A program made the translations under genes and the position numbers. Source: a virus (Duplodnaviria; Heunggongvirae; Uroviricota; Caudoviricetes). From it: 64,000 bases of DNA. The number at the start of each line of letters is the position of its first letter. Within the stretch, counting starts at the first letter, position 1. Positions 1-64,000 of the stretch are shown one piece after another. Under the pieces are notes generated by a model. The model had not been told where the DNA came from. It made no database searches and saw only the letters and a list, made by a program, of their open reading frames with translations. The stretch lies in IMG/VR virus record IMGVR_UViG_3300028454_000679; one strand, given 5' to 3'.

Positions 1-195
1 GTCCTGATCTTCTAACTCTGAAGGGCTATCCACTCCACTAGAGCTAACTGAACTGTTAGTAGTTACTTTGTTATAATCACTAGGCTGATTTTGTGGAGTA
101 TCCAAGCTAGGTACTCTAGAGTTCAATCGCAGTATGAGAATAACTAGAACTATTATGGTTACACTTAAAACACCTATAAGAAATTTCTTCATAAC

Positions 196-804
196 TTAAC
201 CTCGCGGCATTGCAAGCATAAGTATTTCAAAAGCCACTAAAAAGCCCCCTGTGAGTTCCAGAGCCTTATTCACTGGTCCATTAGCTTTACATACCTTTAA
301 GCAGTATCGCTGCGGTAGTGGATAAAGGTACTGGCATCCCTTGGTATTCAGAACATCAAGTCCTAAATGGGCAGCGTATGACACAACGAAACCGAAAGTT
401 GCAAGTGACCCAATAGCTAAACCACGGACTATAAGATAAAACGAAATACTGAAAAGGGCTGTGGCGAGTATAGAGTGTGTGAAACCTCTATGGGGTTGTT
501 TCGCACCAAAAACGGTCATTGCACCAAAAAGTAGCACACCAACAAGTTCCAGCGGTGTCCCGGTAATTCCTGTACTACTCACTCTTGATAAGTAGACAAA
601 ACCAATAACAGAAGCTACAATACCGTAAATAGCATACTTGTAGGTTTGCCTTGCAGCACCAACATCAACATCTGGTAAAGTAGATGCAACTGTTGCTGCT
701 CCTAAAATAGTAGCAATATCCATAGGCTGTATACTAGGCAGAGCTACTGATGCAACACCAAGTGCTGTTGCACAGCCAATCGCTGTATGAGTCTTTCCTG
801 TCAT
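196..804 (-). CDS. membrane-bound metal-dependent hydrolase-like protein (YdjM/DUF457-like)
   Basis: Multi-TM protein with a conserved His (GKTHTAIG). Start refined to the Met at 804, which has a GGAGGA RBS upstream; the upstream part of the ORF overlaps the next gene. Confidence 0.4.
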   Translation of the reverse strand: MTGKTHTAIGCATALGVASVALPSIQPMDIATILGAATVASTLPDVDVGAARQTYKYAIYGIVASVIGFVYLSRVSSTGITGTPLELVGVLLFGAMTVFGAKQPHRGFTHSILATALFSISFYLIVRGLAIGSLATFGFVVSYAAHLGLDVLNTKGCQYLYPLPQRYCLKVCKANGPVNKALELTGGFLVAFEILMLAMPRG

Positions 805-853
805 AATTCCTCCTACAAAAAAGAGACCCTCACGGGTCTCTCCTAATTCTAGT

Positions 854-1432
854 TTACTTTGTAAATACGTCGCTAGTCCCAAGGTTATAAAGTTTTGGCA
901 TATAGTCAGACAACTCAACGACCTGCTGTAGAACCTCTGACGACAATTCAACACTACCACCGCACTTTAAATCAGCTAAATCCTTGTAGAGGATAAAATT
1001 ATTCTTAATATTACATAAATCGCCGATATAGTTTATACGGTCGGAGTGTGTTATAGCATTCTTGATACTCAGAACTGGAGCATTTAAACTCTTATGCAAC
1101 CTTAAAAGCGACGTTATATGTTTCCCGCCTTTTACAAACTCATTAATCTTATTCTCAAGCTCTGTTACCTCAGTATGCTCTGGCTGAGCAAGAACCTTCT
1201 CACAGATTGGAGTAATAACAGTATACTTAAGCTTCTCCGGGAAGTAGCCATAAAACTGCACTAAGTCCAAGTTAATAGGCTCTTCCTCAAAAAGATTAAA
1301 AATAACATCGTCTGACTTGATAACACTAAAATCAATACTATCCGGAGTTACAAAGGACGCTTCCACTCCGAAAGCATCCTTAACCTCCTCTACATACTCA
1401 CTTAAATCTTTGTCTGAAATAATAAATAACAT
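854..1432 (-). CDS. hypothetical protein
   Basis: 192-aa ORF, co-directional and tightly packed, with no recognisable motif. Confidence 0.35.
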   Translation of the reverse strand: MLFIISDKDLSEYVEEVKDAFGVEASFVTPDSIDFSVIKSDDVIFNLFEEEPINLDLVQFYGYFPEKLKYTVITPICEKVLAQPEHTEVTELENKINEFVKGGKHITSLLRLHKSLNAPVLSIKNAITHSDRINYIGDLCNIKNNFILYKDLADLKCGGSVELSSEVLQQVVELSDYMPKLYNLGTSDVFTK

Positions 1433-1434
1433 AG

Positions 1435-2844
1435 TTACCTCTTAAACTTCACGATCTTGCCAAGGGATTCGAGCATATCGCATTCATCCGTATATTTTAA
1501 GACAAACATCGTTTTCTTTCTTATTTTATTTGGTACAGTGAAGTTAGTTCTGAAACACCCATCCGTAAACACAACATAGCATACATCATGCTTGCAATTC
1601 TCTTGAATATACTCTGTGACCCGTTGGTAGTTAGTTCCACCTGACTCAAACTGTATTGTCTTAGCTAAGCGTGGAATATCTGCCTCTGTCAAATCTAGGA
1701 ACTCTTTGTATACCTTAGTATTCCAAAGATACAGAGATACAGTGCACTTGTAAGACACACAGAGGTCTAAAGCTGTTGATAGAAAAAACTCCACATCCTC
1801 CTGAGTCATTGAGCCAGAAGTGTCCAAAAAGAGTCCTACATTATTGAATCTATCAACAGGACATGGACCTGGCATAACCAACTCATACGGTATATAATGC
1901 CTGTCTGGTGTTTGGAAGGAACTATCCTCTAGGGCAGTATGTTGAGAAAGGAACTTACGTAAATACTTATCCCAACGAATCCTCTCAACCTTAAACAGTT
2001 TTGACAACTGATACATGGCACCACCTTGACACAACTCGGAATAGTCCTTAATAAGTGACTCTGTGAAATTGTCCATAGCGAAGGAATTCATACTATCTTC
2101 CCCACACTCGTTTACTGGTGTGAATAAATCATTGAAGCCAAAATCGTCTGGGTTATCATCATCACTATGTTGTCCCTGAGTACTCCCTGCACTACCTTGA
2201 TTGTCTCCATTCTGCTGACTGTTGCCTTGGTTGTCTTCATCCTGCTGACTATTGCCTTGAGAATCACTCTGCTGACCGCCATCACCACCACTAAAAACTG
2301 CACTCTGTGAGAGACCACGTGGCACAGGCTGCTGGTCTGCTTCTGCTAAAAGTTTTGCGTAAAGTTGCTCTAAAGTGACTTCCTCAAGATCCTCTAAATT
2401 ACCATCAGCATCTTTCAGCAAAAGAGCATGGCTAGGGACTGTACAAAGCTTTTCAGCAGCTACCTCAGTTTTTATATCATTCTGAAGATGCCAGTTAACC
2501 ATATAATCAGCAGCTATATTAAATAGTTCATGATTATAGGATGGTATGTCTTTAGCACGTACAAGATGCCTAAACATAATATGGTACACTTCATGCAGAA
2601 CAACAAATGCGAACTCCTCATCAGTGAGTGTGTTCGCAAAGTCAGCATTTATATAAAGGTGCTTAGTGTCAACTGCCATAGTGGGAATTGTAGAATAAAG
2701 CTTATCCCCTTGCTGTAAAACTGTAGGGTCTCCTAACTTCAGTGTAGCGACACCAAACCACTTCGTTTCTAAAAATAGTCTGGTTCGAATATCATGAAAC
2801 CGCTTTTCTATTGATCTAGCGTTTATTTTAGTCACCTCCATCAC
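1435..2844 (-). CDS. VWA-domain protein with N-terminal HExxH metallopeptidase-like domain (DUF2201-type partner of MoxR ATPases)
   Basis: HEVYHIMFRH (HExxH) in the N-terminal half and DTSGSM (DxSxS MIDAS motif) in the C-terminal half. It lies in the same gene array as a MoxR-like AAA+ ATPase. Confidence 0.65.
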   Translation of the reverse strand: MMEVTKINARSIEKRFHDIRTRLFLETKWFGVATLKLGDPTVLQQGDKLYSTIPTMAVDTKHLYINADFANTLTDEEFAFVVLHEVYHIMFRHLVRAKDIPSYNHELFNIAADYMVNWHLQNDIKTEVAAEKLCTVPSHALLLKDADGNLEDLEEVTLEQLYAKLLAEADQQPVPRGLSQSAVFSGGDGGQQSDSQGNSQQDEDNQGNSQQNGDNQGSAGSTQGQHSDDDNPDDFGFNDLFTPVNECGEDSMNSFAMDNFTESLIKDYSELCQGGAMYQLSKLFKVERIRWDKYLRKFLSQHTALEDSSFQTPDRHYIPYELVMPGPCPVDRFNNVGLFLDTSGSMTQEDVEFFLSTALDLCVSYKCTVSLYLWNTKVYKEFLDLTEADIPRLAKTIQFESGGTNYQRVTEYIQENCKHDVCYVVFTDGCFRTNFTVPNKIRKKTMFVLKYTDECDMLESLGKIVKFKR

Positions 2845-2862
2845 TTTACATATTTAGCACAG

Positions 2863-3612
2863 TTACGACTTTTGAAAGCGTTTTTTGCACCATGCTTGTA
2901 GCTCCCCAGAAGCAAGTGAATCTTCAGTGTATGGGTGGAATAAGTTACTACCAAGAAAAATCTTAGTTGTTCTTGCAGGAGGTAGCATAGGAAAAGTACT
3001 GAGGTTAACACTACTGATTTTAGTATTACAAAACATCCACCTTGCTGATTCTATATTACTAAAATCCGCATAATCCCAAGTAATACTTTGCACCCCACTA
3101 TTCTGGAACATACCCTCTACATACTTAATATAGCATCCTCTGAAATCTGTAAAATTAATATCCTCTGCTTTGGCATCCACAAAAAGCCCATTTAGCGAAG
3201 TAATACTGGGCTTGTCAAAAGAGCTAGACAAAATAATATGCTGTGAGAATTCAGATAATCTTTTAATTGACAGAAAATCAGTTGGCCTTATATAAGTCTT
3301 TGAAAAATCAAGTGTTATAAAGTTTAAACACAGAGGTAGCAACCACCAATGACTACCTACAATTGTAGAAGTTCTAGTATTAACATACAATGGAATTGTG
3401 TTGCACACCTCTACTGTACCAGTTTTACCCCAGCTGGCTGGCATTAGACCTATTAAACCATTCTTATAGTCAACAATCTGAATACCCTGCTCTAAAAGCT
3501 TTTCTTGTTTCTCCAGGATTGTAGGTAAGTGGAGAGCGTAATCCTTACCCTCGCACTGCCAGTAAGTTAACCCCTTTAACTCCAATGCTTTTACTTGTTC
3601 TTCTGTTAGCAT
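2863..3612 (-). CDS. DUF285/BspA-like repeat protein, paralog 1 of 4
   Basis: N-terminus MLTEEQVKALELKGLTYWQCEGKDYAL is shared with 3615..4679. Repeats of the FTDFRGCYIKYVEGMF / ITWDYADFS / MFCNTKISSVNLSTF type (MF..C..L..W-D) are present. Confidence 0.45.
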   Translation of the reverse strand: MLTEEQVKALELKGLTYWQCEGKDYALHLPTILEKQEKLLEQGIQIVDYKNGLIGLMPASWGKTGTVEVCNTIPLYVNTRTSTIVGSHWWLLPLCLNFITLDFSKTYIRPTDFLSIKRLSEFSQHIILSSSFDKPSITSLNGLFVDAKAEDINFTDFRGCYIKYVEGMFQNSGVQSITWDYADFSNIESARWMFCNTKISSVNLSTFPMLPPARTTKIFLGSNLFHPYTEDSLASGELQAWCKKRFQKS

Positions 3613-3614
3613 AG

Positions 3615-4679
3615 TTATTCCTTGTCATAAACCTGCATAAGAAGATACACAAACTCATCAGTATACTTCTCTAGGCTTACATCGTCTGGTACAACAACCC
3701 TAGGCTTTATCCAAAAAAGGAAGCGTGCTATAACATCATAGTCAATTTTGAGAAACACTTTAAAAAGGTCATCAACATCAATACCGTCCTTGCTATAAAC
3801 AATTACAGTGTCCTCACTCATCTTAAAGTAAAGGTCGTCCTTTACAACAACACGCAAAAAGTTATCCCAAAAGTCCTCTTTGATAACGTATAGTGAAATG
3901 GAACTGCTTCTCTGCACTGCGGTGTACAAACACCCATAGGTCTTTCTACACATTTTCTGTAATTCCCCAGAAGCAAGTAAGCTTTCGGAGTATGGGTAAG
4001 TTAAGTTACTACTAAGAAAAATACCACTCATTGCTTCAAAAGACATCATAGGGAAAGTACCGAGATTAACATTCTTAATATCAGCTCCCCAAAACATACC
4101 AATTGCTGATTCCACACCACTAAAATCTACATAATCCCACGTAATATTCTGTACCTTACTACGCGCAAACATATGGTCTACATTCTTAACGTAGAGTCCT
4201 CTGAAATCTGTAAAATTGACATCCTCTGCTTCAGAACCTCTGAACAGTCCTGTCAGTGAAGTAATGCCTGGTTTATCTAAAGAGTTGGACAAAATAACAT
4301 GTTGTGAATGTTTGGCTAACCTGTTGATTGTTTTGATATCAGTTTGCCTTATATAGGTTTTTGAAAGATCAAGTGTTATAAAATTTGAGCATAGAGAATT
4401 GCCCCAGCTGTAATTATCTACGATTGTAGAAGTTTGCGTGTCAATATCCAATGGGATTGTATTACACACATCTACTGCAACAGTTCCAGGTTTGCACCAA
4501 CTGGCTGGTACTAAACGGATTACATTACCAGAAGCATTAAGAACCTGAATACCCTGTTCTAAAAGCTTTTCTTTCTTGTCTAAAATAGTCTTTAGGTCCA
4601 GTGCATAATCCTTACCTTCACACTGCCAGTAAGTTAACCCCTTTAATTCCAATGCCCTTACTTGCTCCTCTGTAAACAT
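3615..4679 (-). CDS. DUF285/BspA-like repeat protein, paralog 2 of 4
   Basis: N-terminal ~60 aa nearly identical to paralog 1 (MFTEEQVRALELKGLTYWQCEGKDYAL). Same FTDFRG / ITWDYVDFS repeat pattern, with a longer C-terminal extension. Confidence 0.45.
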   Translation of the reverse strand: MFTEEQVRALELKGLTYWQCEGKDYALDLKTILDKKEKLLEQGIQVLNASGNVIRLVPASWCKPGTVAVDVCNTIPLDIDTQTSTIVDNYSWGNSLCSNFITLDLSKTYIRQTDIKTINRLAKHSQHVILSNSLDKPGITSLTGLFRGSEAEDVNFTDFRGLYVKNVDHMFARSKVQNITWDYVDFSGVESAIGMFWGADIKNVNLGTFPMMSFEAMSGIFLSSNLTYPYSESLLASGELQKMCRKTYGCLYTAVQRSSSISLYVIKEDFWDNFLRVVVKDDLYFKMSEDTVIVYSKDGIDVDDLFKVFLKIDYDVIARFLFWIKPRVVVPDDVSLEKYTDEFVYLLMQVYDKE

Positions 4680-4681
4680 AG

Positions 4682-5461
4682 TTATGCCTCCTGTTTCTTA
4701 CACCACTGTTGTAATGTTCCTGTTGTAACAGCCTCTTCAGTAAATTGATAGGATAGTGAACTATTGTGAAAGATACCCTGACACTGCTCTGCACTCAGAA
4801 GAGGTAGAGAACTTAAATTCACATAGTTACACCCTCTAAAAGACTTGAAGGCATTTTTAGCACTACTGACACTCTGCAGTGAGGCATGCTTCCAAATAAA
4901 GTCACCTGCGTAAACACAATTGAAAGCATCATCTAAAGTCTGCAAGTACTTGCCAGTGAAGTCAGTAAAGTCTAGGGACTCAAAGTATCCACCCTCAAAG
5001 ATAGCCAACTCTGTAATATCAGGTTTATCAAAAGACTTCCCTAGCACAACACCACTCCGAGTATTCTGTGCGAAGAACCGAACGGTCTGCAAATCCTCAG
5101 GATGCACAAAGAATTCCCTAGCGTCGAAAGGTGGCAGAGGTGATGTGAAGCACAGGCAATCATCTGAAAGGTCTAGAGTGTAACTACACTGCTTAAGAGT
5201 CCTTGAATCAATAAACATTGGTAAAGTGGTGACATTGTGTGACTTGTAAGTATAACTAAAAGTTCCCTCATTACCAACAATCATAACCCCTTTTGGTGCT
5301 AACCCTATAACACCATTGCAGTCAGTTAATACTTCCAGACCCTGTAAAGCACTCAAGCATTGCGGTAAGTCGTTAGGATTGATTACAACATCCTTACTCT
5401 CAAATTGCCAGTAAATTCTGCCTGTGGCTTCAAGGGCTTTTACTTGTTCGTAACTAAGCAT
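4682..5461 (-). CDS. DUF285/BspA-like repeat protein, paralog 3 of 4 (divergent)
   Basis: N-terminus MLSYEQVKALEATGRIYWQFESKD. Motifs DFTDFTGKYLQTLDDAF and a C-terminal LQQWCKK tail are shared with paralogs 1 and 2. Confidence 0.4.
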   Translation of the reverse strand: MLSYEQVKALEATGRIYWQFESKDVVINPNDLPQCLSALQGLEVLTDCNGVIGLAPKGVMIVGNEGTFSYTYKSHNVTTLPMFIDSRTLKQCSYTLDLSDDCLCFTSPLPPFDAREFFVHPEDLQTVRFFAQNTRSGVVLGKSFDKPDITELAIFEGGYFESLDFTDFTGKYLQTLDDAFNCVYAGDFIWKHASLQSVSSAKNAFKSFRGCNYVNLSSLPLLSAEQCQGIFHNSSLSYQFTEEAVTTGTLQQWCKKQEA

Positions 5462-5481
5462 CTTGTACCTCCACTGTAATG

Positions 5482-6765
5482 CTAAATAATAGTAAGACCA
5501 CTGAAAATATCATCCACAGATTCAACTGCTTGCTGAGCCACTTGAGGCTGCTGAGCTGGCTGTGGTGCAGTGTTCGACGGTTGTACCAATTGCTGAGTAG
5601 ACTGTTGTGATATACCTGCAAAAACACCTGACTGCTGAACACTCTCTGGCTGTGGTGCTAATACATCAGGCGTAGTGTTGCTGTAAACATCACTAAGTGT
5701 GCTAGCCAAGTCACTAACACTGGAAGCATCAGCCAAAAGTGCTCTTTGAGTCACCTCAGGATCCACAGAAGAAATCGCCTGCACAAGAGATGCTTCAACC
5801 TCAGCTGACAACTGGTGTGCCCACTTTGAGATATTGTTATGTGCTAATACTCTAACATCCATATCAAATTCATCCGACTTACAAACATTAGAGTAAATAG
5901 AGATAATACTCTCAACAACAAACTGTCTAGTAGCTGCGTCAGTAGGTACTGCTGGATTCTCACCTGCTATAACTTCCTCAGCAGTTTGCTCGTTTGCGAA
6001 TAACTTTGCATACTTGTAAAACTCATAACCCAGAGTCTCCCCAACACACGCACAGATTTTATTCATAACGATAGTAGAGTTAATATCCCCTGCAACATTC
6101 AAAGTATCAGAAACACGTTTCCAAGTTCTCGGTGATGCGAATACAATCTCGTCCTCATTCTCCGACTGAGTATGCAGACTTGTAGGATGCGATTCTATAT
6201 AGGACGTCACAAGTGGGTTTACACCTTTACCATCCTTACCGCGGTAAACACGGGCATAATCCTCTACCCAGACTTTAGCATCCATCTGCACATTGTAAAT
6301 CTCAAAACGGTTTGCTAATGGTGCAGCTAACTCTTCATAGACACCACCATCGTCCTCCCCATTTCCTAAAGCAATAATAACAGTGTCATCAGGTAGGAAG
6401 TGTCTTCCAAGGCGTCTGTCCAACACAAGCTGGTAAGCAGCAACCTGTACACGTTTTGTAGCTGAAGTAATTTCATCCAAAAGTAGGATAGTCTTTGGAC
6501 CGCCCTCCTTTGGAAACCAATCCGGAATAAGCCAAGTGGTTTCTGTACGAGTTTCATTGGGGTAAATAAGTCCGCACAACTCAACTTCAGACATCTGTGC
6601 CAAACGTAAATCCTCCACGTGATACCCAAGTTCTCTACCAATCTGTTGAATAATCTCAGACTTTCCGATACCAGGTGCACCTAAACCCAAGATAGGTTGC
6701 TTTAATCCACTCTTGATTGTAAATTCAATAATCGACTTAAATTCCCTTGTGTTAATTGATCGCAT
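5482..6765 (-). CDS. MoxR-like AAA+ ATPase
   Basis: Walker A LGLGAPGIGKSE and Walker B ILLLDEITS. Core of ~300 aa followed by a Q/P-rich C-terminal tail. Adjacent to the VWA partner gene. Confidence 0.75.
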   Translation of the reverse strand: MRSINTREFKSIIEFTIKSGLKQPILGLGAPGIGKSEIIQQIGRELGYHVEDLRLAQMSEVELCGLIYPNETRTETTWLIPDWFPKEGGPKTILLLDEITSATKRVQVAAYQLVLDRRLGRHFLPDDTVIIALGNGEDDGGVYEELAAPLANRFEIYNVQMDAKVWVEDYARVYRGKDGKGVNPLVTSYIESHPTSLHTQSENEDEIVFASPRTWKRVSDTLNVAGDINSTIVMNKICACVGETLGYEFYKYAKLFANEQTAEEVIAGENPAVPTDAATRQFVVESIISIYSNVCKSDEFDMDVRVLAHNNISKWAHQLSAEVEASLVQAISSVDPEVTQRALLADASSVSDLASTLSDVYSNTTPDVLAPQPESVQQSGVFAGISQQSTQQLVQPSNTAPQPAQQPQVAQQAVESVDDIFSGLTII

Positions 6766-7795
6766 TGAAACCTCCTAAACTTAACAACTCTTTTTCTTCC
6801 TCTGTTATTTCATCTTTAAATTTGAAAGCAAACCCACCTGCCGTCTCTTGAAATGGATACTGCTTTAGACCCTGAAAATACACATTTGGTATCTCCTGTG
6901 TAAAAATACCTAAGCTGTCTGAAATATATAAACAACTTCGTTCAAATTCCTTCTCATAATACTTATTGAAAGCATCCATTGACGTAAAACGTGTGAACAG
7001 ATTATCTTTGTGCTTGAAACAATTGCTAAACTTAACAGTCTCTGGGAATGTACTGATATCAGCACCTAATTGACGATGGAAGGAATCCTCAACTACCCTC
7101 AGATTCTTCGGATTAAAATTTCTCCAGACTACACTAGTTCTGTAGGAGCTATTCATAAATCGATAAATCCTCTCCAAACACTCACCAGTGAAATCAGTAA
7201 AATCGATACCATCATAATGACGATTGTTAGCAAATGTTAGCTCCTTAGCGTTATTAAAAGATGCTCCTAATTCAAGATAGCACACGCTATCTGACAAGGT
7301 GCGATAAAGCTCAGGTAGAGCAAATCCCTCATACCACTCTATCTTATTCACATTCAAGTCGATAATAGTTCTATGATGGTTGAGAGTGAGTTGCGGTACA
7401 AATCCAGTAAGGTTAAAATCTGTATCAAGTGCAACAGGAAGCATTGTGATAATCTTGGACCCATTAGATCTTGCCTTCTCCCATTTTTTGTAGGCATTTT
7501 TATCACCATCTAACCAGTCAACAATAACCTGGTCATTGAAACTCTTTGGAGAAAACACACTAAAACTACAGGTGCCAGTTGGAATCATCTCAAAAGGATT
7601 AAAGAAAACAAACTTATCTCTCGTTTTATAAACTGCAAGACTGTAATCCTTAGCGAACTGTACAATGTTCTCTGGCTTAAGATGATGCTTTGACACAAAG
7701 ATACCACCTTTTATTGGTAGATAGATAAAACCACGGAGTCTCATTGCCTGTTTAATTGATTCATCAACCATTAGTAACCTCCACCTCTGAACCAT
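6752..7795 (-). CDS. DUF285/BspA-like repeat protein, paralog 4 of 4 (divergent, no shared N-terminus)
   Basis: DFTDFTGECLERIYRFMNSS and WRNFNPKNL-type repeats resembling paralogs 1-3. Located upstream of the MoxR gene. Confidence 0.35.
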   Translation of the reverse strand: MVQRWRLLMVDESIKQAMRLRGFIYLPIKGGIFVSKHHLKPENIVQFAKDYSLAVYKTRDKFVFFNPFEMIPTGTCSFSVFSPKSFNDQVIVDWLDGDKNAYKKWEKARSNGSKIITMLPVALDTDFNLTGFVPQLTLNHHRTIIDLNVNKIEWYEGFALPELYRTLSDSVCYLELGASFNNAKELTFANNRHYDGIDFTDFTGECLERIYRFMNSSYRTSVVWRNFNPKNLRVVEDSFHRQLGADISTFPETVKFSNCFKHKDNLFTRFTSMDAFNKYYEKEFERSCLYISDSLGIFTQEIPNVYFQGLKQYPFQETAGGFAFKFKDEITEEEKELLSLGGFNAIN

Positions 7796-8747
7796 CCAAT
7801 GCCCGCACTACAGTAAAGACATTAGCACTTTTGATTTCCTTGACATACCCAATAGAGCCATCTTCAAATATATACTCATCACCTGCTGACATGGTAGCCA
7901 GGTTAGAGGCAAATGCCTCTGCAATACCCTTATCAAATAGTGTTCCAGAATTCTCTCTAATATAACTTAAAGCTTGTACACATGTGTCAGCCTTTTTGTA
8001 AATTCTGTCTGAGACAAGTGCGTCATAGCAATCCACAATTCTTAAGATTCTCCCATAAATAGGAATCTTTGTACCTACAAGATTGTATGGGTACCCTGAC
8101 CCATCAAAGTTCTCATGATGAGTAAGGACAGCGTACTTAATCTCCTTAGACAAGTTAGCATTGTCCTTAATCATATTGAATCCAACAACAGGGTGCGATT
8201 GTATGCACTCTCGCTCCTCGTCCGTAAATCTGCCTTTCTTCCACATAACATTAGAAGGAATCATCTGCTTACCCAAATCATGTAAAAGACCGGCAATAGC
8301 AAGATCGTAAACCCTAGGTGTTTCCAGACCCAGTCGTATACCAAGTGCCGCTGCGTAGACTGCTACATTAACAGAGTGATTGAATGTGTATGAATCAAAA
8401 ACACACAAGTTCATAAGATTGCTCGTAATAAAACCTCTATCGTTGATAAGTAGCTCAGATGCTATTCTGTTTGCGTAAACAACACAGGCATCAAAGTTCA
8501 TAGACCTAAGAGCATGAATTGTCTCTGCTCTCGTCTTTACAGATATAGTCCCTTCCGCAACGCTTGTTACATCATCCAAGATACACACTTGACTGAAACC
8601 ACGTTTTTGTAGTAACTCTATGTCAGCATTGGTCAACTCGTCGTCTGCGTTTAAAGCAATACCGCCATTGAGATTATAGATAGGAAGAGCTAATCTGTCC
8701 TTTTCACACAATTCCTCAGTTTGGACAAAATGCATAATAATCTCCAT
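7764..8747 (-). CDS. HD-GYP domain phosphodiesterase (cyclic (di)nucleotide phosphodiesterase)
   Basis: LLHDLGK (HD motif) and HHENFDGSGYP (HD-GYP signature) in the C-terminal half. The N-terminal ~150 aa are of unknown function. Confidence 0.75.
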   Translation of the reverse strand: MEIIMHFVQTEELCEKDRLALPIYNLNGGIALNADDELTNADIELLQKRGFSQVCILDDVTSVAEGTISVKTRAETIHALRSMNFDACVVYANRIASELLINDRGFITSNLMNLCVFDSYTFNHSVNVAVYAAALGIRLGLETPRVYDLAIAGLLHDLGKQMIPSNVMWKKGRFTDEERECIQSHPVVGFNMIKDNANLSKEIKYAVLTHHENFDGSGYPYNLVGTKIPIYGRILRIVDCYDALVSDRIYKKADTCVQALSYIRENSGTLFDKGIAEAFASNLATMSAGDEYIFEDGSIGYVKEIKSANVFTVVRALDGSEVEVTNG

Positions 8748-8790
8748 TCAAGATTTTATAGTAATACTGGTAATGCTTTAAACTAAGTAG

Positions 8791-10044
8791 CTACTTTATA
8801 ACTACTGGAGTTCCGTAAATAATAAAACTTTCTAACCAATCTGCAAACTTCTCTGGCAGATTTATACCTCCATGAGAGCCTGCGGTTTTGTAAATGTTTC
8901 CACCGAAGGAGCCTCGCCAGTCAGCATCATGTAAGCCGACGCCGGAGTTCGTTAGACGATACCAATGATCTACCCAAGTACAATATCCGTCGCCTCTTAG
9001 GTACTTACCTTGCGGACTTATCTCTGTTACAGTGAATACACCTGATGGAGTATCATAAACACCAAGTGTTCCAGTGACACAGTCAGTCTCCTTGACCACT
9101 TTTCCATCTTTATATACATAAACATGCTGTTTCTTTTTGTTCACATAGATAAAGCTGTTTCCTACATCATCTGGAGCTTGTAGTCCAGTAATAGGTTTTT
9201 GGCTGTAGATCGGAGCAAACTGACCCAAGAAACCTTTATCCTTGTGCTGCTGTAGGAAAGCTTCTGCAGTTTTCTCCTCATCAACAACAAAGCCATATGT
9301 TCCTCCACTAACCTCAATATCCTTATCATTCAGATGAACAACATGTTTACTCCCTGCAGTGTTAAACTTTTCAGACAGCATACTTGCATAGGTTTTAGAA
9401 AGTGAGACAGTGTCTAAGGACACAGTACCTTTCTTGCTAATGGAAACAAACTTCTTAATGGTCTCAAAAGTAAGCGGACATTCCTTTTTAACTTCCCAAG
9501 ACTTGTAACTCTTTAGCTTCTTTAGCTGTTTATCTACTTTGCTATTATTATTTTTAGGCTCCTTTAGCCATTGTTCCACATGATAGATGCCTGCACCCTG
9601 CAATGGGATGCTGTCTACATCACACAAATAAGGCTTATTCTTAGAGGACACTGTTAAATCCTGATTTAGGGTCTTAACCGCAAAAAGAAAAGTTTGCTCA
9701 AAATGGCTCTGTAAAACGCCTTTGCTTCCTGGCTTCACAGACGCTTTAACAAACTTTTCGATTTTATCAGTAGCGGAAAAAAGATTGATATGTTCTATAC
9801 TCTCCTTATCCACACTAAATTCAAACAACTCCTCGTTTGGTATAGTACATTCCATACCAAATGCTTTAAATGTTGACTCTCCTGTGCTCAACTCATCTAC
9901 ATAATCATTCACAAGAGTAGCAGTTTCTCTTTGTACCCTTTTATTAAATTGATGGCACCCTAAAGCTGCCCCTAAAACAATAGCTAAAACAATAAGTGCA
10001 ATTCTTCGTTTCATAAATTCTCCTTGATTCCTAAGTATATTCAT
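8791..10044 (-). CDS. secreted L,D-transpeptidase (YkuD)-like protein, probably catalytically altered
   Basis: Signal peptide (MKRRIALIVLAIVLGAALGC). The C-terminal VGLHDADW....AGSHGGINLP....YGTPVVI matches the YkuD fold, but the SHGC catalytic Cys is replaced by Gly. Confidence 0.5.
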   Translation of the reverse strand: MNILRNQGEFMKRRIALIVLAIVLGAALGCHQFNKRVQRETATLVNDYVDELSTGESTFKAFGMECTIPNEELFEFSVDKESIEHINLFSATDKIEKFVKASVKPGSKGVLQSHFEQTFLFAVKTLNQDLTVSSKNKPYLCDVDSIPLQGAGIYHVEQWLKEPKNNNSKVDKQLKKLKSYKSWEVKKECPLTFETIKKFVSISKKGTVSLDTVSLSKTYASMLSEKFNTAGSKHVVHLNDKDIEVSGGTYGFVVDEEKTAEAFLQQHKDKGFLGQFAPIYSQKPITGLQAPDDVGNSFIYVNKKKQHVYVYKDGKVVKETDCVTGTLGVYDTPSGVFTVTEISPQGKYLRGDGYCTWVDHWYRLTNSGVGLHDADWRGSFGGNIYKTAGSHGGINLPEKFADWLESFIIYGTPVVIK

Positions 10045-10633
10045 ACTTGTAAACTACCTTAAAAGTACACTCACGCACCTAAGTGTGCACCAGTATATAA
10101 GTAAACACATAAGTCATTTCATGACTGTAAGTAGAATCATCTATTTCCTTATATGCAATCACTGACACATACTCATTCTCCTAAAGCCACGTAACCTCCT
10201 CTGTAGGCACAGCCTTACACTTACATACATCCTCTTACTCATACCCTAGAGCCACTGACAGGGAATACTCAAACACCAGTGCTAACACATAAGTCAGCTT
10301 ATAAGTCGCCACACATGCAAACACTAGTGTCTAAACATGTTAATACACTATGGTCAAAGTCAATGTATGCTTCAATAGTTGTGTATACTCATCAAACGAA
10401 TTGCACGCATGAGCCTACTTAGGTACAGTAGCATATTTCTAAATTACCTTAACAGACGGAGTCAGTCTATGCTTATATGTAGGCTTAGATACAGACTTGA
10501 CAGTTTGTGTCAGCTTATATATAGGTTTGGAAGTCAATGGCAGAGTAAACTCAAGCAACAGTGGTAGAGTAAACTTCTATACCAGAGTAAGTACAGACTT
10601 ATCATTCGACGGTGAAGTAACCACGGGCTGATT

Positions 10634-10729
10634 GTTGTCTAACGTGTTGATATGGTAAAGTGCCTGCTTTGCTCTCATGTACCCTAAGGTACTGCAGGTA
10701 AAATTACTCATATCAACACGTTAAACAAC
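10634..10729. repeat. inverted repeat carrying CTAACGTGTT motif (centromere/operator-like)
   Basis: gttgtctaacgtgttgatatgg and catatcaacacgttaaacaac form an inverted pair about 55 bp apart. Confidence 0.5.
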
Positions 10730-10732
10730 AAT

Positions 10733-11110
10733 AGGGGAGGTGGGGTAGTAAATGCTACCCCTATAATGGAAAATGCAAGCACAAACTAATGACACCTAAC
10801 GTGTTAGCACACCTAAAATCTTTTCACATATCCATTGTACCCAAAGGTACTAAAAGAGTAAAAGGTTGTGCTAACACGTTAGATGTCACAAAATACAAAT
10901 CCCTTGTAAGTTGTCACGTTAGACAACAAAGAGGAGGTCGGGGTAGCAAACACTACCCCTAAAAATGAAAAACACATCAAACTAATGGCACCTAACGTGT
11001 TAGCACACCTAAAATCTTTTTCACTCAAAAAGAATACCCAAAGGTACTAAAAGAATGAAGGTTATGCTAACACGTTAAGTGTCACAAAAACATAAGTCAA
11101 CTTATAAGTC
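10733..11110. repeat. two tandem ~190-bp repeats upstream of parA, each with a hairpin (GGGGTAG-N6-CTACCCC), a TATAAT-like box and two oppositely oriented CTAACACGTTAG sites; candidate parS/centromere
   Basis: Direct comparison of 10733-10925 with 10930-11110 gives about 85% identity. At least 7 copies of the 10-12 bp CTAACGTGTT motif in both orientations occur across 10636-11075. Confidence 0.55.
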
Positions 11111-11167
11111 AACTCATACATTGACACACCCAGAAAAAATTGCTATACTCTTAGTGGAGGTGTAATA

Positions 11168-11893
11168 ATGAAAACAATAGCAATAGCAAGCCAAAAGGGT
11201 GGTGTAGGTAAAACAACCACAGCCTTGGAACTCTATGACTGCTTAAAAGTTGCTGGTAAGTCTTGTTTATTCATAGACTTAGACCAACAGTGCAATGCAA
11301 CATCAACACTCGCTAACTTTCCTGACAACTGTAATACTATATATGACGTGCTCAAGAAAAACTGTGTAGCCAAACAAGCACTCCAAGGCGATATAATCCC
11401 TGGCAATCCATTACTCGCTTCAATTGAGTATGAACTCTCGTCAGTTATAGGTGGTGCGTTACGTCTAAAGCAGGCCCTTGCTGGATTAGACTACGATTAC
11501 TGCATAATAGACACGCCACCAAACTTAGGCATATACCTAATAAGTGCACTCATAGCTGCTACAGATGTTATAATACCAGTTAAGGCAGATGTATTCTCAA
11601 TCGAAGGGCTCTCAAACATACTAACGACAGTCAATGAAGTTAAAGAGAACTTCAACCAATCACTAAACATAATGGGTATACTTTTAACAAACTATGACCA
11701 GCGAAGGGAACTCGACCGGAAGATATGGAACACACTACACTATACAAAAATAGATTACCCGGTGTTCAATACCAAAGTACGAGTATGCCAAGACATAACA
11801 AAATCATGGAACAGTAAACAATTACTCTCTGAATACAATCCCAAGTGTAAGGCATATGAAGACTACTCAAAACTAGTAAAGGAGATAATTTAA
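11168..11893 (+). CDS. parA: ParA/Soj-family partition ATPase
   Basis: Deviant Walker A KGGVGKTT, then IDLDQQCN...IIDTPPNLG. 241 aa. RBS GGAGG. Located downstream of the repeat array. Confidence 0.85.
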   Translation: MKTIAIASQKGGVGKTTTALELYDCLKVAGKSCLFIDLDQQCNATSTLANFPDNCNTIYDVLKKNCVAKQALQGDIIPGNPLLASIEYELSSVIGGALRLKQALAGLDYDYCIIDTPPNLGIYLISALIAATDVIIPVKADVFSIEGLSNILTTVNEVKENFNQSLNIMGILLTNYDQRRELDRKIWNTLHYTKIDYPVFNTKVRVCQDITKSWNSKQLLSEYNPKCKAYEDYSKLVKEII

Positions 11894-12244
11894 ATGGCAG
11901 GAGATCAAAAAGTAAATGCAGCATCCTTATTGCTCAGCTCATTACAGACTAAAGAGAAGCAAGCACAAGAACCTCTAGCAACTCCAGAGACCTATGAGCA
12001 CGACTTTGGTGATGTAGACATGCAAGACTTGGAGTTTAACAGAGCAAAAGAACGTCAAGCTACACGAAACAAAATCCTACGAGAGGGTGATAACTTCGTA
12101 GTACAATCTGTGGAACGTAGAAGTAAGAAAAAGAACTTCATGTTTCCGGAATCCCTTGCTGAGAAGTTTGTTCAGGAAGCAAAAGCACTAAATGTTTCTC
12201 AAAACGAACTAATAGTCCAAATTCTTGAACAACGTTATAAGTAG
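11894..12244 (+). CDS. ribbon-helix-helix centromere-binding protein (ParG-like partner of ParA)
   Basis: Start codon abuts the parA stop. The C-terminal KKNFMFPESLAEKFVQEAKALNVSQNELIVQILE is RHH/CopG-like. Confidence 0.5.
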   Translation: MAGDQKVNAASLLLSSLQTKEKQAQEPLATPETYEHDFGDVDMQDLEFNRAKERQATRNKILREGDNFVVQSVERRSKKKNFMFPESLAEKFVQEAKALNVSQNELIVQILEQRYK

Positions 12245-12289
12245 CCTTGGTTGTTTAAAAATTATAATAGATAGATACAACTTATTATA

Positions 12290-12480
12290 CTTCTTTAAGA
12301 GAGGTGAAAATCCCCAAGTAACAAGGGTTTGCACAAGTTTACCCTTACCCTAAAGTAGAAACTTCTGTCCTAAAGATAGTAAACTACTGTATCGCTAGAT
12401 ACAAACTTCTTGTAGTGCAGTAGAGTAAAACTACTACATCTGGTGTATAAACTTCTGTATAGAAAGTAGAAAGTAGTGGC
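12290..12480. repeat. AT-rich region with repeated AAACTTCTGT / TAAACTACT motifs (possible origin-associated repeats)
   Basis: gaaacttctgtcc, caaacttcttgtag and taaacttctgtatag are direct repeats roughly 45 bp apart. Confidence 0.35.
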
Positions 12481-12539
12481 AGGAGAGTAGTAAGTTCAGC
12501 TAAATAGTGCCGAAGTGACTTTGTAAACCACAAAATATA

Positions 12540-12730
12540 GCAGTAACTGCCAAAATTCTACAAAAAGTACAGAACTTCAGTCAAAATTCTACACACTGAT
12601 TGGTAAAGCTTAGAGTACTCTACAAAATATACGGAACTTCAAAAAATCTACAAAATGAGCAGAACTTCCAAAAACGGGAAGAACAGTGAAAAATGTAGAG
12701 AAAGTTCTTGACAAAATGTAGAGACTATTG
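12540..12730. promoter_or_regulatory. iteron array plus promoter upstream of rep (putative replication origin)
   Basis: At least 3 direct repeats of ~22 bp, TCTACAAAAnnnnCnGAACTTC (12556, 12618, 12646), plus AAAATGTAGAGA x2. TTGACA (12708-12713), 17-bp spacer, TACACT, then RBS GGAGG. Confidence 0.5.
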
Positions 12731-12753
12731 TACACTCCTATTGGAGGTGTAGT

Positions 12754-13902
12754 ATGAGTAAAGAACCCACAACGTATGAGTATACATCGCTTGCTAAAGA
12801 CAACCTACTAATAAGTGCAAAGTATAGAGCAACACTACTAGAGCTTCGCGTGACCTATGCCTGCTTATTCATGATACAAAACAATAGCTATACAGAGAAA
12901 CCAGACGGCATCTATGTAAGCATGAAAGCAGGTGAACTCCGTGAGCTGATTGGTGCAAACTCGGGCTCTTTCTACAAGAGTCTTCTTCCTGTTGCTCAAA
13001 GTATGACAGCAAGGAGTCTGGGTATGGTAAACCCGGAGAATGAAGAGTTTGACTTTATTAGCCTAATAACTGAAGCCAAGTACAAAGATAGCGTGTTAAC
13101 AGTAGTCTTTAACAATAAGCTAAAGAAACATCTTGTTGCACTAAAGATGGACTATACAACAATACCAAAGCAGTACATAATGAAATTGAACTCAAATTAT
13201 GCTTTTAGGCTTTACGAGATACTGAAGAAGTCATGTTTTTATAGTAAAAGTTACAATGGGGAACGCAATGGCTATTTCCTCATACGACTCTCATTAGCAG
13301 AACTAAAATTGGATTTAGGTGTTGTAAATTCTGCACTAGACTCAGTTCAAAAAGAGCTACGTGGGTCCAAGACACCAAATTATGAAAAAGCTGTACAAGC
13401 CTCATCTGAAAAACTCTATGAGGACTGGTCATCATTCAAACGCTCATGTTTGGACAAGCCAATACGTGAGATAAACCAGAAAACTGACATACACGTTGAG
13501 TATGAAACTCATAGAGCCGGTCTAGGTGGTAAAGTGCATGCAGTGTCATTCACAGTGTATGTAAAAGAACTAGACAAGTCAAATACAACTGAAACCACCG
13601 GACTGACTGATCAAGAGAAGTTTTTATTTCACATGGAAGTTTACAAACTATTTGAGCAATACAAATTATCAATAGACTTCATTCAAAAACTCTCTGAGGC
13701 ATCAGACTACACCCTAGCCACACTCAAGGAAGTTGAAAAGGTTCTTAGAGCCTCTAATGGTGTGGCAAACATAGAGGGATGGCTTCTCAGTGCAGTAAAA
13801 GAGAGGTACTCACTACACCCTGCACAATCCGTAAACTTCAGGCAACGCGAGTATGATTACGATGAACTTGAAAGACGAATGCTTAACCGGAAAAGAACCT
13901 AA
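12754..13902 (+). CDS. replication initiator protein, Rep_3-like (iteron-type plasmid Rep)
   Basis: N-terminus YTSLAKDNLLISAKYRATLLELRVTYACLFMIQNN resembles the Rep_3/RepB motif (ARY.LS..E.RL.L..I..I). Iterons lie immediately upstream. Confidence 0.5.
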   Translation: MSKEPTTYEYTSLAKDNLLISAKYRATLLELRVTYACLFMIQNNSYTEKPDGIYVSMKAGELRELIGANSGSFYKSLLPVAQSMTARSLGMVNPENEEFDFISLITEAKYKDSVLTVVFNNKLKKHLVALKMDYTTIPKQYIMKLNSNYAFRLYEILKKSCFYSKSYNGERNGYFLIRLSLAELKLDLGVVNSALDSVQKELRGSKTPNYEKAVQASSEKLYEDWSSFKRSCLDKPIREINQKTDIHVEYETHRAGLGGKVHAVSFTVYVKELDKSNTTETTGLTDQEKFLFHMEVYKLFEQYKLSIDFIQKLSEASDYTLATLKEVEKVLRASNGVANIEGWLLSAVKERYSLHPAQSVNFRQREYDYDELERRMLNRKRT

Positions 13903-14002
13903 GACTTCGCAAAAGTCTTGTTTAACGAATAGTTAGTTCAAACTGTACACACTTATAAACTATCCTCGTAAGGGTAGCTTGTAAGTGAATACAGAGTGGA
14001 GT

Positions 14003-15076
14003 CTAAAGAGGCTCCACTCGAAGCTTTTTACACCTTGACTTAGAATAGAGTTTTACCTTGTATATGTCTTTTACAGTTGATGGCACTGTCACACTGTAAA
14101 CAGTTTTATTTGGTTTAACGCTCTCACGAGAGAAATGGAAAACATCACCTTGGGGCGTTACAAGTTTAGCAGTTGCAGTGGAATCCTTACACTCAAACCT
14201 AAAAGTGACAGGGTCTTCTGAAGGATGCTTCACACGAAACTTTTTTGTGTGACCATTCCTAAACTGTCCCTTTACAGAGACTTTCTCCACAGTTACACCT
14301 TTAAATGGATAAGTAACTGTTACATCCCCTGGCAAGTAGTTCACGCGGAACACTGCCTTACTCTTTCCCACACACTCAGGGTAAATTGTGTACCCTGAGC
14401 TATCCAAAGTAATACAAGGATATTCTAAATCTGAAACAAATCTTACGGTAACTATGGCACGCTTAACGGCACCGCACTCTTTAACAACTCTAACTCTTTG
14501 CTCCTCACTAGAACACGGAATAAACTCTCCATCCTGGCTGTAATCAAAGTAAGGCTCTGTGCAGTAAACTGGGCTTGAGAGCGTTTCAGTAAAACTAGTA
14601 CCCCTAACAGTCCTAGTGAACTTCTTACCATTCTTACGCTTGAAAACAACAGTGCAGCTTTTACCATCCTTTGCTGGATAAAAGCCATAGGGCACATCCT
14701 GCAAGGTCACCTTACTGCCATTCACACTGTAAAGGTAAGCACTCTTCCCATTGTACTTGCACAGTAATTTACCGCTCGTTGTCAACCTAACTCTAAATGG
14801 TAGGACATCAAAGTACATAAATGCTGGTGTGTAGTTTAGCGGTTCTACAGTATTCGAACACTTCACATCACCTGTTGTCTTTGGACTAGGTTGTGGAGCT
14901 GCTGCAGGAGTGGAGTTTTGAGAAACAGACCCCGAGCACCCTGAGAAAAACATACACACCAACAGAGTTAGAGCTAAAACACGTTTATTTACGACCAAAC
15001 CGATGTTACGGCAACCCAAGATGACCCATTGTAGTATTTTAACACACCTGGTGTGTAAGAAGATGTGTCTACCCAC
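14003..15076 (-). CDS. secreted lipoprotein, beta-rich (Ig-like) hypothetical
   Basis: Lipobox-like LLVCMFFSGC near the N-terminus; rich in T/V/K beta-strand pattern. The true start is probably internal to the listed ORF. Confidence 0.35.
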   Translation of the reverse strand: MGRHIFLHTRCVKILQWVILGCRNIGLVVNKRVLALTLLVCMFFSGCSGSVSQNSTPAAAPQPSPKTTGDVKCSNTVEPLNYTPAFMYFDVLPFRVRLTTSGKLLCKYNGKSAYLYSVNGSKVTLQDVPYGFYPAKDGKSCTVVFKRKNGKKFTRTVRGTSFTETLSSPVYCTEPYFDYSQDGEFIPCSSEEQRVRVVKECGAVKRAIVTVRFVSDLEYPCITLDSSGYTIYPECVGKSKAVFRVNYLPGDVTVTYPFKGVTVEKVSVKGQFRNGHTKKFRVKHPSEDPVTFRFECKDSTATAKLVTPQGDVFHFSRESVKPNKTVYSVTVPSTVKDIYKVKLYSKSRCKKLRVEPL

Positions 15077-15252
15077 AACTGGGATACATTAGTAGGCGCT
15101 GTATTACCAACAACGCAAGGTCCACCCGTTTGGTTCGTTGTAACCTTAGGTGCAGCCTTTACAGAATCAGCCAGGGCTGCTACTGCAAAAAAGGACGCCA
15201 AAAATCCGTAAATGCCTTTTTGAAGAAATTCTTTTCTAGACATACCTGACAT
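14989..15252 (-). CDS. small secreted protein with twin-arginine-like (RK) signal peptide; candidate Tat substrate
   Basis: Start refined to MSGMSRKEFLQKGIYGFLASFFAVAALADSVKA-AP. This gives S-R-K-x-F-L-x-K, a hydrophobic core and an AxA cleavage site. GGAGGAA RBS. Begins 2 nt after the tatC stop. Confidence 0.4.
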   Translation of the reverse strand: MSGMSRKEFLQKGIYGFLASFFAVAALADSVKAAPKVTTNQTGGPCVVGNTAPTNVSQLWVDTSSYTPGVLKYYNGSSWVAVTSVWS

Positions 15253-15253
15253 A

Positions 15254-15991
15254 CTAACATTCCTCCGAACTACGTTTTTCAATAAATGAACAAATAAAAA
15301 TACTAAACTGATACAGGAGTACAATAGGCACTGCAACTGCAATCTGGCTCACAACATCAGGCGGTGTTATAATTGCAGCTAATACAAAAGCAAGTACAAT
15401 TACAACCTTTCGTACCTTTCGTAAAAATGCTGTATGGACAAGACCTATCTTGCACAACACAACATTCACTAAAGGTATCTCACAGATAATACCTATTGCT
15501 AATCCCAATCCCACAAACAATCCCACAAAACTGTCCACACTAACAAGTGGTGTGACACCAAAGGCGGAATACCCCGTACCAAGTAAGAATTGTATGGTAA
15601 ATGGGATGAGCCACCTAAATGATGCATACATACCTGCCACAAAGACTCCATACCCAATGAAGGTGAAAAAGAACACCTTAAGCACTTTTACATTAAAAGC
15701 AGGTAAGACAAAAGCCAATACATTGTAAATGAGCAATGGTAAAGTGAGTAGGAAACTCAGAGTGAGACTGAGCTTTATCTCCTGCATAAATAGTGACTGT
15801 GGTGTTAAATACATAAATCTGAATCCAGCATTGTCCCCCACAAGCAGTATGCTTTGTATAACGGTCTTCCTGAACACGTAGGCTATCATAAACACAGCTA
15901 TAAGGAACACTGCGCAGATAAACAGCCTATGAGTTAGCTCCATCAGATGTTCCTGAGGATTCATCTGATTTACTGGTTTCTTCCTCTTCAT
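15254..15991 (-). CDS. tatC: Sec-independent protein translocase TatC
   Basis: Six predicted TM segments. N-terminal LMELTHRL motif and C-terminal ITPPDVVSQIAVAVPIVLLYQFSIF, which matches the TatC TPPDxxSQ..LA.P...LYE motif. Confidence 0.8.
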   Translation of the reverse strand: MKRKKPVNQMNPQEHLMELTHRLFICAVFLIAVFMIAYVFRKTVIQSILLVGDNAGFRFMYLTPQSLFMQEIKLSLTLSFLLTLPLLIYNVLAFVLPAFNVKVLKVFFFTFIGYGVFVAGMYASFRWLIPFTIQFLLGTGYSAFGVTPLVSVDSFVGLFVGLGLAIGIICEIPLVNVVLCKIGLVHTAFLRKVRKVVIVLAFVLAAIITPPDVVSQIAVAVPIVLLYQFSIFICSFIEKRSSEEC

Positions 15992-16121
15992 TTTCCTTCA
16001 AAGCCTTTCTGAAAATCTTTAAAGAGTCTCCTGCACCCTTTGCTAACTTAGGTAATTGAGTTGCCCCTCCTAAAAAGACTATAATTAACAAAACAATTAA
16101 CAATTCTGTTGTACTAACCAT
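15927..16121 (-). CDS. tatA: TatA/E-family translocase subunit
   Basis: Start refined to MVSTTELLIVLLIIVFLGGATQLPKLAKGAGDSLKIFRKAL: TM helix, Gly hinge and amphipathic helix. Acidic S/T-rich tail. Confidence 0.65.
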   Translation of the reverse strand: MVSTTELLIVLLIIVFLGGATQLPKLAKGAGDSLKIFRKALKENEEEETSKSDESSGTSDGANS

Positions 16122-16359
16122 TACTATCCTCCTTATTTGCAGTGTCCTCAGTGGTGGATACTGCATCTGCTAAATCCTGTTTGACCTCGTTAAGCGTATC
16201 CTTGACTTCATTTATAGGTACAGAGAGGGTCTCTGCACCCTCTCTGTAAGCTTTCATAGCTTTACCCAACTTCTCTGCGAACTGAGCTATCTGCTCTGGA
16301 GAGAAGAATATATGACAGCAAACAAGGATAACTATTAATTCTGGAACTCCAATACTCAT
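16114..16359 (-). CDS. tatB: second TatA/TatB-family subunit
   Basis: MSIGVPELIVILVCCHIFFSPEQIAQFAEKLGKAMKAYREG has TatA/B topology (TM, hinge FSP, amphipathic helix) with a longer charged tail. Confidence 0.55.
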   Translation of the reverse strand: MSIGVPELIVILVCCHIFFSPEQIAQFAEKLGKAMKAYREGAETLSVPINEVKDTLNEVKQDLADAVSTTEDTANKEDSNG

Positions 16360-16368
16360 ATGTCACCT

Positions 16369-19185
16369 CTACTGTCCTTGTGGTTTTTGATCATGTGTAG
16401 GTGTTCCGCCGGAACCAGAGCCAGTACCTGTGCCTGAGCTAGAGCTAGAGCTAGAGCCAGAGTCTGAGCTAGAGCTAGAGCCTCCACCATCATGAACCAC
16501 GCCGTCTTCGTATGTTCCTCCTGTTTCATGACCACCATTAGAGTTGATGCTTGACCATGCAGGGAAAGTTACATCAGATGTACTCGGAGTAGCATCCTGT
16601 AAACTATTAGCACTACCACTTACGGACAGAGTTATTGCATCAAGAATGATTTTTTGACTGTCAAATCGATTCTCAGTAGGCACTAGTGAAACTGTAAGTG
16701 TGGAACCAGAACCTGACACAGTCGCAATAGCTGGGATAGACGCAGCACCAAAAGTGAGGTCCACATTGGTTAAATCATCGTAAGTTATACCATACTGTTT
16801 TAAATCAATAGTAACTTTACTGGGGTTTACGACAGTAGGAGTTAGAGTATGATTGAAGCCACTAGTAACAACTATGGTTTGGGAATACTTATTCAACTGT
16901 GCAATGTAAGTACTGATAGCAGTCCAGATTGCCTTAGAGTCTTCATTCAAAGAAGTTGTAGCATCCATTAAAACATCCTGTGTATCAGTAACATACTTCA
17001 CAAGCTTCTGTGTGGCTTGTGCTAAATTTGTTTCATACTTGCTGGACAACTCTGTGTTTGCTTGATTCAGTTCAGTAACAGCATCAGACAGCTGACTATT
17101 AATTTCCGTAATAGAAGCATTGATGGTATTTAATTCTTCAGTTGTACTCTTGCTAAAGGTATCAAACTCAGAGTAGTTATGTTCAATTTTATTATTAAGT
17201 GCTACATCATCCTCATGACGCTTGGTAGCTTCTGAAGAGATTGATGTATTCAACTCATTCTTCGTCTGCTCCCTCTTTTCCTCTGTATCCTTTGCAAGGT
17301 CCTGTAAAGAGGTGGTAAGCTGTGTCTGAAGTTTCTCACGCTCTTGAGCATTCAGAGTGTCACTGTTTGCTAAAGTAGTAGTTAACTCATTGTAGATACG
17401 CTCACGCTCACTTTGACTTAAGCTGTTGCTCTCATTAATAGTATTTGTTAAAGAATTGAGTAATTCGGTTCTCTCCTGCTCATTAGTCTGTCTATCATCA
17501 GAGAGAGCAGTAATCAGCTCATTGTAGATTCTTTCGCGCTCATCAGCAGATGCTTTATCAAGACTCTGCAACTCATTAGTTAAATCCTGATACTTTGCTG
17601 CCTGCTCCTGTTCCAACTGAGCTACAGACTGGTTCAAAGCTTCCTGCAAATGAGTTTGCTCTTCCTTAGAAGCATTGCTTAAGTTAGAGATAGCTGTAGA
17701 AAGCTCGTCATGCATTTTAGCACGCTCTTCTTTGGAAACGTTACTTAAATTAGTGACAGATTCTGCCAGCTGTGACTGTAACTTCTCACGCTCTGCTTTA
17801 GAAGAGTCACCTAAATTCTCAATGGTCTTGGAAAGGTCGGAGTACATGGACGCTCTTTGGTCAGCCGTCTGTCCATTGAGTTCAGTGATAGATGACATAA
17901 TCTCACGATACATAGCATCCTTTGAAGCCTCAGATGTTTTATCCATACTGTTGACAAGATTCATCATTTCACTGTACTGTGAACTCAACTTGTCAACATC
18001 CTTACTACTTGCTCCATCACCATTGTTGCTATGGCTAACACCATTAATCTGTTCAACAATAGTATTGATTTTTTGAGAGACTTGGGAATCCTCTTTCGCA
18101 ACTTCCTGTTTCAGTCTCTCTAAAGCTGCACTTGTTCCCTTATTCCCTTCCTCAGCCTTAGCTACCTCTGCGTTGAGCTTGTCTGATAACTGATTGATAG
18201 AGTTAGAAACACTCGTCACTGAATTACTTGCGCTATTCAGTGATGTTTTTACGGAGTTGATTTCTTTATTTAGACTCTCATCAACCTGACCTAAAGCGGA
18301 GAGTTTAGCTTCTAAATCCCCAATCTTCTGAGAGTAATCCTTGATCATTGTGGCATAGGATTCCTTAACTTCAGTTACGCTCTTCACGATGTTATTTACT
18401 GTTTCGTTGTATTCGGTCTTTGAAAGATTGTTAGCAGATGACAGTAAACCGTCAAGTCCATTGGAACCATCAGAACCGTTGGAGCCGCTGGAGCCGCTGG
18501 AACCATCAGAACCATTTGAGCCATTGGAACCGTCCTTACCATCTTTACCCTTTACGAAGGAAATGGATTTCAAGATAGTTTCAGAAGACTTAAAGAACTT
18601 CTCTACCTGCTCAGGTGACAACTTTTCTAAATCAGGAGCTACACCATCACTAGTAGTCTTCTCCAACTCTGCAACCTGCTTTGCTAAAGTCACGATAGAA
18701 TCACGATTCTCATTCATTTGTGATTGAATAGCGGAGTAATCGTAAACCTGTGTGTATCCTGCTGCTTTCTCTTCTAGTGCCTCCGGCTTAATATCTGCTA
18801 CAGCATCAGATGCAACATTGGCAAGGTAACCCTTCGCCATTGCGGTAAGCTTACCATTTTCAAATTGAATTAAACCTTGTCTGTTCAATTCATCAACTTT
18901 GCCTTTTATGGCTTGTTTAATGGCTTGCTTATCAGATTCACTCAAAGAAACACCATTAGACTCCATAGTATCAATAGCTTTTTCATAAAGCCAGTCCACA
19001 ATAGAGTTTAAGTCTCCTTCCTTGATTTCATCCAAATTGTTGTAAGCTTCCATCTGCATTGCATCTGACAGATTTAGTGCTGACACAACTTTAGAGTTGT
19101 GGAACATTATAACTGTCATAAGAGCTAATGCACAAACCAAGGCAACACTAATTCCCGCATACAAAATCCTTTGCTTTTTTCGCAT
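16369..19185 (-). CDS. large membrane-anchored coiled-coil protein with collagen-like G-S-N repeats and S/G-rich tail
   Basis: 938 aa. N-terminal TM, extensive heptad-like E/K/L/Q/S segments, GSNGSNGSDGSSGSSGSNGSDGSNGLDG, and a C-terminal GGGSSSSSDSGSSSSSSSGTGTG. Internal and antisense ORFs are artifacts. Confidence 0.5.
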   Translation of the reverse strand: MRKKQRILYAGISVALVCALALMTVIMFHNSKVVSALNLSDAMQMEAYNNLDEIKEGDLNSIVDWLYEKAIDTMESNGVSLSESDKQAIKQAIKGKVDELNRQGLIQFENGKLTAMAKGYLANVASDAVADIKPEALEEKAAGYTQVYDYSAIQSQMNENRDSIVTLAKQVAELEKTTSDGVAPDLEKLSPEQVEKFFKSSETILKSISFVKGKDGKDGSNGSNGSDGSSGSSGSNGSDGSNGLDGLLSSANNLSKTEYNETVNNIVKSVTEVKESYATMIKDYSQKIGDLEAKLSALGQVDESLNKEINSVKTSLNSASNSVTSVSNSINQLSDKLNAEVAKAEEGNKGTSAALERLKQEVAKEDSQVSQKINTIVEQINGVSHSNNGDGASSKDVDKLSSQYSEMMNLVNSMDKTSEASKDAMYREIMSSITELNGQTADQRASMYSDLSKTIENLGDSSKAEREKLQSQLAESVTNLSNVSKEERAKMHDELSTAISNLSNASKEEQTHLQEALNQSVAQLEQEQAAKYQDLTNELQSLDKASADERERIYNELITALSDDRQTNEQERTELLNSLTNTINESNSLSQSERERIYNELTTTLANSDTLNAQEREKLQTQLTTSLQDLAKDTEEKREQTKNELNTSISSEATKRHEDDVALNNKIEHNYSEFDTFSKSTTEELNTINASITEINSQLSDAVTELNQANTELSSKYETNLAQATQKLVKYVTDTQDVLMDATTSLNEDSKAIWTAISTYIAQLNKYSQTIVVTSGFNHTLTPTVVNPSKVTIDLKQYGITYDDLTNVDLTFGAASIPAIATVSGSGSTLTVSLVPTENRFDSQKIILDAITLSVSGSANSLQDATPSTSDVTFPAWSSINSNGGHETGGTYEDGVVHDGGGSSSSSDSGSSSSSSSGTGTGSGSGGTPTHDQKPQGQ

Positions 19186-19232
19186 TCTACCAGCACCTCT
19201 TTAAATTTTATAGTAATTCTAATGCGGTAATT

Positions 19233-20498
19233 CTATTTATCTTCACTTTCTACATATGTGAAAGTTGCAGACTTAGCTATGCTGTCCAGAACCTTTGTTG
19301 ACAAAGCCATACGCTTTACAAAGTCCTCACCCTTCATAAACTCAGAGTCGTAGAGGGAGTAAACATCATCTGTACTAGACTCTTCGTATGATGAACCCTT
19401 TACAAGATCCTTTACGTAATTAGTTATCTCTTTCTTGGAGATAGTAGCATTCTCCTCTTCGGCAATCTTTAAAGAGATTGCTAAGTTTACTAAAGTGGAA
19501 TCCAAACGCTCTCTGGAATCCTGAACAAACTCCTCGTAAGTCTGACCACCGGACTGCTCGAGATACTCCTGTAGGGAGTTATATTGACTAGCATACATCT
19601 TAGTGTACTGATCAAGGTAAATTGCTAACTCCTGGTCTTTGACATCCTGTGAAATCTCAACGTCGGAGTTCTCTACAATCTCTGCAAGTAAAGTGGTACG
19701 TTTTGCCTGCTTCTCGTGGTAAGTATTGTAATCATTAGCAAAATCCTCACAATACTTCATAAACTCGTTAACACTCTTATAAGATGTGTTAGCTATAAGA
19801 ATATCGTCAGAAATAGTCTTATGGTCATACTTGATAGAACGCTCTGCACTTACAAGTGTGATTTTAAAGTCAGCCTTCTTCCCTGCAACATCGGAAGGTA
19901 GTAAGTTCTCATGTTCCTCCTTTTCAGGCGTTTCACCATCAAATGGGTCGAATTCCTCAGGAAGCTTCATACTAAACTTAAGAGGCTCTTTTGTTCCCAC
20001 TTTGTATCCTGTGAGACGTGCATCCACACCATGGCAGTATGCATCCTGTCCTAATTCATAATCAGGCAAAGTCATAGAACTGCCATTAAAAGTCTGACCA
20101 TCCACTGTTACTTCTATGTTGACTTTGAGCAAATCGCCAGTCTCAATCTTCTCACCAGCAGGCAATGTGTAGGTAGTGTCAAGCTGGCTAAGAACATAGT
20201 CGGCGTAATCCTCCTTTGTGAGTGTATCGTCATCCTTGTCAATTGTAACAGTTAAACCCTTATACTTACCAAGCTTTTTAACACAGTCAGCTAAATTGTA
20301 CTCAATAGCTTTCTTCGGTCTTCTGAAAGTACTCGTACTTTCAGATTTTTCCTTAACAACTTTCTTAGTGTCTTTACCATCTTTAAAGTACACGACACAG
20401 TTCATTAAAACTGATAGAATCAGGAAGGTGGCAAGTACTACGTTTGCTACTTTAAGAATTCTCACCTGCTGACTTAATTCTGTAATTCTTTTCTTCAT
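19233..20498 (-). CDS. trigger-factor-like protein (FKBP-type PPIase plus TF C-terminal-like domain), membrane anchored
   Basis: N-terminal TM, then ...GDLLKVNIEVTVDGQTFNGS (FKBP/trigger-factor PPIase pattern GD.V.ID..G..DGE.F.G), then a helical C-terminal region. Confidence 0.4.
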   Translation of the reverse strand: MKKRITELSQQVRILKVANVVLATFLILSVLMNCVVYFKDGKDTKKVVKEKSESTSTFRRPKKAIEYNLADCVKKLGKYKGLTVTIDKDDDTLTKEDYADYVLSQLDTTYTLPAGEKIETGDLLKVNIEVTVDGQTFNGSSMTLPDYELGQDAYCHGVDARLTGYKVGTKEPLKFSMKLPEEFDPFDGETPEKEEHENLLPSDVAGKKADFKITLVSAERSIKYDHKTISDDILIANTSYKSVNEFMKYCEDFANDYNTYHEKQAKRTTLLAEIVENSDVEISQDVKDQELAIYLDQYTKMYASQYNSLQEYLEQSGGQTYEEFVQDSRERLDSTLVNLAISLKIAEEENATISKKEITNYVKDLVKGSSYEESSTDDVYSLYDSEFMKGEDFVKRMALSTKVLDSIAKSATFTYVESEDK

Positions 20499-20509
20499 AA
20501 TTCTCCTCT

Positions 20510-20998
20510 TTACTGTTGCGGTTGTTCTTGCTGTTGTTCAGTAGACTCTGTAGTCTGCTGAGTTTGCTGTTCAGTAGACTGTACTGTCTGTTGTTCAGTA
20601 GATTCTGTTGGCTGCTGTGTCTGCTGTTCAGTAGATTCTGTAGACTGCTGTGTCTGTTGTTCAGTAGATTCTGTCGGCTGCTGTTGCTGTGGTTCAGTCG
20701 GCTGTACTGTTTGCTGTACAGGCTGAGCAGTTTGCTGGTCATGGAACAGTAAGTTACTATGAGTGAAGTAAAGCACTCCAAAAGTAACAGCAGCTGCAAG
20801 AACACCTATTAAAAGTTTTACTACAAGCTTTGGTGCACCCGAAGATTTTGAAGACTGTGTGAAAACTGCTCCACAATTCCAGCATTCCTCTTCACCCTCC
20901 TCAACCTCGGCGTGACACTTAGTGCATTCCCAAAGCTCCTCATCTTTCACCCAACGAATTCTCGCTTTCAAGGTAAGGTACCTCCTTTGTAAATTCAA
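20510..20998 (-). CDS. zinc-ribbon membrane protein with Q/T/E-rich tandem repeats
   Basis: CTKCHAEVEEGEEECWNCGAVF zinc ribbon, a TM segment, then 7 copies of a TESTEQQTQQ-like decapeptide encoded by a 30-bp DNA tandem repeat (20540-20700). Confidence 0.45.
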   Translation of the reverse strand: MNLQRRYLTLKARIRWVKDEELWECTKCHAEVEEGEEECWNCGAVFTQSSKSSGAPKLVVKLLIGVLAAAVTFGVLYFTHSNLLFHDQQTAQPVQQTVQPTEPQQQQPTESTEQQTQQSTESTEQQTQQPTESTEQQTVQSTEQQTQQTTESTEQQQEQPQQ

Positions 20999-21233
20999 TT
21001 TCCAGTAACGGTGTGTTGGGTTTAATGGTAATACTACTTAATCCATCATTATAAAGTGTAGCCTTAATAGCACCTTGCTGTAAGACGTCACTATTATTCT
21101 TAATACCCGTAACACTAATACACTTTACAGAAACAAGACTTTTTGAGATAAATCCAGTTTCGTATTGCACTTCCTCCTTTGGTCTAATTTTTAAAGACTC
21201 TTTGCAGTACAATACTTCAGGCAATAAGCTCAC
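20940..21233 (-). CDS. hypothetical protein
   Basis: 97-aa ORF in the co-directional array. Confidence 0.3.
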   Translation of the reverse strand: MSLLPEVLYCKESLKIRPKEEVQYETGFISKSLVSVKCISVTGIKNNSDVLQQGAIKATLYNDGLSSITIKPNTPLLEIEFTKEVPYLESENSLGER

Positions 21234-21582
21234 CTCCTATTTCTGTATAACCATGGTTCTTCAGATACTCTATCTTCTCTGAAACACTTTTAGAATCGTA
21301 ACGCCAAAACACAAATGCGACAACATCTGTTTGAGTGTTAAACCACCCAAACAAATACTCTTTTGTACCTCTTGTCTTACACTCCACAGCTTTGCTCTGG
21401 AGAGGCTTTGTGAAAAACTGTATCCTACCTAGCGGTATACTATCATAGTAAGTTCTGTAAACAACACAGTCTTTTCTGCTACTAAGCTGATAGGCACTGC
21501 AATCAGGATACTGCTTAAATACTCTGCCACACATAGGAGTTTTGAGATACACAATAACCCTGTCTAGAACACTATCAAGCAT
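21217..21582 (-). CDS. hypothetical protein
   Basis: 121-aa ORF. Confidence 0.3.
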   Translation of the reverse strand: MLDSVLDRVIVYLKTPMCGRVFKQYPDCSAYQLSSRKDCVVYRTYYDSIPLGRIQFFTKPLQSKAVECKTRGTKEYLFGWFNTQTDVVAFVFWRYDSKSVSEKIEYLKNHGYTEIGGELIA

Positions 21583-21594
21583 ACATCCACCTAC

Positions 21595-22053
21595 CTAAGC
21601 TCTGCCGACTTTTTCGATAATATCCATACCGTAGCAGGTAACACGTTTAAGTTGTTTTGTAAAGTCATCGACAGGGTTAATCTCAATTTCTATACCGCCA
21701 TTTCTGGTAGAAACAACACATCCAGAAACAGTGCGAGGCGTTTCCTCACCAGTTTTTTCATTGACAGATTTAAGCTTAACATACACTGACTCACCCTCGT
21801 GGTAAACTGGGACCTCAATAAGATCCTCGTTAATAGAAATACCATCGAAGTACTCAATGTAAAGAGCATTCTCTGGGGTCAATGGCAAACCTTTTCTGTA
21901 AATCAGGACACCAACTTTTCTGTTATCCTTGTAAGTAATCTGCCCAGGGATATCTATACTTCCTGATGCCCCTCTACGGACAACAACATTGTCCCCAATT
22001 TGGTAATTTTTAATTGCCAATCCTTTAAAAACATAACTATTATTTACATTCAT
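21595..22053 (-). CDS. hypothetical protein
   Basis: 152-aa ORF. Confidence 0.3.
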   Translation of the reverse strand: MNVNNSYVFKGLAIKNYQIGDNVVVRRGASGSIDIPGQITYKDNRKVGVLIYRKGLPLTPENALYIEYFDGISINEDLIEVPVYHEGESVYVKLKSVNEKTGEETPRTVSGCVVSTRNGGIEIEINPVDDFTKQLKRVTCYGMDIIEKVGRA

Positions 22054-22062
22054 AATAATACC

Positions 22063-22629
22063 TCACTTTAATATCCTTAAACTTGGAAAATACCGTAACC
22101 AAGCTTTTGCCACAATAGCTTCCCTACTTACAAATGCGTAGGACTCAGGATTCTCTAAACCTTGCTCCTTAGCTGTAATGGGCCAAAATCGTGCATCATT
22201 AGAGTTATCCCTGTTATCACCTAACACCCAATAGCATCCATTTGGAATACTAACCTTTATTCGATTATTAGCCACTGCCCATGGTCTATTCAGGTATGGT
22301 TCTCTAATAGCTTCCTTTGAACCATTCACATAAATTAGCCCGTTCTTCACTGAGATAGTTTCACCTGGTAAGCCAATAACCCGCTTGATATACAACTCTC
22401 CTGTCAGCGGGGCTTTAAATACAACAATGTCCCCACGCTTTATGTCAAAAGTGAATCCTGTGCGAATACACAAGACTCTATCTTTTGGATTTAAGGTTTT
22501 CTGCATTGAACCAGATGGGATTTTTGCATTTAGAAATACCAGATTAAAACACATGATAAAAGCTAGAATGGAAATTTGGTAAACCAAAACTTCTCGGAGC
22601 TTTTTCTTTTTGTCATAATTCATTCTCAC
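22063..22629 (-). CDS. lepB: signal peptidase I (S26 family)
   Basis: N-terminal TM. GSMQKTL (Ser box), YIKRVIGLPGE (Lys box), VLGDNRDNSNDARFW (box E). Confidence 0.85.
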   Translation of the reverse strand: MRMNYDKKKKLREVLVYQISILAFIMCFNLVFLNAKIPSGSMQKTLNPKDRVLCIRTGFTFDIKRGDIVVFKAPLTGELYIKRVIGLPGETISVKNGLIYVNGSKEAIREPYLNRPWAVANNRIKVSIPNGCYWVLGDNRDNSNDARFWPITAKEQGLENPESYAFVSREAIVAKAWLRYFPSLRILK

Positions 22630-22632
22630 GTC

Positions 22633-23247
22633 CTATTTGCTACAGTAACGCTTAGCCACATAGCCTTTAAAGTTACCATAGCGTACTTTATTCCAATCAC
22701 CAGTTGTATTCAGTACATGGATAGATGTGCCTCTAGGAATGAGAGTTAACACGTGTGAAGAAGTGCTTGCTCGTGCACGTAAGTACACATTTGCAGTAAC
22801 AACACTCGCCCCTGCACACTTGGACACTTCAGTGTCACCCGAATCATTCTTAGAAGTACTAGAAGCTTTCGCATCAGTCTCTTTTTCCTTAAAGGAGTCT
22901 TTTTTCTTAGTAGAATCTTTAGACTTAGTAGTTATGGTAGGCTCTCCAATAGACTCCTGTAAGTTCTGTAAACTCTTCTCCATGCTCTCAACCTTTACCT
23001 GTAAGGTGGCTATCTGCTTAGATAGTATTTCAACCTCGCCCCCTGCACTACTCTTAGAGTCTGCAGCAACTGGCTGTGCTAAGTTAAGTACAGAAGTAAC
23101 TGCCCCACAACTGATAGCACCTACAAGACACATAAAGAATGCGATTTTCAAAGGTTTACCAAGACGCACAAATACCTCGTCAGGGACATTCTCGTAAGCA
23201 TACTTTGCTAAAATACCAAGACCCAATAATACAACTGCGTAATTCAT
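22633..23247 (-). CDS. membrane-anchored coiled-coil protein with C-terminal bacterial SH3 (SH3b) domain
   Basis: TM segments, a coiled coil, then VVTANVYLRARASTSSHVLTLIPRGTSIHVLNTTGDWNKVRYGNFKGYV (SH3_3 pattern). Confidence 0.5.
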   Translation of the reverse strand: MNYAVVLLGLGILAKYAYENVPDEVFVRLGKPLKIAFFMCLVGAISCGAVTSVLNLAQPVAADSKSSAGGEVEILSKQIATLQVKVESMEKSLQNLQESIGEPTITTKSKDSTKKKDSFKEKETDAKASSTSKNDSGDTEVSKCAGASVVTANVYLRARASTSSHVLTLIPRGTSIHVLNTTGDWNKVRYGNFKGYVAKRYCSK

Positions 23248-23291
23248 AATAATTCCTCCTAACTGATAGTCAAAGACTATGGTAAATACAA

Positions 23292-23543
23292 CTAATCCCA
23301 GAAAATATGTGAACTTTGCACACCAACTTTTCCAGATTCACAATCGAGAATAAACTCATAACACTCTGCACTGTTCGATTTAGACCACTCCTTAAACTTC
23401 TCGTAGTAGTCCTTATTCAAATTCTGCAAACTCTTATGTGCTCTTGCCAGTGAGATAGCTGCAAGACACTCAAGATTGTCCAGAGTTTTTGTAAATTCTT
23501 TTGTACTGTAATTTGGCATTGTCATACCCTTCCTTTCTTTCAT
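23292..23543 (-). CDS. hypothetical protein
   Basis: 83-aa ORF. Confidence 0.3.
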   Translation of the reverse strand: MKERKGMTMPNYSTKEFTKTLDNLECLAAISLARAHKSLQNLNKDYYEKFKEWSKSNSAECYEFILDCESGKVGVQSSHIFWD

Positions 23544-23895
23544 TTTGTTATAATCTGTAAAAACCGGTATCTACTTTGTTAAATTGTCTGTGTTCAATCC
23601 AACACGCTTGTAACACCTTATTTCGTGCTAGGTTTTCCCAGTTTATAAAGCTTTACACACCTTCGTACAAGCTCATCTTGTAAAAATGCATCAAATTGAT
23701 CATGCTTATTAGCTCCATGGTAAGACCTATCCCTACTGTTGTTATCATTTACCACAGAGCTTTTCTGAACTTTTGTAACTTTCACACAATCACCCCGCTT
23801 ACTATCATTCTTGTGTATGTTGCAAGGTATTATATGACACTGTTCAAAAATCCACTGTAGCCACTTAGGCAGGCTAAAACCTTCCTACAACGTGA

Positions 23896-23927
23896 AAAAG
23901 GTCACTACAGTATGTAGTGACCTTTTA
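23896..23927. terminator. bidirectional intrinsic terminator
   Basis: AAAA-GGTCACTAC-agtat-GTAGTGACC-TTTT: a perfect 9-bp stem flanked by A and T runs, lying directly 3' of tRNA-Ser on the minus strand. Confidence 0.55.
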
Positions 23928-23939
23928 AACTAAAGGAAA

Positions 23940-24025
23940 CGGTTGGGGTGGGATTCGAACCCACGGACCCTTTCAAGTCGCTGATTTTCAAGACCAGTGC
24001 ACTAAGCCATCTATGCGACCCAACC
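23940..24025 (-). tRNA. tRNA-Ser (anticodon TGA)
   Basis: Manual fold: acceptor GGTTGGG/CCCAACC, D arm GCAT..GTGC, anticodon arm CTGGT-CTTGAAA-ATCAG, 16-nt variable arm, T arm GTGGG-TTCGAAT-CCCAC. 86 nt. Confidence 0.8.
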
Positions 24026-24027
24026 AT

Positions 24028-24053
24028 AGTGTCCACAGAACAGTGGACACTGA
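24028..24053. other. perfect hairpin immediately 5' of tRNA-Ser (minus strand)
   Basis: GTGTCCAC-agaaca-GTGGACAC, a perfect 8-bp stem abutting the tRNA 5' end. Coordinates approximate. Confidence 0.5.
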
Positions 24054-24183
24054 CATATTCAATTTTCATGCACTCTACGGTGCTACTATCTTTTGTTTGG
24101 TTGTGAGGCCGAACAAACGACAGTTACCTGTTAGCTCTACACTGTGTATGCGCAATGCCTAAACCGGCTAAAGTTATGTATTG

Positions 24184-24729
24184 CTAACGAAAGAAGCCGT
24201 AGGATTTGAACCTACTATAACTCTCCACTATAGAGTTAAGCTTCTTGTAAAATTGTATGGCAGTGTACAAGACTGCATCAAGTATACTGCTCACAAGACT
24301 CCTATTCGCCACAGTTGGATTCATGCACAACCACATCTGTAGCTTTCTTGCCACCTCTGACAAAACCTGTGCGGAAAACAACTTTTGGTGTAGTTCTACC
24401 TTTCCCTGTCCAATAAAGCTGATAGTGTCCCGAAACAAAGTGTGGCTTAGGGCTCTTATGAGTACCCGTAGCATCACTTCTCGTGGAGAGATAAAGGAAT
24501 TGTTAACTGTTCCGTGAGACAACTCAAATACACCATTAATTTTGCATTTATTGTCCAAACTTATCACAAAAACTTTTTCTTCTGGTAAATCTTGTACATG
24601 GAACACATTATTCATTATCTCTGCAATTTTCTTCGGTGAATCTGCCAAATTGGAATCCATACAGCTTCTCTCTTTTACAAGGTAAGGAGCTCTCTCTTCG
24701 TTTAGCAGTACACTATATACTGTGATCAT
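24184..24729 (-). CDS. hypothetical protein (weak RadC/JAB-like resemblance, no HNHPSG motif)
   Basis: 181-aa ORF. The last ~18 codons overlap tRNA-like element A, so the true stop or extent is uncertain. Confidence 0.3.
   Translation of the reverse strand: MITVYSVLLNEERAPYLVKERSCMDSNLADSPKKIAEIMNNVFHVQDLPEEKVFVISLDNKCKINGVFELSHGTVNNSFISPREVMLRVLIRALSHTLFRDTISFIGQGKVELHQKLFSAQVLSEVARKLQMWLCMNPTVANRSLVSSILDAVLYTAIQFYKKLNSIVESYSRFKSYGFFR
24191..24245 (-). ncRNA. tRNA-like element A lacking an anticodon arm (55 nt)
   Basis: Manual fold of the reverse complement: acceptor AGAAGCT/GGCTTCT (7 bp, one GU pair), D arm ACTC-TATAGTGGA-GAGT, a 4-nt linker, T arm GTAGG-TTCAAAT-CCTAC, discriminator T. 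No anticodon stem-loop is present. Confidence 0.35.
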
Positions 24730-24825
24730 CTTTTCCCTCCTTTTTGAGGTTCCCGTAAGAGAACCTCATGTGTTCACCTTCGGGGTTGAATGAGTTTCCC
24801 TTTCGTTGACAAAATCACATTTCAG

Positions 24826-25362
24826 TTACTCCCATTTTTCTATATCATTATTCTTTGCAGCTTTTCTGGTCGTTTTCTTCATGCTTGTTTTTAAAGCAGC
24901 TTTAGGTGAAGTAGTGGCTTCTGTTAGTTCACTTGCTCCCTCTTCGTCCTGTCCTCCTTCGCCACCTATTTGTCTGCTTATTTTTTGAAACATCTCCTGC
25001 TCATCCTTTACTTCATCCATAAGCTCCGGATGTGCTTCAAGGAAAGCCTGTCTTTTTTCAAAAGTATTCACCATCTCCTGTGACATCAGCTGATACTGAT
25101 GACGAACCACGTTGCAGATTTTGCAAGGTTCTGCTCCCTGCTCCATTCTGTCATTTACGCATATAGACTGCCTTGGACAGTCCGTCTGCCTTCTGTTGTA
25201 TCTGATGGTAACAATATCTGAATTGATAGGGCTGTCTATTTCTGTGACTGCAACTTCAGGAATAACATATGTTTTATTCCCGCAATCGTTACAGATAATA
25301 AGCATAGCTCCTTCTGAATGTAGATTTTCGCCTCCGCATTTTTGACATCTGATTTTCGTCAT
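24826..25362 (-). CDS. zinc-ribbon protein, paralog of 40623..41069
   Basis: MTKIRCQKCGGENLHSEGAMLIICNDCGNKTYVIPE has CxxC...CxxC, followed by EPCKICNVV. About 55% identical to the second copy 15 kb away. Confidence 0.45.
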   Translation of the reverse strand: MTKIRCQKCGGENLHSEGAMLIICNDCGNKTYVIPEVAVTEIDSPINSDIVTIRYNRRQTDCPRQSICVNDRMEQGAEPCKICNVVRHQYQLMSQEMVNTFEKRQAFLEAHPELMDEVKDEQEMFQKISRQIGGEGGQDEEGASELTEATTSPKAALKTSMKKTTRKAAKNNDIEKWE

Positions 25363-25444
25363 ATGTTCCTCCTCCTATACTTAGTTCTTGCCTTAAGCAG
25401 CTCTAGTAATCTTGTTTCTCTAAACAGCAATATTCTTCATCACC

Positions 25445-25666
25445 TCACATTAAAAATTGCTTTATCATGGATTGAACATCGTCCTTATCCAATCCATACT
25501 TTTCTGCGGTCTCCTCAAGCCATTTATTAAAGTCTTCAGCTATGTGTATTAACTCTTCTCTTGTCATTACCCACTCCTCACCTTTCCTGTACTTGTCAAT
25601 AACTTTGCACACCCTTTCTATAATCTCAGCTGTGTGGTCGTGTTGATCGCCATAATCAAAGTCCAT
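25445..25666 (-). CDS. hypothetical protein
   Basis: 73-aa acidic ORF. Confidence 0.3.
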   Translation of the reverse strand: MDFDYGDQHDHTAEIIERVCKVIDKYRKGEEWVMTREELIHIAEDFNKWLEETAEKYGLDKDDVQSMIKQFLM

Positions 25667-25784
25667 AAACTTAATCTCGGCTTTTATCCTGTCAAGCGTT
25701 TTTGCTTATGACTGCACAAACACTTCTTTTGTCTCTAAACTGGGGGTATACTACTCCATTTTCCCAAGTTTCAGTATTTAGCAC

Positions 25785-25820
25785 AAAAGGGGTAAGTACA
25801 ACATACTTACCCCCTTTAAA
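25785..25820. terminator. bidirectional intrinsic terminator
   Basis: AAAA-GGGGTAAGTA-caaca-TACTTACCCC-TTTAAAA: a 10-bp perfect stem. Confidence 0.55.
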
Positions 25821-26616
25821 ATGCCTAAATACCAAATGTCTAAACCTCTGCCACACTCAAACTTCATAGTGAATCCTCCTCTAGTTCTTCAGAGGTGTCA
25901 TTTGACACCTCTGACTGAAATCAGATTCTTGCACTTTTATCAGTTACTACCTGCATGGTCACTGTGGTCAACATTGTAATATAACACGAAGATAACCTTA
26001 AGCCAAACCTATGTAAACTTCGCCTTCCTGTAATCGTTTTGCTCTTCCGAAACAGGTTTCATGGGTTTTTATACAGACCAGAGCAATTAGGTATCTATAA
26101 AGCTGTTAGGCTTCCCACTTTTTACTTTTCTAATTCTTGCCTTGAAACGCCCCAGTCCGCCCAGCAGACACCCTGAATTTCGCACTCCGGCAAGCGAATC
26201 ATCGTACTCTCCTACTTGTTCACCTTTCCTTTTCGGCTTTCTTTGAATGATTCAGTTTTTTAAAAGGCTTATAGGTGCTTTAAGGTGAAATTAAAACACA
26301 ATGCTTTCTTTCGGGACGATAGTCACACAACTAATGCTTTCTTTTCTTTTTTGTAGCTTTTGAACGCTTTATGCCTTCGTTATGCTTGGTGGTGACTAAA
26401 TGTCTGTTCCTATTCATTAAAACACCTCCTAAACTAATAAGTTTATTAAAACAAAACCAACTAATAGGGATACACCCACAAAGCAAAGTGGCGATTGTGC
26501 ACACTTCTTGTACTCTGTTATACAATGTTGTTTCCCTTCACTAAGTCCTGTCAACACCATGTTTCCTCCTTGCAAACGTATTTCCTGTAGAGGGCAATAC
26601 CGTAGCATTAGTGAGT

Positions 26617-27387
26617 CTACTTCTCAACCCAGTATGCTGATTGCTCCGCAACTGCCATATCAATTAACCAATAATCATCAGACTCTTCGTCGTACATTAC
26701 GTCTATTGACCATTTCCCAGTCATTTCCACGTTTTTCGTGGCATTTCCTACCATTTCTGCCACTTGCTCTTTGTGCTTCTCGTAGAATTCTTCGATTTTC
26801 GGATATACAGTGTTATATACAATCTTATCTGTGGCGTTTTTACTAATAGCGTCCTGGCAGTATTCTTTATCCCAATAATTTACTGTGTACAGCACCTTTC
26901 CTTCATCAAAATCGTAAAACACTCTGAATTCCGGGCGCAAAGGCATACCATTGTAGATACACGGGATATTATCTTGGATATACTTCCATGACCCAACAAA
27001 TTCTCTCAATGCAACTTCCGAAATTCCACCGGCTCCAAGATACAAACTGGTGTATCCAATCTCAATTAGATGCAACGCAATTTCTTCTGCGCTTGCACGA
27101 CATTTGCAACTTTCGCCAAAATTGAACTTGTTGGAAAATGTACCGTTTTTCATAAAAACAAAAAACATGTTGTTTTCTTTTAGTACCGGCATAATCTTAT
27201 CCATCACAAAATGATAGATAATATTGTAATTGTCGACTCTGTTATCCATAAAAAGAGCCTTCATCACTTCTTCGCCCGTTGGAACAATAATCGTCTTCGG
27301 CACTCTCATACCGCAGTTTTCAATCTTGGAAAACCAACTCGAAATATTATTTGGATTTTGGGCGATATATTTAAACATTTTTAACAT
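26617..27387 (-). CDS. hypothetical protein, possible ATP-grasp-like fold
   Basis: 256 aa. The C-terminal WSIDVMYDEESDDYWLIDMAVAEQS resembles the ATP-grasp Mg-binding region. This is weak. Confidence 0.3.
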   Translation of the reverse strand: MLKMFKYIAQNPNNISSWFSKIENCGMRVPKTIIVPTGEEVMKALFMDNRVDNYNIIYHFVMDKIMPVLKENNMFFVFMKNGTFSNKFNFGESCKCRASAEEIALHLIEIGYTSLYLGAGGISEVALREFVGSWKYIQDNIPCIYNGMPLRPEFRVFYDFDEGKVLYTVNYWDKEYCQDAISKNATDKIVYNTVYPKIEEFYEKHKEQVAEMVGNATKNVEMTGKWSIDVMYDEESDDYWLIDMAVAEQSAYWVEK

Positions 27388-27478
27388 AACTTATTACTTC
27401 CTCTTCAGATTTTTAAATGATACAGTTTTCGGAAAATTTGCCCATAAAGGGAGCAATGACTCACACCATCTTGGGTGC

Positions 27479-28015
27479 TTAATTCTTATCTTGAAATGCC
27501 TCTAAATCCTTTTCAGAAACCTTGCCACCTTTTGGATTGTTGTATTTACCATACTGATTACAGGTGGTACAAGTCTTATTATCTTTGTATCGTTTTATAT
27601 CTGAAACTGCCGCAAGTATAATAGGTATGCTATTTAAAGCTAGTCCTATTATGAACGATACCAAAAGCATCATAGTCAAAACTCTCATAAAAGTATTGCT
27701 AGCTGGCTCATGCTCGATATCATACATCGTTATTGTATCTTCGTATGTTTCATAGCCATATTTCCCGTCTTTAAATTCTTTCAATAGTTGCTTCGTGGGT
27801 TTTACTTGCTCTCCATTTAATTCCCACTTGTATTTTTGTGCATTTTTAATACGATAGCTTTTCATACTCTCTATTGTATTATCCAACCCCTTGATAGAAT
27901 TCCTTGAAACCATTGGTAGCACTACAATAAGCACTGTACTCAGTATCAGAAGCGCTGTCCATAATTTTGGGTGTTCTTCCACACTCTTTGCTAATGAGTG
28001 ATTCTTTTCTTTCAT
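27479..28015 (-). CDS. membrane protein, hypothetical
   Basis: Three predicted TM segments and a C-terminal CTTC motif. Confidence 0.3.
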   Translation of the reverse strand: MKEKNHSLAKSVEEHPKLWTALLILSTVLIVVLPMVSRNSIKGLDNTIESMKSYRIKNAQKYKWELNGEQVKPTKQLLKEFKDGKYGYETYEDTITMYDIEHEPASNTFMRVLTMMLLVSFIIGLALNSIPIILAAVSDIKRYKDNKTCTTCNQYGKYNNPKGGKVSEKDLEAFQDKN

Positions 28016-28032
28016 AATACTCTCCTTTAATT

Positions 28033-28614
28033 CTAATAGGTGAATGCATTTTCAACTAATTCGAGCACTCGCTCTAATTCATGCGAATCATGCGGTACTA
28101 CTGGTTGAAGATAGTTCATGATGCTGTGCATCAACTGCTCATACTCAAACTCTCCCACTTTGTCAAGCAATGTATCTATATCATCTGGTGATGCTGTTAA
28201 CCACCTTTTCCCAGAAACACTTTCTAACTCCGGAAACTTTGTATCAAAAAAGGCATCTTGTACACTATCAGGATTCTCAGACTCAGAGATAATCTGGTAA
28301 TTTGTAAGCCACTCAGGTCTTATCTCTGACAACAGATAATCAGAGTAACCACAATTAAGTTGTTTACTACTACCAAAGAATGATTTATTAATGGAAGTAG
28401 TGTTATCTATTGCTCTGCAGCACTCGTCAGGCACATCCAAGTATAGTAGAACCTGTGGCATTGAAAGATCGAGTACAAATGCACGTTTGCGTGCATTCTC
28501 ATCAAAAGGAATAGTAAAGATCTTATCAAAAAGATCATCCTCTTTCTGCCTATAGGTTTTGCCACCCTCCAATGCTCTCAGAACTTTTAATGGTTGAAAC
28601 GTGCATAATTTCAT
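28033..28614 (-). CDS. hypothetical protein
   Basis: 193-aa ORF. Confidence 0.3.
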   Translation of the reverse strand: MKLCTFQPLKVLRALEGGKTYRQKEDDLFDKIFTIPFDENARKRAFVLDLSMPQVLLYLDVPDECCRAIDNTTSINKSFFGSSKQLNCGYSDYLLSEIRPEWLTNYQIISESENPDSVQDAFFDTKFPELESVSGKRWLTASPDDIDTLLDKVGEFEYEQLMHSIMNYLQPVVPHDSHELERVLELVENAFTY

Positions 28615-28617
28615 ACA

Positions 28618-28863
28618 TTACCTCCTTGCGTAATACTCCTTTAATTCTATTTTGACCTTAGAGTCTTCGCGCATTCGTTTTACAGTTGGTAAACCATACT
28701 TTCTGCCAAACTTGCACAGACCACACCCACAGTAAATCTTACCCTTCGAGTACTTCCCATCAGTACCCCTGTACCAGTCAAAACCATAAACTGAGCATGA
28801 GATATGTTTCTTACGTTGTATAACTTTTGCACGCTGATATCTAAAGTACGCTCTATCTCTCAT
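28618..28863 (-). CDS. hypothetical basic Cys-containing small protein
   Basis: 81 aa, with CSVYG....CGCGLC. Confidence 0.3.
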   Translation of the reverse strand: MRDRAYFRYQRAKVIQRKKHISCSVYGFDWYRGTDGKYSKGKIYCGCGLCKFGRKYGLPTVKRMREDSKVKIELKEYYARR

Positions 28864-29114
28864 AGGCCCTCCTTATAACTAGTTTTAATGGTTTGGTTTG
28901 TGTTACTATTATTGCGAGCAATTTCCATTTCCCAATCCAAGTATCTCTGAAATGTAGTATCAGTAGGATTGCGTTGTTGAATAGTCAGTTCATTTGAGGT
29001 ATTACTATTTTGTAACACCTCAGACTCCTGAATTTGTACCTTACGGTTATGTCTAAGTATAGCTGTCTCTTGATTCATAAACCAGGCAGCTTTTAATTCA
29101 AGAACATTCATCAC
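28860..29114 (-). CDS. hypothetical protein
   Basis: 84-aa ORF. Confidence 0.3.
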   Translation of the reverse strand: MMNVLELKAAWFMNQETAILRHNRKVQIQESEVLQNSNTSNELTIQQRNPTDTTFQRYLDWEMEIARNNSNTNQTIKTSYKEGL

Positions 29115-29314
29115 TTACACCCCCATTTAAAGGTGCTAAACAAAGGTTACCTATTAAGTGATAGAAGCTGCCTATCTTATTGTAAATACTATTTCTATCT
29201 TAAAACTTGATATATTGCATATCATGTTAATTGTGGTTTGTCACGATAACACTATCAAAGCCACTATGAGGACATTATGTTATTTGTTAGTGGTTCACCA
29301 CATGATAGCTTTAA

Positions 29315-29388
29315 TGGACCCCCTGAGACTCGAACTCAGGACCGACCGGTTATGAGCCGGTTGCTCTAACCAACTGAGCTAGAGGTCC
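29315..29388 (-). tRNA. tRNA-Met (anticodon CAT; elongator-type or tRNA-Ile lysidine type)
   Basis: Manual fold: acceptor GGACCTC/GGGGTCC (G1-C72), D arm GCTC-AGTTGGTTA-GAGC, anticodon arm ACCGG-CTCATAA-CCGGT, T arm CTGAG-TTCGAGT-CTCAG. Confidence 0.85.
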
Positions 29389-29572
29389 AAACTGTGGGCA
29401 AACCCTACAGTTTCTTATCCTTTGGGCGTTTCCGCTTCTTAAGGATAAATGCACCTGCGATAGGAGTTGCACCTAAAGCAAGGGCAGCTGCTGTACGTTG
29501 ATTATGTGACACAAAGTTCATCATAGTCTTAATCGTATCAGTTCTCTTCATAAAATCACTTCCTTTCCAAGT

Positions 29573-29680
29573 GTTAGATATGCGGTGAGATTGAGTGTTT
29601 ACTAAAAATGGTAATCGCGTGGTTTATAGTTAAAATGAGAAAACAAAAGAAAGAAAGGTTTACCTCACCACATATCTAAC
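29573..29680. repeat. long inverted repeat (17-bp arms, ~74-nt spacer) between tRNA-Met and tRNA-Gln
   Basis: gttagatatgCGgtgag ... ctcaccACatatctaac, with one mismatch pair. Confidence 0.4.
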
Positions 29681-29883
29681 ACCCCACCGAAGTGGAAAGT
29701 TAGCTACAGCATTAGTGGGTGCAGAAGTAACTGTACTGCACCCAAAACTACGCTGAAAGGATAGCCCACCCACTTTCTAACAATACCTATGAGCTATTCT
29801 CTACCCAACTCAGGTATTCGTGGTTTCCTATAGGTAGAGAGGCTTCTATAAAAACAGAAAACCGGGCAGTACTGACCGCCCTA

Positions 29884-29956
29884 CTGGACTACCGGGATTC
29901 GAATCCGGGGAATGCAGGAGTCAAAGTCCTGTGCCTTACCACTTGGCGATAGCCCA
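29884..29956 (-). tRNA. tRNA-Gln (anticodon TTG), slightly non-canonical
   Basis: Manual fold: acceptor TGGGCTA/TAGTCCA (U1-A72, one GU pair), 3-bp D stem, anticodon arm CAGGA-CTTTGAC-TCCTG, T arm CCGGA-TTCGAAT-CCCGG with an A53/C61 mismatch. Preceded on the minus strand by hairpin GGGGCGG-TTCCA-CCGCCCC (29961-29982) and a T run. Confidence 0.6.
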
Positions 29957-30015
29957 AAAACGGGGCGGTGGAACCGCCCCGTAAAAGAGGGAGAAAAATA
30001 CCCCGTGATAGGGGA

Positions 30016-30067
30016 AGCATCTTCCAGGATTCGAACCTGTCTTGTTAGCCACTCTAACTGAAGATGC
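30016..30067 (-). ncRNA. tRNA-like element B lacking an anticodon arm (52 nt)
   Basis: Manual fold: acceptor GCATCTT/AAGATGC, D arm GTTA-GAGTGGC-TAAC, a 3-nt linker, T arm ACAGG-TTCGAAT-CCTGG, discriminator T. Preceded on the minus strand by hairpin GGGTGG-TTCG-CCACCC (30071-30086). Confidence 0.35.
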
Positions 30068-30413
30068 ATAAGGGTGGCGAACCACCCTCAAGGGAAACGT
30101 TCAATTGGTGCCTCTTAACGAAGCAAGTAATTATATAAGAAGATTTTTCATAACTCAGTATCCAGACTAGGCTATTTAGCAGTCCTCATGCTCCCAAAAC
30201 TCCTCTGAAGATTCATTTGGGTGCATATCATACTCTGCAGCCTCATACTGTAGCTGACGCTCATTTTCCAAACTAGCCTTGAGTTTTAAAAGGCTTCTAT
30301 CCGACTCTTTTCGTAAATCTTCATGACTGTACTCTATATCACCAAACTCTTAGGAGAGATGAACCACTTCGCTAATAAGTCTGTTTCTCTCAGATTCTTT
30401 CATTTTGCTCAAA

Positions 30414-31034
30414 CTACTGTACCTCCTGCAAAATACACCAATCACCTTTAGCGGAGTGTTTACTGCCCTTAGTGTAAGCGTAAATACCCTCTACAGCTTT
30501 CTTGCACTTAGAAAGTTTCCAGATAGCTGTCTTCTTATCCTTAGACAGTGTCACATACTTACTCTTATGTGCAATTGCTTTCTTAAACTTAATCTTTATA
30601 GTATAGTCAATTTTGGCTTCTTTGAATGCTGATGTAATTGCTCCCCACTCAGCACTGTCAGATTCATCAGTTGATGCTATCATAAATCCATCCTTGTGAA
30701 CAATCATGTTATCAGACGGCGTATTGTATGCTACACGCTGAGTGGTCTTATGATAGTAGCACTTCTTACCATTGTGAGTCCTTACTGGTAACTTGGCTAC
30801 TTCCGAAATATCCATACCATCAAGTTTTACTGAACTGTTGGAGTTCTGCACTTCTGCCAACTGCTTATCAATCTCTGCCTTGTCATAAAATGCCTGCGTT
30901 ATAACCTTTGCACTTTTTGCTTTCGTAGCATCAACTGTCTGTACAGTATCCGCACACCCTACAACCGAGAACGCTACAGCTAATGCTGCAGCTAACGCTA
31001 AAACTTTCTTAAACATCTCACACCTCCTTAACAC
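30414..31034 (-). CDS. secreted lipoprotein, hypothetical
   Basis: Signal peptide with lipobox (LAVAFSVVGCADT). Confidence 0.4.
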   Translation of the reverse strand: MLRRCEMFKKVLALAAALAVAFSVVGCADTVQTVDATKAKSAKVITQAFYDKAEIDKQLAEVQNSNSSVKLDGMDISEVAKLPVRTHNGKKCYYHKTTQRVAYNTPSDNMIVHKDGFMIASTDESDSAEWGAITSAFKEAKIDYTIKIKFKKAIAHKSKYVTLSKDKKTAIWKLSKCKKAVEGIYAYTKGSKHSAKGDWCILQEVQ

Positions 31035-31215
31035 ATTTAGGACTAATTACTGCAGTTGTGCTGTCACTGTAAGTAATATGGACTCTAGCGTAAGTTGGAT
31101 CGTAGAGCCCTGCCCTACGATCCCTGTCATGTCTCTCACGCTCCTTACGAATACACTCATCGAAGTAAAGTCGCTCCTCTGGTGTCATCTTATGTTTACT
31201 AAGTAAAATACTCAT
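31018..31215 (-). CDS. hypothetical small protein
   Basis: 65-aa ORF. Confidence 0.25.
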   Translation of the reverse strand: MSILLSKHKMTPEERLYFDECIRKERERHDRDRRAGLYDPTYARVHITYSDSTTAVISPKCVKEV

Positions 31216-31217
31216 TG

Positions 31218-32744
31218 TTACTCCTCTGTAAAATCCTGTGGGTTACACTCCTGCTGTTTAGTTTCCTGAGTCTCAGACTCCTGCTGAACAGTTGTTACAC
31301 TTAACCCATTCACATTAACGTTTTTATTTACCTTAGCATCATAGGTACTTGCCTTCAAAATTTCTCTCATGTCTACACCTGTCGCCTCTGTCATGGTGTC
31401 AAATACCTGATGCATAATTTGTGGTGCAATACCGGAAATCTGGGATGCACCTCCATCAGAGGACGAACCGCCATAAATGTTGATCTTGTCAATCTGAGAA
31501 ATCGGCTGTGCAATTTCTTTTGCCATATCTGGTAAAATACGAATCATCATTTCCGCTACTGCTGCTCCATTGTACTTTTTGTAAGCTTCTGCCTTCTTAT
31601 CCATTGCTTCGGCTTCCGCAATACCTTTGGCACGGATGGCATTTGCTTCTGCTTCACCTTTCGCCTTGATGGCTTCGGCTTCAGCAAGACCTTTAGTACG
31701 AATTGCTTCGGCTTCTTGTTTCTGCCGGTAAAGAACAGCTTCTGCTTCTTTCTGCTCCTGAACAAGCTTTGCTTCTGCTTCTTTTTCTGCTTTATACTTT
31801 TCAGCATCTGCAGTACGTTCAATCTGTGCAGCCAGTTCCTGCTGACGTACAAGCACTTCCTTCTGTTTTAACTCTGCTTCACGTTCTGCCTTGGCAATCT
31901 GAGCATTGACGGTTTCGGCTTCAATTGCCTTGTTTTGAATCTGCTCCTGAATACGGAATGCTGCTTCAGCCTCTGCACGCTTGGTATCCTCTATAACCTT
32001 TAATTCCGACTGCTTGATTGAAAGTTCATTCTGTTTTTCAGCGATCTGCTTATCAGCTTCCACTCTGGCATCATTCGCTTCCCGCTCTGCCTGTGCTTTT
32101 GCAACTTCTACATCACGGTCTGCATTTGCTTTAGCAATAGATGCATCTTTCTGAATTTGTGCCATGTTATCCATACCTAAAGCGTTAATTAAATCCTGCT
32201 CGTCGGTGATAGTCTGGATATTACAAGAGATAATCTGGATACCAAGATTATCCATATCCATTTGAGCCTTAGACTGAACCTCATCACCAAACTTTTTACG
32301 GTCATTACACAGCTCTCTTAACTTAATTGTTCCAACGATTTCTCTCATATTACCCTGAAGAGAATCTGTAATCGTTCTCACAATCTGCTCTTCCCCCATG
32401 TTGAGGAAGTTCTTCATAGCAACCTGAATACCTTCAGGGTCATTCTTAATGCGGATTTTTGCAACGGCATCAATATTGACACCTATAAAATCTTCCGTAG
32501 GGATAAAACCATTTGTTTTAATATCAACGGAAATCTGTCTTAATAGCAATTTGTCAATTCTTTCTAAAAATGGAATGCGAATACCTGCACGACCAACGAG
32601 AATCTTTGGATTCTTGCGGAAACCAGAGATTATGTACGCAATATCTGGTGGTGCCTTTACATACCCCATTGCACAAATAAGCAAAACTACAACTACGACT
32701 ACCGCTGTTGCAATAAACTGCGGTGTAAGAATTGTTTCTAACAT
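31218..32744 (-). CDS. flotillin-like SPFH/band-7 protein (FloA/YqiK type)
   Basis: N-terminal TM, an SPFH core (IISGFRKNPKILVGRAGIRIPFLERI...DAVAKIRIKND), then a ~200-aa Ala/Glu/Lys-rich coiled coil (AEAEAIRAKG repeats). Confidence 0.8.
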   Translation of the reverse strand: MLETILTPQFIATAVVVVVVLLICAMGYVKAPPDIAYIISGFRKNPKILVGRAGIRIPFLERIDKLLLRQISVDIKTNGFIPTEDFIGVNIDAVAKIRIKNDPEGIQVAMKNFLNMGEEQIVRTITDSLQGNMREIVGTIKLRELCNDRKKFGDEVQSKAQMDMDNLGIQIISCNIQTITDEQDLINALGMDNMAQIQKDASIAKANADRDVEVAKAQAEREANDARVEADKQIAEKQNELSIKQSELKVIEDTKRAEAEAAFRIQEQIQNKAIEAETVNAQIAKAEREAELKQKEVLVRQQELAAQIERTADAEKYKAEKEAEAKLVQEQKEAEAVLYRQKQEAEAIRTKGLAEAEAIKAKGEAEANAIRAKGIAEAEAMDKKAEAYKKYNGAAVAEMMIRILPDMAKEIAQPISQIDKINIYGGSSSDGGASQISGIAPQIMHQVFDTMTEATGVDMREILKASTYDAKVNKNVNVNGLSVTTVQQESETQETKQQECNPQDFTEE

Positions 32745-32796
32745 AATACTAAGTCCTCCTAATTCTTTAAAACTAATAGCTTATGCTATAATGAAC

Positions 32797-33375
32797 CTAA
32801 CAATTTCCTGAACAACCTTTTGCTTTTCTCAAACGACCAGTTGTACCGTATGCCACACGCCATTCCATAATTGCAAGAAGTAAAAAGACTAATGCTCCTA
32901 CAAATGCACCCACTGCTGCATATTTGTTACCCAAAGATACGGCTGCACTGGACTTATGCACAGCCTTCTTAAAGCCATTATCCTTAGCAAGGTTATACTT
33001 CTTTATAATCTTTGAAGCCTTATAGTATTTCGAAATAAGCTGAACAGAGTTTTTCTTCTGCTGAACTAAATAGTACTTATCCAAAAGTTTATCTGTCATT
33101 ACTTCAGAAGAAGTCTTCCCGTGCTTTAAAAATACTGTATCCTCATCCGTGTTGTCTGCAACATACTTTGAGTATGCATCTAATTTCTCTCCTGCTGTGG
33201 GAGTGGAAGTTGACCGTATACCGAAATATGATCCCAAGAGAAAACATACAATACACGTGAGAATACAACAACTTAAAATTATCTCTATCGGTTCATCTAT
33301 AAGTGCAACCGCGACAACAAAATACACAAGAATCATAAATAGTCCAATAGCAGCGAAAATATTCGTCATAACCAA
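32797..33375 (-). CDS. membrane protein upstream of flotillin (possible NfeD-like partner; unsupported)
   Basis: Two N-terminal TM segments and one C-terminal; no clear OB-fold motif. The call rests on position only. Confidence 0.3.
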   Translation of the reverse strand: MVMTNIFAAIGLFMILVYFVVAVALIDEPIEIILSCCILTCIVCFLLGSYFGIRSTSTPTAGEKLDAYSKYVADNTDEDTVFLKHGKTSSEVMTDKLLDKYYLVQQKKNSVQLISKYYKASKIIKKYNLAKDNGFKKAVHKSSAAVSLGNKYAAVGAFVGALVFLLLAIMEWRVAYGTTGRLRKAKGCSGNC

Positions 33376-33419
33376 GACCTCCTAATACTTTAAATCTGAT
33401 AGCTTATGCTATAGAAAAA

Positions 33420-34214
33420 CTAATTGAATACACAGCTGGTCATACTGAACACACGTTGGAATGCCTCCCAGTTCTCATCATGTATACCAGGCTTAATAGC
33501 GTAAACACATGTTATACCACTGTGTCTAAATGTATCCTTAAAAATCTGTGCAACAGTTGTAGGGTCTTGCTTAAACACGCCACACCCAAATGCACCTAGA
33601 ACAGCATACTGTACACCCTCTGTAAGTAAAACGTCCCGAATAAACTCCACACGCTTAACAAGCACCTCTTTGTTCCTACGTACAAGTGCATCCATAGGTT
33701 GCCCTAACTTATCCGCACACTTCGTGATGGCGTAAAAGTTAGGAGATGCACAGGTGAGTACATCAACACGTGCCATTTCTGAACCCCGCTTAAAGGTGAC
33801 ACCTTTAGAGTAAATGCACCTATCCTCATAGAATCCGTAGTGCCTATGAGTTTTATTGTATTCATAAAACTCTGACATATCAGTAAGGTAATGGTACAAA
33901 TTGCTCTCGTGGCACAGCGACTCCTCTTGTGCACAACTTCCCTCCAAAAACTTACCACCAGGGTTAGTAAAGGAAGCAAAGTTAAGTGCACAGACTTTTG
34001 CCCCTGTTGCTGCCGCCTTCATAATACAAGATACAGTGTCCTCGTGAACAACAGTCTGTGACGTGCTGATAAAAGAAGTCTGTCTAGTTGGTGGATACAA
34101 CTTACGGTCGTAGACCACACTAGAGCCTCTCGGCCATTCTTTCGTTTCCTGTATCCACAACTTTGCATGTGCTGCCCGCTCCTTACGGTCTCCCCAATAA
34201 ACTTGATTTGACAT
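33420..34214 (-). CDS. bacterial-type poly(ADP-ribose) glycohydrolase-like macrodomain protein (DUF2263/TIGR02452-like)
   Basis: NPGGKFLEGSCAQEESL matches the bacterial PARG signature GGG-X6-8-QEE. VLGAFGCGVFKQDP matches the macrodomain diphosphate-binding loop. Confidence 0.6.
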   Translation of the reverse strand: MSNQVYWGDRKERAAHAKLWIQETKEWPRGSSVVYDRKLYPPTRQTSFISTSQTVVHEDTVSCIMKAAATGAKVCALNFASFTNPGGKFLEGSCAQEESLCHESNLYHYLTDMSEFYEYNKTHRHYGFYEDRCIYSKGVTFKRGSEMARVDVLTCASPNFYAITKCADKLGQPMDALVRRNKEVLVKRVEFIRDVLLTEGVQYAVLGAFGCGVFKQDPTTVAQIFKDTFRHSGITCVYAIKPGIHDENWEAFQRVFSMTSCVFN

Positions 34215-34229
34215 ACCTTATCCTCCTCC

Positions 34230-34547
34230 TTAAATCCTCTCCTCTGACAGTGTTAATACTGACATACCGTCATTATGCTGAACAAGTCGGGAAACATGAT
34301 GCTTCTCTGCGTAACTGTACAGTGACCTGCAGTATTTGGATTTCTCCCAACCTTTCGTAAACACAACGAGGTCTGAGATCATCACTGCTTTAGTTGCCTC
34401 TTCCAAAGCTTGTGAGCTAAACTTAGACTTCGGTGTTATAAACTCAACATTCCTTGGGTCGTAATCAAACGTACTTAGCTCTTTGATAATTGCATTACAC
34501 TCTTTCTGACGCAGTCCCCATGCAGGATGACTAACAAATACTTTCAT
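34230..34547 (-). CDS. hypothetical protein (Rossmann-like, TIR/nucleoside-deoxyribosyltransferase-like start MKVFVSHP; weak)
   Basis: Start refined to MKVFVSHPAWG, with an AAAGGAGAG RBS. Confidence 0.3.
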   Translation of the reverse strand: MKVFVSHPAWGLRQKECNAIIKELSTFDYDPRNVEFITPKSKFSSQALEEATKAVMISDLVVFTKGWEKSKYCRSLYSYAEKHHVSRLVQHNDGMSVLTLSEERI

Positions 34548-34573
34548 AAACTCTCCTTTCTTTGCTTTATGAA

Positions 34574-34642
34574 AAGACACTGCAGGAATTGAACCTGCGC
34601 CACACGACACAGTCGTTGCTCTACCAACTGAGCTAAGTGTCT
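34574..34642 (-). ncRNA. tRNA-like element C with a 3-nt anticodon loop (TGT) instead of a 7-nt loop (69 nt)
   Basis: Manual fold: canonical acceptor AGACACT/AGTGTCT, D arm GCTC-AGTTGGTA-GAGC, T arm GCAGG-TTCAATT-CCTGC. The anticodon arm is ACGAC-TGT-GTCGT, a 5-bp stem with a 3-nt loop. Confidence 0.4.
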
Positions 34643-34648
34643 TAATAC

Positions 34649-34849
34649 CTAAAACACAGATGACTTACGTATCAATGTTGCGTTGATTGAGTCATCGTAC
34701 TTGTCTACTGTTGCATAATCTGGTGTAGCATTTTCAATTCTTGCATGGTCAGCTGCATAAGTAGACGACATACCATCTGTTCGGAAACAGTCGTCCATCC
34801 CAGAAAATCCTTCGAGCTGTCCAAGCTCTCTTACAATATCCTCAGGCAT
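34649..34849 (-). CDS. hypothetical small protein
   Basis: 66-aa ORF. Confidence 0.25.
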   Translation of the reverse strand: MPEDIVRELGQLEGFSGMDDCFRTDGMSSTYAADHARIENATPDYATVDKYDDSINATLIRKSSVF

Positions 34850-34884
34850 CGCTCTGTCCTCCTAATTTTTATAGTAATGCTGTT

Positions 34885-35658
34885 TTAAGGTATTCGACCG
34901 ATTGTATCAACACACACTGCAGTTACAGTAAAGCGTTGGTTGCCACCATAACACGTTGACAAGGTTACCCATTGCTCAAATGGTGTCTCTGGAACCTTAA
35001 CACCTTCTGGAGCTAAGAACTCGTCTCGAAAGTTGTTAAAGTCTACTGAATCCTCGAATTGAGTTTGGTAGAGTTTAGAATTCTTAGTGGTTTCCTCAAA
35101 TTTCACGATTTGAAATCTATAAATTTGAGTATTGGTGAATACCTGAAAAAACTTATGCTTTTTTAGATACCCTTTCTTCTGCTGATAAAACTTTAGTTTG
35201 CCAAACATAGACAAATCCTTCATATTGTGGCCATAAAGGATAGAATGCTTGTCAGTGAAGAATGGGGAATTGGTTGACTCCAGAATAATAGACCCTGAGT
35301 TGTTCTCTGTACCATTGTAAAGCTTGTACAGATACTTTGTATTACTTCTTGAATGTACAACAGGATAACTAATATCAATGTCCTCAAAGAATACCCAACC
35401 AACGACATCTGGATTAGTCTCCTGTAATGATTCAAGGTCCACAGTAATAAGCTTATTCCAGGGGGTGTAAACTTTTGGCTGTTCAGTGGATTCTAAAGCC
35501 CTCTGAGGTGCAACTGGTGTTACAACCTCTTTTACAAGCGTGTCATAAAACTTGGCACTTTCTTGATACTGAACAAACCCTAAAAACACTTTGAACCCTG
35601 TCAACCCTACGAGAATGCCTAAAACGGCGCACAGAAGATAACTTACTGTTTTTCGCAT
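34885..35658 (-). CDS. membrane-anchored hypothetical protein
   Basis: N-terminal TM; 257 aa. Confidence 0.35.
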   Translation of the reverse strand: MRKTVSYLLCAVLGILVGLTGFKVFLGFVQYQESAKFYDTLVKEVVTPVAPQRALESTEQPKVYTPWNKLITVDLESLQETNPDVVGWVFFEDIDISYPVVHSRSNTKYLYKLYNGTENNSGSIILESTNSPFFTDKHSILYGHNMKDLSMFGKLKFYQQKKGYLKKHKFFQVFTNTQIYRFQIVKFEETTKNSKLYQTQFEDSVDFNNFRDEFLAPEGVKVPETPFEQWVTLSTCYGGNQRFTVTAVCVDTIGRIP

Positions 35659-36144
35659 TCCTTATCGACCTTAATTATCTCTCCATTCTTGATTGTAAAT
35701 ACATACCCTTCTGATGCCAATCTCTCAATCTCCTCCATAGGTAACTTGTTAAGATCAGCAAGACCACCTGGTGTATTAAACACTGATGACTTATTCAATG
35801 ACATACTTCTGCCTCCTAAACAAATTTAAAACGCTTGTTAGCTTTCTTTACTTCGTCAACTTTCTCACCATGTGCACGAAGAAAAGAAAACGTTATTACT
35901 CCGACAAGGAGTCCTAAAACTCCTAAAACAATCTTCTTCATTACTAAGCTCCTTAAATTAAGAGAGCAGGGAAATTAGTCTCCCTGCTCTCTACTTATAA
36001 CATTTGATCTCTTTACCGTAGACTTCTCCATACACTGCATAGGATGCGAGTCTGAAACACCCTCCTCACCATACATGCATGCGTTTGTACCGTAGTTATA
36101 GTAGCACCCACTACATTCTTCTCTATCCATTGTAAATACCTCCG

Positions 36145-36831
36145 CTAATTAAAGACACTGGACTTTTTGATATCCTCATACTCCCACTGGCTAATCTTAA
36201 GAAAGGAGCTGTACGCATGATTAAGAGCCTCAACAGGGTCTTCCACTTCTTCAGTTAATAGTGTAGATGCTAAAGTAGCCACACTGTCCATATCATCAAC
36301 CACATACCAGCCAGCATTCTCTAGCCACTGCAACTCCTCTCGCAATTCATGCTCAGACAGTCCAGAATACTTTGAAGCTAATTCCCAGAACTCTGACTCC
36401 TCATGACCCCAGACATCAATAACGACATTATCCATAATACTCGCATCATTGGTGAGCAGAAATTCATTACTCTCATGTACTGCAGAGTAGAGAACAGTTA
36501 CTGAAGGGAATACATGATTGATGGAATCCGCGATGGTCTCCTCCGTACTTGCGTACTTCCACTCTGTGTGAAAGACAACACGATTCTCAGAAACTTCTGG
36601 CATCTTCACAACTTCTCCGGCGCACTTGTATTCCGGTGTAAAACCCTCGCCGTTCCAAGTAGCTACACCACTTCCCAGAGGAAACAGACCAACCCAAGGT
36701 GCTATAAAGTTAATACCATTTGGGGGTGAGATGCTCAACCATTTAGTAATAGTTTGGCACACTTTCGTAGCCTCTGCTTCATCCTCACACAGCAGAGTGT
36801 ATTCTGTAAAACAACTCTCTGACATACCCAT
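36145..36831 (-). CDS. acidic hypothetical protein
   Basis: 228-aa, E/D-rich. Confidence 0.35.
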   Translation of the reverse strand: MGMSESCFTEYTLLCEDEAEATKVCQTITKWLSISPPNGINFIAPWVGLFPLGSGVATWNGEGFTPEYKCAGEVVKMPEVSENRVVFHTEWKYASTEETIADSINHVFPSVTVLYSAVHESNEFLLTNDASIMDNVVIDVWGHEESEFWELASKYSGLSEHELREELQWLENAGWYVVDDMDSVATLASTLLTEEVEDPVEALNHAYSSFLKISQWEYEDIKKSSVFN

Positions 36832-36836
36832 ACCTC

Positions 36837-37346
36837 CTAAAAAATTTCCATAGCTTCAGTAGTGTGTATAGCAAAGATGCCAGCATCAGCAGCTTCCATA
36901 ACCTCAAAGTAAGAATCATCTACAAAGAAAACTTGGTCAAGCGGAACACCCTCACGCTCAGCAATAATCTTCATAACTAAAACTTTCTTTGAACGGCTAT
37001 CCACAGAAATAAGATCACCATGATTCGTAAAGATACCATCGTAACACTCTCTTAGACGATTATACTTTGCATTGTACTCGAAGCTATTTGAGCATTCTGT
37101 CAGACCGTAAATCTTTGAACCTGTGGTATGTAGTCGAGTAAGCAGCCGATGCATAGGTTTTGGAGCTTTACAATGAATGTAAGCATTATTACAGATATTG
37201 TATTTCAACCAGTCCTCATACTCTCTAACTCCAACAATACGTTTACCATTGTCCTTGTCATTGACACCGTTGTTGTTGTACATATGTAAAGACAGTAGAG
37301 TGTTATCCACATCTGCAAAAGCTAATCTAAATTTTTCTAAATTCAC
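36837..37346 (-). CDS. HAD-superfamily phosphatase
   Basis: Motif I FADVDNTL (DxDxT) and motif IV FFVDDS. Confidence 0.6.
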   Translation of the reverse strand: MNLEKFRLAFADVDNTLLSLHMYNNNGVNDKDNGKRIVGVREYEDWLKYNICNNAYIHCKAPKPMHRLLTRLHTTGSKIYGLTECSNSFEYNAKYNRLRECYDGIFTNHGDLISVDSRSKKVLVMKIIAEREGVPLDQVFFVDDSYFEVMEAADAGIFAIHTTEAMEIF

Positions 37347-37360
37347 TTCGATTCTCCTAA

Positions 37361-37876
37361 CTAATTCTTAACAACTCTGAAGTTCTTACCCAGTGCATTA
37401 CGCACACGTTCAACCTCACTCGGGCTAAAATCAATCTCGTCCTGTGCAAAACGTCTTTCTAACTCTTCTAGTTTCGCCTTAGAGTCTCTAGACACATACC
37501 GACTACGTCTAACATTCTCAGGAGCTTCAACAAATACTGCCTCAACATTCTCCGCACCAAAGTGTTCAATAGCAGCTAAAACGCCGTTAATATCTAATAC
37601 ACCTACGTAATCAGCTTGACTAACCTTCTGGCTGCAAGACCCATAGAACCATTCACCCTCTGTAGTGCTATGCTTGCGATACTCAAAGATATCACCAGTC
37701 TCAACACGCTTCAAAAACTCTTTCTCTGAAAGAAACCAGTAATCAACACCATCAACTTCTCCAGGTCTTGGAGGACGTGTTGTGCAAGTAACAAAATTTC
37801 TCCAACCTTTAGCAACATCTTGCTTAGTGAGATAGTCCTTGCCTGAAGCAGATTTACCGAAATAAATTCTAAGCAT
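37361..37876 (-). CDS. gmk: guanylate kinase-like nucleoside monophosphate kinase
   Basis: P-loop GKSASGKD, plus TTRPPRPGEVDGVDYWFLSEKEF (the guanylate kinase signature TTR.PR.GE.dG.dY.F). Confidence 0.7.
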   Translation of the reverse strand: MLRIYFGKSASGKDYLTKQDVAKGWRNFVTCTTRPPRPGEVDGVDYWFLSEKEFLKRVETGDIFEYRKHSTTEGEWFYGSCSQKVSQADYVGVLDINGVLAAIEHFGAENVEAVFVEAPENVRRSRYVSRDSKAKLEELERRFAQDEIDFSPSEVERVRNALGKNFRVVKN

Positions 37877-38205
37877 TAAACACCTCCGAAATTAACTGCT
37901 GTTGAACCAAACTGTGGTTGTGCCTGTGGTGTTGTAAACTGTTCCTCACTATCAACATCACCAAAGTCGTACTCCTCTAAACCCTCATCAGGTGCCGGAA
38001 CAGACTCTTGGGCAGTCTCACTATAGTATGGCTGCGCATTGGTTGTAAGTGATGTCTGGGAAGGAGTGGATTCAATAAAAGCTTCGAGAATACTCTTTCC
38101 TGCTGATGCTGTAAAAGTGACACCACAACCATTACACGTAGCTGCTTCATTACCATTAAAAGTAATTACATGTGACCCACAAAATGGGCAATTTTTAATC
38201 CTCAT
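37876..38205 (-). CDS. zinc-ribbon hypothetical protein
   Basis: CPFCGSHV...CNGCG. Confidence 0.35.
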   Translation of the reverse strand: MRIKNCPFCGSHVITFNGNEAATCNGCGVTFTASAGKSILEAFIESTPSQTSLTTNAQPYYSETAQESVPAPDEGLEEYDFGDVDSEEQFTTPQAQPQFGSTAVNFGGV

Positions 38206-38262
38206 ACTTAATTCCTCCTAAACTGAACTCTAGACTCCTAGAGTTATTAACTACACACTTAA

Positions 38263-38985
38263 CTAGTTAGCAACTCTACACTTGTTCTTCAATGCATATA
38301 ATTGTTTTTGATTCACATACTTATTTACAATATCCTCATCAAACTCTGCTAATGTGCACCCATAGTGAACAGTACCAGATGGACTCTCAGACACACGTAC
38401 AATTTTAGCAACCAGTTTGAAAGTAACCTGCTTGCTTAAAAACTCACCACTCAATTGAAGAGTGTCCGTAAACTGCACACCAACATAATCCCCTTCACTC
38501 AGTAGGCTAGAACTCTTTACAACTTCTAAAAGAATTCCTCTTGTTGATACATTCACAATGGTGCCATCTAAAGTACCCCTATGCTCACCTAGTGAGATAG
38601 TACAATTCCTGTATACTGGCACTCTGTACGCATTCCTTCTGTCAATTCTATGACCACTACCTCTAGCATCATAAATCATAAACGATTCTGTGCCTACAGT
38701 TCGACGGGAAACGGTTACATGATTCCACTTAAACGTATAACCTGAAACAGAGTCATTGGCTACTAAGGTGTACTCTAAATCCTCGGCATCAAATGCAATA
38801 ACTCTCCCAGAGTAACGAAGCAGGTCAGATACAACAAAGTGCTCACCTTCCCTAAGCGTAGGACGAACAACTTCAGCTTCATGCTCCTGCAGTGTCTTTG
38901 TAGTACCCTCTAAGACAGCTACAAGGTTTCCTCTTCTTGCATAAAGCGTAAAATGGGTATTACTGCGTAATTCATCTAGCTCCAT
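38263..38985 (-). CDS. YcgR-like PilZ-domain protein (c-di-GMP receptor)
   Basis: RIDRRNAYRV (RxxxR) and IVNVSTRGILL (D/NxSxxG) in the C-terminal half; the N-terminal beta-rich domain is PilZN-like. Confidence 0.5.
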   Translation of the reverse strand: MELDELRSNTHFTLYARRGNLVAVLEGTTKTLQEHEAEVVRPTLREGEHFVVSDLLRYSGRVIAFDAEDLEYTLVANDSVSGYTFKWNHVTVSRRTVGTESFMIYDARGSGHRIDRRNAYRVPVYRNCTISLGEHRGTLDGTIVNVSTRGILLEVVKSSSLLSEGDYVGVQFTDTLQLSGEFLSKQVTFKLVAKIVRVSESPSGTVHYGCTLAEFDEDIVNKYVNQKQLYALKNKCRVAN

Positions 38986-39231
38986 AAATCACCAACCTAA
39001 AACAATATAGTAATTCTAATAACTGCTACAGTTAGGTGAAAAGCTTAAGGGCAGAATTCCATTACTTACTCTGTCTAGAGTGTTTTTCTTCCCAAAGGAG
39101 TTTTGCCTTATGTAAAGCTTCTTCGCAATCACGAGCGAAAACGACAAACGTCTCACCTTTAATAGCTGTAACATACTTATGTTCAAACACTTTTCCCACC
39201 TCCGTAAATTTTATATGCACAAATGCATTAA

Positions 39232-39292
39232 TACAGCTTACGGGACTTGAACCCATACTCTACACCGTAGTGTGCACTTACACCAAAGCTGT
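39232..39292 (-). ncRNA. tRNA-like element D with 4-bp stem / 3-nt loop (GGT) in place of the anticodon arm (61 nt)
   Basis: Manual fold: acceptor ACAGCTT/AAGCTGT, D arm GTGT-AAGTGC-ACAC, mini-hairpin CTAC-GGT-GTAG, T arm ATGGG-TTCAAGT-CCCGT. Preceded on the minus strand by a terminator hairpin and T12. Confidence 0.35.
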
Positions 39293-39318
39293 ACTGCGGA
39301 CTACCGCAATTCGTGAAC

Positions 39319-39348
39319 GAAAAAAAAAAAACCCTCTCAGCGAGAGGG
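39319..39348 (-). terminator. intrinsic terminator (minus strand)
   Basis: CCCTCTC-agc-GAGAGGG followed, on the minus strand, by a run of 12 T. Confidence 0.6.
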
Positions 39349-39474
39349 TGCAGAAAAACTTGGAACAGGGATGAAAGGAGAACACGGGATGTCAAGCCCA
39401 TTAGAAACACCCTGCTTCCAAGTCAATAGGTTATAATCAATTTAAGAGTAAAAAGTAGTAGCGAAAAGTGCTAC

Positions 39475-39831
39475 CTAAGACTTCTCTACTTCCTCTATAA
39501 CATAGAAAAGTTCAGGACACAAATGAATTTCGCAAGAGTGCTTGTGGTTATACTCATCCAAGTAAAGTATGAGTAAGAGTTGTTCATCTTTTATAATATT
39601 AGTTGTGAAGTAACCCTCTATCTCAAAGACGGGTCTAGAACCCCTAACATTCACAACAGAGAGTTTTCGGTTCGTGTTGAGCTGTAATAGTAATTCATCT
39701 GTCTTCTCTATCCTCTCCATATACCAACAGTACAGTAAGTAAATACACAATGCAATGGTTGCAAGTGTAATACAAAGTACTACGATTTGCATGACAATTC
39801 CTCCTAAACAACCAGTAATACTTAAACCCAT
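39475..39831 (-). CDS. membrane hypothetical protein
   Basis: N-terminal TM. Confidence 0.3.
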   Translation of the reverse strand: MGLSITGCLGGIVMQIVVLCITLATIALCIYLLYCWYMERIEKTDELLLQLNTNRKLSVVNVRGSRPVFEIEGYFTTNIIKDEQLLLILYLDEYNHKHSCEIHLCPELFYVIEEVEKS

Positions 39832-39980
39832 ACACTACTAAGTAATGTATGGGTTCTATCATGGTTGTCAGTAAGCTTTGCTTACTTCTTTAATTCAATA
39901 ATGGCTTCTTGTCCAGTCTTTATATCCTTAGGGATAACATGAACAGAGCGTATAGGCTGTGACACCTATACGCTCTGTGT

Positions 39981-40616
39981 TTATTTATCTAATTCTATTG
40001 TAGTCTCCTTGCCTGTCTTGATACTCTTTAAGATGTAGGAGCTATCATTCTCTGATTTAATTGGCTGTATCTCGTAAACATCTGTTGGGTCTAGTTTACC
40101 ATCAACCTTCTTATACAGTTCTTTCATTCTTGGCACAGCAAAGTTACTATGAACAAGTACGGGTGCTTTATCAGAAAACGTATTTCTAATTCCAATCACC
40201 TTACCATTTTGTACTTCCACAAAGCTGTCACTTCCTTGAAGATGGTAGGTGTAAACATTACTGTCATGAAAACCGCCATACCTAAACCTAAACTTTGTTT
40301 CAGCACCTAAGTACTCCCCTACAAGTTCATTAACTTTTGGTAAAAGGTTTTCACCATTCTTGTGGTTACCGTCAGATGTATCAATAGAAATAAAATTATC
40401 TCCAAGTACCCCACTAGTTTCTAGATACTTGAAAGGGTGCTCTTGATTTTGGTATGATGTAACAACACCTTCTAAATGTTCAGTCTGCTTAGCTATTTCA
40501 CCAAAATGCTTCTCAAGACTAACCACTTTATTATATGTTAAATAATTAAAAGCAGTATTACCGATCGCAAACAAAAGAACCAAGACTAAGAGAACTTTAT
40601 CAAATACTTTACTCAT
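39981..40616 (-). CDS. membrane-anchored hypothetical protein
   Basis: N-terminal TM; 211 aa. Confidence 0.35.
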   Translation of the reverse strand: MSKVFDKVLLVLVLLFAIGNTAFNYLTYNKVVSLEKHFGEIAKQTEHLEGVVTSYQNQEHPFKYLETSGVLGDNFISIDTSDGNHKNGENLLPKVNELVGEYLGAETKFRFRYGGFHDSNVYTYHLQGSDSFVEVQNGKVIGIRNTFSDKAPVLVHSNFAVPRMKELYKKVDGKLDPTDVYEIQPIKSENDSSYILKSIKTGKETTIELDK

Positions 40617-40622
40617 AAATTA

Positions 40623-41069
40623 TCACTCCCAGTTTCCCTGATCTTCTTTTTGCTGTGTTTTCTTTGAACAACGTTTTGTTTTCTTAGGACATTCCTGTTG
40701 CTCCTGCTGAGCCTCTTCTAATTCCTGTAACTCAGGATGCTGTGCCAAGTACAGCTCACGACGTTCATTTACATTGATAAGTTCTCTATTGAGAACATCA
40801 AGCTTATGTTGAACAACCTTGCACACTTTGCATGGTTCTGCATCTGGGAACATCTTGTCATTCAGACACAAACCCTTACGAGGTTGCTCTGTTAAACTGC
40901 GATCATACTCAATTGTTACAAGATTCCCAGAGATTGGATTATTCACCCGTACTATTGAGCACTCTGGAATCATAAAAGTTTTAGCACCGCAGCAGTCACA
41001 GACTACTAGGGTGGCTCCTTCAGTATGCAACTCTTCTCCGCCACACACTTGACATCTAATTTTTGTCAT
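40623..41069 (-). CDS. zinc-ribbon protein, paralog of 24826..25362
   Basis: Start refined to MTKIRCQVCGGEELHTEGATLVVCDCCGAKTFMIPE, with a GGAGGT RBS. Located directly downstream of the Cys-rich peptide genes. Confidence 0.45.
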   Translation of the reverse strand: MTKIRCQVCGGEELHTEGATLVVCDCCGAKTFMIPECSIVRVNNPISGNLVTIEYDRSLTEQPRKGLCLNDKMFPDAEPCKVCKVVQHKLDVLNRELINVNERRELYLAQHPELQELEEAQQEQQECPKKTKRCSKKTQQKEDQGNWE

Positions 41070-41092
41070 AAGATTACCTCCATTAAAAATTA

Positions 41093-41530
41093 TTATGCAG
41101 TTGTTGCTTGTACAGATGATGCTAAGCAACCAGATTTGCAACCTGAGCTGCAGCTAGAGTTGCAACCACCACAAGAGGAACACCCTGAGCAAGAGGTGCA
41201 GCCACCGGTGCAACCTGAACAACCACCAGTGCAATCAGCTCTACAAGAAGCAGTGCAATATGTGCAACCGTTTTCGCAACCGCCTGTGCACTGCCAGTCA
41301 CACCTGCCTCCACAGCCACCACAGCGTACATCACAGGCAGCACAATCAAACCAGCAGCGATTTCCACAACCATCGCATTCTGCATGAACATCCGTACTTA
41401 TATTAACTAATGCTGCTAGTCCTGCTGCAGTTGCTACCACTTCCTTCAGTTTGCTCTTTCTACTTGTGTCGTTCTGCTCACTAAAGTTATCATTAGAGGG
41501 AGTCTTATCTTTTTCTTCCATATAAAACAC
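41093..41530 (-). CDS. Cys-rich secreted precursor-like protein 1 (CxxC/CxC repeats)
   Basis: Signal-like KLKEVVATAAGLAALVNISTDVHA-E, then 42 Cys in ~95 aa. C-terminal [29 protein letters not shown]. Confidence 0.5.
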   Translation of the reverse strand: MFYMEEKDKTPSNDNFSEQNDTSRKSKLKEVVATAAGLAALVNISTDVHAECDGCGNRCWFDCAACDVRCGGCGGRCDWQCTGGCENGCTYCTASCRADCTGGCSGCTGGCTSCSGCSSCGGCNSSCSSGCKSGCLASSVQATTA

Positions 41531-41581
41531 CTTCCTATTTTTATTATAGTAATACCTGATATAATAGGTTTGATACTGTAA

Positions 41582-42214
41582 CTATGCAGCCGTTATAGAT
41601 ACAGAGGAGGCTAAGCAACCAGATTTGCAACCACTTCCACAGCTAGTATTACATCCACCGCAAGAGGAGCAACCTGTGCAACCGGTACAACCTGAACAAG
41701 AAGTGCAACCTGAGCAAGAGGTACAGTCACCAGTGCAACTACCAGTACAATCATCTCTACACCTACCATTGCAACTGTAATCGCAACCACCACAACTCCT
41801 GCCGCACCCATCAGAACATACAGACCCACAGCCACTGCATCCATCACAGCTGGTACATCCACTATCACAACCACCGCAGCCACCGCAGCCACCACAGCCG
41901 CCGCATCCGCCGCAGCTACCACCACAGCCACTGCAACCGTCACAGCTGGTACATCCACTGGCACATACAGAGCAGCCTCCGCAGCCATCGCAACCACCAC
42001 AGCCTACTCCGCAGCTACCACCACAGTTAGAGCCACAACCTACTGCACATGCTTGATTACATGCTGCATTTACTTTTGTATCAACTGACACAACAGCCGC
42101 TATGCCTGCCGCTATCAGTGCTGCTTTTTTTAGTTTATTTTCACCACTCAGTTTAAAATTCTCTTGTTGGTCAGTTTGTAAATCGAATTGGGATTCCTTT
42201 GACATAATAATCAC
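41582..42214 (-). CDS. Cys-rich secreted precursor-like protein 2
   Basis: Signal-like [25 protein letters not shown], long (CGG)n / CxxC repeats, and the same C-terminal motif ...[23 protein letters not shown]. Confidence 0.5.
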
Positions 42215-42235
42215 CCTTTCTAACTTTTGATTTCT

Positions 42236-43612
42236 TTAGTGTGATTTAATGCATATTTCCCCTTCATTAACTTTTCCGCCCATAGAAAGTGTAAGCTCCC
42301 TCAGTGCTTCGTAATCCTTCTCACCAATAAGTGGTACAGCCCATTCTCTCGGACACCAGAGGTCAAGCACTTCTGTACGACCTGTTTCTTTGTAATAATG
42401 GTTCCAATAGTAAACTATGGCAAGTGAGCGCACCTTTTGAACATCACAGATAAATGTGCACCGTTTGTCAACAGTTCCGTTAATCTGATAATTGTAAGCA
42501 GAACACCAAGAGCATCCTTTTGCTACGGGGCAGTAAAAGCATTCATCTGTTGATTGAGATCTCCTCGTAATGGCACTCATACATGTGATACAGTCCTGTT
42601 CACATTTCTTCTGCGCAATTCCTGTCCAAACATCACCAATTATAATAGGTGGTTGGTCCAAACCGAGCGATGATTCCATATACCGTAAACATGGAAACAG
42701 CTTACCATCAGGATCGCACGCCAACATCCTCGCATTACCGCCGCACCAATTATCATTGTCTGTTTCCTCCATAGGCATACCCCAAGTGTTATCCAAGAAA
42801 GAAATTGCATAATCCTCTTGGTCAAATTCGCTTTTACGAATCCAATCTGAAAACTCCTTACACTGCTCCCAGACTACCCTAGCATGCTCTGGTTTCCAAA
42901 CATCCTCGAAAACCTCATTGGCATTTATATCTTCATACCCATCGTAAATCATCTGTTTGAGACAATCTGCAAAGTACTTAATATTTTCCGGTGCCATAGT
43001 GATTTTGGAACCCATATAGTATCCTCTAGCCATCCAATCCTGTGCTGCATCATGAGCCAAATCGTATGATGGTCGACCGTCAGGGAACCTTCGACAAGCA
43101 TCATGGAGTTCTTTTGTTCCATCCACCGTGACGGAAAAAGAAATATTACGGAAGTTCTTTTGTAAAAATGCCTGAACCTTGGGGTCTCTGTATGCAACAC
43201 CATTGGAGCAGATAGAAATAGAAAACTTTTCTGCCCAAGGATGATTCATCTCAATGGCTCTTTTCCTAAAATAGTCCACTGTTTTATCAATAAGAGCTAT
43301 CTCAAGGAAAGGCTCCCCTCCAATAAACTCCAGAATAATTGCTGGTGCATCTCCAAGATACTCCCTAAAACCATTTTGACCAGTCAAAACATCATCAACT
43401 AATCTAAATGCAACCTCTTCCGACATTCGTCTTGTACCCTTATTTGTTTGGTAACAATATGAGCATGCAAGTGAACAAGCATCTGTAACTTGCCAGGTTA
43501 CAGATCTTGCCATATTTGCTATACCTCTTTCTGTATCGCCACCCAACTCTGGGTACATTCTTGCAATCCAATCCTGAAATTGAATCAATTGTTTCCTTTT
43601 CTTTGTTGCCAT
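42236..43612 (-). CDS. radical SAM / SPASM-domain peptide-modifying enzyme
   Basis: CSLACSYC (Cx3Cx2C). C-terminal auxiliary cluster motifs CGGNARMLACDPDGKLFPC and CFYCPVAKGCSWC. Start refined to MATKKRKQ. Confidence 0.8.
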   Translation of the reverse strand: MATKKRKQLIQFQDWIARMYPELGGDTERGIANMARSVTWQVTDACSLACSYCYQTNKGTRRMSEEVAFRLVDDVLTGQNGFREYLGDAPAIILEFIGGEPFLEIALIDKTVDYFRKRAIEMNHPWAEKFSISICSNGVAYRDPKVQAFLQKNFRNISFSVTVDGTKELHDACRRFPDGRPSYDLAHDAAQDWMARGYYMGSKITMAPENIKYFADCLKQMIYDGYEDINANEVFEDVWKPEHARVVWEQCKEFSDWIRKSEFDQEDYAISFLDNTWGMPMEETDNDNWCGGNARMLACDPDGKLFPCLRYMESSLGLDQPPIIIGDVWTGIAQKKCEQDCITCMSAITRRSQSTDECFYCPVAKGCSWCSAYNYQINGTVDKRCTFICDVQKVRSLAIVYYWNHYYKETGRTEVLDLWCPREWAVPLIGEKDYEALRELTLSMGGKVNEGEICIKSH

Positions 43613-43623
43613 AATTTTTCCTT

Positions 43624-44028
43624 TCAGTTTACTGCATAAGAAGATGCCATACATCCTGTCTTGCATCCCCCACCACAGCTAGTATTACATCCACCACAGG
43701 AAGAACATCCGGAGCAACCTGTGCAGCCACCAGTACAGCCACTACCGCATCCGCCTCCACATCCTGTGCAGTCACCGCAGCCAGTTCCACAGTTGTCCCA
43801 GCAACCCAGACTACAGTTTTCCATACAGCGGTGGCCACAGCCATCACAGCCTGGGTAATGAATGGTACCACCACCTGAGTTTCCTCCACCACCAGTACCA
43901 CCACCGGATTCACCAGTACCAGGGCTACTACGACCACCGGCACACAGCTGTGTGCACCCACTACCGCACCCACAACCTCCAGGACCGACGACAGTTCCAG
44001 CCTGTGTATCAAACTTTAGCTGATACAA
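43624..44028 (-). CDS. Cys-rich precursor-like protein 3 (no obvious signal peptide)
   Basis: G/S-rich N-terminal half, then CxxC repeats and the shared C-terminus [26 protein letters not shown]. Confidence 0.45.
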
Positions 44029-44214
44029 TGATGCTAAAGCTGCTGCGGAAAAGACTATATTCTCTAACTTATCATTAAATTTCTTACCACCACCATCATC
44101 TTTTAACGTATACCCTCCAGATTATTCCACAATCATCTTGACTAGTTACAAACTCAACCCAAATTCATAAATTATAATTTAAATGAGGATGTCACACATC
44201 CTGCTGAGCACCCT

Positions 44215-44790
44215 CTAATTCTTTGCGCCGCTGTTACACCCTGTACCACAGGAAGCAGAACACCCAGTGCAGCCATTACACTGCCCTATACATGAACCCA
44301 CGCACAAACCTGTGCAAGCTCCGCCGCAATGTGTTACTTCTGTTTTATTGTTATTATTAACCTTACCTCCAGAACCGCCTGGTAAATCGTAGGCTACACC
44401 GTTGTAAGTTCCCTTAAATCCACCTCTGTTAGAAGCAGTATCAGCATCAGCATCCAACTGACTGCAAATACTGTTGATATCAGCAGCGTTAAATCCAGGT
44501 GGGATCTTTCCGCCTTGATGTGTATAGTTAGAACCTAACTTATTCTCAAAGGCAAACCCGGTGTTATTGTCAGCACCTTTTACAATCTGTAAAAGGCAGT
44601 CAATGGTTGCTTTACCTACCTGTGCAGTAATGGGCTGTCCTTTCTGAGGAGTAGGTGATGGTAATGCATACGCTGAATTAGTTGCATACTGATTGACCTT
44701 ACCAGGACCGGCTCCTCTTTTGTTTAAGGTTGTTGTAATTCTCGCTTTCATGGCAGCTAACTCCCCAGGTGTCATTGCCATATAAATCAC
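44215..44790 (-). CDS. hypothetical protein with Cys-rich C-terminal tail (related to the precursor family)
   Basis: The C-terminal HCGGACTGLCVGSCIGQCNGCTGCSASCGTGCNSG follows an unrelated ~150-aa domain. Confidence 0.4.
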   Translation of the reverse strand: MIYMAMTPGELAAMKARITTTLNKRGAGPGKVNQYATNSAYALPSPTPQKGQPITAQVGKATIDCLLQIVKGADNNTGFAFENKLGSNYTHQGGKIPPGFNAADINSICSQLDADADTASNRGGFKGTYNGVAYDLPGGSGGKVNNNNKTEVTHCGGACTGLCVGSCIGQCNGCTGCSASCGTGCNSGAKN

Positions 44791-44796
44791 CCCTTC

Positions 44797-45126
44797 CTAA
44801 ACTTCGGTTTGTTGTAAGTATTGATAGACACAGATTTGATTGTCATCTGTAAATTCATACTTTTCTGGAACTCTCAGTTCGCCAGAATCTAAATTCTCAG
44901 TGAACAAGTTAACAGCAACACCTAATTGAAAAATATTATTTTGTACACATGCATCTACAGCCCTATCCATTAGTCGCCTGAAAATATCACTGTCTAATGC
45001 ATCTGCACTATCAAGATGCTTTGATAGGAAAAAAGAAACATTTGAGCATGCTTTCGTGAACTCAAAAAATCCTCTATCAAGCACATATTTGTAACTCTCT
45101 GGAACATCTATTACATTCTCAACCAT
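44797..45126 (-). CDS. hypothetical protein
   Basis: 109-aa ORF. Confidence 0.3.
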   Translation of the reverse strand: MVENVIDVPESYKYVLDRGFFEFTKACSNVSFFLSKHLDSADALDSDIFRRLMDRAVDACVQNNIFQLGVAVNLFTENLDSGELRVPEKYEFTDDNQICVYQYLQQTEV

Positions 45127-45142
45127 ACTATCACCTTTACAC

Positions 45143-45445
45143 TTAGTAAGTAACAGTTAACTCGTTGGTACCATAACTCAGATTCCAACCTTTAACCTTG
45201 CTCTGTTTGTCCTCCGGAATATACTGCATAACCATTGCATCCTTTGCCTGTTCCCAAGCAAGCTTATCTGCAAACATGCTCTCCTGGAATGTTGCAAAAA
45301 TTGGGCTTGACAATGCTTTGTCATCTCTATCAAGCTGATGCTCAGTTAAAAACTCTTTTACTATCTGTCGTTTGGTTTCGTACTTCATCTGCTTGAGCTG
45401 AATGTCTGCCACTATCTCTTCATTAACCTTAATTACTTCGTTCAT
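45143..45445 (-). CDS. hypothetical protein
   Basis: 100-aa ORF. Confidence 0.3.
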   Translation of the reverse strand: MNEVIKVNEEIVADIQLKQMKYETKRQIVKEFLTEHQLDRDDKALSSPIFATFQESMFADKLAWEQAKDAMVMQYIPEDKQSKVKGWNLSYGTNELTVTY

Positions 45446-45542
45446 TCTTTAATACCTTGCAGCTGTACACTGCATTCCTTTCTACAATTTGATATTGGAG
45501 TTGATAACTCCTTGTAAATGGTGATAGCGCAAAACTACCACC

Positions 45543-45573
45543 AAAGTAAAACAGCAGGGATTTAACCCTGCTG
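45543..45573 (-). terminator. intrinsic terminator (minus strand) after the MCP gene
   Basis: CAGCAGGG-atttaa-CCCTGCTG followed by TTTTACTTT on the minus strand. Confidence 0.5.
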
Positions 45574-45586
45574 TCGCTTTATCGCA

Positions 45587-47605
45587 CTAAATTTTGTAGT
45601 GTGATAACGCCTGTGCAATAGACTCTGAGTTTTCAGAAAGATCGTCACTAATAGTACTAATCCTGCTGGATTCCTCTTTAACAGTTTGCGCCTCTTTCAG
45701 CAACTTTTGTGTTGTCTCCAGAACAAGTTGTGTACTTGCAGACTGCTCCTCTGTAACAGCTGCCATAGATGTAGCAACGTCATCCACTTCCTTAATACTC
45801 TCAACAACATCAGTAATAGCAGATTCTGTTGTTTCAACCTTGCTGTAAATCTCCTCGAAGGCACTGTCTGTCTCTGCAACAAGATTCATAGAGACTTCCA
45901 TATCAGCTGCTGATTGATTAGCCTGCTCAGATGCACTTTCAATAGATTGAGTGATTCCAAGAACAAGCTCATTAATATTCTGAACAGCCTCCGCAGACTG
46001 ATTAGCTAAAGAGCCTATTTCAGTGGCTACAACTGAGAATCCTCTACCTGCATCACCAGCTCTGGCAGCTTCAATAGAAGCATTAAGAGCAAGCAAGTTA
46101 GTCTGAGAGGCAATCTCTGAAATAGCTTGCGTAATCTCATCAATTTTCTTGGTACTTGCTTTCATCTCAATCATAGAATCGTTAAGATTCTTAACTGTGC
46201 TTTCCAAAGCTTGCATATTGGTGGTTACACTGGACATAGCTTGTTTACCAGTGGTTGTAATTCCAACAACCTCTTGCATCAACTCACCTGCCATACGCCC
46301 CTTGCTAAACAACTCCTGAGAAGATTGTGCCAAGTTTGTAGCACCATTTGCAATATCTTCAGTAGTTGTAGAGAAGTCATTCATGGTTGTATTCATAGAA
46401 TCCATACTACCAGCTTGTACATCTGAGGATTGCGATAGTAAATTGGAGGCTTCTGAAGACTGCTCACTATTACTCTGTAAAGTCGCTGAAATACTGGTAA
46501 GATTCCGCATCATATCTCGGGTAGACCCAATATAGTCATTCAACTTCTCACACAACGTAGTAATCTCATTATTACCGCTCACAACTACTTCTGTTGAAAA
46601 ATCACCATCGTAGATTTGTTCAATGGCACCGTTAATATCCTTCAGTGGTTTAGTGTACTTGCGAATAAGATAATACAAGAAAATGGCAAATAAAGTCGCT
46701 GCTGCAAATCCAACAACAATTGCAACTGTTACTGCCTTATTTACAGTTTTAGCAACAACAGACTTCGGTGTTAAGGAAAGTACAACCCAATTCGTATCAG
46801 CCACAGGTTCACTTGCTAAAACCCAAGAACTTCCATCAGCCTTAAATTCGTACACAGTACCCTTGGTGACACCATCACTTAACTTCACCTCTTTTAACAC
46901 ACTATCGTCTGTAGAGGTAAGTTTCTGGCTGATAAGTTTCATATTCTTTGCAGCAAGAATCTCAGTAGTGTTTGAGTCCACAAGGTATGTGCTACTACCC
47001 TCAGTACCCGCTCTAGCATTTAATTTATCAGAAAGCACAGAGAGGAAGATATCAATGGCTAAAACTTCATTGTCTTTTGTGTTCATAGATGCTGAAATAA
47101 CAAATGAGCCAGATTCATCATCCAAGTACGGAGCACCTGTTACAAGTTCCCCCTTAGCAGCCATAGCATCCTTAAACCATGGACGTTCTGATGGAACCCA
47201 ATCCTTCTCAGGAGCCCAACCAGAGCAGTCAATATAACGATATGGCATACCATTCTCGTTTGGCTCTTTTGCAAGTTTTGTGTCACCTAAATAGTAACCT
47301 GCAGGTGTTGATTCATCTACGTCCTTTGAGCCCATAAGAATATCATGAACATCATCGTCAGTTAAATCAGCAGACCGGAGTGCTAAACCAGTACTCTCTA
47401 CCTTGCCAAGCACGGAACCCCACCATGCAGAAATCTCTTCAGCAAAAGCCTCTGAATTCGATTTTAAATTGGTTTTTGTTAAGCGATTCATTTCGTACGA
47501 AAGTAGTGCTCCTGCTGCTGCAACAAGTGCAAGAACAACCGCAAAGACAAGTGGAATCGCTCTAAGTGTAATTGACATTCTTATAGTTTTTCTTTTCTTT
47601 GTCAT
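45587..47605 (-). CDS. methyl-accepting chemotaxis protein (Cache-like sensor + HAMP + MCP signalling domain)
   Basis: [37 protein letters not shown] is the highly conserved MCP signalling motif. Two TM segments flank a ~280-aa extracytoplasmic domain. Start refined to MTKKRK, with an AAGGAG RBS. Confidence 0.8.
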
Positions 47606-47736
47606 AGTAACTCCTTTTATTCGAGTATTTTTTAATTGTACAGGAATTACCTCCATACTCCCTAAATTGTCGATTACCCTCAACGCCGTCATGCAAGTAT
47701 CTGTGAATAAACACCCTCAAGTAATTCCTAACTGTA

Positions 47737-47919
47737 TTACGCTACCTTGTAGTCCATACTGCCCTGGCATTCCTCTACAAGTCCCAATGACAGTAAATGG
47801 TCTAAGTGCGTCTGGACAACATCCAAGTTAATACCAGTTTGAGCTGCTAACTCCTCTGCAGAGGCCTCTGGTATTTTATTCAATGTACAATAAATTAAAA
47901 CAGATAAAGTGTCTAGCAT
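47737..47919 (-). CDS. small winged-helix/HTH-like protein
   Basis: IPEASAEELAAQTGINLDVVQTHLDHLLSLGLVE is an HTH-like pattern. 60 aa. Confidence 0.3.
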   Translation of the reverse strand: MLDTLSVLIYCTLNKIPEASAEELAAQTGINLDVVQTHLDHLLSLGLVEECQGSMDYKVA

Positions 47920-47928
47920 TCTTAACCC

Positions 47929-48396
47929 CTAATCAAAAACTTTTACCTTCAATGCATCCGGATTAGCTTCTGCATTGTGTATACTTACCTTAAGGAATTC
48001 TGAAATCATGGAATCCACACGATTTACAACTTCTGGACTGTATTGTATTGGATGACTGAACAATATGTTCAAATCAATATAGCATCGCGTTGAATCCTTT
48101 AGCAATTCAGAAAGATCTCTTTCCTTACAAATAGCTTCTGACTTCAAAACTGCAATGGCTTTAAAGTCATTAACGTCCAAATCAAGCCCCTGATACTCAA
48201 TAGTACTTAGGTCGATTGACATAATAAGAGGAGTCTGTTCACACTTCTCAAAGATTACCCTCTTCCAATATCTTTCAAATGCGAGCCAAAAAGCATGCTG
48301 AATAATACTTACATACTCCTCATGTGTTGTAATTGGAACTGCTATATCTCTCGGGTCTATTGTAAGTGTATCAGGGAAGTCATAATTTAAAGTCAT
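47929..48396 (-). CDS. hypothetical protein
   Basis: 155-aa ORF. Confidence 0.3.
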   Translation of the reverse strand: MTLNYDFPDTLTIDPRDIAVPITTHEEYVSIIQHAFWLAFERYWKRVIFEKCEQTPLIMSIDLSTIEYQGLDLDVNDFKAIAVLKSEAICKERDLSELLKDSTRCYIDLNILFSHPIQYSPEVVNRVDSMISEFLKVSIHNAEANPDALKVKVFD

Positions 48397-48398
48397 AC

Positions 48399-48884
48399 CT
48401 AACGCTCCTTACGAAAAATAGCGTACCCTGCAGCTGCCAAAGCACTTACAAGTCCAAGAATATAAACTGGCATGCTGTCAGCTGTCTTAGGCGTTTTAAC
48501 CTTTTTCTTAGTAGCTTCTACATCGACCTCAGTATCCTCGGTGTCTTCAGTGTCCTCTGTGGAAGAATCGTCATTCCACGGATCGTAACCTGTGTCTTCA
48601 TCCTCTGTAGGTGTGGTAGTGGTTGAGCCATCCTCAGTGGTACCATTCTCAGTAAGACCTGGGTTTGTGTCCCCATCAGAACGGGTTTTTGGTTTACCGT
48701 AGTCATTGACATCATGCTCATCCTCAACAGTGTCTAAACTGTCAATCTCACTTCCGGTAAGCTCATCGTTAGAACCATCCTCAGTGTACTCTGTGTCAAT
48801 ACCCGTCGCGAATACAGCTGATGGATTTAAAAGAAGAACACCTGTAGCTACCGACATAATAAATAACGCTTTTCTTAACTTCAT
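48399..48884 (-). CDS. acidic T/D/E-rich secreted protein with C-terminal sorting-signal-like anchor
   Basis: Signal peptide. C-terminal KTPKTADS + hydrophobic stretch + RKER tail, arranged like a sortase substrate. Confidence 0.35.
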   Translation of the reverse strand: MKLRKALFIMSVATGVLLLNPSAVFATGIDTEYTEDGSNDELTGSEIDSLDTVEDEHDVNDYGKPKTRSDGDTNPGLTENGTTEDGSTTTTPTEDEDTGYDPWNDDSSTEDTEDTEDTEVDVEATKKKVKTPKTADSMPVYILGLVSALAAAGYAIFRKER

Positions 48885-48986
48885 TGATTTCACTCCTTTT
48901 AAATACAAAGTTAATTCTGTAAGCACTATGCTTACTAAAGGCAAGACTGGTATCGAAACCAGTCACTCCGAAAAGTCACCTGTTGC

Positions 48987-49317
48987 CTATTCGCTCTCAA
49001 AACTCCTGCTATGTTTGAATAAAGAATGATACTCCTTGAGGCGCTTTATCTCCTCAAACAATTCCTTAAGATCCCTCTGCACTGCAGCATTGGTCTCAAT
49101 CTGCACAGAGTTAATCTCTGTCTGCAATGCTATAATCCTTTGGAATTCTTCCATACCGCTATAATCACTCTTAGCACTAACTTCTTTATACTCAGCATTC
49201 CAGGCAAATTTGCAACCGTTACGATTGTATTTGCACTCGCGACATGGTACTTCAAATACACATTGTGCTGCTGGCTTGTACCCAAAAATCTCTTCAAACT
49301 TCTGTGCTAATGTCATA
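48987..49317 (-). CDS. hypothetical protein
   Basis: Start refined to MTLAQKF, giving a tight junction with the upstream gene. Confidence 0.3.
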
Positions 49318-49320
49318 GTT

Positions 49321-49707
49321 CTAATCCCTCCTAAAGTAATGCAAATCACTACACTGCGGTACCTCCACAAGAAGTGCCCCATCTGACGCTTGAATGCACT
49401 CAACTGCACAATGGCACCTAACTGCACTCTCAGAATCAACAACGTCATAAAATACAACACCAAGATTACCCAAGTATTCTTTAAATTCCCTGACACTGTG
49501 AACTCCTCTTGGTGCAGGTAGTCCACTACTCCAACAATACTCAAAAATACTTAAACCATTATCTGATGCAATAAGATATCTGTTCTTCATGCAAAAAGAC
49601 TCTAAGGATTTTCCCAGAGTCTTTTTATACCTTGATGGAAGCGAGTTAAATGCTTTTGCCACAGCTTCGAACTCACATGGTACCCCATCTATAAATACAA
49701 CCTTCAT
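49321..49707 (-). CDS. hypothetical protein
   Basis: 128-aa ORF. Confidence 0.3.
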   Translation of the reverse strand: MKVVFIDGVPCEFEAVAKAFNSLPSRYKKTLGKSLESFCMKNRYLIASDNGLSIFEYCWSSGLPAPRGVHSVREFKEYLGNLGVVFYDVVDSESAVRCHCAVECIQASDGALLVEVPQCSDLHYFRRD

Positions 49708-49861
49708 TCAAACACCCCTAACTCTGTTTGGGTACAACCTAACCGCTTAAGACCACTTCTCAGCCAGCTTGATACACAAACTTCTAACTACACTCATTGT
49801 GTTCTGCCTTACGGCTAGAAGTTTATAAAGTTCGGTACTTTAGAACTGTATCAAGGTGTAA

Positions 49862-49910
49862 ACCAAAACAGTAGGTACTGTACACACTGCCACAGTACCT
49901 ACCAACTTTT
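49862..49910 (-). terminator. intrinsic terminator (minus strand)
   Basis: GTAGGTACTGT-loop-ACAGTACCTAC (11-bp stem), followed by a T-rich tract on both strands. Confidence 0.45.
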
Positions 49911-49927
49911 CTTACTATACAGAGCTA

Positions 49928-50758
49928 TCACCAAATAACAGCTACGTCTACCTTTACACCTGACCCATTTGTTGTAAATGAACCGGTGTCACATACAATA
50001 GCTTTTCCCCTGGATGTTCTTATAATAGAACCACGAGGATGTTCATTAAGATTGCAAGCCACCATAACATACTGACCTAGCATCTTGCACCCATCTGCAC
50101 GTACCCAGTATCGATCATTATTGCCCATGTTGCGCATAATCTGAACAACACCCTCCATAGGTAAGTTGTAATAAGTCTCCTTGCCAGATGGACCATAGTA
50201 TGTCCCACCTCGTTTAGTTAAACAGTCGCCACTTTGGATTCGTTCCTGTAATGCACTGTCTTCCTTTGCATCCTGCGTTACTTTGTCAACTATCTCAACA
50301 GGCATAGTTTTAGAAACGTAATTAAGACTTACCCAACCTTTATTGGTTAGACCCCAATCACCTAGCTTGGCGACAAGTTTAATCTTATCCCGGTAAACAT
50401 ACTGTCCAATAATGTCCGAAACTGTGTCGGGTGCTACACGAATATTCAGCTTATTCACACTACAGTAAACTGTGGACTTCTTAGCTTTCTTAGAAACACA
50501 GACACCCTGTTCATTGACACTAAAATCCTTAGACTTGCTTAAATCCTTGAGTGCAAAGAACATTGGTGTAAAGTTAGCTGATGACTCTAAAGTTAGGCTA
50601 CGCCCGACCTGGTCAGTACTAATCATTGGATACCTAATACCACTACGCAGTGCTTCTGCACTACCACTACCCACTCGTGGGTCTGCTTTAACTGTTGATG
50701 CTACTAATAAAAAAGACAGCATCGCAATGGATGCTGTCGCTTTAATACTACATTTCAT
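49928..50758 (-). CDS. secreted cell-wall-binding/hydrolase-like protein (SH3b + 3D domain)
   Basis: Signal peptide. SH3_3-like VYCSVNKLNIRVAPDTVSDIIGQYVYRDKIKLVAKLGDWGLTNKGWVSLNYV. C-terminal 3D-domain-like GSIIRTSRGKAIVCDTGSF...VDVAV. Confidence 0.5.
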   Translation of the reverse strand: MKCSIKATASIAMLSFLLVASTVKADPRVGSGSAEALRSGIRYPMISTDQVGRSLTLESSANFTPMFFALKDLSKSKDFSVNEQGVCVSKKAKKSTVYCSVNKLNIRVAPDTVSDIIGQYVYRDKIKLVAKLGDWGLTNKGWVSLNYVSKTMPVEIVDKVTQDAKEDSALQERIQSGDCLTKRGGTYYGPSGKETYYNLPMEGVVQIMRNMGNNDRYWVRADGCKMLGQYVMVACNLNEHPRGSIIRTSRGKAIVCDTGSFTTNGSGVKVDVAVIW

Positions 50759-50761
50759 TAA

Positions 50762-51154
50762 CTAATCCTCCGAGTATACAAAAATAACTGAATTTCCTTC
50801 TACTGTTGCTGCATAATTGTAATCAGCAAGTTGTGCTAAGAGTTCCGGTTGAATATCGGTTGATGACTTAACATCAATACGAACTCCTTGATTGGTAACA
50901 ACAGTTACAGCTGCTTTACCACTATCAATGCACTTTACAACATCCTGCCCTTGAACAACCTTACCATTGTAAAGTTCCTCAAGTGTAGGCTCTTTCGGTT
51001 GCTGTTCTTCTACCTGCTCTTCGACTGGATTTACAGCCTCCTCATACCTCTCAACAGCTTGACTCATCACAACCTGTGAGTAGGTAAAGAGAATACAGAC
51101 AAAAGTAAACACATATGCAACTAGCATTGGAACCACTGTCTTTATTACTTTCAT
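50762..51154 (-). CDS. membrane-anchored hypothetical protein
   Basis: Start refined to MKVIKTVVPML, with a GGAGG RBS. Confidence 0.3.
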   Translation of the reverse strand: MKVIKTVVPMLVAYVFTFVCILFTYSQVVMSQAVERYEEAVNPVEEQVEEQQPKEPTLEELYNGKVVQGQDVVKCIDSGKAAVTVVTNQGVRIDVKSSTDIQPELLAQLADYNYAATVEGNSVIFVYSED

Positions 51155-51222
51155 ATTACCTCCTTTGAAACTTATTGAGAAGTTATCTATACTTCTCTGA
51201 AGCACTATACTGCATACACACC

Positions 51223-51633
51223 TTACTTGCGATTTAAGTATGCTCGTAGAGATGCTTGTGCTTTTGATAATGCTGGTGGTATTTGCTCTGCTTGAGTTGG
51301 TACTGACGATGGGACTGACTCTGCGGACTGAGACAAATCACTTACGCAATCGGAAAAGATACTACTAGCATGCAATGCTAAATCCTGTTCAGTTGCACTT
51401 ACTTCCTGTTGCGTGCTAGACTGCTTAATTTGTACACTTTGCGGCTGGGAAGCCTCATTATTAAGAAACTCTCTTAAAAGGGACTTGCCCTCCGTAGACA
51501 AATTTATACCTCTGCCCATTTCATCATTAGGTCCCCATTCCCGAATACTAAAAGTACCACCATCCAGAATACACACTTCTGTCCGCCAATTATTTTTCTT
51601 CTGTTCCAGAACTAGAAGTGTCTCCCGCTTCAT
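51223..51633 (-). CDS. hypothetical protein
   Basis: ORF trimmed to avoid overlap with the upstream gene. Confidence 0.3.
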   Translation of the reverse strand: MKRETLLVLEQKKNNWRTEVCILDGGTFSIREWGPNDEMGRGINLSTEGKSLLREFLNNEASQPQSVQIKQSSTQQEVSATEQDLALHASSIFSDCVSDLSQSAESVPSSVPTQAEQIPPALSKAQASLRAYLNRK

Positions 51634-52300
51634 CGTGTAACCCATACTTTGCATTCATCTCCTTAAATAAATCGAAATAAACTCGTGGAGTGTAAACCCG
51701 TGAGTTAATGCTTCTAAGTGCTTCAACACACTCAGACTTTGAAGTTCGCTTCTGGAACAATGCGTCAAGCTCCCGTGCAATGTCTACCTGCACCTGTGAC
51801 TTCCTACGAATCTGTCTGACCTCATGCAACCTTTTTGCTATTGCCACATAATCCTCATCTGACAGGTCATAAAACTCCAGAATATGCAACAAGTCCTGCT
51901 GCTGCAGGTTTGCAAGGTCTAAAAGACTCTGACTTTCATTACGCGCAGATGATACCTGTGTACACACTTCAAGAACATCAGTAATAGCATTTACATCGGC
52001 AATGTCACTCACACTGAAAACCGCTGATGTAAATCCTCTTGTGTTATTGAAATGACTAAATGCTTCCGAAATACCAGAGTATCCTTCTTGCTCTAACTCC
52101 TCTTCTGAAACAATTCGGACCGATTCAAATACACCCTGTTCCTTGATAGCCTTCTTAGCCTGCGTCTTGGATGTTGCAGTTCCAACATCCTTGATAGTGC
52201 TTGCGAAGTTATTCAAGGACTTATTTAAGAACTGTCCGGTTGCTTCATCCTTGTAATAATAAATCATAAACTCTTGAGTGCAACACTTTTCTAAATGCAC
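51590..52300 (-). CDS. hypothetical protein
   Basis: 236-aa ORF. Confidence 0.3.
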   Translation of the reverse strand: MHLEKCCTQEFMIYYYKDEATGQFLNKSLNNFASTIKDVGTATSKTQAKKAIKEQGVFESVRIVSEEELEQEGYSGISEAFSHFNNTRGFTSAVFSVSDIADVNAITDVLEVCTQVSSARNESQSLLDLANLQQQDLLHILEFYDLSDEDYVAIAKRLHEVRQIRRKSQVQVDIARELDALFQKRTSKSECVEALRSINSRVYTPRVYFDLFKEMNAKYGLHDEAGDTSSSGTEEK

Positions 52301-52605
52301 TCTCCTCCTTGAAATACTAAATGTGAAGCTACCTCACGGTGCTACACTTATTGACAAATTATTATATTGTCGAAATTTCGTAATCTCGGTAATCAAATTA
52401 TTCATGTACTACCAAGATTTAAAGAAAGTATGGTATTTACATACTTGTACATGGCAAAAGTTACTGACACCATAAACTGGAAAGGGACAGAACCCTAAAG
52501 TCCTGCCCTTGAAATTAAGCTAATGCTTGGAAGCAAAGTCATCTTCATTAGTTCCAATTCTTTTGCAGCTATTATGACTATCATTGGCTTTCATAGTAAT
52601 CCTTA

Positions 52606-53448
52606 TCATCTTGTCCGGTATCTATTTATAAAATCATCAACACTTATTATATCTCCTGTTCTAACACTTTTCTGATTGAATACTTTTGGCTCAAGGCTTT
52701 CCATTTTATATTCAATATTTTCATCCTCATTTCCGCCATTAGAATAAATCCATACATTTCCAGTTTTCTTTATCACCGACTTGTAGTCTCTTCTCTTACC
52801 ATTTTCAAAATTCGATTCATGAATTCCTTGCAGTATTCCATTACTATCGAATTCATTTGTTATGCAATAACCATACCATTGATACTTCTTGTTATATTGT
52901 CCTAAAAAATACACCTCGCTACTTCCTTGTTTAAAAGAAAGTAATATAGGTCTACCTATTAGCTCTCTTGCTGTATATTTTCTTCCATTGAAGTCTTCTC
53001 CCAAAACAGTGTCACTATTTAATGAGACCACTGATTCAGAATCATGGTTTGACAAAACTGTCGCAGTATCTTTCTCCTTTGTTGATATCAGTGTATTACT
53101 ATTTTCCAATTCCTTAATCCTCACAACCAAAGAATCTTCTCCATAGTTGATTTGACGATCTAATTCCTTAATTTGATTATTTAACTCATTATTTACCCCA
53201 TCAATTTTAGTGATTATATCTTTATCAGCAGTACTTAACCCTTCGATTTTGCCATCAATCATGCTATCTATATTTTTCATTGCATGCATATTTCCCATAT
53301 ACCATGCAGGAACAGCCACAACTAATCCACTAATAATTGCTACAGTAATAGATGTAATAGCCATTACAATAATGGGATACTCCTTCCGCCATTTGTGTAA
53401 AGCTACTTTTTCGCTTGTTGATATCTTCTCTTGTTTTCCCATAATCAT
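52606..53448 (-). CDS. membrane-anchored coiled-coil hypothetical protein
   Basis: TM segment near the N-terminus and a coiled coil. Confidence 0.35.
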   Translation of the reverse strand: MIMGKQEKISTSEKVALHKWRKEYPIIVMAITSITVAIISGLVVAVPAWYMGNMHAMKNIDSMIDGKIEGLSTADKDIITKIDGVNNELNNQIKELDRQINYGEDSLVVRIKELENSNTLISTKEKDTATVLSNHDSESVVSLNSDTVLGEDFNGRKYTARELIGRPILLSFKQGSSEVYFLGQYNKKYQWYGYCITNEFDSNGILQGIHESNFENGKRRDYKSVIKKTGNVWIYSNGGNEDENIEYKMESLEPKVFNQKSVRTGDIISVDDFINRYRTR

Positions 53449-53530
53449 AACCTTCTTTCCCTCTGTACTATTACATCACCTGCTGTTATTACCCTCTATA
53501 GCTTACAGCACAGTGTGATACCATAAATTA

Positions 53531-53566
53531 GAAAAGGACAAGGTCATAAAATAACCTTGTCCTTTC
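53531..53566. terminator. bidirectional intrinsic terminator
   Basis: AAAA-GGACAAGGT-cataaaata-ACCTTGTCC-TTTC. Confidence 0.5.
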
Positions 53567-53630
53567 TGTGCAGTTACAACTCGCTTCTCTATCCCTATTC
53601 CTGACGTAACTGTTATAATGAATAATATTT
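53567..53630. repeat. intergenic repeat copy 1 (CAGTTACAACTC...ATTCCTGA(C/T)GTAACTGTTAT)
   Basis: About 85% identical over ~65 bp to 55972-56035. Contains the inverted pair CAGTTAC/GTAACTG with a ~32-bp spacer. Confidence 0.45.
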
Positions 53631-53803
53631 TCTAGTTCCTTGACAGTTAATGATTTTTTTTCACTTCTTTGTTTCGATTAAATAAAGTGCTTTTCTGTAA
53701 CATATAAAACTCCCGTTTACTATGATTTCAATGCGTTGAATTAAATAACTAACAATACAAAATGAGACCTAATGGTCTCCTTTACCTGATGAATATCACA
53801 ATC

Positions 53804-54391
53804 TCACCTTTCTGAATTCTTGACATCACATATTTGATTAGACTTACTTATAACAATCTTTTTCTGTGACTTTGAATCCCTGTTAGATTCATCTGTTGTC
53901 GCTGAATCATTTGTGCATGACTGATTTTCATTGAAAGATGTACACAATATATGCAGCTTTCCATCTTTATCCTCAATCTTGAGATTTCGCACATTTGACT
54001 CTTTGTCTGGAATGGTAACATTAAAAGCGTGATTGTAGTCATCTATTTCATAAATCAGATGCTTGAACATCGTAGCACTCAGAATCATTTGACAGGGTAA
54101 ATCTAACTCACATGCAATAATTGACATGTTGGAAAATACCAAGTCACCAACTATAAGATTAGGCAATCTGTATATGTTACCTTTAGCTTTACCTCCAAAC
54201 CCTCCAAATTCTACATTTCGTGATGCAAGAGTTGCACCAAATATAGACAATATCTCTTCTTTTTCTACCCAGATTGGGAATAAAGCTCCTGTATCAAGCA
54301 TAGCAAAAATATTAGTTGATTTTCCAAGATATACAATGGGCCTTTGTGAATGTTCATCTAGAGGTAGTGTAAATTGTTTCATTTTAAACAC
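53804..54391 (-). CDS. retropepsin-like aspartyl protease (putative)
   Basis: FAMLDTGALFPI gives a DTG(A) active-site motif in the correct N-terminal position. Confidence 0.35.
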   Translation of the reverse strand: MFKMKQFTLPLDEHSQRPIVYLGKSTNIFAMLDTGALFPIWVEKEEILSIFGATLASRNVEFGGFGGKAKGNIYRLPNLIVGDLVFSNMSIIACELDLPCQMILSATMFKHLIYEIDDYNHAFNVTIPDKESNVRNLKIEDKDGKLHILCTSFNENQSCTNDSATTDESNRDSKSQKKIVISKSNQICDVKNSER

Positions 54392-54618
54392 CCCGCTATC
54401 CCTAAAGGATTGAGATGATCCGGAGAGGTGTAAACACTCATTATTTCTCCTGTAGTGAATTGAATCATCGCAAGTTCTCCCCTGTCCATCCCAGTATATC
54501 TTACAACTCCAGATAAAATTGTTGAGCCATCTAATTCTGCCTCAGCTATACCAACCCACTGGTCAGGATACTTTTCTACTATTTCCTCCCACGTCATTCT
54601 CTTATTAACTTCTTCCAT
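54379..54618 (-). CDS. hypothetical protein
   Basis: 79-aa ORF. Confidence 0.25.
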   Translation of the reverse strand: MEEVNKRMTWEEIVEKYPDQWVGIAEAELDGSTILSGVVRYTGMDRGELAMIQFTTGEIMSVYTSPDHLNPLGIAGCLK

Positions 54619-54895
54619 AGGAACTCCTCCTTATAAGGCTAACAATTTACTCCTATCTTTACTATAGCACTGATTATGCACATAAACAAGAAAAGAGACC
54701 TAGTGGTCTCCTCGATTTTACTGTTGTTATTTTGCGTTTAGTCTGAGAATAACTTTAAACTGTCATATGGCGGGTTTAATGGATAAATGAACAAGGCTTT
54801 GAAGTCTGTTAAGTAAGAAAAAGAACCACCTTTTCTCAGCTGTGAGAATTGGATGGTTCCTATTTTTCTGATATAGATTTTTCAGTACAGCCATT

Positions 54896-55860
54896 TTAAA
54901 TGGCAATTGGTATATCCTTAATTTGCTCTCCGAACTGGTAATCTTCTACAATTAAATCTTCAGTTGTAAAATCATAAAAATCCTTAATTGCTGGATTTAA
55001 TCTTACCTTTGGAGCTGGATACCCTTCTCTTTTTAATAATTCCTCTATCATTGGGACATGCCGGTCGTAAATATGACAATCTGCAATTACATGAACCAAT
55101 TCCCCTGGAACCATATTACATACCTGTGCAATCATCATAAGAAGGATTGCATACTGAGCTACATTCCATCCGTTTGCTGCAAGCATATCCTGCGAACGCT
55201 GGTTTAAAATACCATTAAGAACCAATTGTCCATCTTCTTCTGTAACATTAAATGTCATAGAATACGCACATGGTTCTAACGCCATTTCATGTAATTCCGC
55301 AGGATTCCACATTGTTGTCATGATACGACGTGAAAATGGATCGTTTTTCAGATCATAAATCACTTTATCGATCTGTGTCATCAGCCAGTGTTCCCCATAT
55401 CGCAACGCGACCTCATGCGCAGGGTGATTTTCTTTGCATGCATGCTCAACTGTGGCTCCTCTTGTAATCTTTACATCTGGAAAGGCTTTTTGCAAACCTT
55501 CTTCCGTCACATCTTTGTACTGATTTCTAATGCCCATTTGATATCCGTAAGCATTTCCAATAAAGCCGTCTTCATCTGCCCATTCGTCCCAAATGTGAGA
55601 TTTTAAATCGTGTACATTGTTAGATTGTTTCTGGTAAATCCATAGGATTTCGTCCATTGCACTTTTTAAATAAATCTTACGAAGTGTAACAGCTGGGAAT
55701 TCCTTTCTAAGGTCGTACCGATTTACAACTCCAAATTTTTCAGGGTGTATGCTGTCTCTCCGTCTGCCCAGTGCGGTCTGACAGCCTGACCTTTTGTGTT
55801 TGTTCCGTTTGTTAAGATGTCTTGGCAGGTTTCTTTAAATAATTCATCTGCTCTACTCAT
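54896..55860 (-). pseudogene. thyA: thymidylate synthase ThyA (B. subtilis ThyA-type) interrupted by a 1-nt frameshift in a homopolymer
   Basis: The C-terminal frame SRRIMTTMWNPAELHEMALEPC...QRSQDMLAANGWNVAQYAILLMMIAQ...ADCHIY is diagnostic. The N-terminal 42 codons (MSRADELFKETCQDILTNGTNTKGQAVRPHWADGETAYTLKN) are in another frame and join at the aaaaattt run (+ strand 55733-55740). Confidence 0.6.
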
Positions 55861-55971
55861 TACAGTCCTCCTCTTTTAAATCATTTACACCATTCACAAT
55901 TATCATGATTGCGACAACTACCTTCAAAACTTTTGCTACCATAATAAGATTTTCTGTGTTCTTTGTGGTGT

Positions 55972-56035
55972 TCTATGCAGTTACAACTCACTTCTCCATT
56001 CCTATTCCTGATGTAACTGTTATGGTGACTAATGT
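55972..56035. repeat. intergenic repeat copy 2 (see 53567..53630)
   Basis: Lies ~115 bp upstream (minus strand) of the thyA start, as copy 1 lies ~120 bp upstream of gene 52606..53448. Confidence 0.45.
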
Positions 56036-56188
56036 TTTTCTTGTTTCTTCATCCTCTATTGCCAATTGATTACAATTACACTCAATATTATAGTCACTGC
56101 CATACTTCTTGACTATAGCATCGGTGATGACATCTCTTACGTCTGTTGCATTCATATTATTTACTCTCTCCTTTCTGCATCTGAACAA
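55988..56188 (-). CDS. hypothetical small protein (3' end overlaps repeat copy 2; doubtful)
   Basis: 66-aa ORF. Confidence 0.2.
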   Translation of the reverse strand: MFRCRKERVNNMNATDVRDVITDAIVKKYGSDYNIECNCNQLAIEDEETRKTLVTITVTSGIGMEK

Positions 56189-56481
56189 TAGTCATTTTCG
56201 TTTGTCATATGACCACAATGGCAAGGATGCACACAAACAGGTGTTTCAGTCTCCTCTGTAAAATAATGTTTGCAATCCTTGCAAAAGACGATTTCAGCTA
56301 TTGGACAATTTTTCATATCCATGTCTGTAAATGAATCTTTACAGGCACTCATTTTAAAACAATTCCACCTTTCATCCTTTTGCAGTCGACACGTACACGC
56401 TGTACGGTTGGGGTCTGGTACTGCAAACACTTTACATGTGAAGCATGATGTTGGCATTTCCATGCCCTTAATCGCTATCAT
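56161..56481 (-). CDS. Cys/His-rich zinc-finger-like hypothetical protein
   Basis: Multiple CxxC / HxC pairs (CFTCKV, CTC, CKDC, CHCGH). Confidence 0.3.
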   Translation of the reverse strand: MIAIKGMEMPTSCFTCKVFAVPDPNRTACTCRLQKDERWNCFKMSACKDSFTDMDMKNCPIAEIVFCKDCKHYFTEETETPVCVHPCHCGHMTNENDYCSDAERRE

Positions 56482-56502
56482 TTTCCAATCTCACTTTCTT
56501 CC

Positions 56503-56763
56503 TTATTTGTTATACCAAGCCACATAAGGGTATTTCTCTATAAAACCTTCAATACCCATGATTTTTACTTTATCTTTAATAAACGTGAATATACTTTCTT
56601 CAAATCCGTCTATCATGAAATCAGTTCCATCATGAATATATCCAACTCCATCATATGGCGTAATGCATCCAGACTCTACATAATCTAAAAACTCTGATGT
56701 GGGCAGTAAGCACTCTTTTTCCCAATCACTTATTCCATCTTGTACTTCTTCAAAAGTTTTCAT
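56503..56763 (-). CDS. hypothetical protein
   Basis: 86-aa ORF. Confidence 0.3.
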   Translation of the reverse strand: MKTFEEVQDGISDWEKECLLPTSEFLDYVESGCITPYDGVGYIHDGTDFMIDGFEESIFTFIKDKVKIMGIEGFIEKYPYVAWYNK

Positions 56764-57305
56764 TCCTTATCACGCCTTTCCACACTGTACTGGTCAAGAA
56801 TATGAAACAACTCTTCCCTTCCGCTCTCAATCTTTAGCGTACCATTCTGAATTGATTGAATTAACTCTTCTCTTATCTTGTTGAGAACAGGATCTTTCCT
56901 AATATTACTTGTTACCCTGTCGAAGCTGTCAATAATTCCATCTGCTTCTTCATTTGTTGGGAGAAAATCAAGCGTGGTATAAACATCGTGCATAAAATCT
57001 TCTCGTGCGTCATCTAAACTCCATGTTTCAGATTCCTGCTCCAATGCTTTAATTGCCTCACACATATTCTCTCCGACTATATGATTGTGGGACTTCTCAC
57101 CTTTATAGCCTAAATATGCGGCAATTGAATAAAGATATGACTTTGCTTCGTCTTTTGACATCCCCTCTTTGACTCTATCCTTACTTTCTACTTTACACCT
57201 ATCAGACACTGTTGTGCCTTCTGTTAATGCAGTGATGATGTAATTAGCAAAAGCAGGCTCGAACGCCTTATTTACTTCTTGCATTGCTTCCTCTTTTGTC
57301 ACCAT
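56760..57305 (-). CDS. hypothetical protein
   Basis: 181-aa ORF. Confidence 0.3.
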   Translation of the reverse strand: MVTKEEAMQEVNKAFEPAFANYIITALTEGTTVSDRCKVESKDRVKEGMSKDEAKSYLYSIAAYLGYKGEKSHNHIVGENMCEAIKALEQESETWSLDDAREDFMHDVYTTLDFLPTNEEADGIIDSFDRVTSNIRKDPVLNKIREELIQSIQNGTLKIESGREELFHILDQYSVERRDKE

Positions 57306-57654
57306 CTATCCCTCCTTCTGCTGCTTCAACAAGTTCGACGTAATCCTCAACCATATCCAGGATTTTATCGGCACATTCGATAGAGATGTCGCCGTACACT
57401 CTATCGATACCACCATAATGTAACGGTATCATTACTTACCCTCACGTTCTACTTCTGCCAATGCGCTTAAAATCCACTGTTGCTTAAACTTGGCTTTTAT
57501 CTGTTCTGCTGTCCTATTATGTCCGTCTACCCATAGAGGGCAATGGCGCATTAAGAGACACATTTCCATTGACGTACTGTCGCACTTGGCGCACACTTCG
57601 TTTCTTGTCATTCCGTTTTATTCTCCCCTCCTGTCATATACTTATCAATAATAG

Positions 57655-57924
57655 TTAATACCTCTTTTTAATTTCCCCAGGCGTTTTTAGCCATACATCA
57701 TTGCTATCATTCGTGCCATAACTGTTTACTGATTCTATCTCGGCTCTTACTTTGCTAAGAATAGGCTCTTTCTCATAATCCTCCTCATCATCTTTATAAA
57801 TCAGTACCCAGCCCTCTGATTCTTTGCTGGCATTTGTGATACTGACAATCTGGTCTGGTCTAATTCCTTCGTTAAGATATTTGACCAGCCCTCCGTACGT
57901 GTAAAATGTTTCACTTTTATACAT
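57655..57924 (-). CDS. hypothetical protein
   Basis: 89-aa ORF. Confidence 0.3.
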   Translation of the reverse strand: MYKSETFYTYGGLVKYLNEGIRPDQIVSITNASKESEGWVLIYKDDEEDYEKEPILSKVRAEIESVNSYGTNDSNDVWLKTPGEIKKRY

Positions 57925-57993
57925 TATAATTCTTTCACCTCGCTTGCTCTAGCGTCAATAATCTAATCAAGTACGGATTTGTCTTCGTTAACA

Positions 57994-58443
57994 TTAAGTG
58001 TATAGTACTTTACGAACTTTCCCGCACTTCTTGCAATATTTGAATGTGTCGGGGGTGTCAAAAACAGACCCATACTTTCCTGAAACTGTTTCGGTGCGAA
58101 CTGTAAACTGTTGCCATTCATGATTACATGGTAGCGATTCCTCAACAGCTTCTGGCTTGTACTTGTCAATAACGCCGAGACAGTAGTTTATACCTTTAAG
58201 ATACTCTGTTTTTCCACTAATTTCTTGCTCATATGCTCCTGTGTTCTCTATCTCGGCTCTTATTTTGCCAAGAATATCCTCTTGCTCTAACGCTTTGACT
58301 GCCGCCTTTAAAGACTTTATTGTATTTTGGTATTCATCACACAGTCCTGGATGTGCTGTTGCATTTATATTCTCTGCTTGCCATTCATACAATTCTATTT
58401 GATATCTTAAAGATTCAATTGCTTCTTCTCTTTCTTCTGTCAT
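57994..58443 (-). CDS. hypothetical protein with C-terminal zinc ribbon
   Basis: CNHEW...CKKCGKV. Confidence 0.3.
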   Translation of the reverse strand: MTEEREEAIESLRYQIELYEWQAENINATAHPGLCDEYQNTIKSLKAAVKALEQEDILGKIRAEIENTGAYEQEISGKTEYLKGINYCLGVIDKYKPEAVEESLPCNHEWQQFTVRTETVSGKYGSVFDTPDTFKYCKKCGKVRKVLYT

Positions 58444-58724
58444 ATGCTACTCTCCTAAATTATTTTCCTTTGGTTCCGAAAGTGTTTGAGGTCTTTATAA
58501 ACACACCACTCTTTGTATCTGGTTCTAGGATTATTGGTGTATCTATACAAACCTTAACTTCATCACCCTTTACATGCCGAACAAAAAGGCAGACTTACCA
58601 GTTTCACGTAATTCTCCATCATGTGCCATTATTTCTTCATACACAGCCTTTGGCATATTAAGTACTATCTGCATATTTTACCTCCGTTCCGACATGTATC
58701 TCTTCACTCCTGTATTTGCCTAAA

Positions 58725-59033
58725 TTATTCTCCTATCTGTTTCTTTATATCAGTCTTCAAATACTTTTTAGCGTCCTTAAAATCATCAAGGCGGTGCAAC
58801 CTTACACTAACAATATAGATAGCCTTTTTGTTAAATGGGTCTCCAATCTTTTCTATTATGGTGTTCGCAAGAAAGTTATCTCCGTCTTTTCGATATTTTT
58901 CTTCAATATCTATGGGCTTATCCCCGCCATTATAATAAATTTTATATCCATCTAATTTTGCCAATTGTGAGTATAGTTCGCTATTGTACTCTAGGAGTTT
59001 ACTCTGCATTTTGAATATTTTTTTCACGTTCAT
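58725..59033 (-). CDS. hypothetical protein
   Basis: 102-aa ORF. Confidence 0.3.
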   Translation of the reverse strand: MNVKKIFKMQSKLLEYNSELYSQLAKLDGYKIYYNGGDKPIDIEEKYRKDGDNFLANTIIEKIGDPFNKKAIYIVSVRLHRLDDFKDAKKYLKTDIKKQIGE

Positions 59034-59229
59034 CCTGACACTCTTTATTTACTTTTGGAACAGTGAATAAGAGAAATACAAATCCTATTAGCACCATCAG
59101 CAGCGTCACAACTATAGGCTTCCAGCATTTCTCTCCTTTGGTATACCCTAGAGCCATCATCACCAACATAAAGAATGCTGCGAGCGTGAAGGAAACACCG
59201 ACAATTACTAACATGTCTAATATGCTCAT
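58999..59229 (-). CDS. small membrane protein
   Basis: Two TM segments. Confidence 0.3.
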   Translation of the reverse strand: MSILDMLVIVGVSFTLAAFFMLVMMALGYTKGEKCWKPIVVTLLMVLIGFVFLLFTVPKVNKECQDEREKNIQNAE

Positions 59230-59476
59230 TACTTTACACTCCTTTAATTCTGAAAACTGTTTGAGGTCTTTACAAGCTCCTCACTCTCACCATCATCAGC
59301 TTTAACGTCTGCCATTAAATCTGACACATCCGCTATCCACACCCATTCTCCATCAGGGCACGCTTCACAAGTGTAACCGACCATACCACACACATGCTTA
59401 CTATTCCCAAGTGCACAAACTCATTTGCCTTTGAGATTCTTCTTGTCCATCATATCTATATCTCCTCTCTTAGTTA

Positions 59477-59761
59477 CTACTCATGTATTCCAAACTTCGC
59501 TCTCACATTTTTATCACCAGAGTAGAGTAACTTCCACCCATCCTTGTTAAAGTAGTGCTCATCATACTTATCACCTCCCTGAGTAAATACAAGGGTACAT
59601 TTGGTTTCATTATAGAATACACCATCCATATGAGATGCGTCCATTTCCCAGCCACTATCACTCATCATAGTAACATCAGCTGGAATATTATTTTCCTCTA
59701 AAATCTTAATAAACTTTCCTGTAGTCATTTTAACCTCTTCCTTTCCTATACTAATTGACAT
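59477..59761 (-). CDS. hypothetical protein
   Basis: 94-aa ORF. Confidence 0.3.
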   Translation of the reverse strand: MSISIGKEEVKMTTGKFIKILEENNIPADVTMMSDSGWEMDASHMDGVFYNETKCTLVFTQGGDKYDEHYFNKDGWKLLYSGDKNVRAKFGIHE

Positions 59762-60446
59762 ACTCCCAACTACCTGTAGTTAGGTCAATGCTAACAAAAC
59801 GTTGCTCACCCACTGGAGTACCATCGCGATGTGTAGAAAATGTATCAAGTGACAGTACAGAACCAAACTGTGTTGCTTTTGGTAAAGGAGAATGTCCAAC
59901 AACCTGAAGCAACCCTGGATACCAAGAACCTCGACCGTATTGTGGACGTGCCCAGATAGGTGAATCATCATTCCATAGCTCTGACACACTCATAGAGTTT
60001 ATACTATCAATTGCATCATCCAAACTAAAGTTACTTGGGTCAAAATACTTTCGAACAAACGACTCTGTTAGACCAGCGTGACTAAAAACAACCTCACCTA
60101 AACGTAGAACAAAGCCTTGATGGTCTGACGGTAAGAGTCTACGTAATTGCAATGACCTCTCCCTAACAGTGTCCTCTGCAGCTTTAGAATACCCCGATTC
60201 TAAGCATTTCCAAAGGTAACTCACATCATGATTACCATAGCACCAGTATACCTCAAATTGTCTAGCAAGTTTCTCAACTGCGTCAAAGGTCTCATTGTAT
60301 AACTGGACATTATATTGTTGATTAAAGTCATCAACAAGATCACCCAGAAGAACTACAACGTCGCAATCTGACCGTTCAAGTATCTTTGTAGCCTCTGTAA
60401 ACATCCATGGTTTTAAATGGACATCCGGGACAACTAATGCCTTCAT
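59751..60446 (-). CDS. calcineurin-like metallophosphoesterase
   Basis: VVPDVH, LLGDLVD and YGNHD are metallophosphoesterase motifs I-III. Confidence 0.65.
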   Translation of the reverse strand: MKALVVPDVHLKPWMFTEATKILERSDCDVVVLLGDLVDDFNQQYNVQLYNETFDAVEKLARQFEVYWCYGNHDVSYLWKCLESGYSKAAEDTVRERSLQLRRLLPSDHQGFVLRLGEVVFSHAGLTESFVRKYFDPSNFSLDDAIDSINSMSVSELWNDDSPIWARPQYGRGSWYPGLLQVVGHSPLPKATQFGSVLSLDTFSTHRDGTPVGEQRFVSIDLTTGSWEYVN

Positions 60447-60457
60447 ATCCGACCTCC

Positions 60458-60856
60458 TTAATACTTAAATTTTCTGTGATCTTTCCTACGCTGCTTTTGC
60501 ATCTCCAACCATACCTTACCATCTTCCAATCCACTTTGAGAAGGTATAACTTTACCATAGTAAGATAGTGGCGGTTTGAATAGTTTGTTTTGGATAAATT
60601 TCTTTGCTTGTAGATTGGATACACAAAAGTAAAAGATTTCACCCCTTTTGAACTCTATCTCAGTAAAGAGCTTAGTGTATGGGAGAAACTGTTCATGCTC
60701 ATTAAGTTTAACCACATAACCTTTAGGTTGTTTGTCAATTACATGGATTTCGTTAATACTAAATGTCTTATCTGTTTTAAATGTTGCTAAGTATAATGTC
60801 TTATGCATAAAGCGGTTCCTCACTTTTAGTAATATATTAATGTCATTAGAGATCAC
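60458..60856 (-). CDS. hypothetical protein
   Basis: 132-aa ORF. Confidence 0.3.
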   Translation of the reverse strand: MISNDINILLKVRNRFMHKTLYLATFKTDKTFSINEIHVIDKQPKGYVVKLNEHEQFLPYTKLFTEIEFKRGEIFYFCVSNLQAKKFIQNKLFKPPLSYYGKVIPSQSGLEDGKVWLEMQKQRRKDHRKFKY

Positions 60857-60966
60857 TGAGCACCAGTAGGCTCCCTAGGGAGCCTACTTGATCATCTGTA
60901 AAGTAATTAACAAGCTGCAACGCGCAAGCCACCAGTAGTGAAGTCAAAATCTACACACTGTAGATT

Positions 60967-61566
60967 TTACATAAAGTAACCTAATGTCGAGTCATAAAAG
61001 TATGGTATGTCAGACAGCACATCAGCTTGATTTAGCACAGTATGATTTACACTTTTAATCATACTTCCAAGCTGCTCTCTATCCTCATACTGATTGCCTA
61101 ACAGAACAATGCACTCATGTATAGAGCACGGTATAATAGTAATTGCACTATCGGTTATCTGTCTAGCAACTTCTGGGATAAACACAGTTGAGGCACCAAA
61201 ACGACCAGAAGCATTTGAGACCACTAAAGATGTCCTGTCATAGGAATTAACACAATCACTTCTTTCGAAGTCTTCAGGATTCATAAACTTTTCTAAAACA
61301 CGCCACATTGGCATACACTTGAATCCTTGCATTGTATTTCTCTTTGCAATCTCATAGAGTTCCTCTTCTGTTTTACCCCATTCTACAACTGGTTTCTTTA
61401 AATTGAATATCATATTGTGGCTATCACTTTCAAAAGTGACATAAAGTCCAAAGGCGAGGTTAGTGCCTTCAACTCTTTTACAGGAGTAACCATGCCCTTC
61501 TCGTCGCACTAGTAGATACAAGTTATCCCTTACAAAATTAAAATCAAACAGTAATTCTTTACCCAT
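60967..61566 (-). CDS. hypothetical protein
   Basis: 199-aa ORF. Confidence 0.3.
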   Translation of the reverse strand: MGKELLFDFNFVRDNLYLLVRREGHGYSCKRVEGTNLAFGLYVTFESDSHNMIFNLKKPVVEWGKTEEELYEIAKRNTMQGFKCMPMWRVLEKFMNPEDFERSDCVNSYDRTSLVVSNASGRFGASTVFIPEVARQITDSAITIIPCSIHECIVLLGNQYEDREQLGSMIKSVNHTVLNQADVLSDIPYFYDSTLGYFM

Positions 61567-61669
61567 CCAAATCCTCCTTTCGTTGACTCTCAGTATGATT
61601 CATTGGGATAAGAATTCTATACCACTCTACGTAGTATACATAAACTGTTATTACGCTGCTCACCACCTT

Positions 61670-61864
61670 TCATTTTAGATTACATTTGAAGTAAGCTTCT
61701 GCTGTTCTGTCTTGCATACTGCTTAGCAGTGAATTTATCTCGTCTAAGCATTTTGTTGCTGGTATAGTGGTATCAGCACATTGCTCAGAATCGAGGCTAT
61801 CAATATAGAACAGAACTGCTGTGTTGAGATTTCTTAATTCCTCAGCTAGCTGTTTACTTCCCAA
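61670..61864 (-). CDS. hypothetical small protein
   Basis: 64-aa ORF. Confidence 0.25.
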   Translation of the reverse strand: MGSKQLAEELRNLNTAVLFYIDSLDSEQCADTTIPATKCLDEINSLLSSMQDRTAEAYFKCNLK

Positions 61865-62035
61865 GTTCCTTACCTCCTTTCTGCATTTTGTTATAATAGG
61901 CTATTTTAAATAAACCTGTAGCCAAAGTTGGTAAAAGATGTATAAACGCAAAAAGGCTATGGGAGAAAATCCCATAGCCTTTACTAAACTCTGTAATTCT
62001 AAAACCATTGCACTCCAGTGCACTACTAAAGTGGC

Positions 62036-62419
62036 TTACTCAAGTCTAGTGTATGCAAGGTAATGCCCCTTTCCTACGGATACAGATAAACCACCTTTGG
62101 ACACTATAGCAAATCTATACAATCCACTATCATCACTCAAGGGATCCCCAAGAGCCTCTACACTTATCACTTTTCCACCTATACGTACAGTTGGGTCAGG
62201 ATTATCTGTAATAAACACAACTGTGCCAGGCTTTCCTGTGCTAAATGAAGTAAAGCCCTTATGGTTGGAGGCACCCTCTTTAGGTATTCCAACAACACTA
62301 GATGCTTTTGAACTATTGGCAGGCTCATATCTTATTGCCATTGCAGCAATGCAAATAAGGAAAGCCACAGCCACCATATAAATAGGATACTTCTTCATAA
62401 ACCCTCCTAAAATACACAT
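62036..62419 (-). CDS. small membrane-anchored secreted protein, tandem paralog a
   Basis: N-terminal TM, then FITDNPDP...SVEAL, which is shared with the adjacent gene. Confidence 0.35.
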   Translation of the reverse strand: MCILGGFMKKYPIYMVAVAFLICIAAMAIRYEPANSSKASSVVGIPKEGASNHKGFTSFSTGKPGTVVFITDNPDPTVRIGGKVISVEALGDPLSDDSGLYRFAIVSKGGLSVSVGKGHYLAYTRLE

Positions 62420-62793
62420 GTATATGAAAACTTTTTACCCATTCCAACGTAGATATCCAACCAGAACGTAAACTGTATAGTGTACCGATACAGCTTGTCC
62501 TTCCCTTTCAGAGAGTCCTTCAAGGCTTCTACACTTACAACATAGGGATTGCTGTCCAAGCTGTCTTGAAATAAGACGTATGGGTCAGGGTTACTGGTAA
62601 TAAAGGTTACGGTGTAAAGACCTTTAACTAATGGTCTGAATCTAACACCTGTACCTGCATTAGAAACACCTGCGTACGGCATACACACTAAACTCTCAGC
62701 TTTAGTTGTCTTAGGCTCTTGTAAATCTGCTATAAAATATGCAGCTGTAATAACAAAAGCAACTGTAACAATAAATCCTATGACTTTCTTCAT
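62407..62793 (-). CDS. small membrane-anchored secreted protein, tandem paralog b
   Basis: N-terminal TM, then FITSNPDP...SVEAL. Confidence 0.35.
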   Translation of the reverse strand: MKKVIGFIVTVAFVITAAYFIADLQEPKTTKAESLVCMPYAGVSNAGTGVRFRPLVKGLYTVTFITSNPDPYVLFQDSLDSNPYVVSVEALKDSLKGKDKLYRYTIQFTFWLDIYVGMGKKFSYTCVF

Positions 62794-63083
62794 TGTGAGT
62801 TCCTCTGTGACATAACTTCTTCAACACACTTAGCAGCTATACGTAAATGATAAACAAATTGCTGCGCCTGCTCACTTCGTGTTACATCCTTTAGAAACTT
62901 CTTCTCGTGCTGCTTAATAACCCGAAGTGTCTTTTGCATATCATCAACCGAGACAGCATTGAGAGAACAATCTAATGCTTTTGTACCTTCAACAAAATCG
63001 CTGGTATTGATCTTCTCGCACATAGGTGGTTCTTGGTTGAACTCCTTAGCGAGGTCCTTTATAATCTCCTCTTTATTTCTCAT
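62790..63083 (-). CDS. hypothetical protein
   Basis: 97-aa ORF. Confidence 0.3.
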   Translation of the reverse strand: MRNKEEIIKDLAKEFNQEPPMCEKINTSDFVEGTKALDCSLNAVSVDDMQKTLRVIKQHEKKFLKDVTRSEQAQQFVYHLRIAAKCVEEVMSQRNSQ

Positions 63084-63147
63084 TGCAATTCTCCTAATTC
63101 ATAAATTATATACAATACGAAACATTCTTCGCCTTAAAGCAAATCCG

Positions 63148-63411
63148 TCACACCTCCCGAAACGAAGCATCGAATACAACTGACTTCTCTGCAGAATCCA
63201 ATTTAGACTTCTCGGCATATTCTAAATCACAAAAGGTCTCCTCTTTCATAAACTGCTTGATAAATCCAACAGGGTTGATTGGCATCTGTGACTCTTTGAT
63301 ATACCCTTTCTGATTCAACTGTTCCCAGTACCCCTGCAGTAGGAAGTAAAGATTTTGTTCAATAACCCACTGTTCAGAACCATACTCTTTGAATACGTCT
63401 TTATTTAACAT
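63148..63411 (-). CDS. hypothetical protein (first gene of the minus-strand array)
   Basis: 87-aa ORF. Confidence 0.3.
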   Translation of the reverse strand: MLNKDVFKEYGSEQWVIEQNLYFLLQGYWEQLNQKGYIKESQMPINPVGFIKQFMKEETFCDLEYAEKSKLDSAEKSVVFDASFREV

Positions 63412-63516
63412 AATACATTCTCCTTTCGAAGTTTAATAAAGTTGTATCCTTGACAAGCCCGACGTAGCCCAGTTGTTCATGCTAACCCTATACAGTGATT
63501 CAAATTTGCTGAAGTA

Positions 63517-63545
63517 TTGACAAATTACTCCAATTGTATTATAAT
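63517..63545 (+). promoter_or_regulatory. consensus sigma70/sigmaA-type promoter at the strand switch
   Basis: TTGACA (63517-63522), 17-bp spacer, TATAAT (63540-63545), and a second TATAAT at 63564-63569. Followed by RBS GGAGGA and an ATG. Confidence 0.55.
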
Positions 63546-63584
63546 ACATGGTGGGTTAAATAATATAATGTATTGGAGGAACAA

Positions 63585-64000
63585 ATGATGGGAACCTATA
63601 GTTACAATGATGCAAAATGCAAAACATTAAATGCGAAAGAACTATTTAAAGGTCTGAATGAGAGTGTTACTCAATTATGTCGGTTCATCAATGCATGCAA
63701 GGAAGACGAAAGAACTGCGAAGGATATGGCAGCTAATATCCCCCTGCATGAAGAACTATTAGAACTCTATTCAGAGAAAGAAATCAGTAATTTAGATAAA
63801 CTAAATAATGCAGTTAAAGAGGAAATGAGCACAATAGAGGAGTCTGCAGAATTGCTAAAATCTCCTAATTTAACTGATGATTTAGAAAATCTCAAAGAAC
63901 GTGCTGAGATTGTATGTGGTGTTTATTCAACCATAGTGTTTTATGATTTTAAACTTGCCGCACTTCTTAATGGTGAACTTGTGACCTTACCGGGCAATCC
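63585..64000 (+). CDS. hypothetical protein (5' part; continues beyond the window)
   Basis: Open frame from ATG 63585/63588 to the window end, with an RBS and promoter upstream. Confidence 0.4.
   Translation, partial: MMGTYSYNDAKCKTLNAKELFKGLNESVTQLCRFINACKEDERTAKDMAANIPLHEELLELYSEKEISNLDKLNNAVKEEMSTIEESAELLKSPNLTDDLENLKERAEIVCGVYSTIVFYDFKLAALLNGELVTLPGN

What the first reader, a model, noticed from the sequence alone, without database searches (positions are those of the whole stretch)
1435..7795. MoxR AAA+ ATPase / VWA-metallopeptidase pair interleaved with an array of four DUF285(BspA)-like paralogs sharing a private N-terminal module
Seen in sequence: a VWA protein with HExxH and MIDAS motifs (1435..2844) and a MoxR-like AAA+ ATPase (5482..6765) bracket three tandem paralogs (2863..5461), with a fourth directly upstream of the ATPase (6752..7795). 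Paralogs 1-3 start with a near-identical ~50-aa segment ((L/F)(T/S)(E/Y)EQV(K/R)ALE..G..YWQ.E.KD) and then diverge into repeats of the FTDF(R/T)G...MF / ITWDY.DFS / NLS.FP type. Established knowledge: MoxR-VWA pairs act as chaperone-like maturation or insertion systems for specific client complexes. DUF285/BspA-like repeats are surface-exposed or adhesin-like. Inference: the paralog array may be a set of diversified clients or receptor-binding modules serviced by the ATPase/VWA pair, and tandem duplication suggests diversifying selection.
Basis: partly seen in the sequence, partly recalled or inferred. Interest (0 to 1): 0.6.

Follow-up and report, generated by a model that had tools for sequence, protein, structure and literature searches.

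The report
MoxR–VWA operon with cytoplasmic LRR paralogs
A large plasmid-like element from a gut or rumen Firmicute carries an ATPase (MoxR) and a protease-VWA partner packed in one operon with four related small leucine-rich-repeat proteins, a linkage that recurs in several related elements and, with a different LRR protein, in 76 of 80 related bacterial genome loci, so the LRR proteins are probably a working third part of this machine.

Summary
All six ORFs exist on the minus strand. The VWA protein has HEVYH and DTSGS motifs, and the ATPase has Walker A and B motifs. P1, P2 and P3 are full-length paralogs and P4 is a distant fourth copy.

Each paralog alone misses the Pfam DUF285 threshold. 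A profile of the four retrieves hundreds of true DUF285 proteins, and the AF2 model best matches BspA-type LRR crystal structures.

The "private" N-terminal module is not private. It occurs in arrays of 3 to 7 small DUF285 proteins around MoxR/VWA pairs in at least three other elements (hhalign E 6.9e-6). It matches no known fold.

In 76 of 80 rumen and gut Clostridia genome loci, a fast-evolving cytoplasmic LRR_5 protein sits beside the same pair, often with a radical SAM enzyme. In IMG/VR viral contigs the pair lacks LRR genes.

The paralogs have no signal peptides. The window shows plasmid genes (Rep3, ParA) and no virion genes. dN/dS is below 1. The adhesin, receptor-binding and diversifying-selection readings are therefore not supported.

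Best reading: an LRR-based third component (adaptor or client) of a MoxR–VWA-peptidase system. That is a new variant of a known kind.

The parts
6752..7771 (-). It has the N-module, a long insert, a DUF285-like LRR with FTDFTG at 7184-7201, and a C-terminal extension. Its 3' end overlaps the ATPase start by 14 nt.
5482..6765 (-). MoxR-class AAA+ ATPase (427 aa). Walker A lies at 6658-6681 and Walker B at 6472-6486. It has a Q/P/S-rich low-complexity C-terminal tail.
4682..5461 (-). P3: paralog (259 aa), 32% identical to P1 over the full length.
3615..4679 (-). P2: paralog (354 aa), 63% identical to P1. It has a ~105-aa C-terminal extension (3618-3932) that is also present in the homolog P0005.
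2863..3612 (-). P1: paralog (249 aa). The N-terminal alpha/beta domain covers residues 1-92 (3337-3612) and the DUF285/BspA-type LRR solenoid roughly residues 97-229 (2926-3324), followed by C-terminal helices.
1435..2844 (-). Zincin metallopeptidase (DUF2201_N, HEVYH at 2581-2595) fused to a VWA domain (DUF2201, MIDAS DTSGS at 1810-1824). An acidic, Q/G/S-rich linker covers residues 186-234.
854..1432 (-). orf192: unannotated 192-aa gene immediately downstream of the VWA gene. It is conserved in the same position in the related element L009 (51% identity). Its membership of the system is uncertain.
7764..8747 (-). HD-GYP-type (HD_5) phosphohydrolase gene immediately upstream. It overlaps the P4 start, and the same order occurs in L011 (74% identity). 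This is operon context, not shown to belong to the system.

Best explanation
The locus is a tightly packed, probably co-transcribed operon on a ~234-kb Rep3/ParA plasmid-like element of a gut or rumen Firmicute. It combines three kinds of protein.

(1) A MoxR-class AAA+ ATPase.
(2) A partner protein with an N-terminal HExxH zincin peptidase and a C-terminal VWA/MIDAS domain.
(3) Four cytoplasmic paralogs. Each has a conserved ~90-aa N-terminal alpha/beta domain of no known fold, followed by a short (4-5 repeat) DUF285/BspA-type LRR solenoid.

I propose that the paralogs are the third component of a ternary MoxR-VWA system. The conserved N-domain would dock each paralog onto the VWA/MIDAS-ATPase machine. 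The faster-evolving LRR face would bind a target protein. ATP-driven remodelling, together with the attached zincin, would then act on the LRR protein or on its bound target. Four paralogs would give four specificities.

Shown: domain identities, paralogy, absence of secretion signals, tight operon packing, and recurrent genomic linkage of BspA-type LRR proteins with this pair in independent lineages.

Inferred: physical docking, the direction (adaptor versus client or substrate), the targets and the biological role. Because the element is mobile, a role in conflict between genetic elements is plausible.
For: Domain calls:
- Pfam and PHROGs for the pair.
- A profile of the four paralogs retrieves 627 proteins at E<=1e-3. 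These match profile positions ~135-255, and 9 of 9 large hits tested are Pfam DUF285 at 1e-31 to 1e-115.

Operon packing: spacers between genes are 2-20 nt, P4 overlaps the ATPase start by 14 nt, and no convincing internal terminator was found.

Linkage evidence:
(i) Relatives of this element keep the same order. L009 has a P2-like gene, a split P1-like gene, VWA, orf192 and YdjM. L011 has HD-GYP, a P4-like gene and the ATPase. L010 and L012 hold tandem paralogs.
(ii) Three more distant elements with ATPases 52-58% identical carry 3 to 7 small DUF285 proteins upstream of, between and downstream of the ATPase and VWA genes. These are L013, L176 and L178. L177 has a cut DUF285 ORF directly upstream of its ATPase.
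(iii) The proteins of L013, L176 and L178 share an N-terminal module homologous to the window's. hhalign of A6 against A13 gives probability 84.5% and E 6.9e-6, collinear over positions 1-59 and 1-65.
(iv) In 80 GTDB genome loci of rumen and gut Clostridia (ATPase 43-56% identical), 76 carry a ~315-390-aa LRR_5 protein next to the pair. The gene orders are L-R-V-A 41, L-V-A 19, R-L-V-A 11 and A-L-V 4. In 68 of 69 complete loci this protein has no signal peptide or TM segment.
(v) Evolutionary rates are graded as in known ternary systems: mean pairwise identity is 62.5% for the ATPase, 46.9% for the radical SAM enzyme, 42.5% for the VWA protein and 22.3% for the LRR protein. In the window lineage the paralogs are 41% identical to their orthologs, against 51-74% for flanking genes.

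Constraint on the N-module: in P1/P2 it is under strong constraint (dN/dS 0.04), while the rest is at 0.2-0.5.

Background rate: DUF285-like ORFs are rare in the flanks of the other loci, with 1 hit in 160 loci of about 16 kb each.

Precedents from the literature: MoxR-vWA systems with a fast-evolving third component encoded upstream of MoxR (PMC7159879), and MIDAS domains that grip a small domain of their ligand proteins (PMC6624252).
Against: - No interaction data of any kind exist.
- The pair works without any LRR partner in most viral contigs. DUF285-like genes occur in 0 of 80 viral loci and the LRR_5 family in 1 of 80.
- Two of the seven closest A>V loci (ATPase upstream of VWA) lack DUF285 genes. 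L014 has none. L015 has only an LRR_5 protein 5 kb away.
- The window paralogs are not detectably homologous to the clostridial LRR_5 family (hmmsearch negative; hhalign E 0.23). The two associations may therefore be independent, or partly coincidental.
- BspA-type LRR genes are abundant in these bacteria and their mobile elements. Giant LRR_5 proteins lie nearby in L013 and L014.
- The space between ATPase and VWA is a variable region in phages, filled with unrelated ORFs.
Confidence: 0.55

Rival explanations
1. Hitch-hiking cargo. The paralog array is an unrelated, duplicating gene family that landed in the variable region around the ATPase and VWA genes. It would have no mechanistic tie to the pair, like the assorted small ORFs and homing endonucleases found there in phages.
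For: In IMG/VR loci holding both genes, 41 of 68 have more than 200 nt between ATPase and VWA and 29 of 68 have more than 1 kb. The ORFs there are heterogeneous: Nmad5, DUF3150, AAA_28, pentapeptide repeats, and mostly unknown. Phage G, PA5oct and PJN101 show the same pattern. The pair exists without LRR genes in nearly all viral loci.
Against: Proteins with the same architecture (homologous N-module plus DUF285) recur around the pair in at least four separate element lineages, with different copy numbers and positions. P4 overlaps the ATPase start codon. An analogous LRR_5 protein is kept next to the pair through gene-order permutations in 76 of 80 species-level genome loci whose outer flanks differ. 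DUF285-like ORFs are otherwise almost absent from 160 flanking regions.
Confidence: 0.2
2. The paralogs are surface or virion proteins (adhesins or receptor-binding modules) under diversifying selection, and the MoxR/VWA chaperone folds or installs them.
For: Canonical DUF285/BspA proteins are surface proteins. Many top profile hits are large multi-repeat proteins, some with N-terminal methylation motifs. A MoxR-(peptidase-vWA) pair in jumbo phages has been proposed to aid virion assembly (PMC7824862). The PA5oct ATPase carries an 'ESI-MS/MS' note in its record.
Against: P1-P4 have no signal peptide, lipobox or TM segment. The maximum KD19 is <=1.33, against 2.22 for the exported YkuD protein next door. 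No capsid, portal, terminase or tail family occurs in 51 other ORFs of the window. The replication genes are Rep3 and ParA, with best matches on Butyrivibrio and Roseburia megaplasmids. No homolog exists in 50,697 phage records. dN/dS is below 1 everywhere and there is no microdiversity across four assemblies.
Confidence: 0.08
3. The paralogs are dedicated substrates rather than adaptors. The zincin domain would cleave off the conserved N-domain as a pro-domain, and the ATPase/VWA would unfold or present them, releasing active LRR fragments.
For: The linkage evidence is the same as for the main model. A conserved N-terminal module followed by a low-confidence linker (pLDDT 66 at residues 91-100) would suit a processing site. 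The peptidase is fused to the VWA domain in every locus examined (HExxH and DxSxS in 69 of 69).
Against: No cleavage motif was identified. Nothing separates this reading from the adaptor model with the present data.
Confidence: 0.17

Closest known systems
MoxR AAA+ / (metallopeptidase-vWA) pair of jumbo and other phages (Iyer et al. 2021, PMC7824862; phrog_1297 + phrog_1314; Pfam DUF2201_N + DUF2201)
   Same: The two proteins are the same over their full lengths: phrog_1297 at 2.2e-70 and phrog_1314 at 2.5e-58. The order is ATPase before VWA, often with other genes in between.
   Different: The phage versions are only <=38% identical in the ATPase and almost never carry LRR partners. The present element looks like a plasmid rather than a virus, so the proposed virion-assembly role does not transfer.
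MoxR-vWA ternary conflict systems (VMAP, iSTAND and beta-propeller types; Kaur et al. 2020, PMC7159879)
   Same: A MoxR ATPase and a vWA protein carrying an effector domain (here a peptidase) are joined by a fast-evolving third component, which is encoded upstream of MoxR. Evolutionary rates are graded: MoxR slowest, third component fastest.
   Different: The third component here is a small LRR protein, not VMAP or iSTAND. The peptidase is N-terminal to the vWA domain rather than a C-terminal effector. The third component is multiplied to 3-7 copies. The hosts are Clostridia and their plasmids, not multicellular actinobacteria or cyanobacteria.
Clostridial chromosomal module: LRR_5 protein + radical SAM enzyme + zincin-VWA + MoxR
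   Same: This module has the closest ATPase relatives (43-56% identity). The VWA has the same architecture with HExxH and DxSxS. The accompanying BspA-type LRR protein is cytoplasmic.
   Different: The LRR protein is a single-copy ~330-aa LRR_5 family with the repeats at its N-terminus, and it is not detectably homologous to P1-P4. The gene order is mostly VWA before ATPase. A radical SAM gene is present in 55 of 80 loci, and the window has no equivalent.
BspA / DUF285 (PARCEL-repeat) surface proteins of Mollicutes, Firmicutes and Bacteroidota
   Same: The repeat type is the same, and the fold is closest to BspA-type LRR crystal structures.
   Different: P1-P4 are short, with one ~120-aa repeat block. 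They are cytoplasmic, fall below the Pfam threshold individually, and carry a distinct N-terminal domain tied to MoxR/VWA neighbourhoods.
Rea1/Midasin: an AAA+ ring plus a MIDAS domain that pulls on the UBL domains of Rsa4 and Ytm1 (PMC6624252)
   Same: This is a conceptual model: an AAA_5-class ATPase with a MIDAS domain that grips a small N-terminal domain of its ligand proteins. Midasin is the only PDB sequence hit of the ATPase (E 3.9e-4).

Membership tests
MoxR-class AAA+ ATPase | AAA+ core with Walker A and Walker B motifs; Pfam AAA_5/AAA_3 match above threshold | tested here: met
   GAPGIGKS at residues 29-36 and LLLDE at 94-98. AAA_5 scores 28.8 bits against a cut-off of 22. phrog_1297 'ATPase' at 2.2e-70. 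NCBI names close relatives 'MoxR family ATPase'.
MoxR-class AAA+ ATPase | Genomic pairing with a VWA/MIDAS partner protein | tested here: met
   The VWA gene is in the same operon. A VWA gene lies near the ATPase in 79 of 80 genome loci and 68 of 80 viral loci.
MoxR-class AAA+ ATPase | Sequence relationship to experimentally characterised MoxR proteins (RavA, CbbQ, NorQ); hexameric ring | tested here: inconclusive
   phmmer against the PDB finds only Midasin (E 3.9e-4). A profile of 16 relatives finds nothing at E<=1e-3. The oligomeric state cannot be tested with these tools.
DUF2201 zincin-VWA protein (phrog_1314) | N-terminal putative metallopeptidase domain with HExxH | tested here: met
   DUF2201_N scores 69.6 bits against a cut-off of 23.2. 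HEVYH lies at residues 84-88.
DUF2201 zincin-VWA protein (phrog_1314) | C-terminal VWA-like domain with a MIDAS DxSxS motif | tested here: met
   DTSGS lies at residues 341-345. Pfam DUF2201 scores 25.6 bits, just under the 26.4 cut-off. The full-length phrog_1314 match is 2.5e-58.
DUF285 / BspA-type LRR | Pfam PF03382 match above the gathering score for each protein | tested here: not met
   P1 scores 17.0 bits and P2 19.8 bits against a cut-off of 25. P3 and P4 give no hit.
DUF285 / BspA-type LRR | Homology to bona fide DUF285 repeats at profile level | tested here: met
   The profile of the four paralogs gives 627 hits at E<=1e-3 and 91 at <=1e-10, matching profile positions ~135-255. 9 of 9 large hits tested are PF03382 at 1e-31 to 1e-115.
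DUF285 / BspA-type LRR | LRR solenoid fold of the BspA type | tested here: met
DUF285 / BspA-type LRR | Cell-surface location (signal peptide, lipobox or anchor), as in described family members | tested here: not met
   There is no hydrophobic N-terminal or TM segment in P1-P4. This rests on a hydropathy scan, not on a dedicated predictor.
MoxR-vWA ternary system (VMAP type, Kaur et al. 2020) | Third component containing the VMAP-C domain | tested here: inconclusive
   The Pfam scan of P1-P4 at E<=1 returned no VMAP family. I did not verify that the library holds such models. The architecture (N-domain plus LRR) differs from the VMAP description.
MoxR-vWA ternary system (VMAP type, Kaur et al. 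2020) | Strict gene order: third component, then MoxR, then vWA; third component evolving fastest | tested here: inconclusive
   The order P4, ATPase, (P3, P2, P1), VWA fits in part. The order varies among related loci. The rate gradient is met in the genome loci.
Anti-phage defence systems in PADLOC | Match to a PADLOC model | tested here: not met
   VWA, P1-P4, ATPase and orf192 give no hits at E<=0.01.
Phage virion or receptor-binding module | Located in a virus genome with structural and packaging genes; homologs in phage records | tested here: not met
   No structural PHROG families occur in 51 ORFs. tblastn of P2 against 50,697 phage records finds nothing. Rep3 and ParA are present. Only 64 of ~234 kb were visible.

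The most novel reading that the evidence does not exclude
Small cytoplasmic BspA-type LRR proteins are the sensor or adaptor subunits of a previously unrecognised LRR-based class of MoxR-vWA-peptidase ternary systems. These proteins comprise the N-module-DUF285 family on megaplasmid-like elements and the LRR_5 family in Clostridia chromosomes. The logic of LRR sensor plus AAA+ motor plus protease would be reminiscent of eukaryotic LRR immune receptors. The multi-paralog arrays would provide several recognition specificities for conflict between plasmids, phages and hosts.
Probability: 0.3. Interest if true: 0.75.

Novelty: new variant of a known kind. Interest (0 to 1): 0.6.

Why it matters
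MoxR-VWA pairs are very widespread, yet for most of them no client is known. In this clade a candidate partner is written into the genome. It is a fast-evolving cytoplasmic LRR protein kept next to the pair in 76 of 80 species-level genome loci, and multiplied into arrays with a common N-terminal domain on mobile elements.

This turns an open question, what these ATPases act on, into a testable one. Several carriers of the chromosomal module are cultured rumen isolates: Lachnospiraceae AB2028 and XBB2008, Eubacterium ruminantium FB3002 and Butyrivibrio VCB2006.

It also shows that BspA/DUF285 repeats, usually read as surface adhesins, have an intracellular branch. Finally, it flags the 'HNH endonuclease' label of phrog_1314 and of many RefSeq phage records as a probable misannotation.

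Tried and rejected

2. Direct homology between P1-P4 and the clostridial LRR_5 family. hmmsearch was negative in both directions and hhalign gave E 0.23. Not shown.

3. N-module homology tested against the L013 trio alone was inconclusive (E 0.033). It became significant only with the broader alignment A13 (E 6.9e-6).

4. Positive selection. Nei-Gojobori dN/dS by region is below 1 everywhere. dS is near saturation, so the test is weak.

5. Phage identity of the element. There is no DNA match to phage records and no structural PHROGs.

6. Defence-system identity. PADLOC was negative.

7. The word-indexed protein searches found only the element's own proteins.

8. Scans for the paralog family or its N-module found nothing: IMG/VR with P0005 and with A13, and JGI metagenome contigs with A13 and A2. 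A3 was too divergent to make search patterns.

10. The small ~95-aa gene that follows the VWA gene in L013, L176, L177 and L178 has no counterpart in the window.

11. NCBIfam has no model for the LRR, VWA or ATPase components of the clostridial module. Its radical SAM gene matches only generic models below threshold.

Full report
**Observation.**

The 469-aa product of 1435-2844 matches Pfam DUF2201_N (4.4e-19) and the DUF2201 VWA-like domain (1.4e-5, just under threshold). It aligns end to end with phrog_1314 (2.5e-58). It carries HEVYH at residues 84-88 and the MIDAS-type DTSGS at 341-345.

The 427-aa product of 5482-6765 matches AAA_5 above threshold and phrog_1297 'ATPase' (2.2e-70). Its Walker A is GAPGIGKS and its Walker B is LLLDE.

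P1 (2863-3612), P2 (3615-4679) and P3 (4682-5461) are paralogs over their full length. P1/P2 are 63% identical (8e-112) and P1/P3 32% (3e-39). P4 (6752-7795) is a remote fourth copy. It matches P3 at 2e-7. It scores 27.3 bits against an HMM built without its lineage, against at most 8.6 bits for 500 shuffles. P4 most likely starts at 7771.

No other copy exists in the 64-kb window. Genes are separated by 2-20 nt or overlap, and P4 overlaps the ATPase start by 14 nt. No convincing internal terminator was found.

**Are the paralogs DUF285/BspA-like?**
Individually they fail the Pfam cut-off: 17 and 19.8 bits against 25 for P1 and P2, and no hit for P3 and P4.

A profile of the four, run against 1.84 billion representative proteins, found 627 hits at E<=1e-3. 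After a handful of full-length relatives, the hits are large multi-repeat proteins that match profile positions ~135-255. All nine that I tested are Pfam DUF285 at 1e-31 to 1e-115.

The C-terminal half is therefore a short DUF285/BspA-type LRR solenoid. Unlike described family members, P1-P4 have no signal peptide or membrane segment.

**The N-terminal module.**
In P1/P2 the first 45 residues are 87% identical with dN/dS 0.04. The rest is 55-66% identical with dN/dS 0.2-0.5. This means strong constraint on the head and relaxed purifying selection elsewhere. There is no signal of positive selection, although dS is close to saturation.

**What the element is.**
The window is 100% identical to a 234,325-bp ENA contig and to three shorter assemblies. 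Next to the operon lie ParA and a Rep3 initiator. The best plasmid matches of Rep3 are 186-243-kb plasmids of Butyrivibrio and Roseburia.

Fifty-one further ORFs show no capsid, portal, terminase or tail family. Instead they include thymidylate synthase, TatC, signal peptidase, sortase, an MCP, PilZ, flotillin, PARG, a trigger-factor-like protein and RadC. There are three tRNA genes.

The visible quarter of the element looks like a Lachnospiraceae-type megaplasmid, not a virus. There is no DNA or paralog match in 50,697 phage records.

**Related loci.**
Close relatives of the element keep the arrangement:
- L009: P2-like gene, split P1-like gene, VWA (56% identity), orf192, YdjM.
- L011: HD-GYP, split P4-like gene, ATPase.
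- L010 and L012: tandem paralogs.

Between elements the first ~39 residues are the best conserved part (54-72%, against 33-41% for the rest).

More distant elements were reached through the ATPase, and they are decisive:
- L013 (ATPase 57% identical): ATPase, DUF285, VWA, small ORF, DUF285, DUF285.
- L176 (58%): DUF285, DUF285, ATPase, VWA, small ORF, DUF285.
- L178 (52%): at least seven DUF285 genes, lying upstream of, between and downstream of the pair.
- L177 (55%): a truncated DUF285 ORF directly upstream of the ATPase.

The DUF285 proteins of L013, L176 and L178 share an N-terminal module of their own (MITEQERIIRKSQGYDIGFE.NGKKYWINS...). It is homologous to the window's module. hhalign of the two N-module alignments gives probability 84.5% and E 6.9e-6, collinear over the whole module. 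An earlier test against the L013 trio alone had been inconclusive.

The 'private' module therefore defines a family of small cytoplasmic DUF285 proteins. So far that family has been seen only around MoxR/VWA pairs. Two other close loci lack it: L014 has none, and L015 has only an LRR_5 protein 5 kb away.

**A wider pattern.**
Scanning one genome per GTDB species with an ATPase alignment returned 80 loci. All are from rumen or gut Clostridia, including cultured isolates, with ATPases 43-56% identical to the window's.

In 72 of 79 loci the VWA gene sits immediately upstream of the ATPase. In 76 of 80 a ~315-390-aa protein of one family lies beside the pair. Pfam LRR_5 (BspA-type LRR) was confirmed on two members, and a third carries it in precomputed annotation. 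A ~320-aa radical SAM enzyme accompanies it in 55 of 80 loci.

With L for the LRR_5 gene, R for radical SAM, V for VWA and A for the ATPase, the gene orders are L-R-V-A (41), L-V-A (19), R-L-V-A (11) and A-L-V (4). The genes beyond the module differ between the loci examined.

In 69 complete loci, all VWA proteins keep HExxH and DxSxS, and 68 LRR proteins lack any export signal. Mean pairwise identity falls from 62.5% (ATPase) through 46.9% (radical SAM) and 42.5% (VWA) to 22.3% (LRR). The same gradient was reported for MoxR-vWA ternary conflict systems (PMC7159879).

This LRR_5 family is not detectably homologous to P1-P4, and the window has no ortholog of it or of the radical SAM enzyme.

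By contrast, 80 IMG/VR viral loci have ATPases <=38% identical. There the ATPase precedes the VWA gene, and the gap is more than 200 nt in 41 of 68 loci. The gap is filled with heterogeneous small ORFs. DUF285-like genes occur in 0 of 80 viral loci and the LRR_5 family in 1 of 80.

**Interpretation.**
The MoxR plus peptidase-vWA pair is already described in jumbo phages, where a virion-assembly role was proposed (PMC7824862).

Two things are new here. First, this branch of the pair is recurrently linked to cytoplasmic BspA-type LRR proteins. Second, the mobile-element version has 3-7 paralogs that share a conserved N-domain of unknown fold.

I conclude, with confidence about 0.55, that the paralogs are a functional third component. 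The conserved N-domain is the likely docking element. The variable LRR is the likely recognition surface. The ATPase and the VWA-fused zincin act on the LRR protein or on its ligand. Whether the paralogs are adaptors or substrates cannot be decided from sequence.

The main rival is that they are unrelated cargo in a variable region (about 0.2). The recurrence of the same architecture in independent arrangements argues against it, but no interaction data exclude it.

**Limits.**
- Only 64 of ~234 kb of the element were visible.
- The DUF285 survey of the 160 loci used an HMM I built from session hits, not the Pfam model.
- The LRR_5 assignment for the 76 loci rests on jackhmmer family membership, with Pfam confirmation for two members and a precomputed annotation for a third.
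- Signal-peptide absence rests on hydropathy only.
- The scans of JGI metagenome contigs and IMG/VR for the paralog family or its N-module found nothing. The family's full distribution is therefore unknown.

Noticed in passing
window 10600-11120: The intergenic region between the minus-strand YkuD operon and parA (11168) holds ~197-bp direct repeats (10717-10893 and 10915-11089). Each contains palindromic boxes such as TGCTAACACGTTAG..TGTCA. This is probably a partition site, iterons or divergent promoters of the plasmid.
   Followed up: no
phrog_1314; phage G gp576 (L005 10470-), PA5oct gp144 (L006 8958-10142), Atu_ph07, XC38: PHROGs and many RefSeq phage records label this family 'HNH endonuclease'. 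It is in fact a DUF2201_N zincin plus a DUF2201 VWA domain with HExxH and MIDAS motifs. This is probably a propagated misannotation.
   Followed up: partly
L016-L095 (e.g. L026 4799-9122; L094 4121-9083; L017 8004-11649): A conserved clostridial module: cytoplasmic LRR_5 protein, radical SAM enzyme (55 of 80 loci), zincin-VWA and MoxR ATPase. The LRR_5 protein is present in 76 of 80 species-level genome loci, including cultured rumen isolates. NCBIfam has no model for three of the four parts, and I found no paper describing the module.
   Followed up: partly
L118 10412-12204 (IMG/VR 3300036768_000624): Three tandem ORFs of ~196 aa lie between ATPase and VWA, after a 187-aa ORF at 9829-10389. 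They look like distant paralogs, sharing an ..N.EEEFF..PY.. motif. BLAST does not link them at 1e-5. This may be an independent paralog array in the same slot. L172-L175 also have paralogous ~155-aa ORFs there.
   Followed up: no
L013 3067-3270; L176 10672-10968; L177 3228-3518; L178 10516-10800: A conserved small ORF (67-98 aa) directly follows the VWA gene in the four DUF285-array loci. It has no counterpart in the window, where orf192 (854-1432) occupies that position.
   Followed up: partly
L009 1105-1946; L011 331-1357: In related assemblies the P1-like and P4-like genes are split into two ORFs (39+231 aa and 72+256 aa). This may be a frameshift or pseudogene, or an assembly error. It may indicate turnover of copies.
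   Followed up: no
window 1435-2844 (residues 186-234) and 5482-6765 (residues ~340-427); L014 11634-13355: Both partners carry long low-complexity segments: a D/Q/G/S/N-rich linker between the zincin and VWA domains, and a Q/P/S-rich C-terminal tail on the ATPase. L014 has an even longer D/G/Q-rich linker in its 573-aa VWA protein and a similar ATPase tail.
   Followed up: no
window 7764-8747, and elsewhere in 14-63 kb; L015 5951-6571: The element carries c-di-GMP-related genes: an HD-GYP-type HD_5 gene directly upstream of P4, a PilZ protein and a Cache/HAMP MCP. The syntenic element L015 has a GGDEF gene near its ATPase.
   Followed up: no
window 14000-63000: The plasmid-like element encodes host-like envelope and secretion functions: TatC, signal peptidase S26, sortase, flotillin, a trigger-factor-like protein and a YkuD L,D-transpeptidase, with a class A PBP just outside the window. 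It also encodes ThyA, guanylate kinase, PARG, RadC and three tRNAs (Ser, Met, Gln).
   Followed up: partly
IMG/VR loci L096-L175, between ATPase and VWA: The ORFs in the viral gaps include Nmad5 (4), DUF3150 (2), AAA_28 (2) and one pentapeptide-repeat protein. Most have no Pfam family.
   Followed up: no

What the first reader, a model, noticed from the sequence alone, without database searches (positions are those of the whole stretch)
7764..8747. HD-GYP phosphodiesterase on the element (with a YcgR/PilZ receptor at 38263..38985 and an MCP at 45587..47605): mobile cyclic-nucleotide and chemotaxis signalling genes
Seen in sequence: a clear HD (LLHDLGK) plus HHENFDGSGYP signature; a separate protein with PilZ motifs RxxxR and NxSxxG preceded by a YcgR-N-like domain; and a full-length MCP with the canonical [21 protein letters not shown] signalling motif. 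Established knowledge: HD-GYP enzymes hydrolyse c-di-GMP, and some hydrolyse 3'3'-cGAMP. YcgR/PilZ proteins are c-di-GMP effectors that brake flagella. Inference: the element may reprogram host motility and biofilm behaviour. Alternatively the HD-GYP could drain cyclic-oligonucleotide immune signals (CBASS-type).
Basis: partly seen in the sequence, partly recalled or inferred. Interest (0 to 1): 0.55.

Follow-up and report, generated by a model that had tools for sequence, protein, structure and literature searches.

The report
Motility-signalling genes on a cryptic megaplasmid
A circular element of about 234 kb, plasmid-like and probably from a gut or rumen Lachnospiraceae bacterium, carries three separate, intact but very diverged genes for swimming control (a c-di-GMP-degrading enzyme, a c-di-GMP-binding motor-clutch protein and a chemoreceptor); such cargo is already well known on plasmids.

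Summary
All three genes are real, intact and pass profile tests. They are an HD-GYP phosphodiesterase (7764..8735, true start at M5), a two-domain PilZ protein (38263..38985) and a dCache–HAMP–MCP chemoreceptor (45587..47605).

The genes are not a module. They lie 30 kb and 7 kb apart in separate transcription units among ORFans. No GGDEF, EAL, Che, flagellar or CBASS gene and no c-di-GMP riboswitch was found in the window.

The carrier is a circular replicon of about 234 kb with ParA and a Rep_3 initiator. Nothing in the four collections searched resembles it closely. No transfer or virion genes were seen, so "mobile" is unproven.

Cellular relatives of the HD-GYP are chromosomal and kinase-controlled, and one sits beside flagellar and chemotaxis genes. 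That favours c-di-GMP and motility signalling over anti-CBASS activity.

Plasmid-borne HD-GYP genes (650 records) and MCP genes (at least 4,800 records) are commonplace. Verdict: a new, divergent member of a known kind, of modest interest.

The parts
7764..8735 (-). HD-GYP phosphodiesterase gene. It encodes 323 aa from M5; the mechanical ORF extends to 8747. Architecture: an N-terminal domain of about 115 aa, the HD-GYP catalytic domain, and a C-terminal tail of about 45 aa. There is no REC domain.
   Evidence: Pfam HD_5 at 1.3e-35. PDB matches are PmGH 4MCW at 2.9e-32 and V-cGAP3 5Z7C at 7.7e-24. The catalytic residues are invariant in the family alignment. A GGAG lies before the ATG at 8735. 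An identical 323-aa protein, P0001, occurs on 8 contigs.
6752..7771 (-). Gene for a 339-aa protein of unknown function. It overlaps the end of the HD-GYP gene by 8 nt, so the two are probably translationally coupled.
   Evidence: Gene calls on L001. No Pfam or NCBIfam hit.
5482..6765 (-). AAA_5 (MoxR/CobS-like) ATPase. It overlaps the preceding gene, so it belongs to the same co-directional gene string as the HD-GYP.
   Evidence: Pfam AAA_5. tblastn matches in 815 phage records, with jumbo phages among the best rows (phage G, PA5oct).
38263..38985 (-). Two-domain MotI/YcgR-like PilZ protein of 240 aa, a predicted c-di-GMP receptor.
39331..39349 (-). Terminator-like hairpin followed by T10, upstream of the PilZ gene. 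It separates the PilZ gene from the upstream genes.
   Evidence: A promoter-like site lies at 39042..39013 in the same scan, but promoter-like sites there are no more frequent than in shuffled sequence.
45587..47605 (-). Methyl-accepting chemotaxis protein of 672 aa: two TM segments, a dCache_1 sensor, HAMP, and a signalling domain whose length matches T. maritima TM1143.
   Evidence: Pfam. AAGGAG RBS. Residues 363-664 match residues 5-306 of 2CH7 TM1143, an equal span. The best non-self homolog is 27% identical.
45550..45575 (-). Terminator-like hairpin directly after the MCP stop codon.
11168..11893 (+). ParA-type partition ATPase of the replicon.
   Evidence: Pfam AAA_31 at 1.7e-44 and CbiA.
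12754..13902 (+). Rep_3-family replication initiator of the replicon.
   Evidence: Pfam Rep3_N at 3.5e-22 and Rep3_C at 2.1e-10. The closest matches (25-31% identity) are plasmid Rep proteins of Butyrivibrio, Roseburia, Thermoanaerobacterium and Clostridium.

Best explanation
The window is part of a circular extrachromosomal replicon of about 234 kb with 40% G+C. It has ParA and a Rep_3 initiator, and nearly all genes lie on one strand. It is of the same general kind as the cryptic, ORFan-rich megaplasmids of Butyrivibrio and other Lachnospiraceae.

Scattered among its cargo are three independent accessory genes. Each is an old, strongly diverged copy of a signalling gene that is common on Clostridia chromosomes.

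1. **HD-GYP enzyme.** It has a complete catalytic motif set and most likely hydrolyses c-di-GMP. It lacks the third-metal Glu, as does its whole family, so a two-metal site is predicted. Unlike most of its cellular relatives it has no receiver domain and no adjacent histidine kinase. It is therefore probably not under phosphorelay control and acts as an extra c-di-GMP sink whenever it is expressed.
2. **MotI/YcgR-type PilZ protein.** It most likely binds c-di-GMP through its RRxxxR and NxSxxG motifs. By analogy with B. subtilis MotI, it would then act on the flagellar stator or rotor to stop rotation.
3. **Chemoreceptor.** It has a dCache sensor and a canonical signalling tip. It most likely inserts into the host's CheA/CheW array and adds a new ligand specificity.

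Shown here: gene integrity, domain and family membership, motif conservation, fold, genomic arrangement, and the replicon markers.

Inferred: substrate, ligand binding, motor target, host identity and the net effect on swimming or biofilm.
For: **HD-GYP**
- HD_5 scores 1.3e-35.
- The alignment to PmGH puts H124, H156-D157, H185, H210-H211 and D239 on the metal ligands, and GYP is intact.
- All of these, plus K160, D242 and R248, are invariant across family members.
- The family gave at least 600 pattern matches, of which 598 were confirmed as relatives, in the one-genome-per-species collection. The nearest, at 34-39% identity, are in Roseburia, Anaerotignum, Agathobacter and Pseudobutyrivibrio.
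- Most close homologs are 482-aa proteins with a C-terminal REC domain.
- Their neighbours are enriched in hybrid histidine kinases: of 100 neighbouring ORFs, 12 hit HATPase_c, 10 HisKA and 10 Response_reg.
- One REC-less relative (P0005, 36%) lies next to GGDEF, MCP, CheB, CheV, FliY, FliM, FliL, MotB and MotA genes.

**PilZ protein**
- PilZ scores 4.5e-9.
- An exhaustive HMMER search found 63 relatives, mostly two-domain proteins of about 210-250 aa.
- R117, R121 and G150 are invariant, and R116 and S147 nearly so.
- 4 of 58 relatives hit Pfam PilZNR.
- The family profile hits MotI 5VX6 over both domains at E 1.3e-6.
- The MotI clutch mechanism is described in PMC7064775.

**MCP**
- dCache_1, HAMP and MCPsignal hits.
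- The signalling tip is conserved with Tsr, and the signalling domain has the same span as TM1143.
- RBS and its own terminator.

**Replicon**
- ParA and Rep_3.
- The Rep protein is nearest to Butyrivibrio and Roseburia megaplasmid Reps.
- Circularity follows from two assemblies.
- The description of Butyrivibrio megaplasmids fits: 186-361 kb, 38-39% G+C, mostly unknown proteins (PMC2914790).

**Precedent**
-.
Against: - No biochemical evidence exists for any of the three proteins.
- The host is not identified. The element is absent from the one-genome-per-species collection searched. Whether the host is flagellated or uses c-di-GMP is inferred only from the taxa of the nearest homologs.
- No diguanylate cyclase, CheA/CheW or flagellar gene was found in the window, and none is listed among the annotated flanking genes. 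All three proteins would therefore depend on host partners, yet they are only 27-41% identical to any known cellular homolog. That raises doubt about compatibility.
- The PilZ family's cellular members are stand-alone genes in housekeeping neighbourhoods, not flagellar ones. The motor target therefore rests on structural analogy alone.
- A phosphodiesterase and a c-di-GMP-activated brake have opposite expected effects on motility, so the net phenotype is unpredictable.
- The AAA_5 gene two genes downstream of the HD-GYP is of a type common in phages, including jumbo phages. Four tRNAs, thyA and a Gmk-like gene are also present. A phage-plasmid or giant-phage identity is therefore not excluded.
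Confidence: 0.62

Rival explanations
1. Counter-defence. The HD-GYP degrades cyclic-oligonucleotide immune signals such as 3'3'-cGAMP from CBASS. That would protect the element, or a phage stage of it, rather than tune c-di-GMP.
For: - HD-GYP enzymes specific for 3'3'-cGAMP exist. V-cGAP3 (5Z7C) is the second-best PDB match at 7.7e-24 and shares the Tyr at the PmGH Glu185 position (YTAGH against YTFNH).
- The enzyme lacks the REC control of its cellular relatives.
- It sits two genes upstream of an ATPase of a type common in phages.
- A Microcystis jumbo phage carries a homolog annotated as a cGAMP phosphodiesterase.
Against: - The Tyr is invariant across the whole cellular family, including the kinase-linked REC forms. 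It says nothing about cGAMP.
- PmGH, a c-di-GMP enzyme, is the better match (116 against 88 bits).
- The tandem pseudo-HD-GYP plus HD-GYP architecture of V-cGAP3 is absent.
- No CBASS, CD-NTase or Cap gene was hit in the window.
- A relative sits among GGDEF, flagellar and chemotaxis genes.
- A c-di-GMP receptor with intact motifs is on the same element.
- As far as I know, and in the 14 papers that mention HD-GYP together with CBASS and phage, no HD-GYP anti-CBASS protein has been described.
Confidence: 0.07
2. Passive or decaying cargo. The three genes are hitch-hiking copies with no present role in host behaviour, either not expressed or unable to work with host partners.
For: - Divergence from all cellular homologs is extreme: 27-41% identity.
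- No partner genes were found in the window, and none is listed among the annotated flanking genes.
- The surrounding genes are mostly ORFans.
- The promoter scan is no better than chance.
Against: - All three ORFs are full length, with every functional motif intact.
- Good RBSs precede the HD-GYP and MCP starts.
- The identical HD-GYP protein was recovered from several independent samples.
- The PilZ family alignment gives a very confident fold. Strong conservation of functional residues despite deep divergence argues for purifying selection.
Confidence: 0.15
3. The PilZ protein is a c-di-GMP receptor, but its target is not the flagellar motor. It could control an element-specific process such as replication, partition, transfer or envelope remodelling, or it could act as a c-di-GMP sponge.
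For: - Cellular family members are not next to flagellar genes.
- The window protein itself gets no PilZNR Pfam hit.
- It is probably co-transcribed with a zinc-ribbon protein and a guanylate-kinase-like protein.
Against: - The best sequence-profile and structure matches over both domains are to MotI.
- From my own knowledge, not checked here, B. subtilis motI is likewise not in the flagellar operon.
- A chemoreceptor and a c-di-GMP phosphodiesterase on the same element fit a motility theme.
Confidence: 0.25
4. The carrier is a giant phage or phage-plasmid rather than a plasmid, and the signalling genes are auxiliary genes used during infection.
For: - Four tRNA genes.
- thyA, a Gmk-like kinase, PARG, RadC and a weak Lar-like zinc-ribbon match.
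- An AAA_5 ATPase matched in 815 phage records.
- Several PHROG families of unknown function, a collagen-like 'tail fibre' hit, extreme ORFan content and one-strand gene order.
Against: - No capsid, portal, terminase, tail or baseplate hit among the 87 window proteins. None is listed among the annotated flanking genes either.
- ParA and a Rep_3 initiator are present.
- The element was not found in IMG/VR by an exact 32-mer.
- The collagen hit is a low-complexity repeat match.
- The cargo includes TatA/TatC, signal peptidase, sortase and a PBP, which I regard as more typical of megaplasmids or chromids.
Confidence: 0.2

Closest known systems
Stand-alone and REC-linked HD-GYP c-di-GMP phosphodiesterases of Clostridia/Lachnospiraceae (RpfG-type; solved relative PmGH, PDB 4MCW)
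   Same: Same three-part architecture: an N-terminal domain of about 115 aa, the HD-GYP domain, and a short C-terminal tail. Every catalytic and GYP residue is conserved. REC-less forms of 333-343 aa also occur in cellular genomes.
   Different: - At most 41% identical to any other sequence.
- No REC domain and no neighbouring histidine kinase.
- Located on an extrachromosomal replicon, in a gene string with an unknown protein and a phage-type AAA_5 ATPase.
- Tyr replaces the third-metal Glu of PmGH, as in the whole family.
B. subtilis MotI (DgrA/YpfA), the c-di-GMP-dependent flagellar clutch (PDB 5VX6), and the wider YcgR/PlzD group
   Different: - About 11% sequence identity to MotI.
- It belongs to a sparse, separate family of 63 representatives among 1.84 billion, with only one above 28% identity.
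- It has an inserted helix (residues 34-43) in the N-domain and a long C-terminal helix (217-239).
- It is carried on a megaplasmid-like element.
- The target is untested.
The MCP of T. maritima TM1143 (2CH7); from my own knowledge this represents the 44-heptad (44H) class typical of Firmicutes and Thermotogae
   Same: The cytoplasmic domain has the same span as 2CH7 (302 residues each), and the CheA/CheW-binding tip is canonical. It has a dCache_1 sensor, HAMP and two TM segments.
   Different: The best non-self match is only 27% identical. In the alignment with Tsr, Tsr's EE and EQ pairs in the N-terminal helix are matched by DS and ND. No che genes were found in the window.
c-di-GMP and chemotaxis genes on plasmids, ICEs and genomic islands. 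Examples: the C. perfringens plasmid DGC/PDE pair, PvrR on PAPI-1, the Shewanella algae chemotaxis plus c-di-GMP island, and ICEs and plasmids of acidophiles
   Same: Accessory replicons or islands that carry c-di-GMP turnover proteins, receptors and chemotaxis genes and are thought to alter host behaviour (PMC10333796). There are 650 plasmid records with HD-GYP homologs and at least 4,800 with MCP homologs.
   Different: The host lineage is probably anaerobic Lachnospiraceae. The carrier has no sequenced relative. The genes are far more diverged than typical recently captured cargo. A MotI-type receptor of this family is not found on any PLSDB plasmid.
Butyrivibrio megaplasmids (pCY360, pCY186; B. 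fibrisolvens 242-kb plasmid)
   Same: Size is 186-361 kb and G+C 38-39%. Most proteins are of unknown function with little database homology (PMC2914790). They have a Rep_3-type initiator, and the nearest Rep match is 31%.
   Different: No nucleotide similarity was found, and no PLSDB record matched more than one of seven concatenated window proteins. The element carries four tRNAs and phage-like genes.

Membership tests
HD-GYP phosphodiesterase (Pfam HD_5 / PF13487) | Profile match above the curated threshold | tested here: met
   HD_5 scores 123.1 bits against a cutoff of 27.2, E 1.3e-35, over residues 120-273.
HD-GYP phosphodiesterase (Pfam HD_5 / PF13487) | Metal-ligand set H...HD...H...HH...D, aligned to a solved active enzyme | tested here: met
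   H124, H156-D157, H185, H210-H211 and D239 align to the PmGH ligands. They are invariant in the family. The eighth ligand, PmGH Glu185 for the third metal, is Tyr120, so a two-metal site is predicted.
HD-GYP phosphodiesterase (Pfam HD_5 / PF13487) | GYP motif (HHExxDGxGYP) | tested here: met
   HHENFDGSGYP at residues 210-220, invariant in the family.
HD-GYP phosphodiesterase (Pfam HD_5 / PF13487) | Hydrolysis of c-di-GMP | not testable with these tools
   This needs an enzyme assay.
3'3'-cGAMP-specific HD-GYP (V-cGAP type) | Closest similarity to, and the architecture of, V-cGAPs (tandem degenerate plus active HD-GYP domains in V-cGAP3) | tested here: not met
   V-cGAP3 5Z7C scores 88 bits, below PmGH at 116 bits. 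The N-terminal pseudo-HD-GYP region of V-cGAP3 matches only the query's single HD-GYP domain, and weakly. cGAMP activity itself is not testable here.
YcgR/MotI-type two-domain PilZ receptors | PilZ domain profile match | tested here: met
   PF07238 scores 37 bits against a cutoff of 22.5. All 58 aligned relatives match PilZ.
YcgR/MotI-type two-domain PilZ receptors | c-di-GMP-binding motifs RxxxR and D/NxSxxG | tested here: met
   R116-R117-N-A-Y-R121 and N145-V-S147-T-R-G150. R117, R121 and G150 are invariant, and R116 and S147 are conserved in at least 90% of sequences.
YcgR/MotI-type two-domain PilZ receptors | N-terminal PilZN/YcgR-N-type beta-barrel domain | tested here: met
YcgR/MotI-type two-domain PilZ receptors | c-di-GMP-dependent binding to MotA, FliG or FliM, and inhibition of motility | not testable with these tools
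   Analogy only. The MotI mechanism is cited from PMC7064775.
Methyl-accepting chemotaxis protein | MCPsignal domain with a conserved hairpin tip, HAMP, a periplasmic sensor and two TM segments | tested here: met
   MCPsignal scores 116.7 bits (cutoff 34.6), HAMP 32.1 (25) and dCache_1 59.4 (45). The tip aligns with Tsr, and the span equals that of 2CH7. The TM segments are visible in the sequence.
Methyl-accepting chemotaxis protein | Cognate CheA/CheW/CheR/CheB partners encoded alongside | tested here: not met
   No Che or flagellar Pfam family was found among the window proteins, and none is listed among the annotated flanking genes. The MCP must rely on host genes.
Plasmid (theta-type, Rep_3 family) | Initiator plus partition genes, and a circular extrachromosomal molecule | tested here: met
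   Rep3_N/Rep3_C and ParA. Candidate repeats lie upstream. Two assemblies of 234.3 kb are circularly permuted.
Mobile (self-transmissible or mobilisable) element | Relaxase/T4SS, integrase, or virion genes | tested here: not met
   None was found among the 87 window proteins, and none is listed among the annotated flanking genes. About 60% of the element was not examined.
Anti-CBASS / cyclic-oligonucleotide counter-defence | Similarity to known anti-CBASS proteins, or association with CBASS loci | tested here: not met
   PADLOC gave no CBASS component among the 87 window proteins. No literature precedent for an HD-GYP anti-CBASS protein was found.

The most novel reading that the evidence does not exclude
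A previously unsampled lineage of giant (~234 kb) extrachromosomal elements in gut or rumen Lachnospiraceae has long maintained its own, deeply diverged chain for controlling host swimming. The chain consists of a chemoreceptor input, an unregulated c-di-GMP sink and a MotI-like motor clutch. The element uses it to steer host behaviour for its own spread, or the HD-GYP doubles as the first HD-GYP-type enzyme that destroys cyclic-nucleotide immune signals.
Probability: 0.1. Interest if true: 0.65.

Novelty: new member of a known kind. Interest (0 to 1): 0.3.

Why it matters
If the three proteins are active, the element would give its host an extra chemoreceptor specificity, a c-di-GMP sink that escapes phosphorelay control, and an extra motor brake. 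A cryptic megaplasmid could then shift the motile-versus-sessile decision of an abundant group of gut and rumen butyrate producers.

That is useful for understanding what these largely unannotated Lachnospiraceae megaplasmids do. It does not change any concept, because accessory replicons carrying c-di-GMP and chemotaxis genes are well documented.

The more unusual facts are about the carrier. It is a 234-kb circular replicon with no relative in the plasmid, phage, IMG/VR or species-representative genome collections searched here. Its PilZ protein belongs to a very sparse family.

Tried and rejected
1. **REC position.** I first read the 482-aa homologs as having REC at the N-terminus. Reading the sequences showed the REC is C-terminal and that REC-less forms are common in cells. 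'Truncated' is therefore too strong. 'REC-less and kinase-less' is what the data show.
2. **Single-sequence AF2 of the PilZ protein.** It failed, with pLDDT 38. Only the run with the 58-sequence alignment was used.
3. **PDB search with the PilZ protein alone.** It found nothing at E up to 1, and the word-indexed search found only the protein itself. The exhaustive HMMER search was needed.
4. **The mrk precedent.** I considered the mrk cluster (MrkH PilZ plus MrkJ EAL) as a precedent for a plasmid carrying both a PDE and a PilZ receptor. The paper says plasmid mrk cassettes lack mrkH and mrkJ, so I dropped it.
5. **Locating the element or sister elements.** Several searches found nothing:
   - Megablast against phages and plasmids.
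   - An exact 32-mer in the species-representative genomes, IMG/VR and JGI metagenomes.
   - A PilZ-pattern scan of metagenomes.
   - A Rep scan of IMG/VR, which gave only a 20-residue chance-like match.
   - The search for related loci with the 58-sequence PilZ alignment, which failed for lack of a conserved stretch.
7. **Sister-element test.** The contigs carrying the nearest HD-GYP relative (L098) and the nearest PilZ relative (L004) share no other gene with the window except ParA. I could not show a conserved gene set across related elements.
8. **c-di-GMP riboswitches.** None was found in the window at Rfam gathering thresholds.
9. **Weak PADLOC hits.** The pVip hits most likely come from the radical SAM maturase. 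The ZorA and LmuB hits could not be assigned to a protein, because that scan mode does not report which member matched, and I suspect coiled-coil segments. I did not treat any of them as defence systems.


Full report

Yes. The three ORFs exist on the minus strand at the stated places, and each passes Pfam well above the curated thresholds.

| Gene | Window coordinates | Pfam result |
|---|---|---|
| HD-GYP | 7764..8747 | HD_5 E 1.3e-35 (123 bits, cutoff 27) |
| PilZ | 38263..38985 | PilZ E 4.5e-9 (37 bits, cutoff 22.5) |
| MCP | 45587..47605 | dCache_1 5e-16, HAMP 1.5e-7, MCPsignal 1.3e-33 |

Two small coordinate points:
- The HD-GYP gene most likely starts at the second ATG, at 8735. A GGAG lies 6 nt upstream. 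Homologs begin at the equivalent Met. The database copy is 323 aa.
An AAGGAG lies 7 nt upstream, although the mechanical ORF runs on to 47692.

**2.

*HD-GYP.*
- In the alignment to the solved, active enzyme PmGH (4MCW, E 2.9e-32), H124, H156-D157, H185, H210-H211 and D239 fall on the metal ligands. HHENFDGSGYP falls on the GYP loop.
- These residues, plus K160, D242 and R248, are invariant across nine family members.
- The only difference is at PmGH Glu185 (ETQNH). From my own knowledge this is the extra ligand of the third iron. Here it is Tyr120 (YTFNH).
- The Tyr is invariant in the whole family and also occurs in V-cGAP3 (YTAGH). It predicts a two-metal site. It is not evidence of inactivation or of cGAMP specificity.

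*PilZ.*
- The protein is an orphan in ordinary searches. It has no PDB relative at E up to 1, and the word-indexed search of 5.8 billion proteins finds only itself.
- An exhaustive HMMER pass over 1.84 billion representatives found 63 relatives. One is 40% identical and the rest are 20-35% identical. Most are about 210-250 aa and align over most of their length.
- In their alignment R117, R121 and G150 are invariant, and R116 and S147 nearly so.
- All 58 aligned members hit PilZ, and 4 hit PilZNR, the YcgR N-terminal family.
- The family profile hits B. subtilis YpfA/MotI (5VX6) across both domains at E 1.3e-6, followed by PP4397 and VCA0042.
- With this alignment AlphaFold gives pLDDT 93.5.

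*MCP.*
- The signalling tip aligns with Tsr.
- Residues 363-664 match residues 5-306 of T. maritima TM1143 (2CH7), an equal span of 302 residues.
- From my own knowledge TM1143 is a 44-heptad receptor, the class typical of Firmicutes.

**3. What carries the genes?**

- The window is about 40% G+C, with almost every gene on the minus strand.
- The exception is a ParA gene and a Rep_3 initiator on the plus strand, at 11168..13902. Tandem repeats lie upstream of each.
- The Rep protein is nearest, at 25-31% identity, to Rep proteins of large plasmids of Butyrivibrio fibrisolvens, B. proteoclasticus (pCY186), Roseburia, Thermoanaerobacterium and Clostridium.
- The identical HD-GYP protein occurs on eight contigs from several samples. 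Two independent assemblies give 234,325 bp and 234,317 bp with different start points, which indicates a circular molecule of about 234 kb.
- I found no nucleotide match in the phage or plasmid collections. An exact 32-mer was absent from the species-representative genomes, IMG/VR and JGI metagenomes.
- No PLSDB record matched more than one of seven concatenated window proteins. The matches listed were to the flotillin, the MoxR-type ATPase or one protein of unknown function.

Annotation covered 87 window proteins.
- **Found:** thyA, TatA/TatC, an S26 signal peptidase, sortase, flotillin, YkuD, PARG, RadC, a metallophosphoesterase, a guanylate-kinase-like protein, a radical-SAM CXXX-repeat maturase and four tRNAs. 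Most of the remaining proteins are ORFans.
- **Not found:** capsid, portal, terminase or tail genes, and relaxase, T4SS or integrase genes. None is listed among the annotated flanking genes either.

The best description is a cryptic megaplasmid of the Lachnospiraceae type. This matches the published description of Butyrivibrio megaplasmids: 186-361 kb, 38-39% G+C, and mainly proteins of unknown function with little homology (PMC2914790).

A phage-plasmid or giant-phage identity is not excluded. The tRNAs, the nucleotide-metabolism genes and an AAA_5 ATPase matched in 815 phage records all point that way. 'Mobile' is therefore not demonstrated.

**4. Are the three genes a system?**

No.
- They lie 30 kb and 7 kb apart.
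- A strong terminator lies upstream of the PilZ gene (39349..39331).
- A terminator directly follows the MCP stop codon (45575..45550).
- The HD-GYP sits in a tightly packed gene string in the order YkuD, HD-GYP, a 339-aa unknown protein, an AAA_5 ATPase, and onward to a DUF2201/VWA protein. The HD-GYP, 339-aa and AAA_5 genes overlap end to end.
- The window contains no GGDEF, EAL, Che, flagellar or CBASS gene. It has no c-di-GMP riboswitch at Rfam gathering thresholds.

**5. Where do the genes come from, and what does that say about function?**

*HD-GYP family.*
- It is very large in Clostridia. There were at least 600 pattern matches, 598 confirmed as relatives, in the species-representative genomes. 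The kept loci are mostly on large contigs or complete chromosomes.
- The nearest relatives, at 34-39% identity, are in Roseburia, Anaerotignum, Agathobacter, Pseudobutyrivibrio and Lachnospiraceae MAGs, many from ruminant or other animal gut samples.
- Most close homologs are 482 aa with a C-terminal receiver domain.
- Their neighbours are enriched in hybrid histidine kinases: of 100 neighbouring ORFs, 12 hit HATPase_c, 10 HisKA and 10 Response_reg.
- REC-less forms also exist in cells. One (P0005, 36%) lies in a block with GGDEF proteins, an MCP, CheB, CheV, FliY, FliM, FliL, MotB and MotA.
- The relative with the highest identity (P0006, 41% over 82% of the query) is on another ParA/ParB, ORFan-rich contig. 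That contig shares nothing else with this window except ParA.

*PilZ family.* Its cellular members are stand-alone genes in ordinary chromosomal neighbourhoods such as murB-rapZ-whiA-hpr and hrcA-grpE.

*Divergence.* All three element proteins are unusually far from anything else. The best non-self identity is 39-41% for the HD-GYP, 40% and then at most 35% for the PilZ protein, and 27% for the MCP. Yet each keeps its functional residues. That argues for long residence under purifying selection rather than recent capture or decay.

**6. Most likely mechanism (inference)**

- The HD-GYP hydrolyses c-di-GMP. Lacking REC and kinase control, it acts as a sink whenever it is expressed.
- The PilZ protein binds c-di-GMP and, like MotI, acts on the stator to disengage the motor (mechanism from PMC7064775).
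- The MCP joins the host chemoreceptor array and adds a ligand specificity.
- All three need host partners. The sink and the brake have opposing effects, so the net phenotype cannot be predicted.

The CBASS-draining alternative has no positive evidence.
- PmGH is a better match than V-cGAP3.
- The V-cGAP3 tandem architecture is absent.
- The family context is c-di-GMP and two-component signalling.
- No CBASS genes are present.
- I found no precedent for it.

I give this alternative about 7%.

**7. Comparison with what is known, and novelty**

- Accessory replicons and islands carrying c-di-GMP turnover proteins, receptors and chemotaxis genes are documented. A review states that 6-10% of plasmids carry c-di-GMP turnover genes. 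Its examples include the C. perfringens plasmid DGC/PDE pair, PvrR on PAPI-1, and a Shewanella island with chemotaxis and c-di-GMP genes (PMC10333796).
- In PLSDB, 650 records hold an HD-GYP homolog and at least 4,800 hold an MCP homolog.
- Only the MotI-like PilZ family has no plasmid-borne relative there.

The finding is therefore a new, divergent member of a known kind. The carrier replicon is the more novel object, but it lies outside the finding as stated.

**8. Verdict**

The domain functions are very likely. 'Module' and 'mobile' are not shown. The anti-CBASS reading is unlikely.
- Interest is modest, at 0.3.

Noticed in passing
window 41093..44790 (-): A complete-looking peptide-maturation cluster lies between the PilZ and MCP genes. 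It has a radical SAM/SPASM maturase of the 'CXXX-repeat target' family (42236..43666; TIGR04115, 419.8 bits against a cutoff of 350). Four Cys-rich proteins full of CxxC/CxxxC repeats flank it, at 41093..41530, 41582..42214, 43624..44028 and 44215..44790. Three of the four end in near-identical tails (…GC(N/K)(S/T)GC(L/M)ASS…).
   Followed up: partly
window 23939..24026, 29314..29389, 29883..29957, 34574..34642 (-): The element carries four tRNA genes. ARAGORN calls Ser-TGA, Met-CAT and Gln-TTG. Rfam adds a fourth at 34574..34642 that ARAGORN did not report. This is unusual for a plasmid and common in large phages.
   Followed up: partly
whole window; contigs ena:ERZ27247021:k141_88331 and jgi:3300021319:Ga0214520_100095: The carrier is a circular replicon of about 234.3 kb, recovered from at least five samples. 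No similar record was found in PLSDB, INPHARED, IMG/VR or the species-representative genomes. Nearly all genes are on one strand. GC skew is negative in all but one 2-kb window, the one covering the plus-strand rep gene, and shows no lasting reversal there.
   Followed up: partly
window 15254..16359, 31218..32744, 8791..10044 (-); L001:20715 onward: The cargo is rich in envelope and secretion genes. Located ones are TatA (16114..16359), TatC (15254..15991), flotillin/SPFH (31218..32744) and the L,D-transpeptidase YkuD (8791..10044). An S26 signal peptidase, a sortase and a protein with a trigger-factor C-terminal domain were also hit, but their coordinates are not resolved because they came from a batch scan. 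A class A PBP lies just outside the window's left edge.
   Followed up: no
window 1435..2844 and 5482..6765 (-): An AAA_5 (MoxR/CobS-like) ATPase and a DUF2201 metallopeptidase/VWA protein sit in the same gene string as the HD-GYP. The ATPase has tblastn matches in 815 phage records, with jumbo phages among the best rows (Bacillus phage G, PA5oct). In Thermus phage phiFa a second aligned piece lies nearby.
   Followed up: partly
window 37361..37876 and 54896..55657 (-): Two nucleotide-metabolism genes are present. One is a short, divergent guanylate-kinase-like protein (171 aa; TIGR03263 64 bits against a cutoff of 160), two genes downstream of the PilZ gene and probably co-transcribed with it. 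The other is a thymidylate synthase. A link between GMP from c-di-GMP breakdown and the kinase is speculative.
   Followed up: no
window 10717..11089, 12349..12390, 12619..12674: Repeats flank the replication and partition genes. A 196-bp unit occurs 1.9 times upstream of parA. Two-copy 22-bp and 28-bp repeats lie between the small gene after parA and rep. These are candidate parS or iteron sites.
   Followed up: no
L098 (ena:ERZ28436046 NODE_192, 63.6 kb) and L099 (logan:ERR14098864_1089, 117 kb): The HD-GYP relative with the highest identity (41%) sits on another ParA/ParB, NERD, Toprim and ORFan contig. A 36% relative sits in a chromosomal block with GGDEF, MCP, CheB, CheV, FliY, FliM, FliL, MotB and MotA genes.
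   Followed up: partly
window, unresolved members of the batch scan (14003..35658 or 54379..63411): A microbial-type poly(ADP-ribose) glycohydrolase (PARG_cat_microb, 3.7e-29) and a RadC-like JAB protein were hit. A weak Lar-like zinc-ribbon match lies at 37876..38205. Genes of these kinds are often linked to conflict between mobile elements and hosts.
   Followed up: no

What the first reader, a model, noticed from the sequence alone, without database searches (positions are those of the whole stretch)
10045..13902. Plasmid-type maintenance module (centromere repeats - ParA - RHH ParG-like - iterons - Rep_3-like) inside a phage-like gene array: phage-plasmid or megaplasmid?
Seen in sequence: this is the only plus-strand island. 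A 1.1-kb non-coding region holds at least 7 copies of CTAACGTGTT in both orientations, two ~190-bp tandem repeats each with a GGGGTAG/CTACCCC hairpin, and a second motif family ((A)CATAAGTCA, 5 copies). Next come parA (deviant Walker A KGGVGKTT) and a 116-aa protein with an RHH-like C-terminus. A 500-bp AT-rich spacer then carries at least 3 direct ~22-bp iterons (TCTACAAAAnnnnCnGAACTTC) and a TTGACA-17-TACACT promoter, followed by a 382-aa Rep_3-like initiator. Inference: the element probably replicates and segregates as an extrachromosomal replicon. No integrase is present in the window.
Basis: partly seen in the sequence, partly recalled or inferred. Interest (0 to 1): 0.6.

Follow-up and report, generated by a model that had tools for sequence, protein, structure and literature searches.

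The report
Plasmid-type replication and partition cassette
This stretch is a conventional plasmid-style "replicate and segregate" cassette (Rep_3 initiator with iterons, ParA ATPase, a small ribbon-helix-helix partner and a repeat array) that most likely keeps a 234-kb circular, phage-like element of a rumen or gut Lachnospiraceae bacterium outside the chromosome.

Summary
parA (11168-11893), a 116-aa protein with a C-terminal ribbon-helix-helix (RHH) (11894-12244) and a Rep_3 initiator (12754-13902; Rep3_N 3.5e-22, Rep3_C 2e-10) form the only complete plus-strand gene block in the window. Upstream of parA lie three symmetric repeat units. All seven TAACGTG cores in the 64 kb fall within 438 bp. 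Upstream of rep there are six 21-22-bp iterons (0.08 expected by chance): three direct, two inverted distal, and one inverted over the rep -35. Loci whose Rep is 57-59% identical repeat the clustering and the distal-inverted/proximal-direct polarity. A syntenic relative keeps parA and the RHH gene but carries an unrelated Rep_3 and different iterons. The source genome assembles as a 234,184-bp circle in independent samples. I found no integrase and no host flank in about 104 kb. Phage or megaplasmid is unresolved. No capsid, portal or terminase turned up in that 104 kb, but the genome has tRNAs, ThyA, a jumbo-phage-type ATPase and a fused beta-beta' RNA polymerase. The Rep family is otherwise typical of Lachnospiraceae megaplasmids. 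Verdict: a sound, fairly ordinary new member of known module types. The RHH family is rare, and its binding site is unassigned.

The parts
10045..11167 (.). Non-coding region of 1.1 kb between the leftward gene array and parA. It holds all the repeat families and, presumably, the promoter of the leftward operon.
   Evidence: No gene is called here in the source contig. There is no Rfam match.
10631..10732 (.). Symmetric repeat unit 1. Inverted arms carry CTAACGTGTT and AACACGTTAA, with a central palindrome GTACCCTAAGGTAC (10679-10692).
   Evidence: I1: 24-nt arms, 96% complementary, 54 nt apart. D8 and D11..
10790..10888 (.). Symmetric repeat unit 2. It carries the 12-bp palindromes CTAACGTGTTAG and CTAACACGTTAG, with the central GTACCCAAAGGTAC (10837-10850).
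   Evidence: I2: 22-nt arms, 95% complementary, 55 nt apart..
10986..11084 (.). Symmetric repeat unit 3, with the same layout. The central palindrome is ATACCCAAAGGTAC (11034-11047).
   Evidence: I5, D6 and D9..
10742..10761 (.). Hairpin or palindrome GGGGTAG-N6-CTACCCC between units 1 and 2. Its role is unknown. No T-run follows it, so it is not an intrinsic terminator.
   Evidence: I7 and D3.: -7.3 kcal/mol, z = -3.6.
10940..10959 (.). Second copy of the GGGGTAG/CTACCCC hairpin, between units 2 and 3. An extra half-site (10915-10929) precedes it.
   Evidence: I7 and I11.: -6.1 kcal/mol, z = -3.7.
11091..11118 (+). Tandem repeat CATAAGTCAACT, 12-bp period, 2.3 copies, abutting the parA -35. 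It is a candidate operator or alternative centromere element. Related copies lie at 10107-10116 and 10287-10310.
   Evidence: period 12, 2.3 copies., D2 and D10..
11121..11149 (+). parA promoter TTGACA-17-TATACT (extended -10 TG). The Shine-Dalgarno GGAGG follows at 11156-11160.
   Evidence: 11 of 12, the best site in the region., D13: the promoter/RBS segment is 83% identical to that of rep.
11168..11893 (+). parA: a 241-aa Walker-type partition ATPase, Soj-like, with no N-terminal DNA-binding extension.
   Evidence: AAA_31 1.7e-44, covering residues 1-168. (phrog_164, 6.5e-57). (best solved relatives are a ParA-family protein, 8ray, then Soj of Thermus and of Helicobacter, 4e-32 to 1e-26).
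11894..12244 (+). 116-aa candidate centromere-binding protein. It has a conserved N-terminal peptide (residues 1-20), a disordered linker and a C-terminal ribbon-helix-helix (about residues 78-115). Its start codon directly follows the parA stop codon.
   Evidence: sub-threshold RHH_1, HicB and Antitox_RHH matches. (family alignment). (helices 86-98 and 103-115, pLDDT 93-95). (best fold matches are AmrZ, Arc, CopG and an RHH antitoxin, none significant).
12255..12300 (.). The most AT-rich tract of the spacer (70-78% AT). It is a candidate DNA-unwinding element.
   Evidence: 40-nt windows. That this is where the DNA melts is inference.
12404..12470 (-). Two inverted iterons (12404-12424 and 12450-12470), 46 nt apart. 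A degenerate third copy lies at about 12360-12380.
   Evidence: The degenerate copy was read by eye.
12557..12668 (+). Three direct 22-bp iterons TCTACAAAA-N4-C-N-GAACTTC at 12557, 12619 and 12647.
   Evidence: D1.. (each matches 17 of 17 specified positions).
12702..12722 (-). Inverted iteron overlapping the rep -35 hexamer. It is a candidate autorepression operator.
   Evidence: compared with the promoter coordinates. L006 has copies at the same position, about -50.
12708..12736 (+). rep promoter TTGACA-17-TACACT. The Shine-Dalgarno GGAGG follows at 12744-12748.
   Evidence: 10 of 12.
12754..13902 (+). rep: a 382-aa Rep_3 initiator with WH1 (residues 14-158), WH2 (220-267) and a clade-specific C-terminal extension of about 110 aa.
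   Evidence: (phrog_4402).
13994..14019 (+). Stem-loop of 11 pairs followed by a T-run. It is terminator-like and closes the plus-strand island where it meets the convergent gene 14003-15076.

Best explanation
The block 10045-13902 is the basic replicon plus active-partition cassette of a 234-kb circular extrachromosomal element.

Replication (inferred from family behaviour). Rep monomers bind the three direct 22-bp iterons and the inverted distal copies. They open the adjacent AT-rich tract and recruit the host replisome for theta replication. Rep bound to the inverted iteron across its own -35 represses rep. The extra iterons probably limit copy number.

Partition (inferred). The strong parA promoter drives a translationally coupled parA-RHH operon. 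The RHH protein binds a repeat array upstream of parA as a dimer. Its conserved N-terminal peptide stimulates the Soj-like ParA ATPase on the nucleoid, which segregates the copies. This follows the delta/omega and ParF/ParG (type Ib) logic.

Shown here: protein family identities, repeat statistics, the clustering and polarity of the iterons upstream of rep in relatives, the cassette swap, and circular non-integrated assembly.

Inferred: all binding events, the site of melting, the direction of replication, and which repeat family is the centromere.
For: - Rep3_N and Rep3_C score well above Pfam cutoffs. RepE and pi are the nearest solved structures.
- Six iteron matches lie within 320 bp and nowhere else in 64 kb, against 0.08 expected.
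- In loci with 57-59% identical Rep (L006, L007, L009), 16 of the 18 motif matches lie within 370 nt upstream of rep. L006 and L007 share the polarity of minus-orientation copies distal and plus-orientation copies proximal; L009 shows only three proximal direct copies. L006 also has copies at about -50.
- L019 keeps parA (79%), the RHH gene (53%) and the downstream TatC block. Its Rep_3 shows no significant similarity by BLAST, and its own repeat, TATAACAAAAnTTACAC, recurs about eight times upstream of that rep (read by eye). So initiator and iterons travel as one unit.
- ParA is a Soj-like deviant Walker ATPase.
- The RHH gene abuts the parA stop codon. Its family has a conserved N-terminal peptide and a C-terminal beta-alpha-alpha segment.
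- All seven TAACGTG cores in the window cluster in 438 bp, in three symmetric units.
- Related parA-RHH loci also have non-coding regions of about 1 kb, packed with repeats, upstream of parA.
- The map is circular at 234,184 bp, with independent assembly breakpoints.
- No integrase was found in about 104 kb.
- Rep homologues sit at position 1 of Butyrivibrio megaplasmid pNP243, next to parAB.
Against: - No DnaA box (TTATCCACA with at most one mismatch) lies in the region.
- GC skew stays negative on both sides of the putative origin. A bidirectional origin is therefore not visible in the skew, although coding-strand bias alone could explain this.
- RHH assignment is sub-threshold by sequence (E=0.008) and non-significant by Foldseek (E>5). 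The profile search of solved structures found no RHH protein.
- The array upstream of parA is unlike the short 11-12-bp-period arrays of related loci. It also sits between divergent transcription units, so it could be regulatory.
- Nothing here is experimental.
Confidence: 0.75

Rival explanations
1. The molecular machinery is the same, but the carrier is a non-viral megaplasmid rather than a phage-plasmid. The cassette is then simply the only replicon of a very large plasmid full of ORFans.
For: - No capsid, portal, terminase or tail gene was found in about 104 of 234 kb.
- The Rep family is found in 242 plasmid records against 1 phage record. Its best annotated relatives are Butyrivibrio and Roseburia megaplasmids, and all genome hits are Lachnospiraceae.
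- The element and its RHH family are absent from the IMG/VR collection searched.
- Many genes are of the cell-envelope or signalling type: TatAC, signal peptidase, PBP, sortase, MCP, PilZ.
- A neighbouring 212-aa gene family is shared with VirB4-bearing conjugative elements.
Against: - Genes form a dense one-strand array, with 3 tRNAs, ThyA and guanylate kinase.
- The AAA_5/DUF2201 pair has its best annotated relatives in jumbo phages G and PA5oct.
- The genome encodes a 2,459-aa fused beta-beta' RNA polymerase and a ligase-like protein.
- The closest Rep relatives (57%) sit beside BppU_N tail-type genes and a diversity-generating retroelement.
- No conjugation or relaxase gene was seen in 104 kb.
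Confidence: 0.4
2. The repeat array upstream of parA is mainly a transcriptional control region for the divergent promoters, that is an immunity or early-gene switch. On this view the 116-aa RHH protein is an Arc/CopG-type repressor rather than a centromere-binding adaptor.
For: - The 1.1-kb region lies between divergent transcription units and must hold the promoter of the leftward operon.
- Minus-strand promoter-like sites fall inside the units; one has a -10 overlapping the central palindrome at 10837-10850.
- The best fold matches are repressors: AmrZ, Arc and CopG.
- 12-bp palindromes are also typical operator sites.
Against: - The RHH gene is translationally coupled to a ParA ATPase. That pairing is conserved in L019, L051, L053 and L067.
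- The family has a conserved N-terminal peptide separated from the RHH by a variable disordered linker, as ParA-activating adaptors do.
- In known type Ib systems the same protein is both repressor and centromere binder (established knowledge of omega and ParG). The two roles therefore do not exclude each other.
Confidence: 0.2
3. The Rep_3 cassette is a recently acquired or vestigial plasmid module that is not the origin the element actually uses. Replication would run from another origin, using element-encoded replication proteins.
For: - GC skew does not change sign at the iterons.
- The cassette is an inverted island that is exchanged between relatives.
- In pBtic235 a 10-kb deletion that includes repA still allows lytic replication (PMC9700832).
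- Jumbo phages generally carry their own DNA polymerase (PMC7824862).
Against: - All three ORFs are intact and have near-consensus promoters and ribosome-binding sites.
- The three direct iterons are perfect in all 17 specified positions.
- The exact cassette is present in 7 contigs from several samples.
- No DNA polymerase or other initiator was seen in 104 kb.
Confidence: 0.1

Closest known systems
Iteron-controlled Rep_3 theta replicons: RepE/oriS of F, pi/gamma-ori of R6K, RepA of pPS10, and the lactococcal pCI305-type replicons with 22-bp iterons upstream of repB (the last two from my own knowledge)
   Same: - WH1+WH2 initiator.
- Direct repeats of about 22 bp immediately upstream of rep.
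- An inverted copy over the rep promoter.
- An AT-rich tract distal to the iterons.
   Different: - Iterons are spaced 28 and 62 nt apart rather than contiguous.
- There is a distal set of inverted copies.
- No DnaA box is present.
- Rep carries a C-terminal extension of about 110 aa.
- The replicon carries 234 kb.
Replicons of Lachnospiraceae megaplasmids and chromids (Butyrivibrio fibrisolvens pNP243, B. proteoclasticus pCY186, Roseburia sp. 831b plasmid)
   Same: - Homologous Rep: 31%, 28% and 28% identity over at least 91% of the length.
- A par operon lies next to rep in pNP243.
- The host family is the same.
   Different: - pNP243 uses ParA with an HTH ParB and carries ordinary metabolic genes.
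- This element uses an RHH partner and carries phage-like informational genes.
Type Ib partition systems with an RHH centromere-binding protein: delta/omega of pSM19035 and ParF/ParG of TP228 (own knowledge)
   Same: - A small Walker-type ParA with no N-terminal DNA-binding domain.
- A partner with a flexible N-terminal tail and a C-terminal RHH.
- The repeat array lies upstream of the operon, next to its promoter.
   Different: - No detectable sequence homology to omega or ParG.
- The partner is longer (116 aa).
- The candidate sites are 12-bp palindromes arranged in symmetric units of about 100 bp inside a 196-bp tandem repeat, not contiguous heptad or tetramer boxes.
Large plasmid prophages of Bacillota, for example pBtic235 of Bacillus thuringiensis (235 kb; PMC9700832), and phage-plasmids in general (PMC7969092)
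   Same: - Circular, about 235 kb, with tRNAs and a ligase.
- A plasmid Rep module set apart by strand from the bulk of the genes.
   Different: - The virion genes and particles of pBtic235 have been demonstrated. No structural gene has been seen for this element in 104 kb.
- The Rep families were not compared here.

Membership tests
Rep_3 (iteron-binding plasmid initiators) | N-terminal WH1 and C-terminal WH2 domains, matching Pfam Rep3_N and Rep3_C above the gathering scores | tested here: met
   79.7 bits (cutoff 22.4) and 41.1 bits (cutoff 21.1); the profile hits RepE and pi.
Rep_3 (iteron-binding plasmid initiators) | Cognate directly repeated iterons next to the rep gene | tested here: met
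   The motif also clusters upstream of rep in three relatives, and a different repeat accompanies the swapped Rep of L019.
Rep_3 (iteron-binding plasmid initiators) | Rep binds the iterons and supports autonomous replication | not testable with these tools
   This needs EMSA or footprinting and a mini-replicon assay.
Type Ib ParA/RHH partition system | Deviant Walker A ParA with no N-terminal HTH domain | tested here: met
   KGGVGKTT at residues 10-17, and the AAA_31 match starts at residue 1 of 241. Soj-like.
Type Ib ParA/RHH partition system | The downstream partner is a ribbon-helix-helix DNA-binding protein | tested here: inconclusive
   RHH_1 E=0.008, below the cutoff. The AF2 model has two confident C-terminal helices after an extended segment. 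Six of eight Foldseek matches are RHH proteins, but all have E>5.
Type Ib ParA/RHH partition system | A cis-acting repeat array bound by the partner, usually upstream of the operon | tested here: inconclusive
   Strongly non-random arrays are present. Two motif families compete for the role, and binding is untested.
Type Ib ParA/RHH partition system | The partner stimulates ParA ATPase and the cassette stabilises a plasmid | not testable with these tools
   This needs biochemical and stability assays.
Phage-plasmid | Plasmid replication and partition genes on an extrachromosomal, non-integrated genome | tested here: met
   (circular, 234,184 bp). No integrase was found.
Phage-plasmid | Virion, packaging and lysis genes (major capsid, portal, terminase, tail) | tested here: inconclusive
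Only relatives by Rep carry tail-type genes.

The most novel reading that the evidence does not exclude
The carrier may be neither a classical tailed phage nor a conjugative plasmid. It could be a distinct kind of giant extrachromosomal element of Lachnospiraceae that encodes its own fused beta-beta' RNA polymerase, tRNAs and a set of envelope and secretion proteins. On this reading it persists by borrowing interchangeable host-plasmid Rep_3/iteron cassettes and a private ParA-RHH partition system.
Probability: 0.15. Interest if true: 0.75.

Novelty: new member of a known kind. Interest (0 to 1): 0.38.

Why it matters
The cassette gives a concrete, testable origin and partition locus for a 234-kb uncultivated element of rumen or gut Lachnospiraceae.

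- It could seed vectors for a group of bacteria that lacks genetic tools.
- It shows modular exchange of the initiator-plus-iteron unit between otherwise syntenic giant elements.
- It adds a rare ParA partner family that is not in Pfam: 15 cluster representatives among 1.84 billion.

If the carrier proves to be a virus, it would be a jumbo phage that lysogenises as a low-copy plasmid. Few such cases are documented (pBtic235).

Tried and rejected
- DNA similarity. A blastn search of the block against phage and plasmid collections found nothing beyond a 49-nt Walker-A stretch.
- RNA families. Rfam gave no match on 9800-14200.
- DnaA boxes. None was found with at most one mismatch.
- IMG/VR. Searches with Rep, the AAA_5 ATPase and the RHH family found no close relative. 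ParA alone has only 30-38% relatives there.
- False terminase lead. A PHROG 'terminase large subunit' hit in L147 looked like a route to a phage hallmark. The homology search showed the protein is a VirB4 conjugation ATPase, and no member comes from the 234-kb genome.
- 'Hodor' gut megaplasmids (Rep_3+ParA+ParB, about 357 kb, 44-47% GC; PMC12934698). I considered these and set them aside because of different size, GC content and partner protein.
- pCY186. It shares only Rep and ParA-type genes.
- Collagen-repeat PHROG hits of the 938-aa and 796-aa proteins. I did not count these as tail evidence because they rest on low-complexity repeats.
- The profile search of solved structures with the RHH family gave only spurious hits.
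- I could not recover the region upstream of parA in the closest par relative, because its contigs are cut there.

Full report
**1. What is in the sequence**

Three ORFs on the plus strand interrupt an otherwise minus-strand gene array: 11168-11893, 11894-12244 and 12754-13902.
- The first is a 241-aa ParA. It has the deviant Walker A KGGVGKTT at residues 10-17, matches AAA_31 at 1.7e-44 and phrog_164 at 6.5e-57, and its nearest solved relatives are a ParA-family protein (8ray) followed by the Soj proteins.
- The third is a Rep_3 initiator. Rep3_N scores 3.5e-22 and Rep3_C 2.1e-10, both far above the Pfam cutoffs. A profile of its clade hits RepE of F and pi of R6K among solved structures.
- The middle ORF starts on the base after the parA stop codon. 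By sequence it gives only sub-threshold RHH matches (RHH_1 E=0.008).

**2. The 116-aa protein**

It belongs to a very small family.
- The word-indexed search found two proteins. The exhaustive HMM search found 15 cluster representatives among 1.84 billion.
- The family alignment shows three parts:
  - a conserved N-terminal peptide, MAKxxxxSAsxLLxSLK;
  - a variable, proline- and glutamate-rich linker;
  - a conserved C-terminus, G-D-x-F-V-V...EKR..KKNF(L/M)FP..L..KFA.EA..LGVSQNELI.QIL.QRY.
- AlphaFold2 models residues 86-98 and 103-115 as helices with pLDDT 93-95. An extended segment precedes them, and the N-terminal two thirds are of low confidence.
- Six of the eight best Foldseek matches in the PDB are RHH proteins: AmrZ (two chains), Arc, CopG, an RHH-type antitoxin and one unnamed transcription factor. 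Superpositions reach 0.6-1.4 Å over 30-33 columns for the antitoxin, CopG and one chain of the unnamed transcription factor. All E-values are above 5, because the domain is so short.

I accept the RHH fold as likely but not proven. 'ParG-like' is right as an architecture and wrong as homology.

**3. Repeats upstream of parA**

Tandem Repeats Finder reports a 196-bp period, 1.9 copies, at 10717-11089. The finer anatomy is three symmetric units at 10631-10732, 10790-10888 and 10986-11084.
- Each unit has two inverted arms. In units 2 and 3 the arms are themselves 12-bp palindromes (CTAACGTGTTAG and CTAACACGTTAG or CTAACACGTTAA).
- The arms are 54-59 nt apart and flank a central palindrome, GTACC-N4-GGTAC.
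- The units are separated by spacers that carry a GGGGTAG-N6-CTACCCC hairpin. The second spacer also has an extra half-site.

The exact 10-mer occurs 4 times against 0.14 expected. The core TAACGTG occurs 7 times in the window, all within 10640-11077.

A second family, ATAAGTCA, forms a 12-bp-period tandem (2.3 copies) that ends 3 nt before the parA -35. It recurs at 10109 and 10289-10305. Its total count in the window is not above chance, but four of the five copies lie in this region.

**4. The origin region**

The pattern TCTAC-N10-GAASTT has six matches in the window, all between 12404 and 12722, against 0.08 expected.
- Three are direct copies at 12557, 12619 and 12647.
- Two are inverted copies at 12404 and 12450, with a degenerate third at about 12360.
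- One inverted copy, at 12702-12722, covers the -35 hexamer of the rep promoter (12708-12736).

The last one is the classical arrangement for autorepression in this initiator family (established knowledge of RepE, pi and RepA).

The most AT-rich tract (70-78%) is at 12255-12300, distal to the iterons. The spacer as a whole is only 65.8% AT against 60.3% for the window. No DnaA box was found.

**5. Comparative support**

Rep has 72 relatives in the large protein collection. The closest (57-59% identity) sit on contigs of 112-303 kb.
- In three such loci the iteron motif clusters within 370 nt upstream of rep (16 of 18 matches). L006 and L007 show the same polarity as the window, with minus-orientation copies distal and plus-orientation copies proximal. 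L009 shows only three proximal direct copies. L006 also has copies at about -50.
- L019, a 5.8-kb contig, is syntenic with the window. Its ParA is 79% identical, its RHH protein 53%, and the downstream 316-aa, 84-aa and TatC genes are 38-68% identical.
- Between those genes L019 carries a 451-aa Rep_3 with no significant BLAST similarity to the window's Rep. A different repeat, TATAACAAAAnTTACAC, recurs about eight times upstream of it (read by eye).

Initiator and iterons are therefore exchanged as one unit while the par genes stay. That is what one expects of a functional replicon under incompatibility pressure.

Three further loci carry parA followed by a member of the same RHH family (L051, L053, L067).
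- L051 and L067 have repeat-packed non-coding regions of about 1 kb upstream of parA.
- Their repeats are short arrays with an 11-12-bp period. In the window, the ATAAGTCA tandem resembles that layout more than the large symmetric units do.

I could not decide which family the RHH protein binds.

**6. Is the element extrachromosomal?**

The exact Rep is encoded on a 234,325-bp ENA contig and on four other contigs of 0.2-1 Mb.
- The two ends of the ENA contig map to window 57285 and 57425. They overlap by 141 bp, which is the assembler's k-mer.
- The window, a 234,317-bp JGI contig whose ends lie about 27 kb away, and a Logan contig all cross that junction at 100% identity.

The map is therefore a 234,184-bp circle, or a circularly permuted genome. 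No recombinase or integrase domain appears in the window or in the flanks I could reach, about 104 kb in all. No host housekeeping flank was seen.

**7. Phage or plasmid?**

For a phage:
- a dense one-strand array of mostly unknown ORFs, 3 tRNAs, thymidylate synthase and guanylate kinase;
- a DUF2201/AAA_5 pair whose best annotated relatives are in phage G and PA5oct;
- outside the window, a NAD-ligase-like protein and a single 2,459-aa ORF with both beta and beta' RNA polymerase domains;
- BppU_N tail-type genes and a diversity-generating retroelement next to the closest Rep relatives.

Against a phage:
- no capsid, portal, terminase or tail gene in 104 kb;
- a Rep family that is overwhelmingly plasmid-borne, in 242 plasmid records against 1 phage record, with the best hit in Butyrivibrio pNP243;
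- absence from the IMG/VR set searched;
- many envelope and signalling genes.

About 130 kb could not be reached with the look-up caps. I put a phage-plasmid at roughly even odds with a megaplasmid, and a smaller share on something else.

The host is very probably a Lachnospiraceae. The 47 closest of the 60 genome hits for the Rep clade, every hit above 26% identity, are from that family (including Lachnospiraceae-type Eubacterium), and many are from rumen samples.

**8. Mechanism and its weak points**

The mechanism I commit to is given under Best explanation. Three steps are weak.
- Assigning the centromere, for the reasons in sections 3 and 5.
- The absence of a DnaA box.
- The GC skew, which is negative on both sides of the iterons. 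If skew reflects replication here, the fork moves leftward across the whole window. That fits unidirectional replication starting at the island, not a bidirectional origin. If skew only reflects the coding strand, it says nothing.

**9. Comparison and novelty**

The replicon is a Rep_3 iteron replicon. The partition genes follow the type Ib logic of delta/omega and ParF/ParG. Large plasmid prophages of Bacillota are documented (pBtic235, 235 kb, PMC9700832), and phage-plasmids are widespread (PMC7969092).

The new points are modest:
- a rare RHH partner family that is not in Pfam;
- an unusual, highly structured array upstream of parA;
- evidence of a cassette swap;
- the nature of the carrier.

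The finding is correct and useful but not surprising. The carrier genome deserves its own look.

Noticed in passing
L206 11930-19309 (same 234-kb genome, about 17-25 kb left of the window start): A single 2,459-aa ORF carries both RNA polymerase beta (Rpb2_45, Rpb2_6) and beta' (Rpb1_2, Rpb1_3, Rpb1_4) domains. It is only about 25% identical to bacterial RpoB/RpoC. It hits PHROGs 24349 and 25354 at 1e-55, and more weakly PHROG families annotated as RNA polymerase beta subunits. A NAD-ligase-like ORF and an HNH ORF flank it.
   Followed up: partly
window 7764-10044, 15254-16360, 19233-23247, 31218-35658, 38263-38985, 45587-47692; L017 15592-17937: The element carries an unusual load of envelope, secretion and signalling genes. 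These are HD-GYP, L,D-transpeptidase, TatC with two TatA, a trigger-factor-like protein, S26 signal peptidase, an SH3_3 protein, flotillin, PARG, sortase, PilZ, a methyl-accepting chemotaxis protein and a class-A PBP.
   Followed up: partly
L019 1022-3576 versus window 12245-13902: A syntenic relative has swapped the whole rep-plus-iteron unit for an unrelated Rep_3 with a different repeat (TATAACAAAAnTTACAC). It has an extra 96-aa ORF in front of that rep. The par genes and the downstream genes are kept.
   Followed up: yes
window 13830-13900 (Rep residues about 360-382); L019 Rep C-terminus: The C-terminal motif F-x-QR-[ED]-Y-D-x3-LE is conserved in the Rep clade. It is also present in the otherwise unrelated Rep of L019. 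It may be a docking peptide for a host replication factor.
   Followed up: no
window 1-64000: GC skew of the plus strand is negative almost everywhere and does not change sign at the putative origin. Only 12001-14000, which holds the plus-strand genes, is slightly positive.
   Followed up: partly
window 12346-12357: TACCCTAAAGTA in the origin spacer is a one-mismatch copy of the central palindrome of the three units upstream of parA (TACCCWAAGGTA). The pattern has 5 matches in the window against 0.5 expected. It may be a shared binding site that links the two regions.
   Followed up: no
window 2863-5461 and 6752-7795: Three consecutive ORFs (249, 354 and 259 aa) begin with nearly the same N-terminal segment, M(L/F)TEEQV(K/R)ALELKGLTYWQCEGKDYAL. 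A fourth, nearby ORF looks weakly similar. Together they form a tandem paralogue array between the DUF2201 and AAA_5 genes.
   Followed up: no
window 24826-25362 and 40623-41141: Two ORFs share a near-identical zinc-ribbon segment, MTKIRCQ(K/V)CGGE(N/E)LH(S/T)EGA. They are dispersed paralogues.
   Followed up: no
L012 470-1108 (right of the window), and L147, L153, L160, L167: A 212-aa ORF has 40-61% relatives on many large contigs, up to 259-481 kb, some labelled human gut. On one smaller contig (L147, 60 kb) it lies next to a VirB4 conjugation ATPase that PHROGs mislabel as a terminase.
   Followed up: partly
L205 1-2547 (same genome, about 17-20 kb right of the window end): This is the C-terminal 848 aa of a 2,193-aa ORF with no Pfam or PHROG match. 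Downstream of it lie a cold-shock protein, a Schlafen/AlbA_2 helicase-like protein and two AAA_14 ATPases.
   Followed up: partly
window 23939-24026, 29314-29389, 29883-29957: tRNA-Ser(TGA), tRNA-Met(CAT) and tRNA-Gln(TTG) lie on the minus strand, within the gene array.
   Followed up: no
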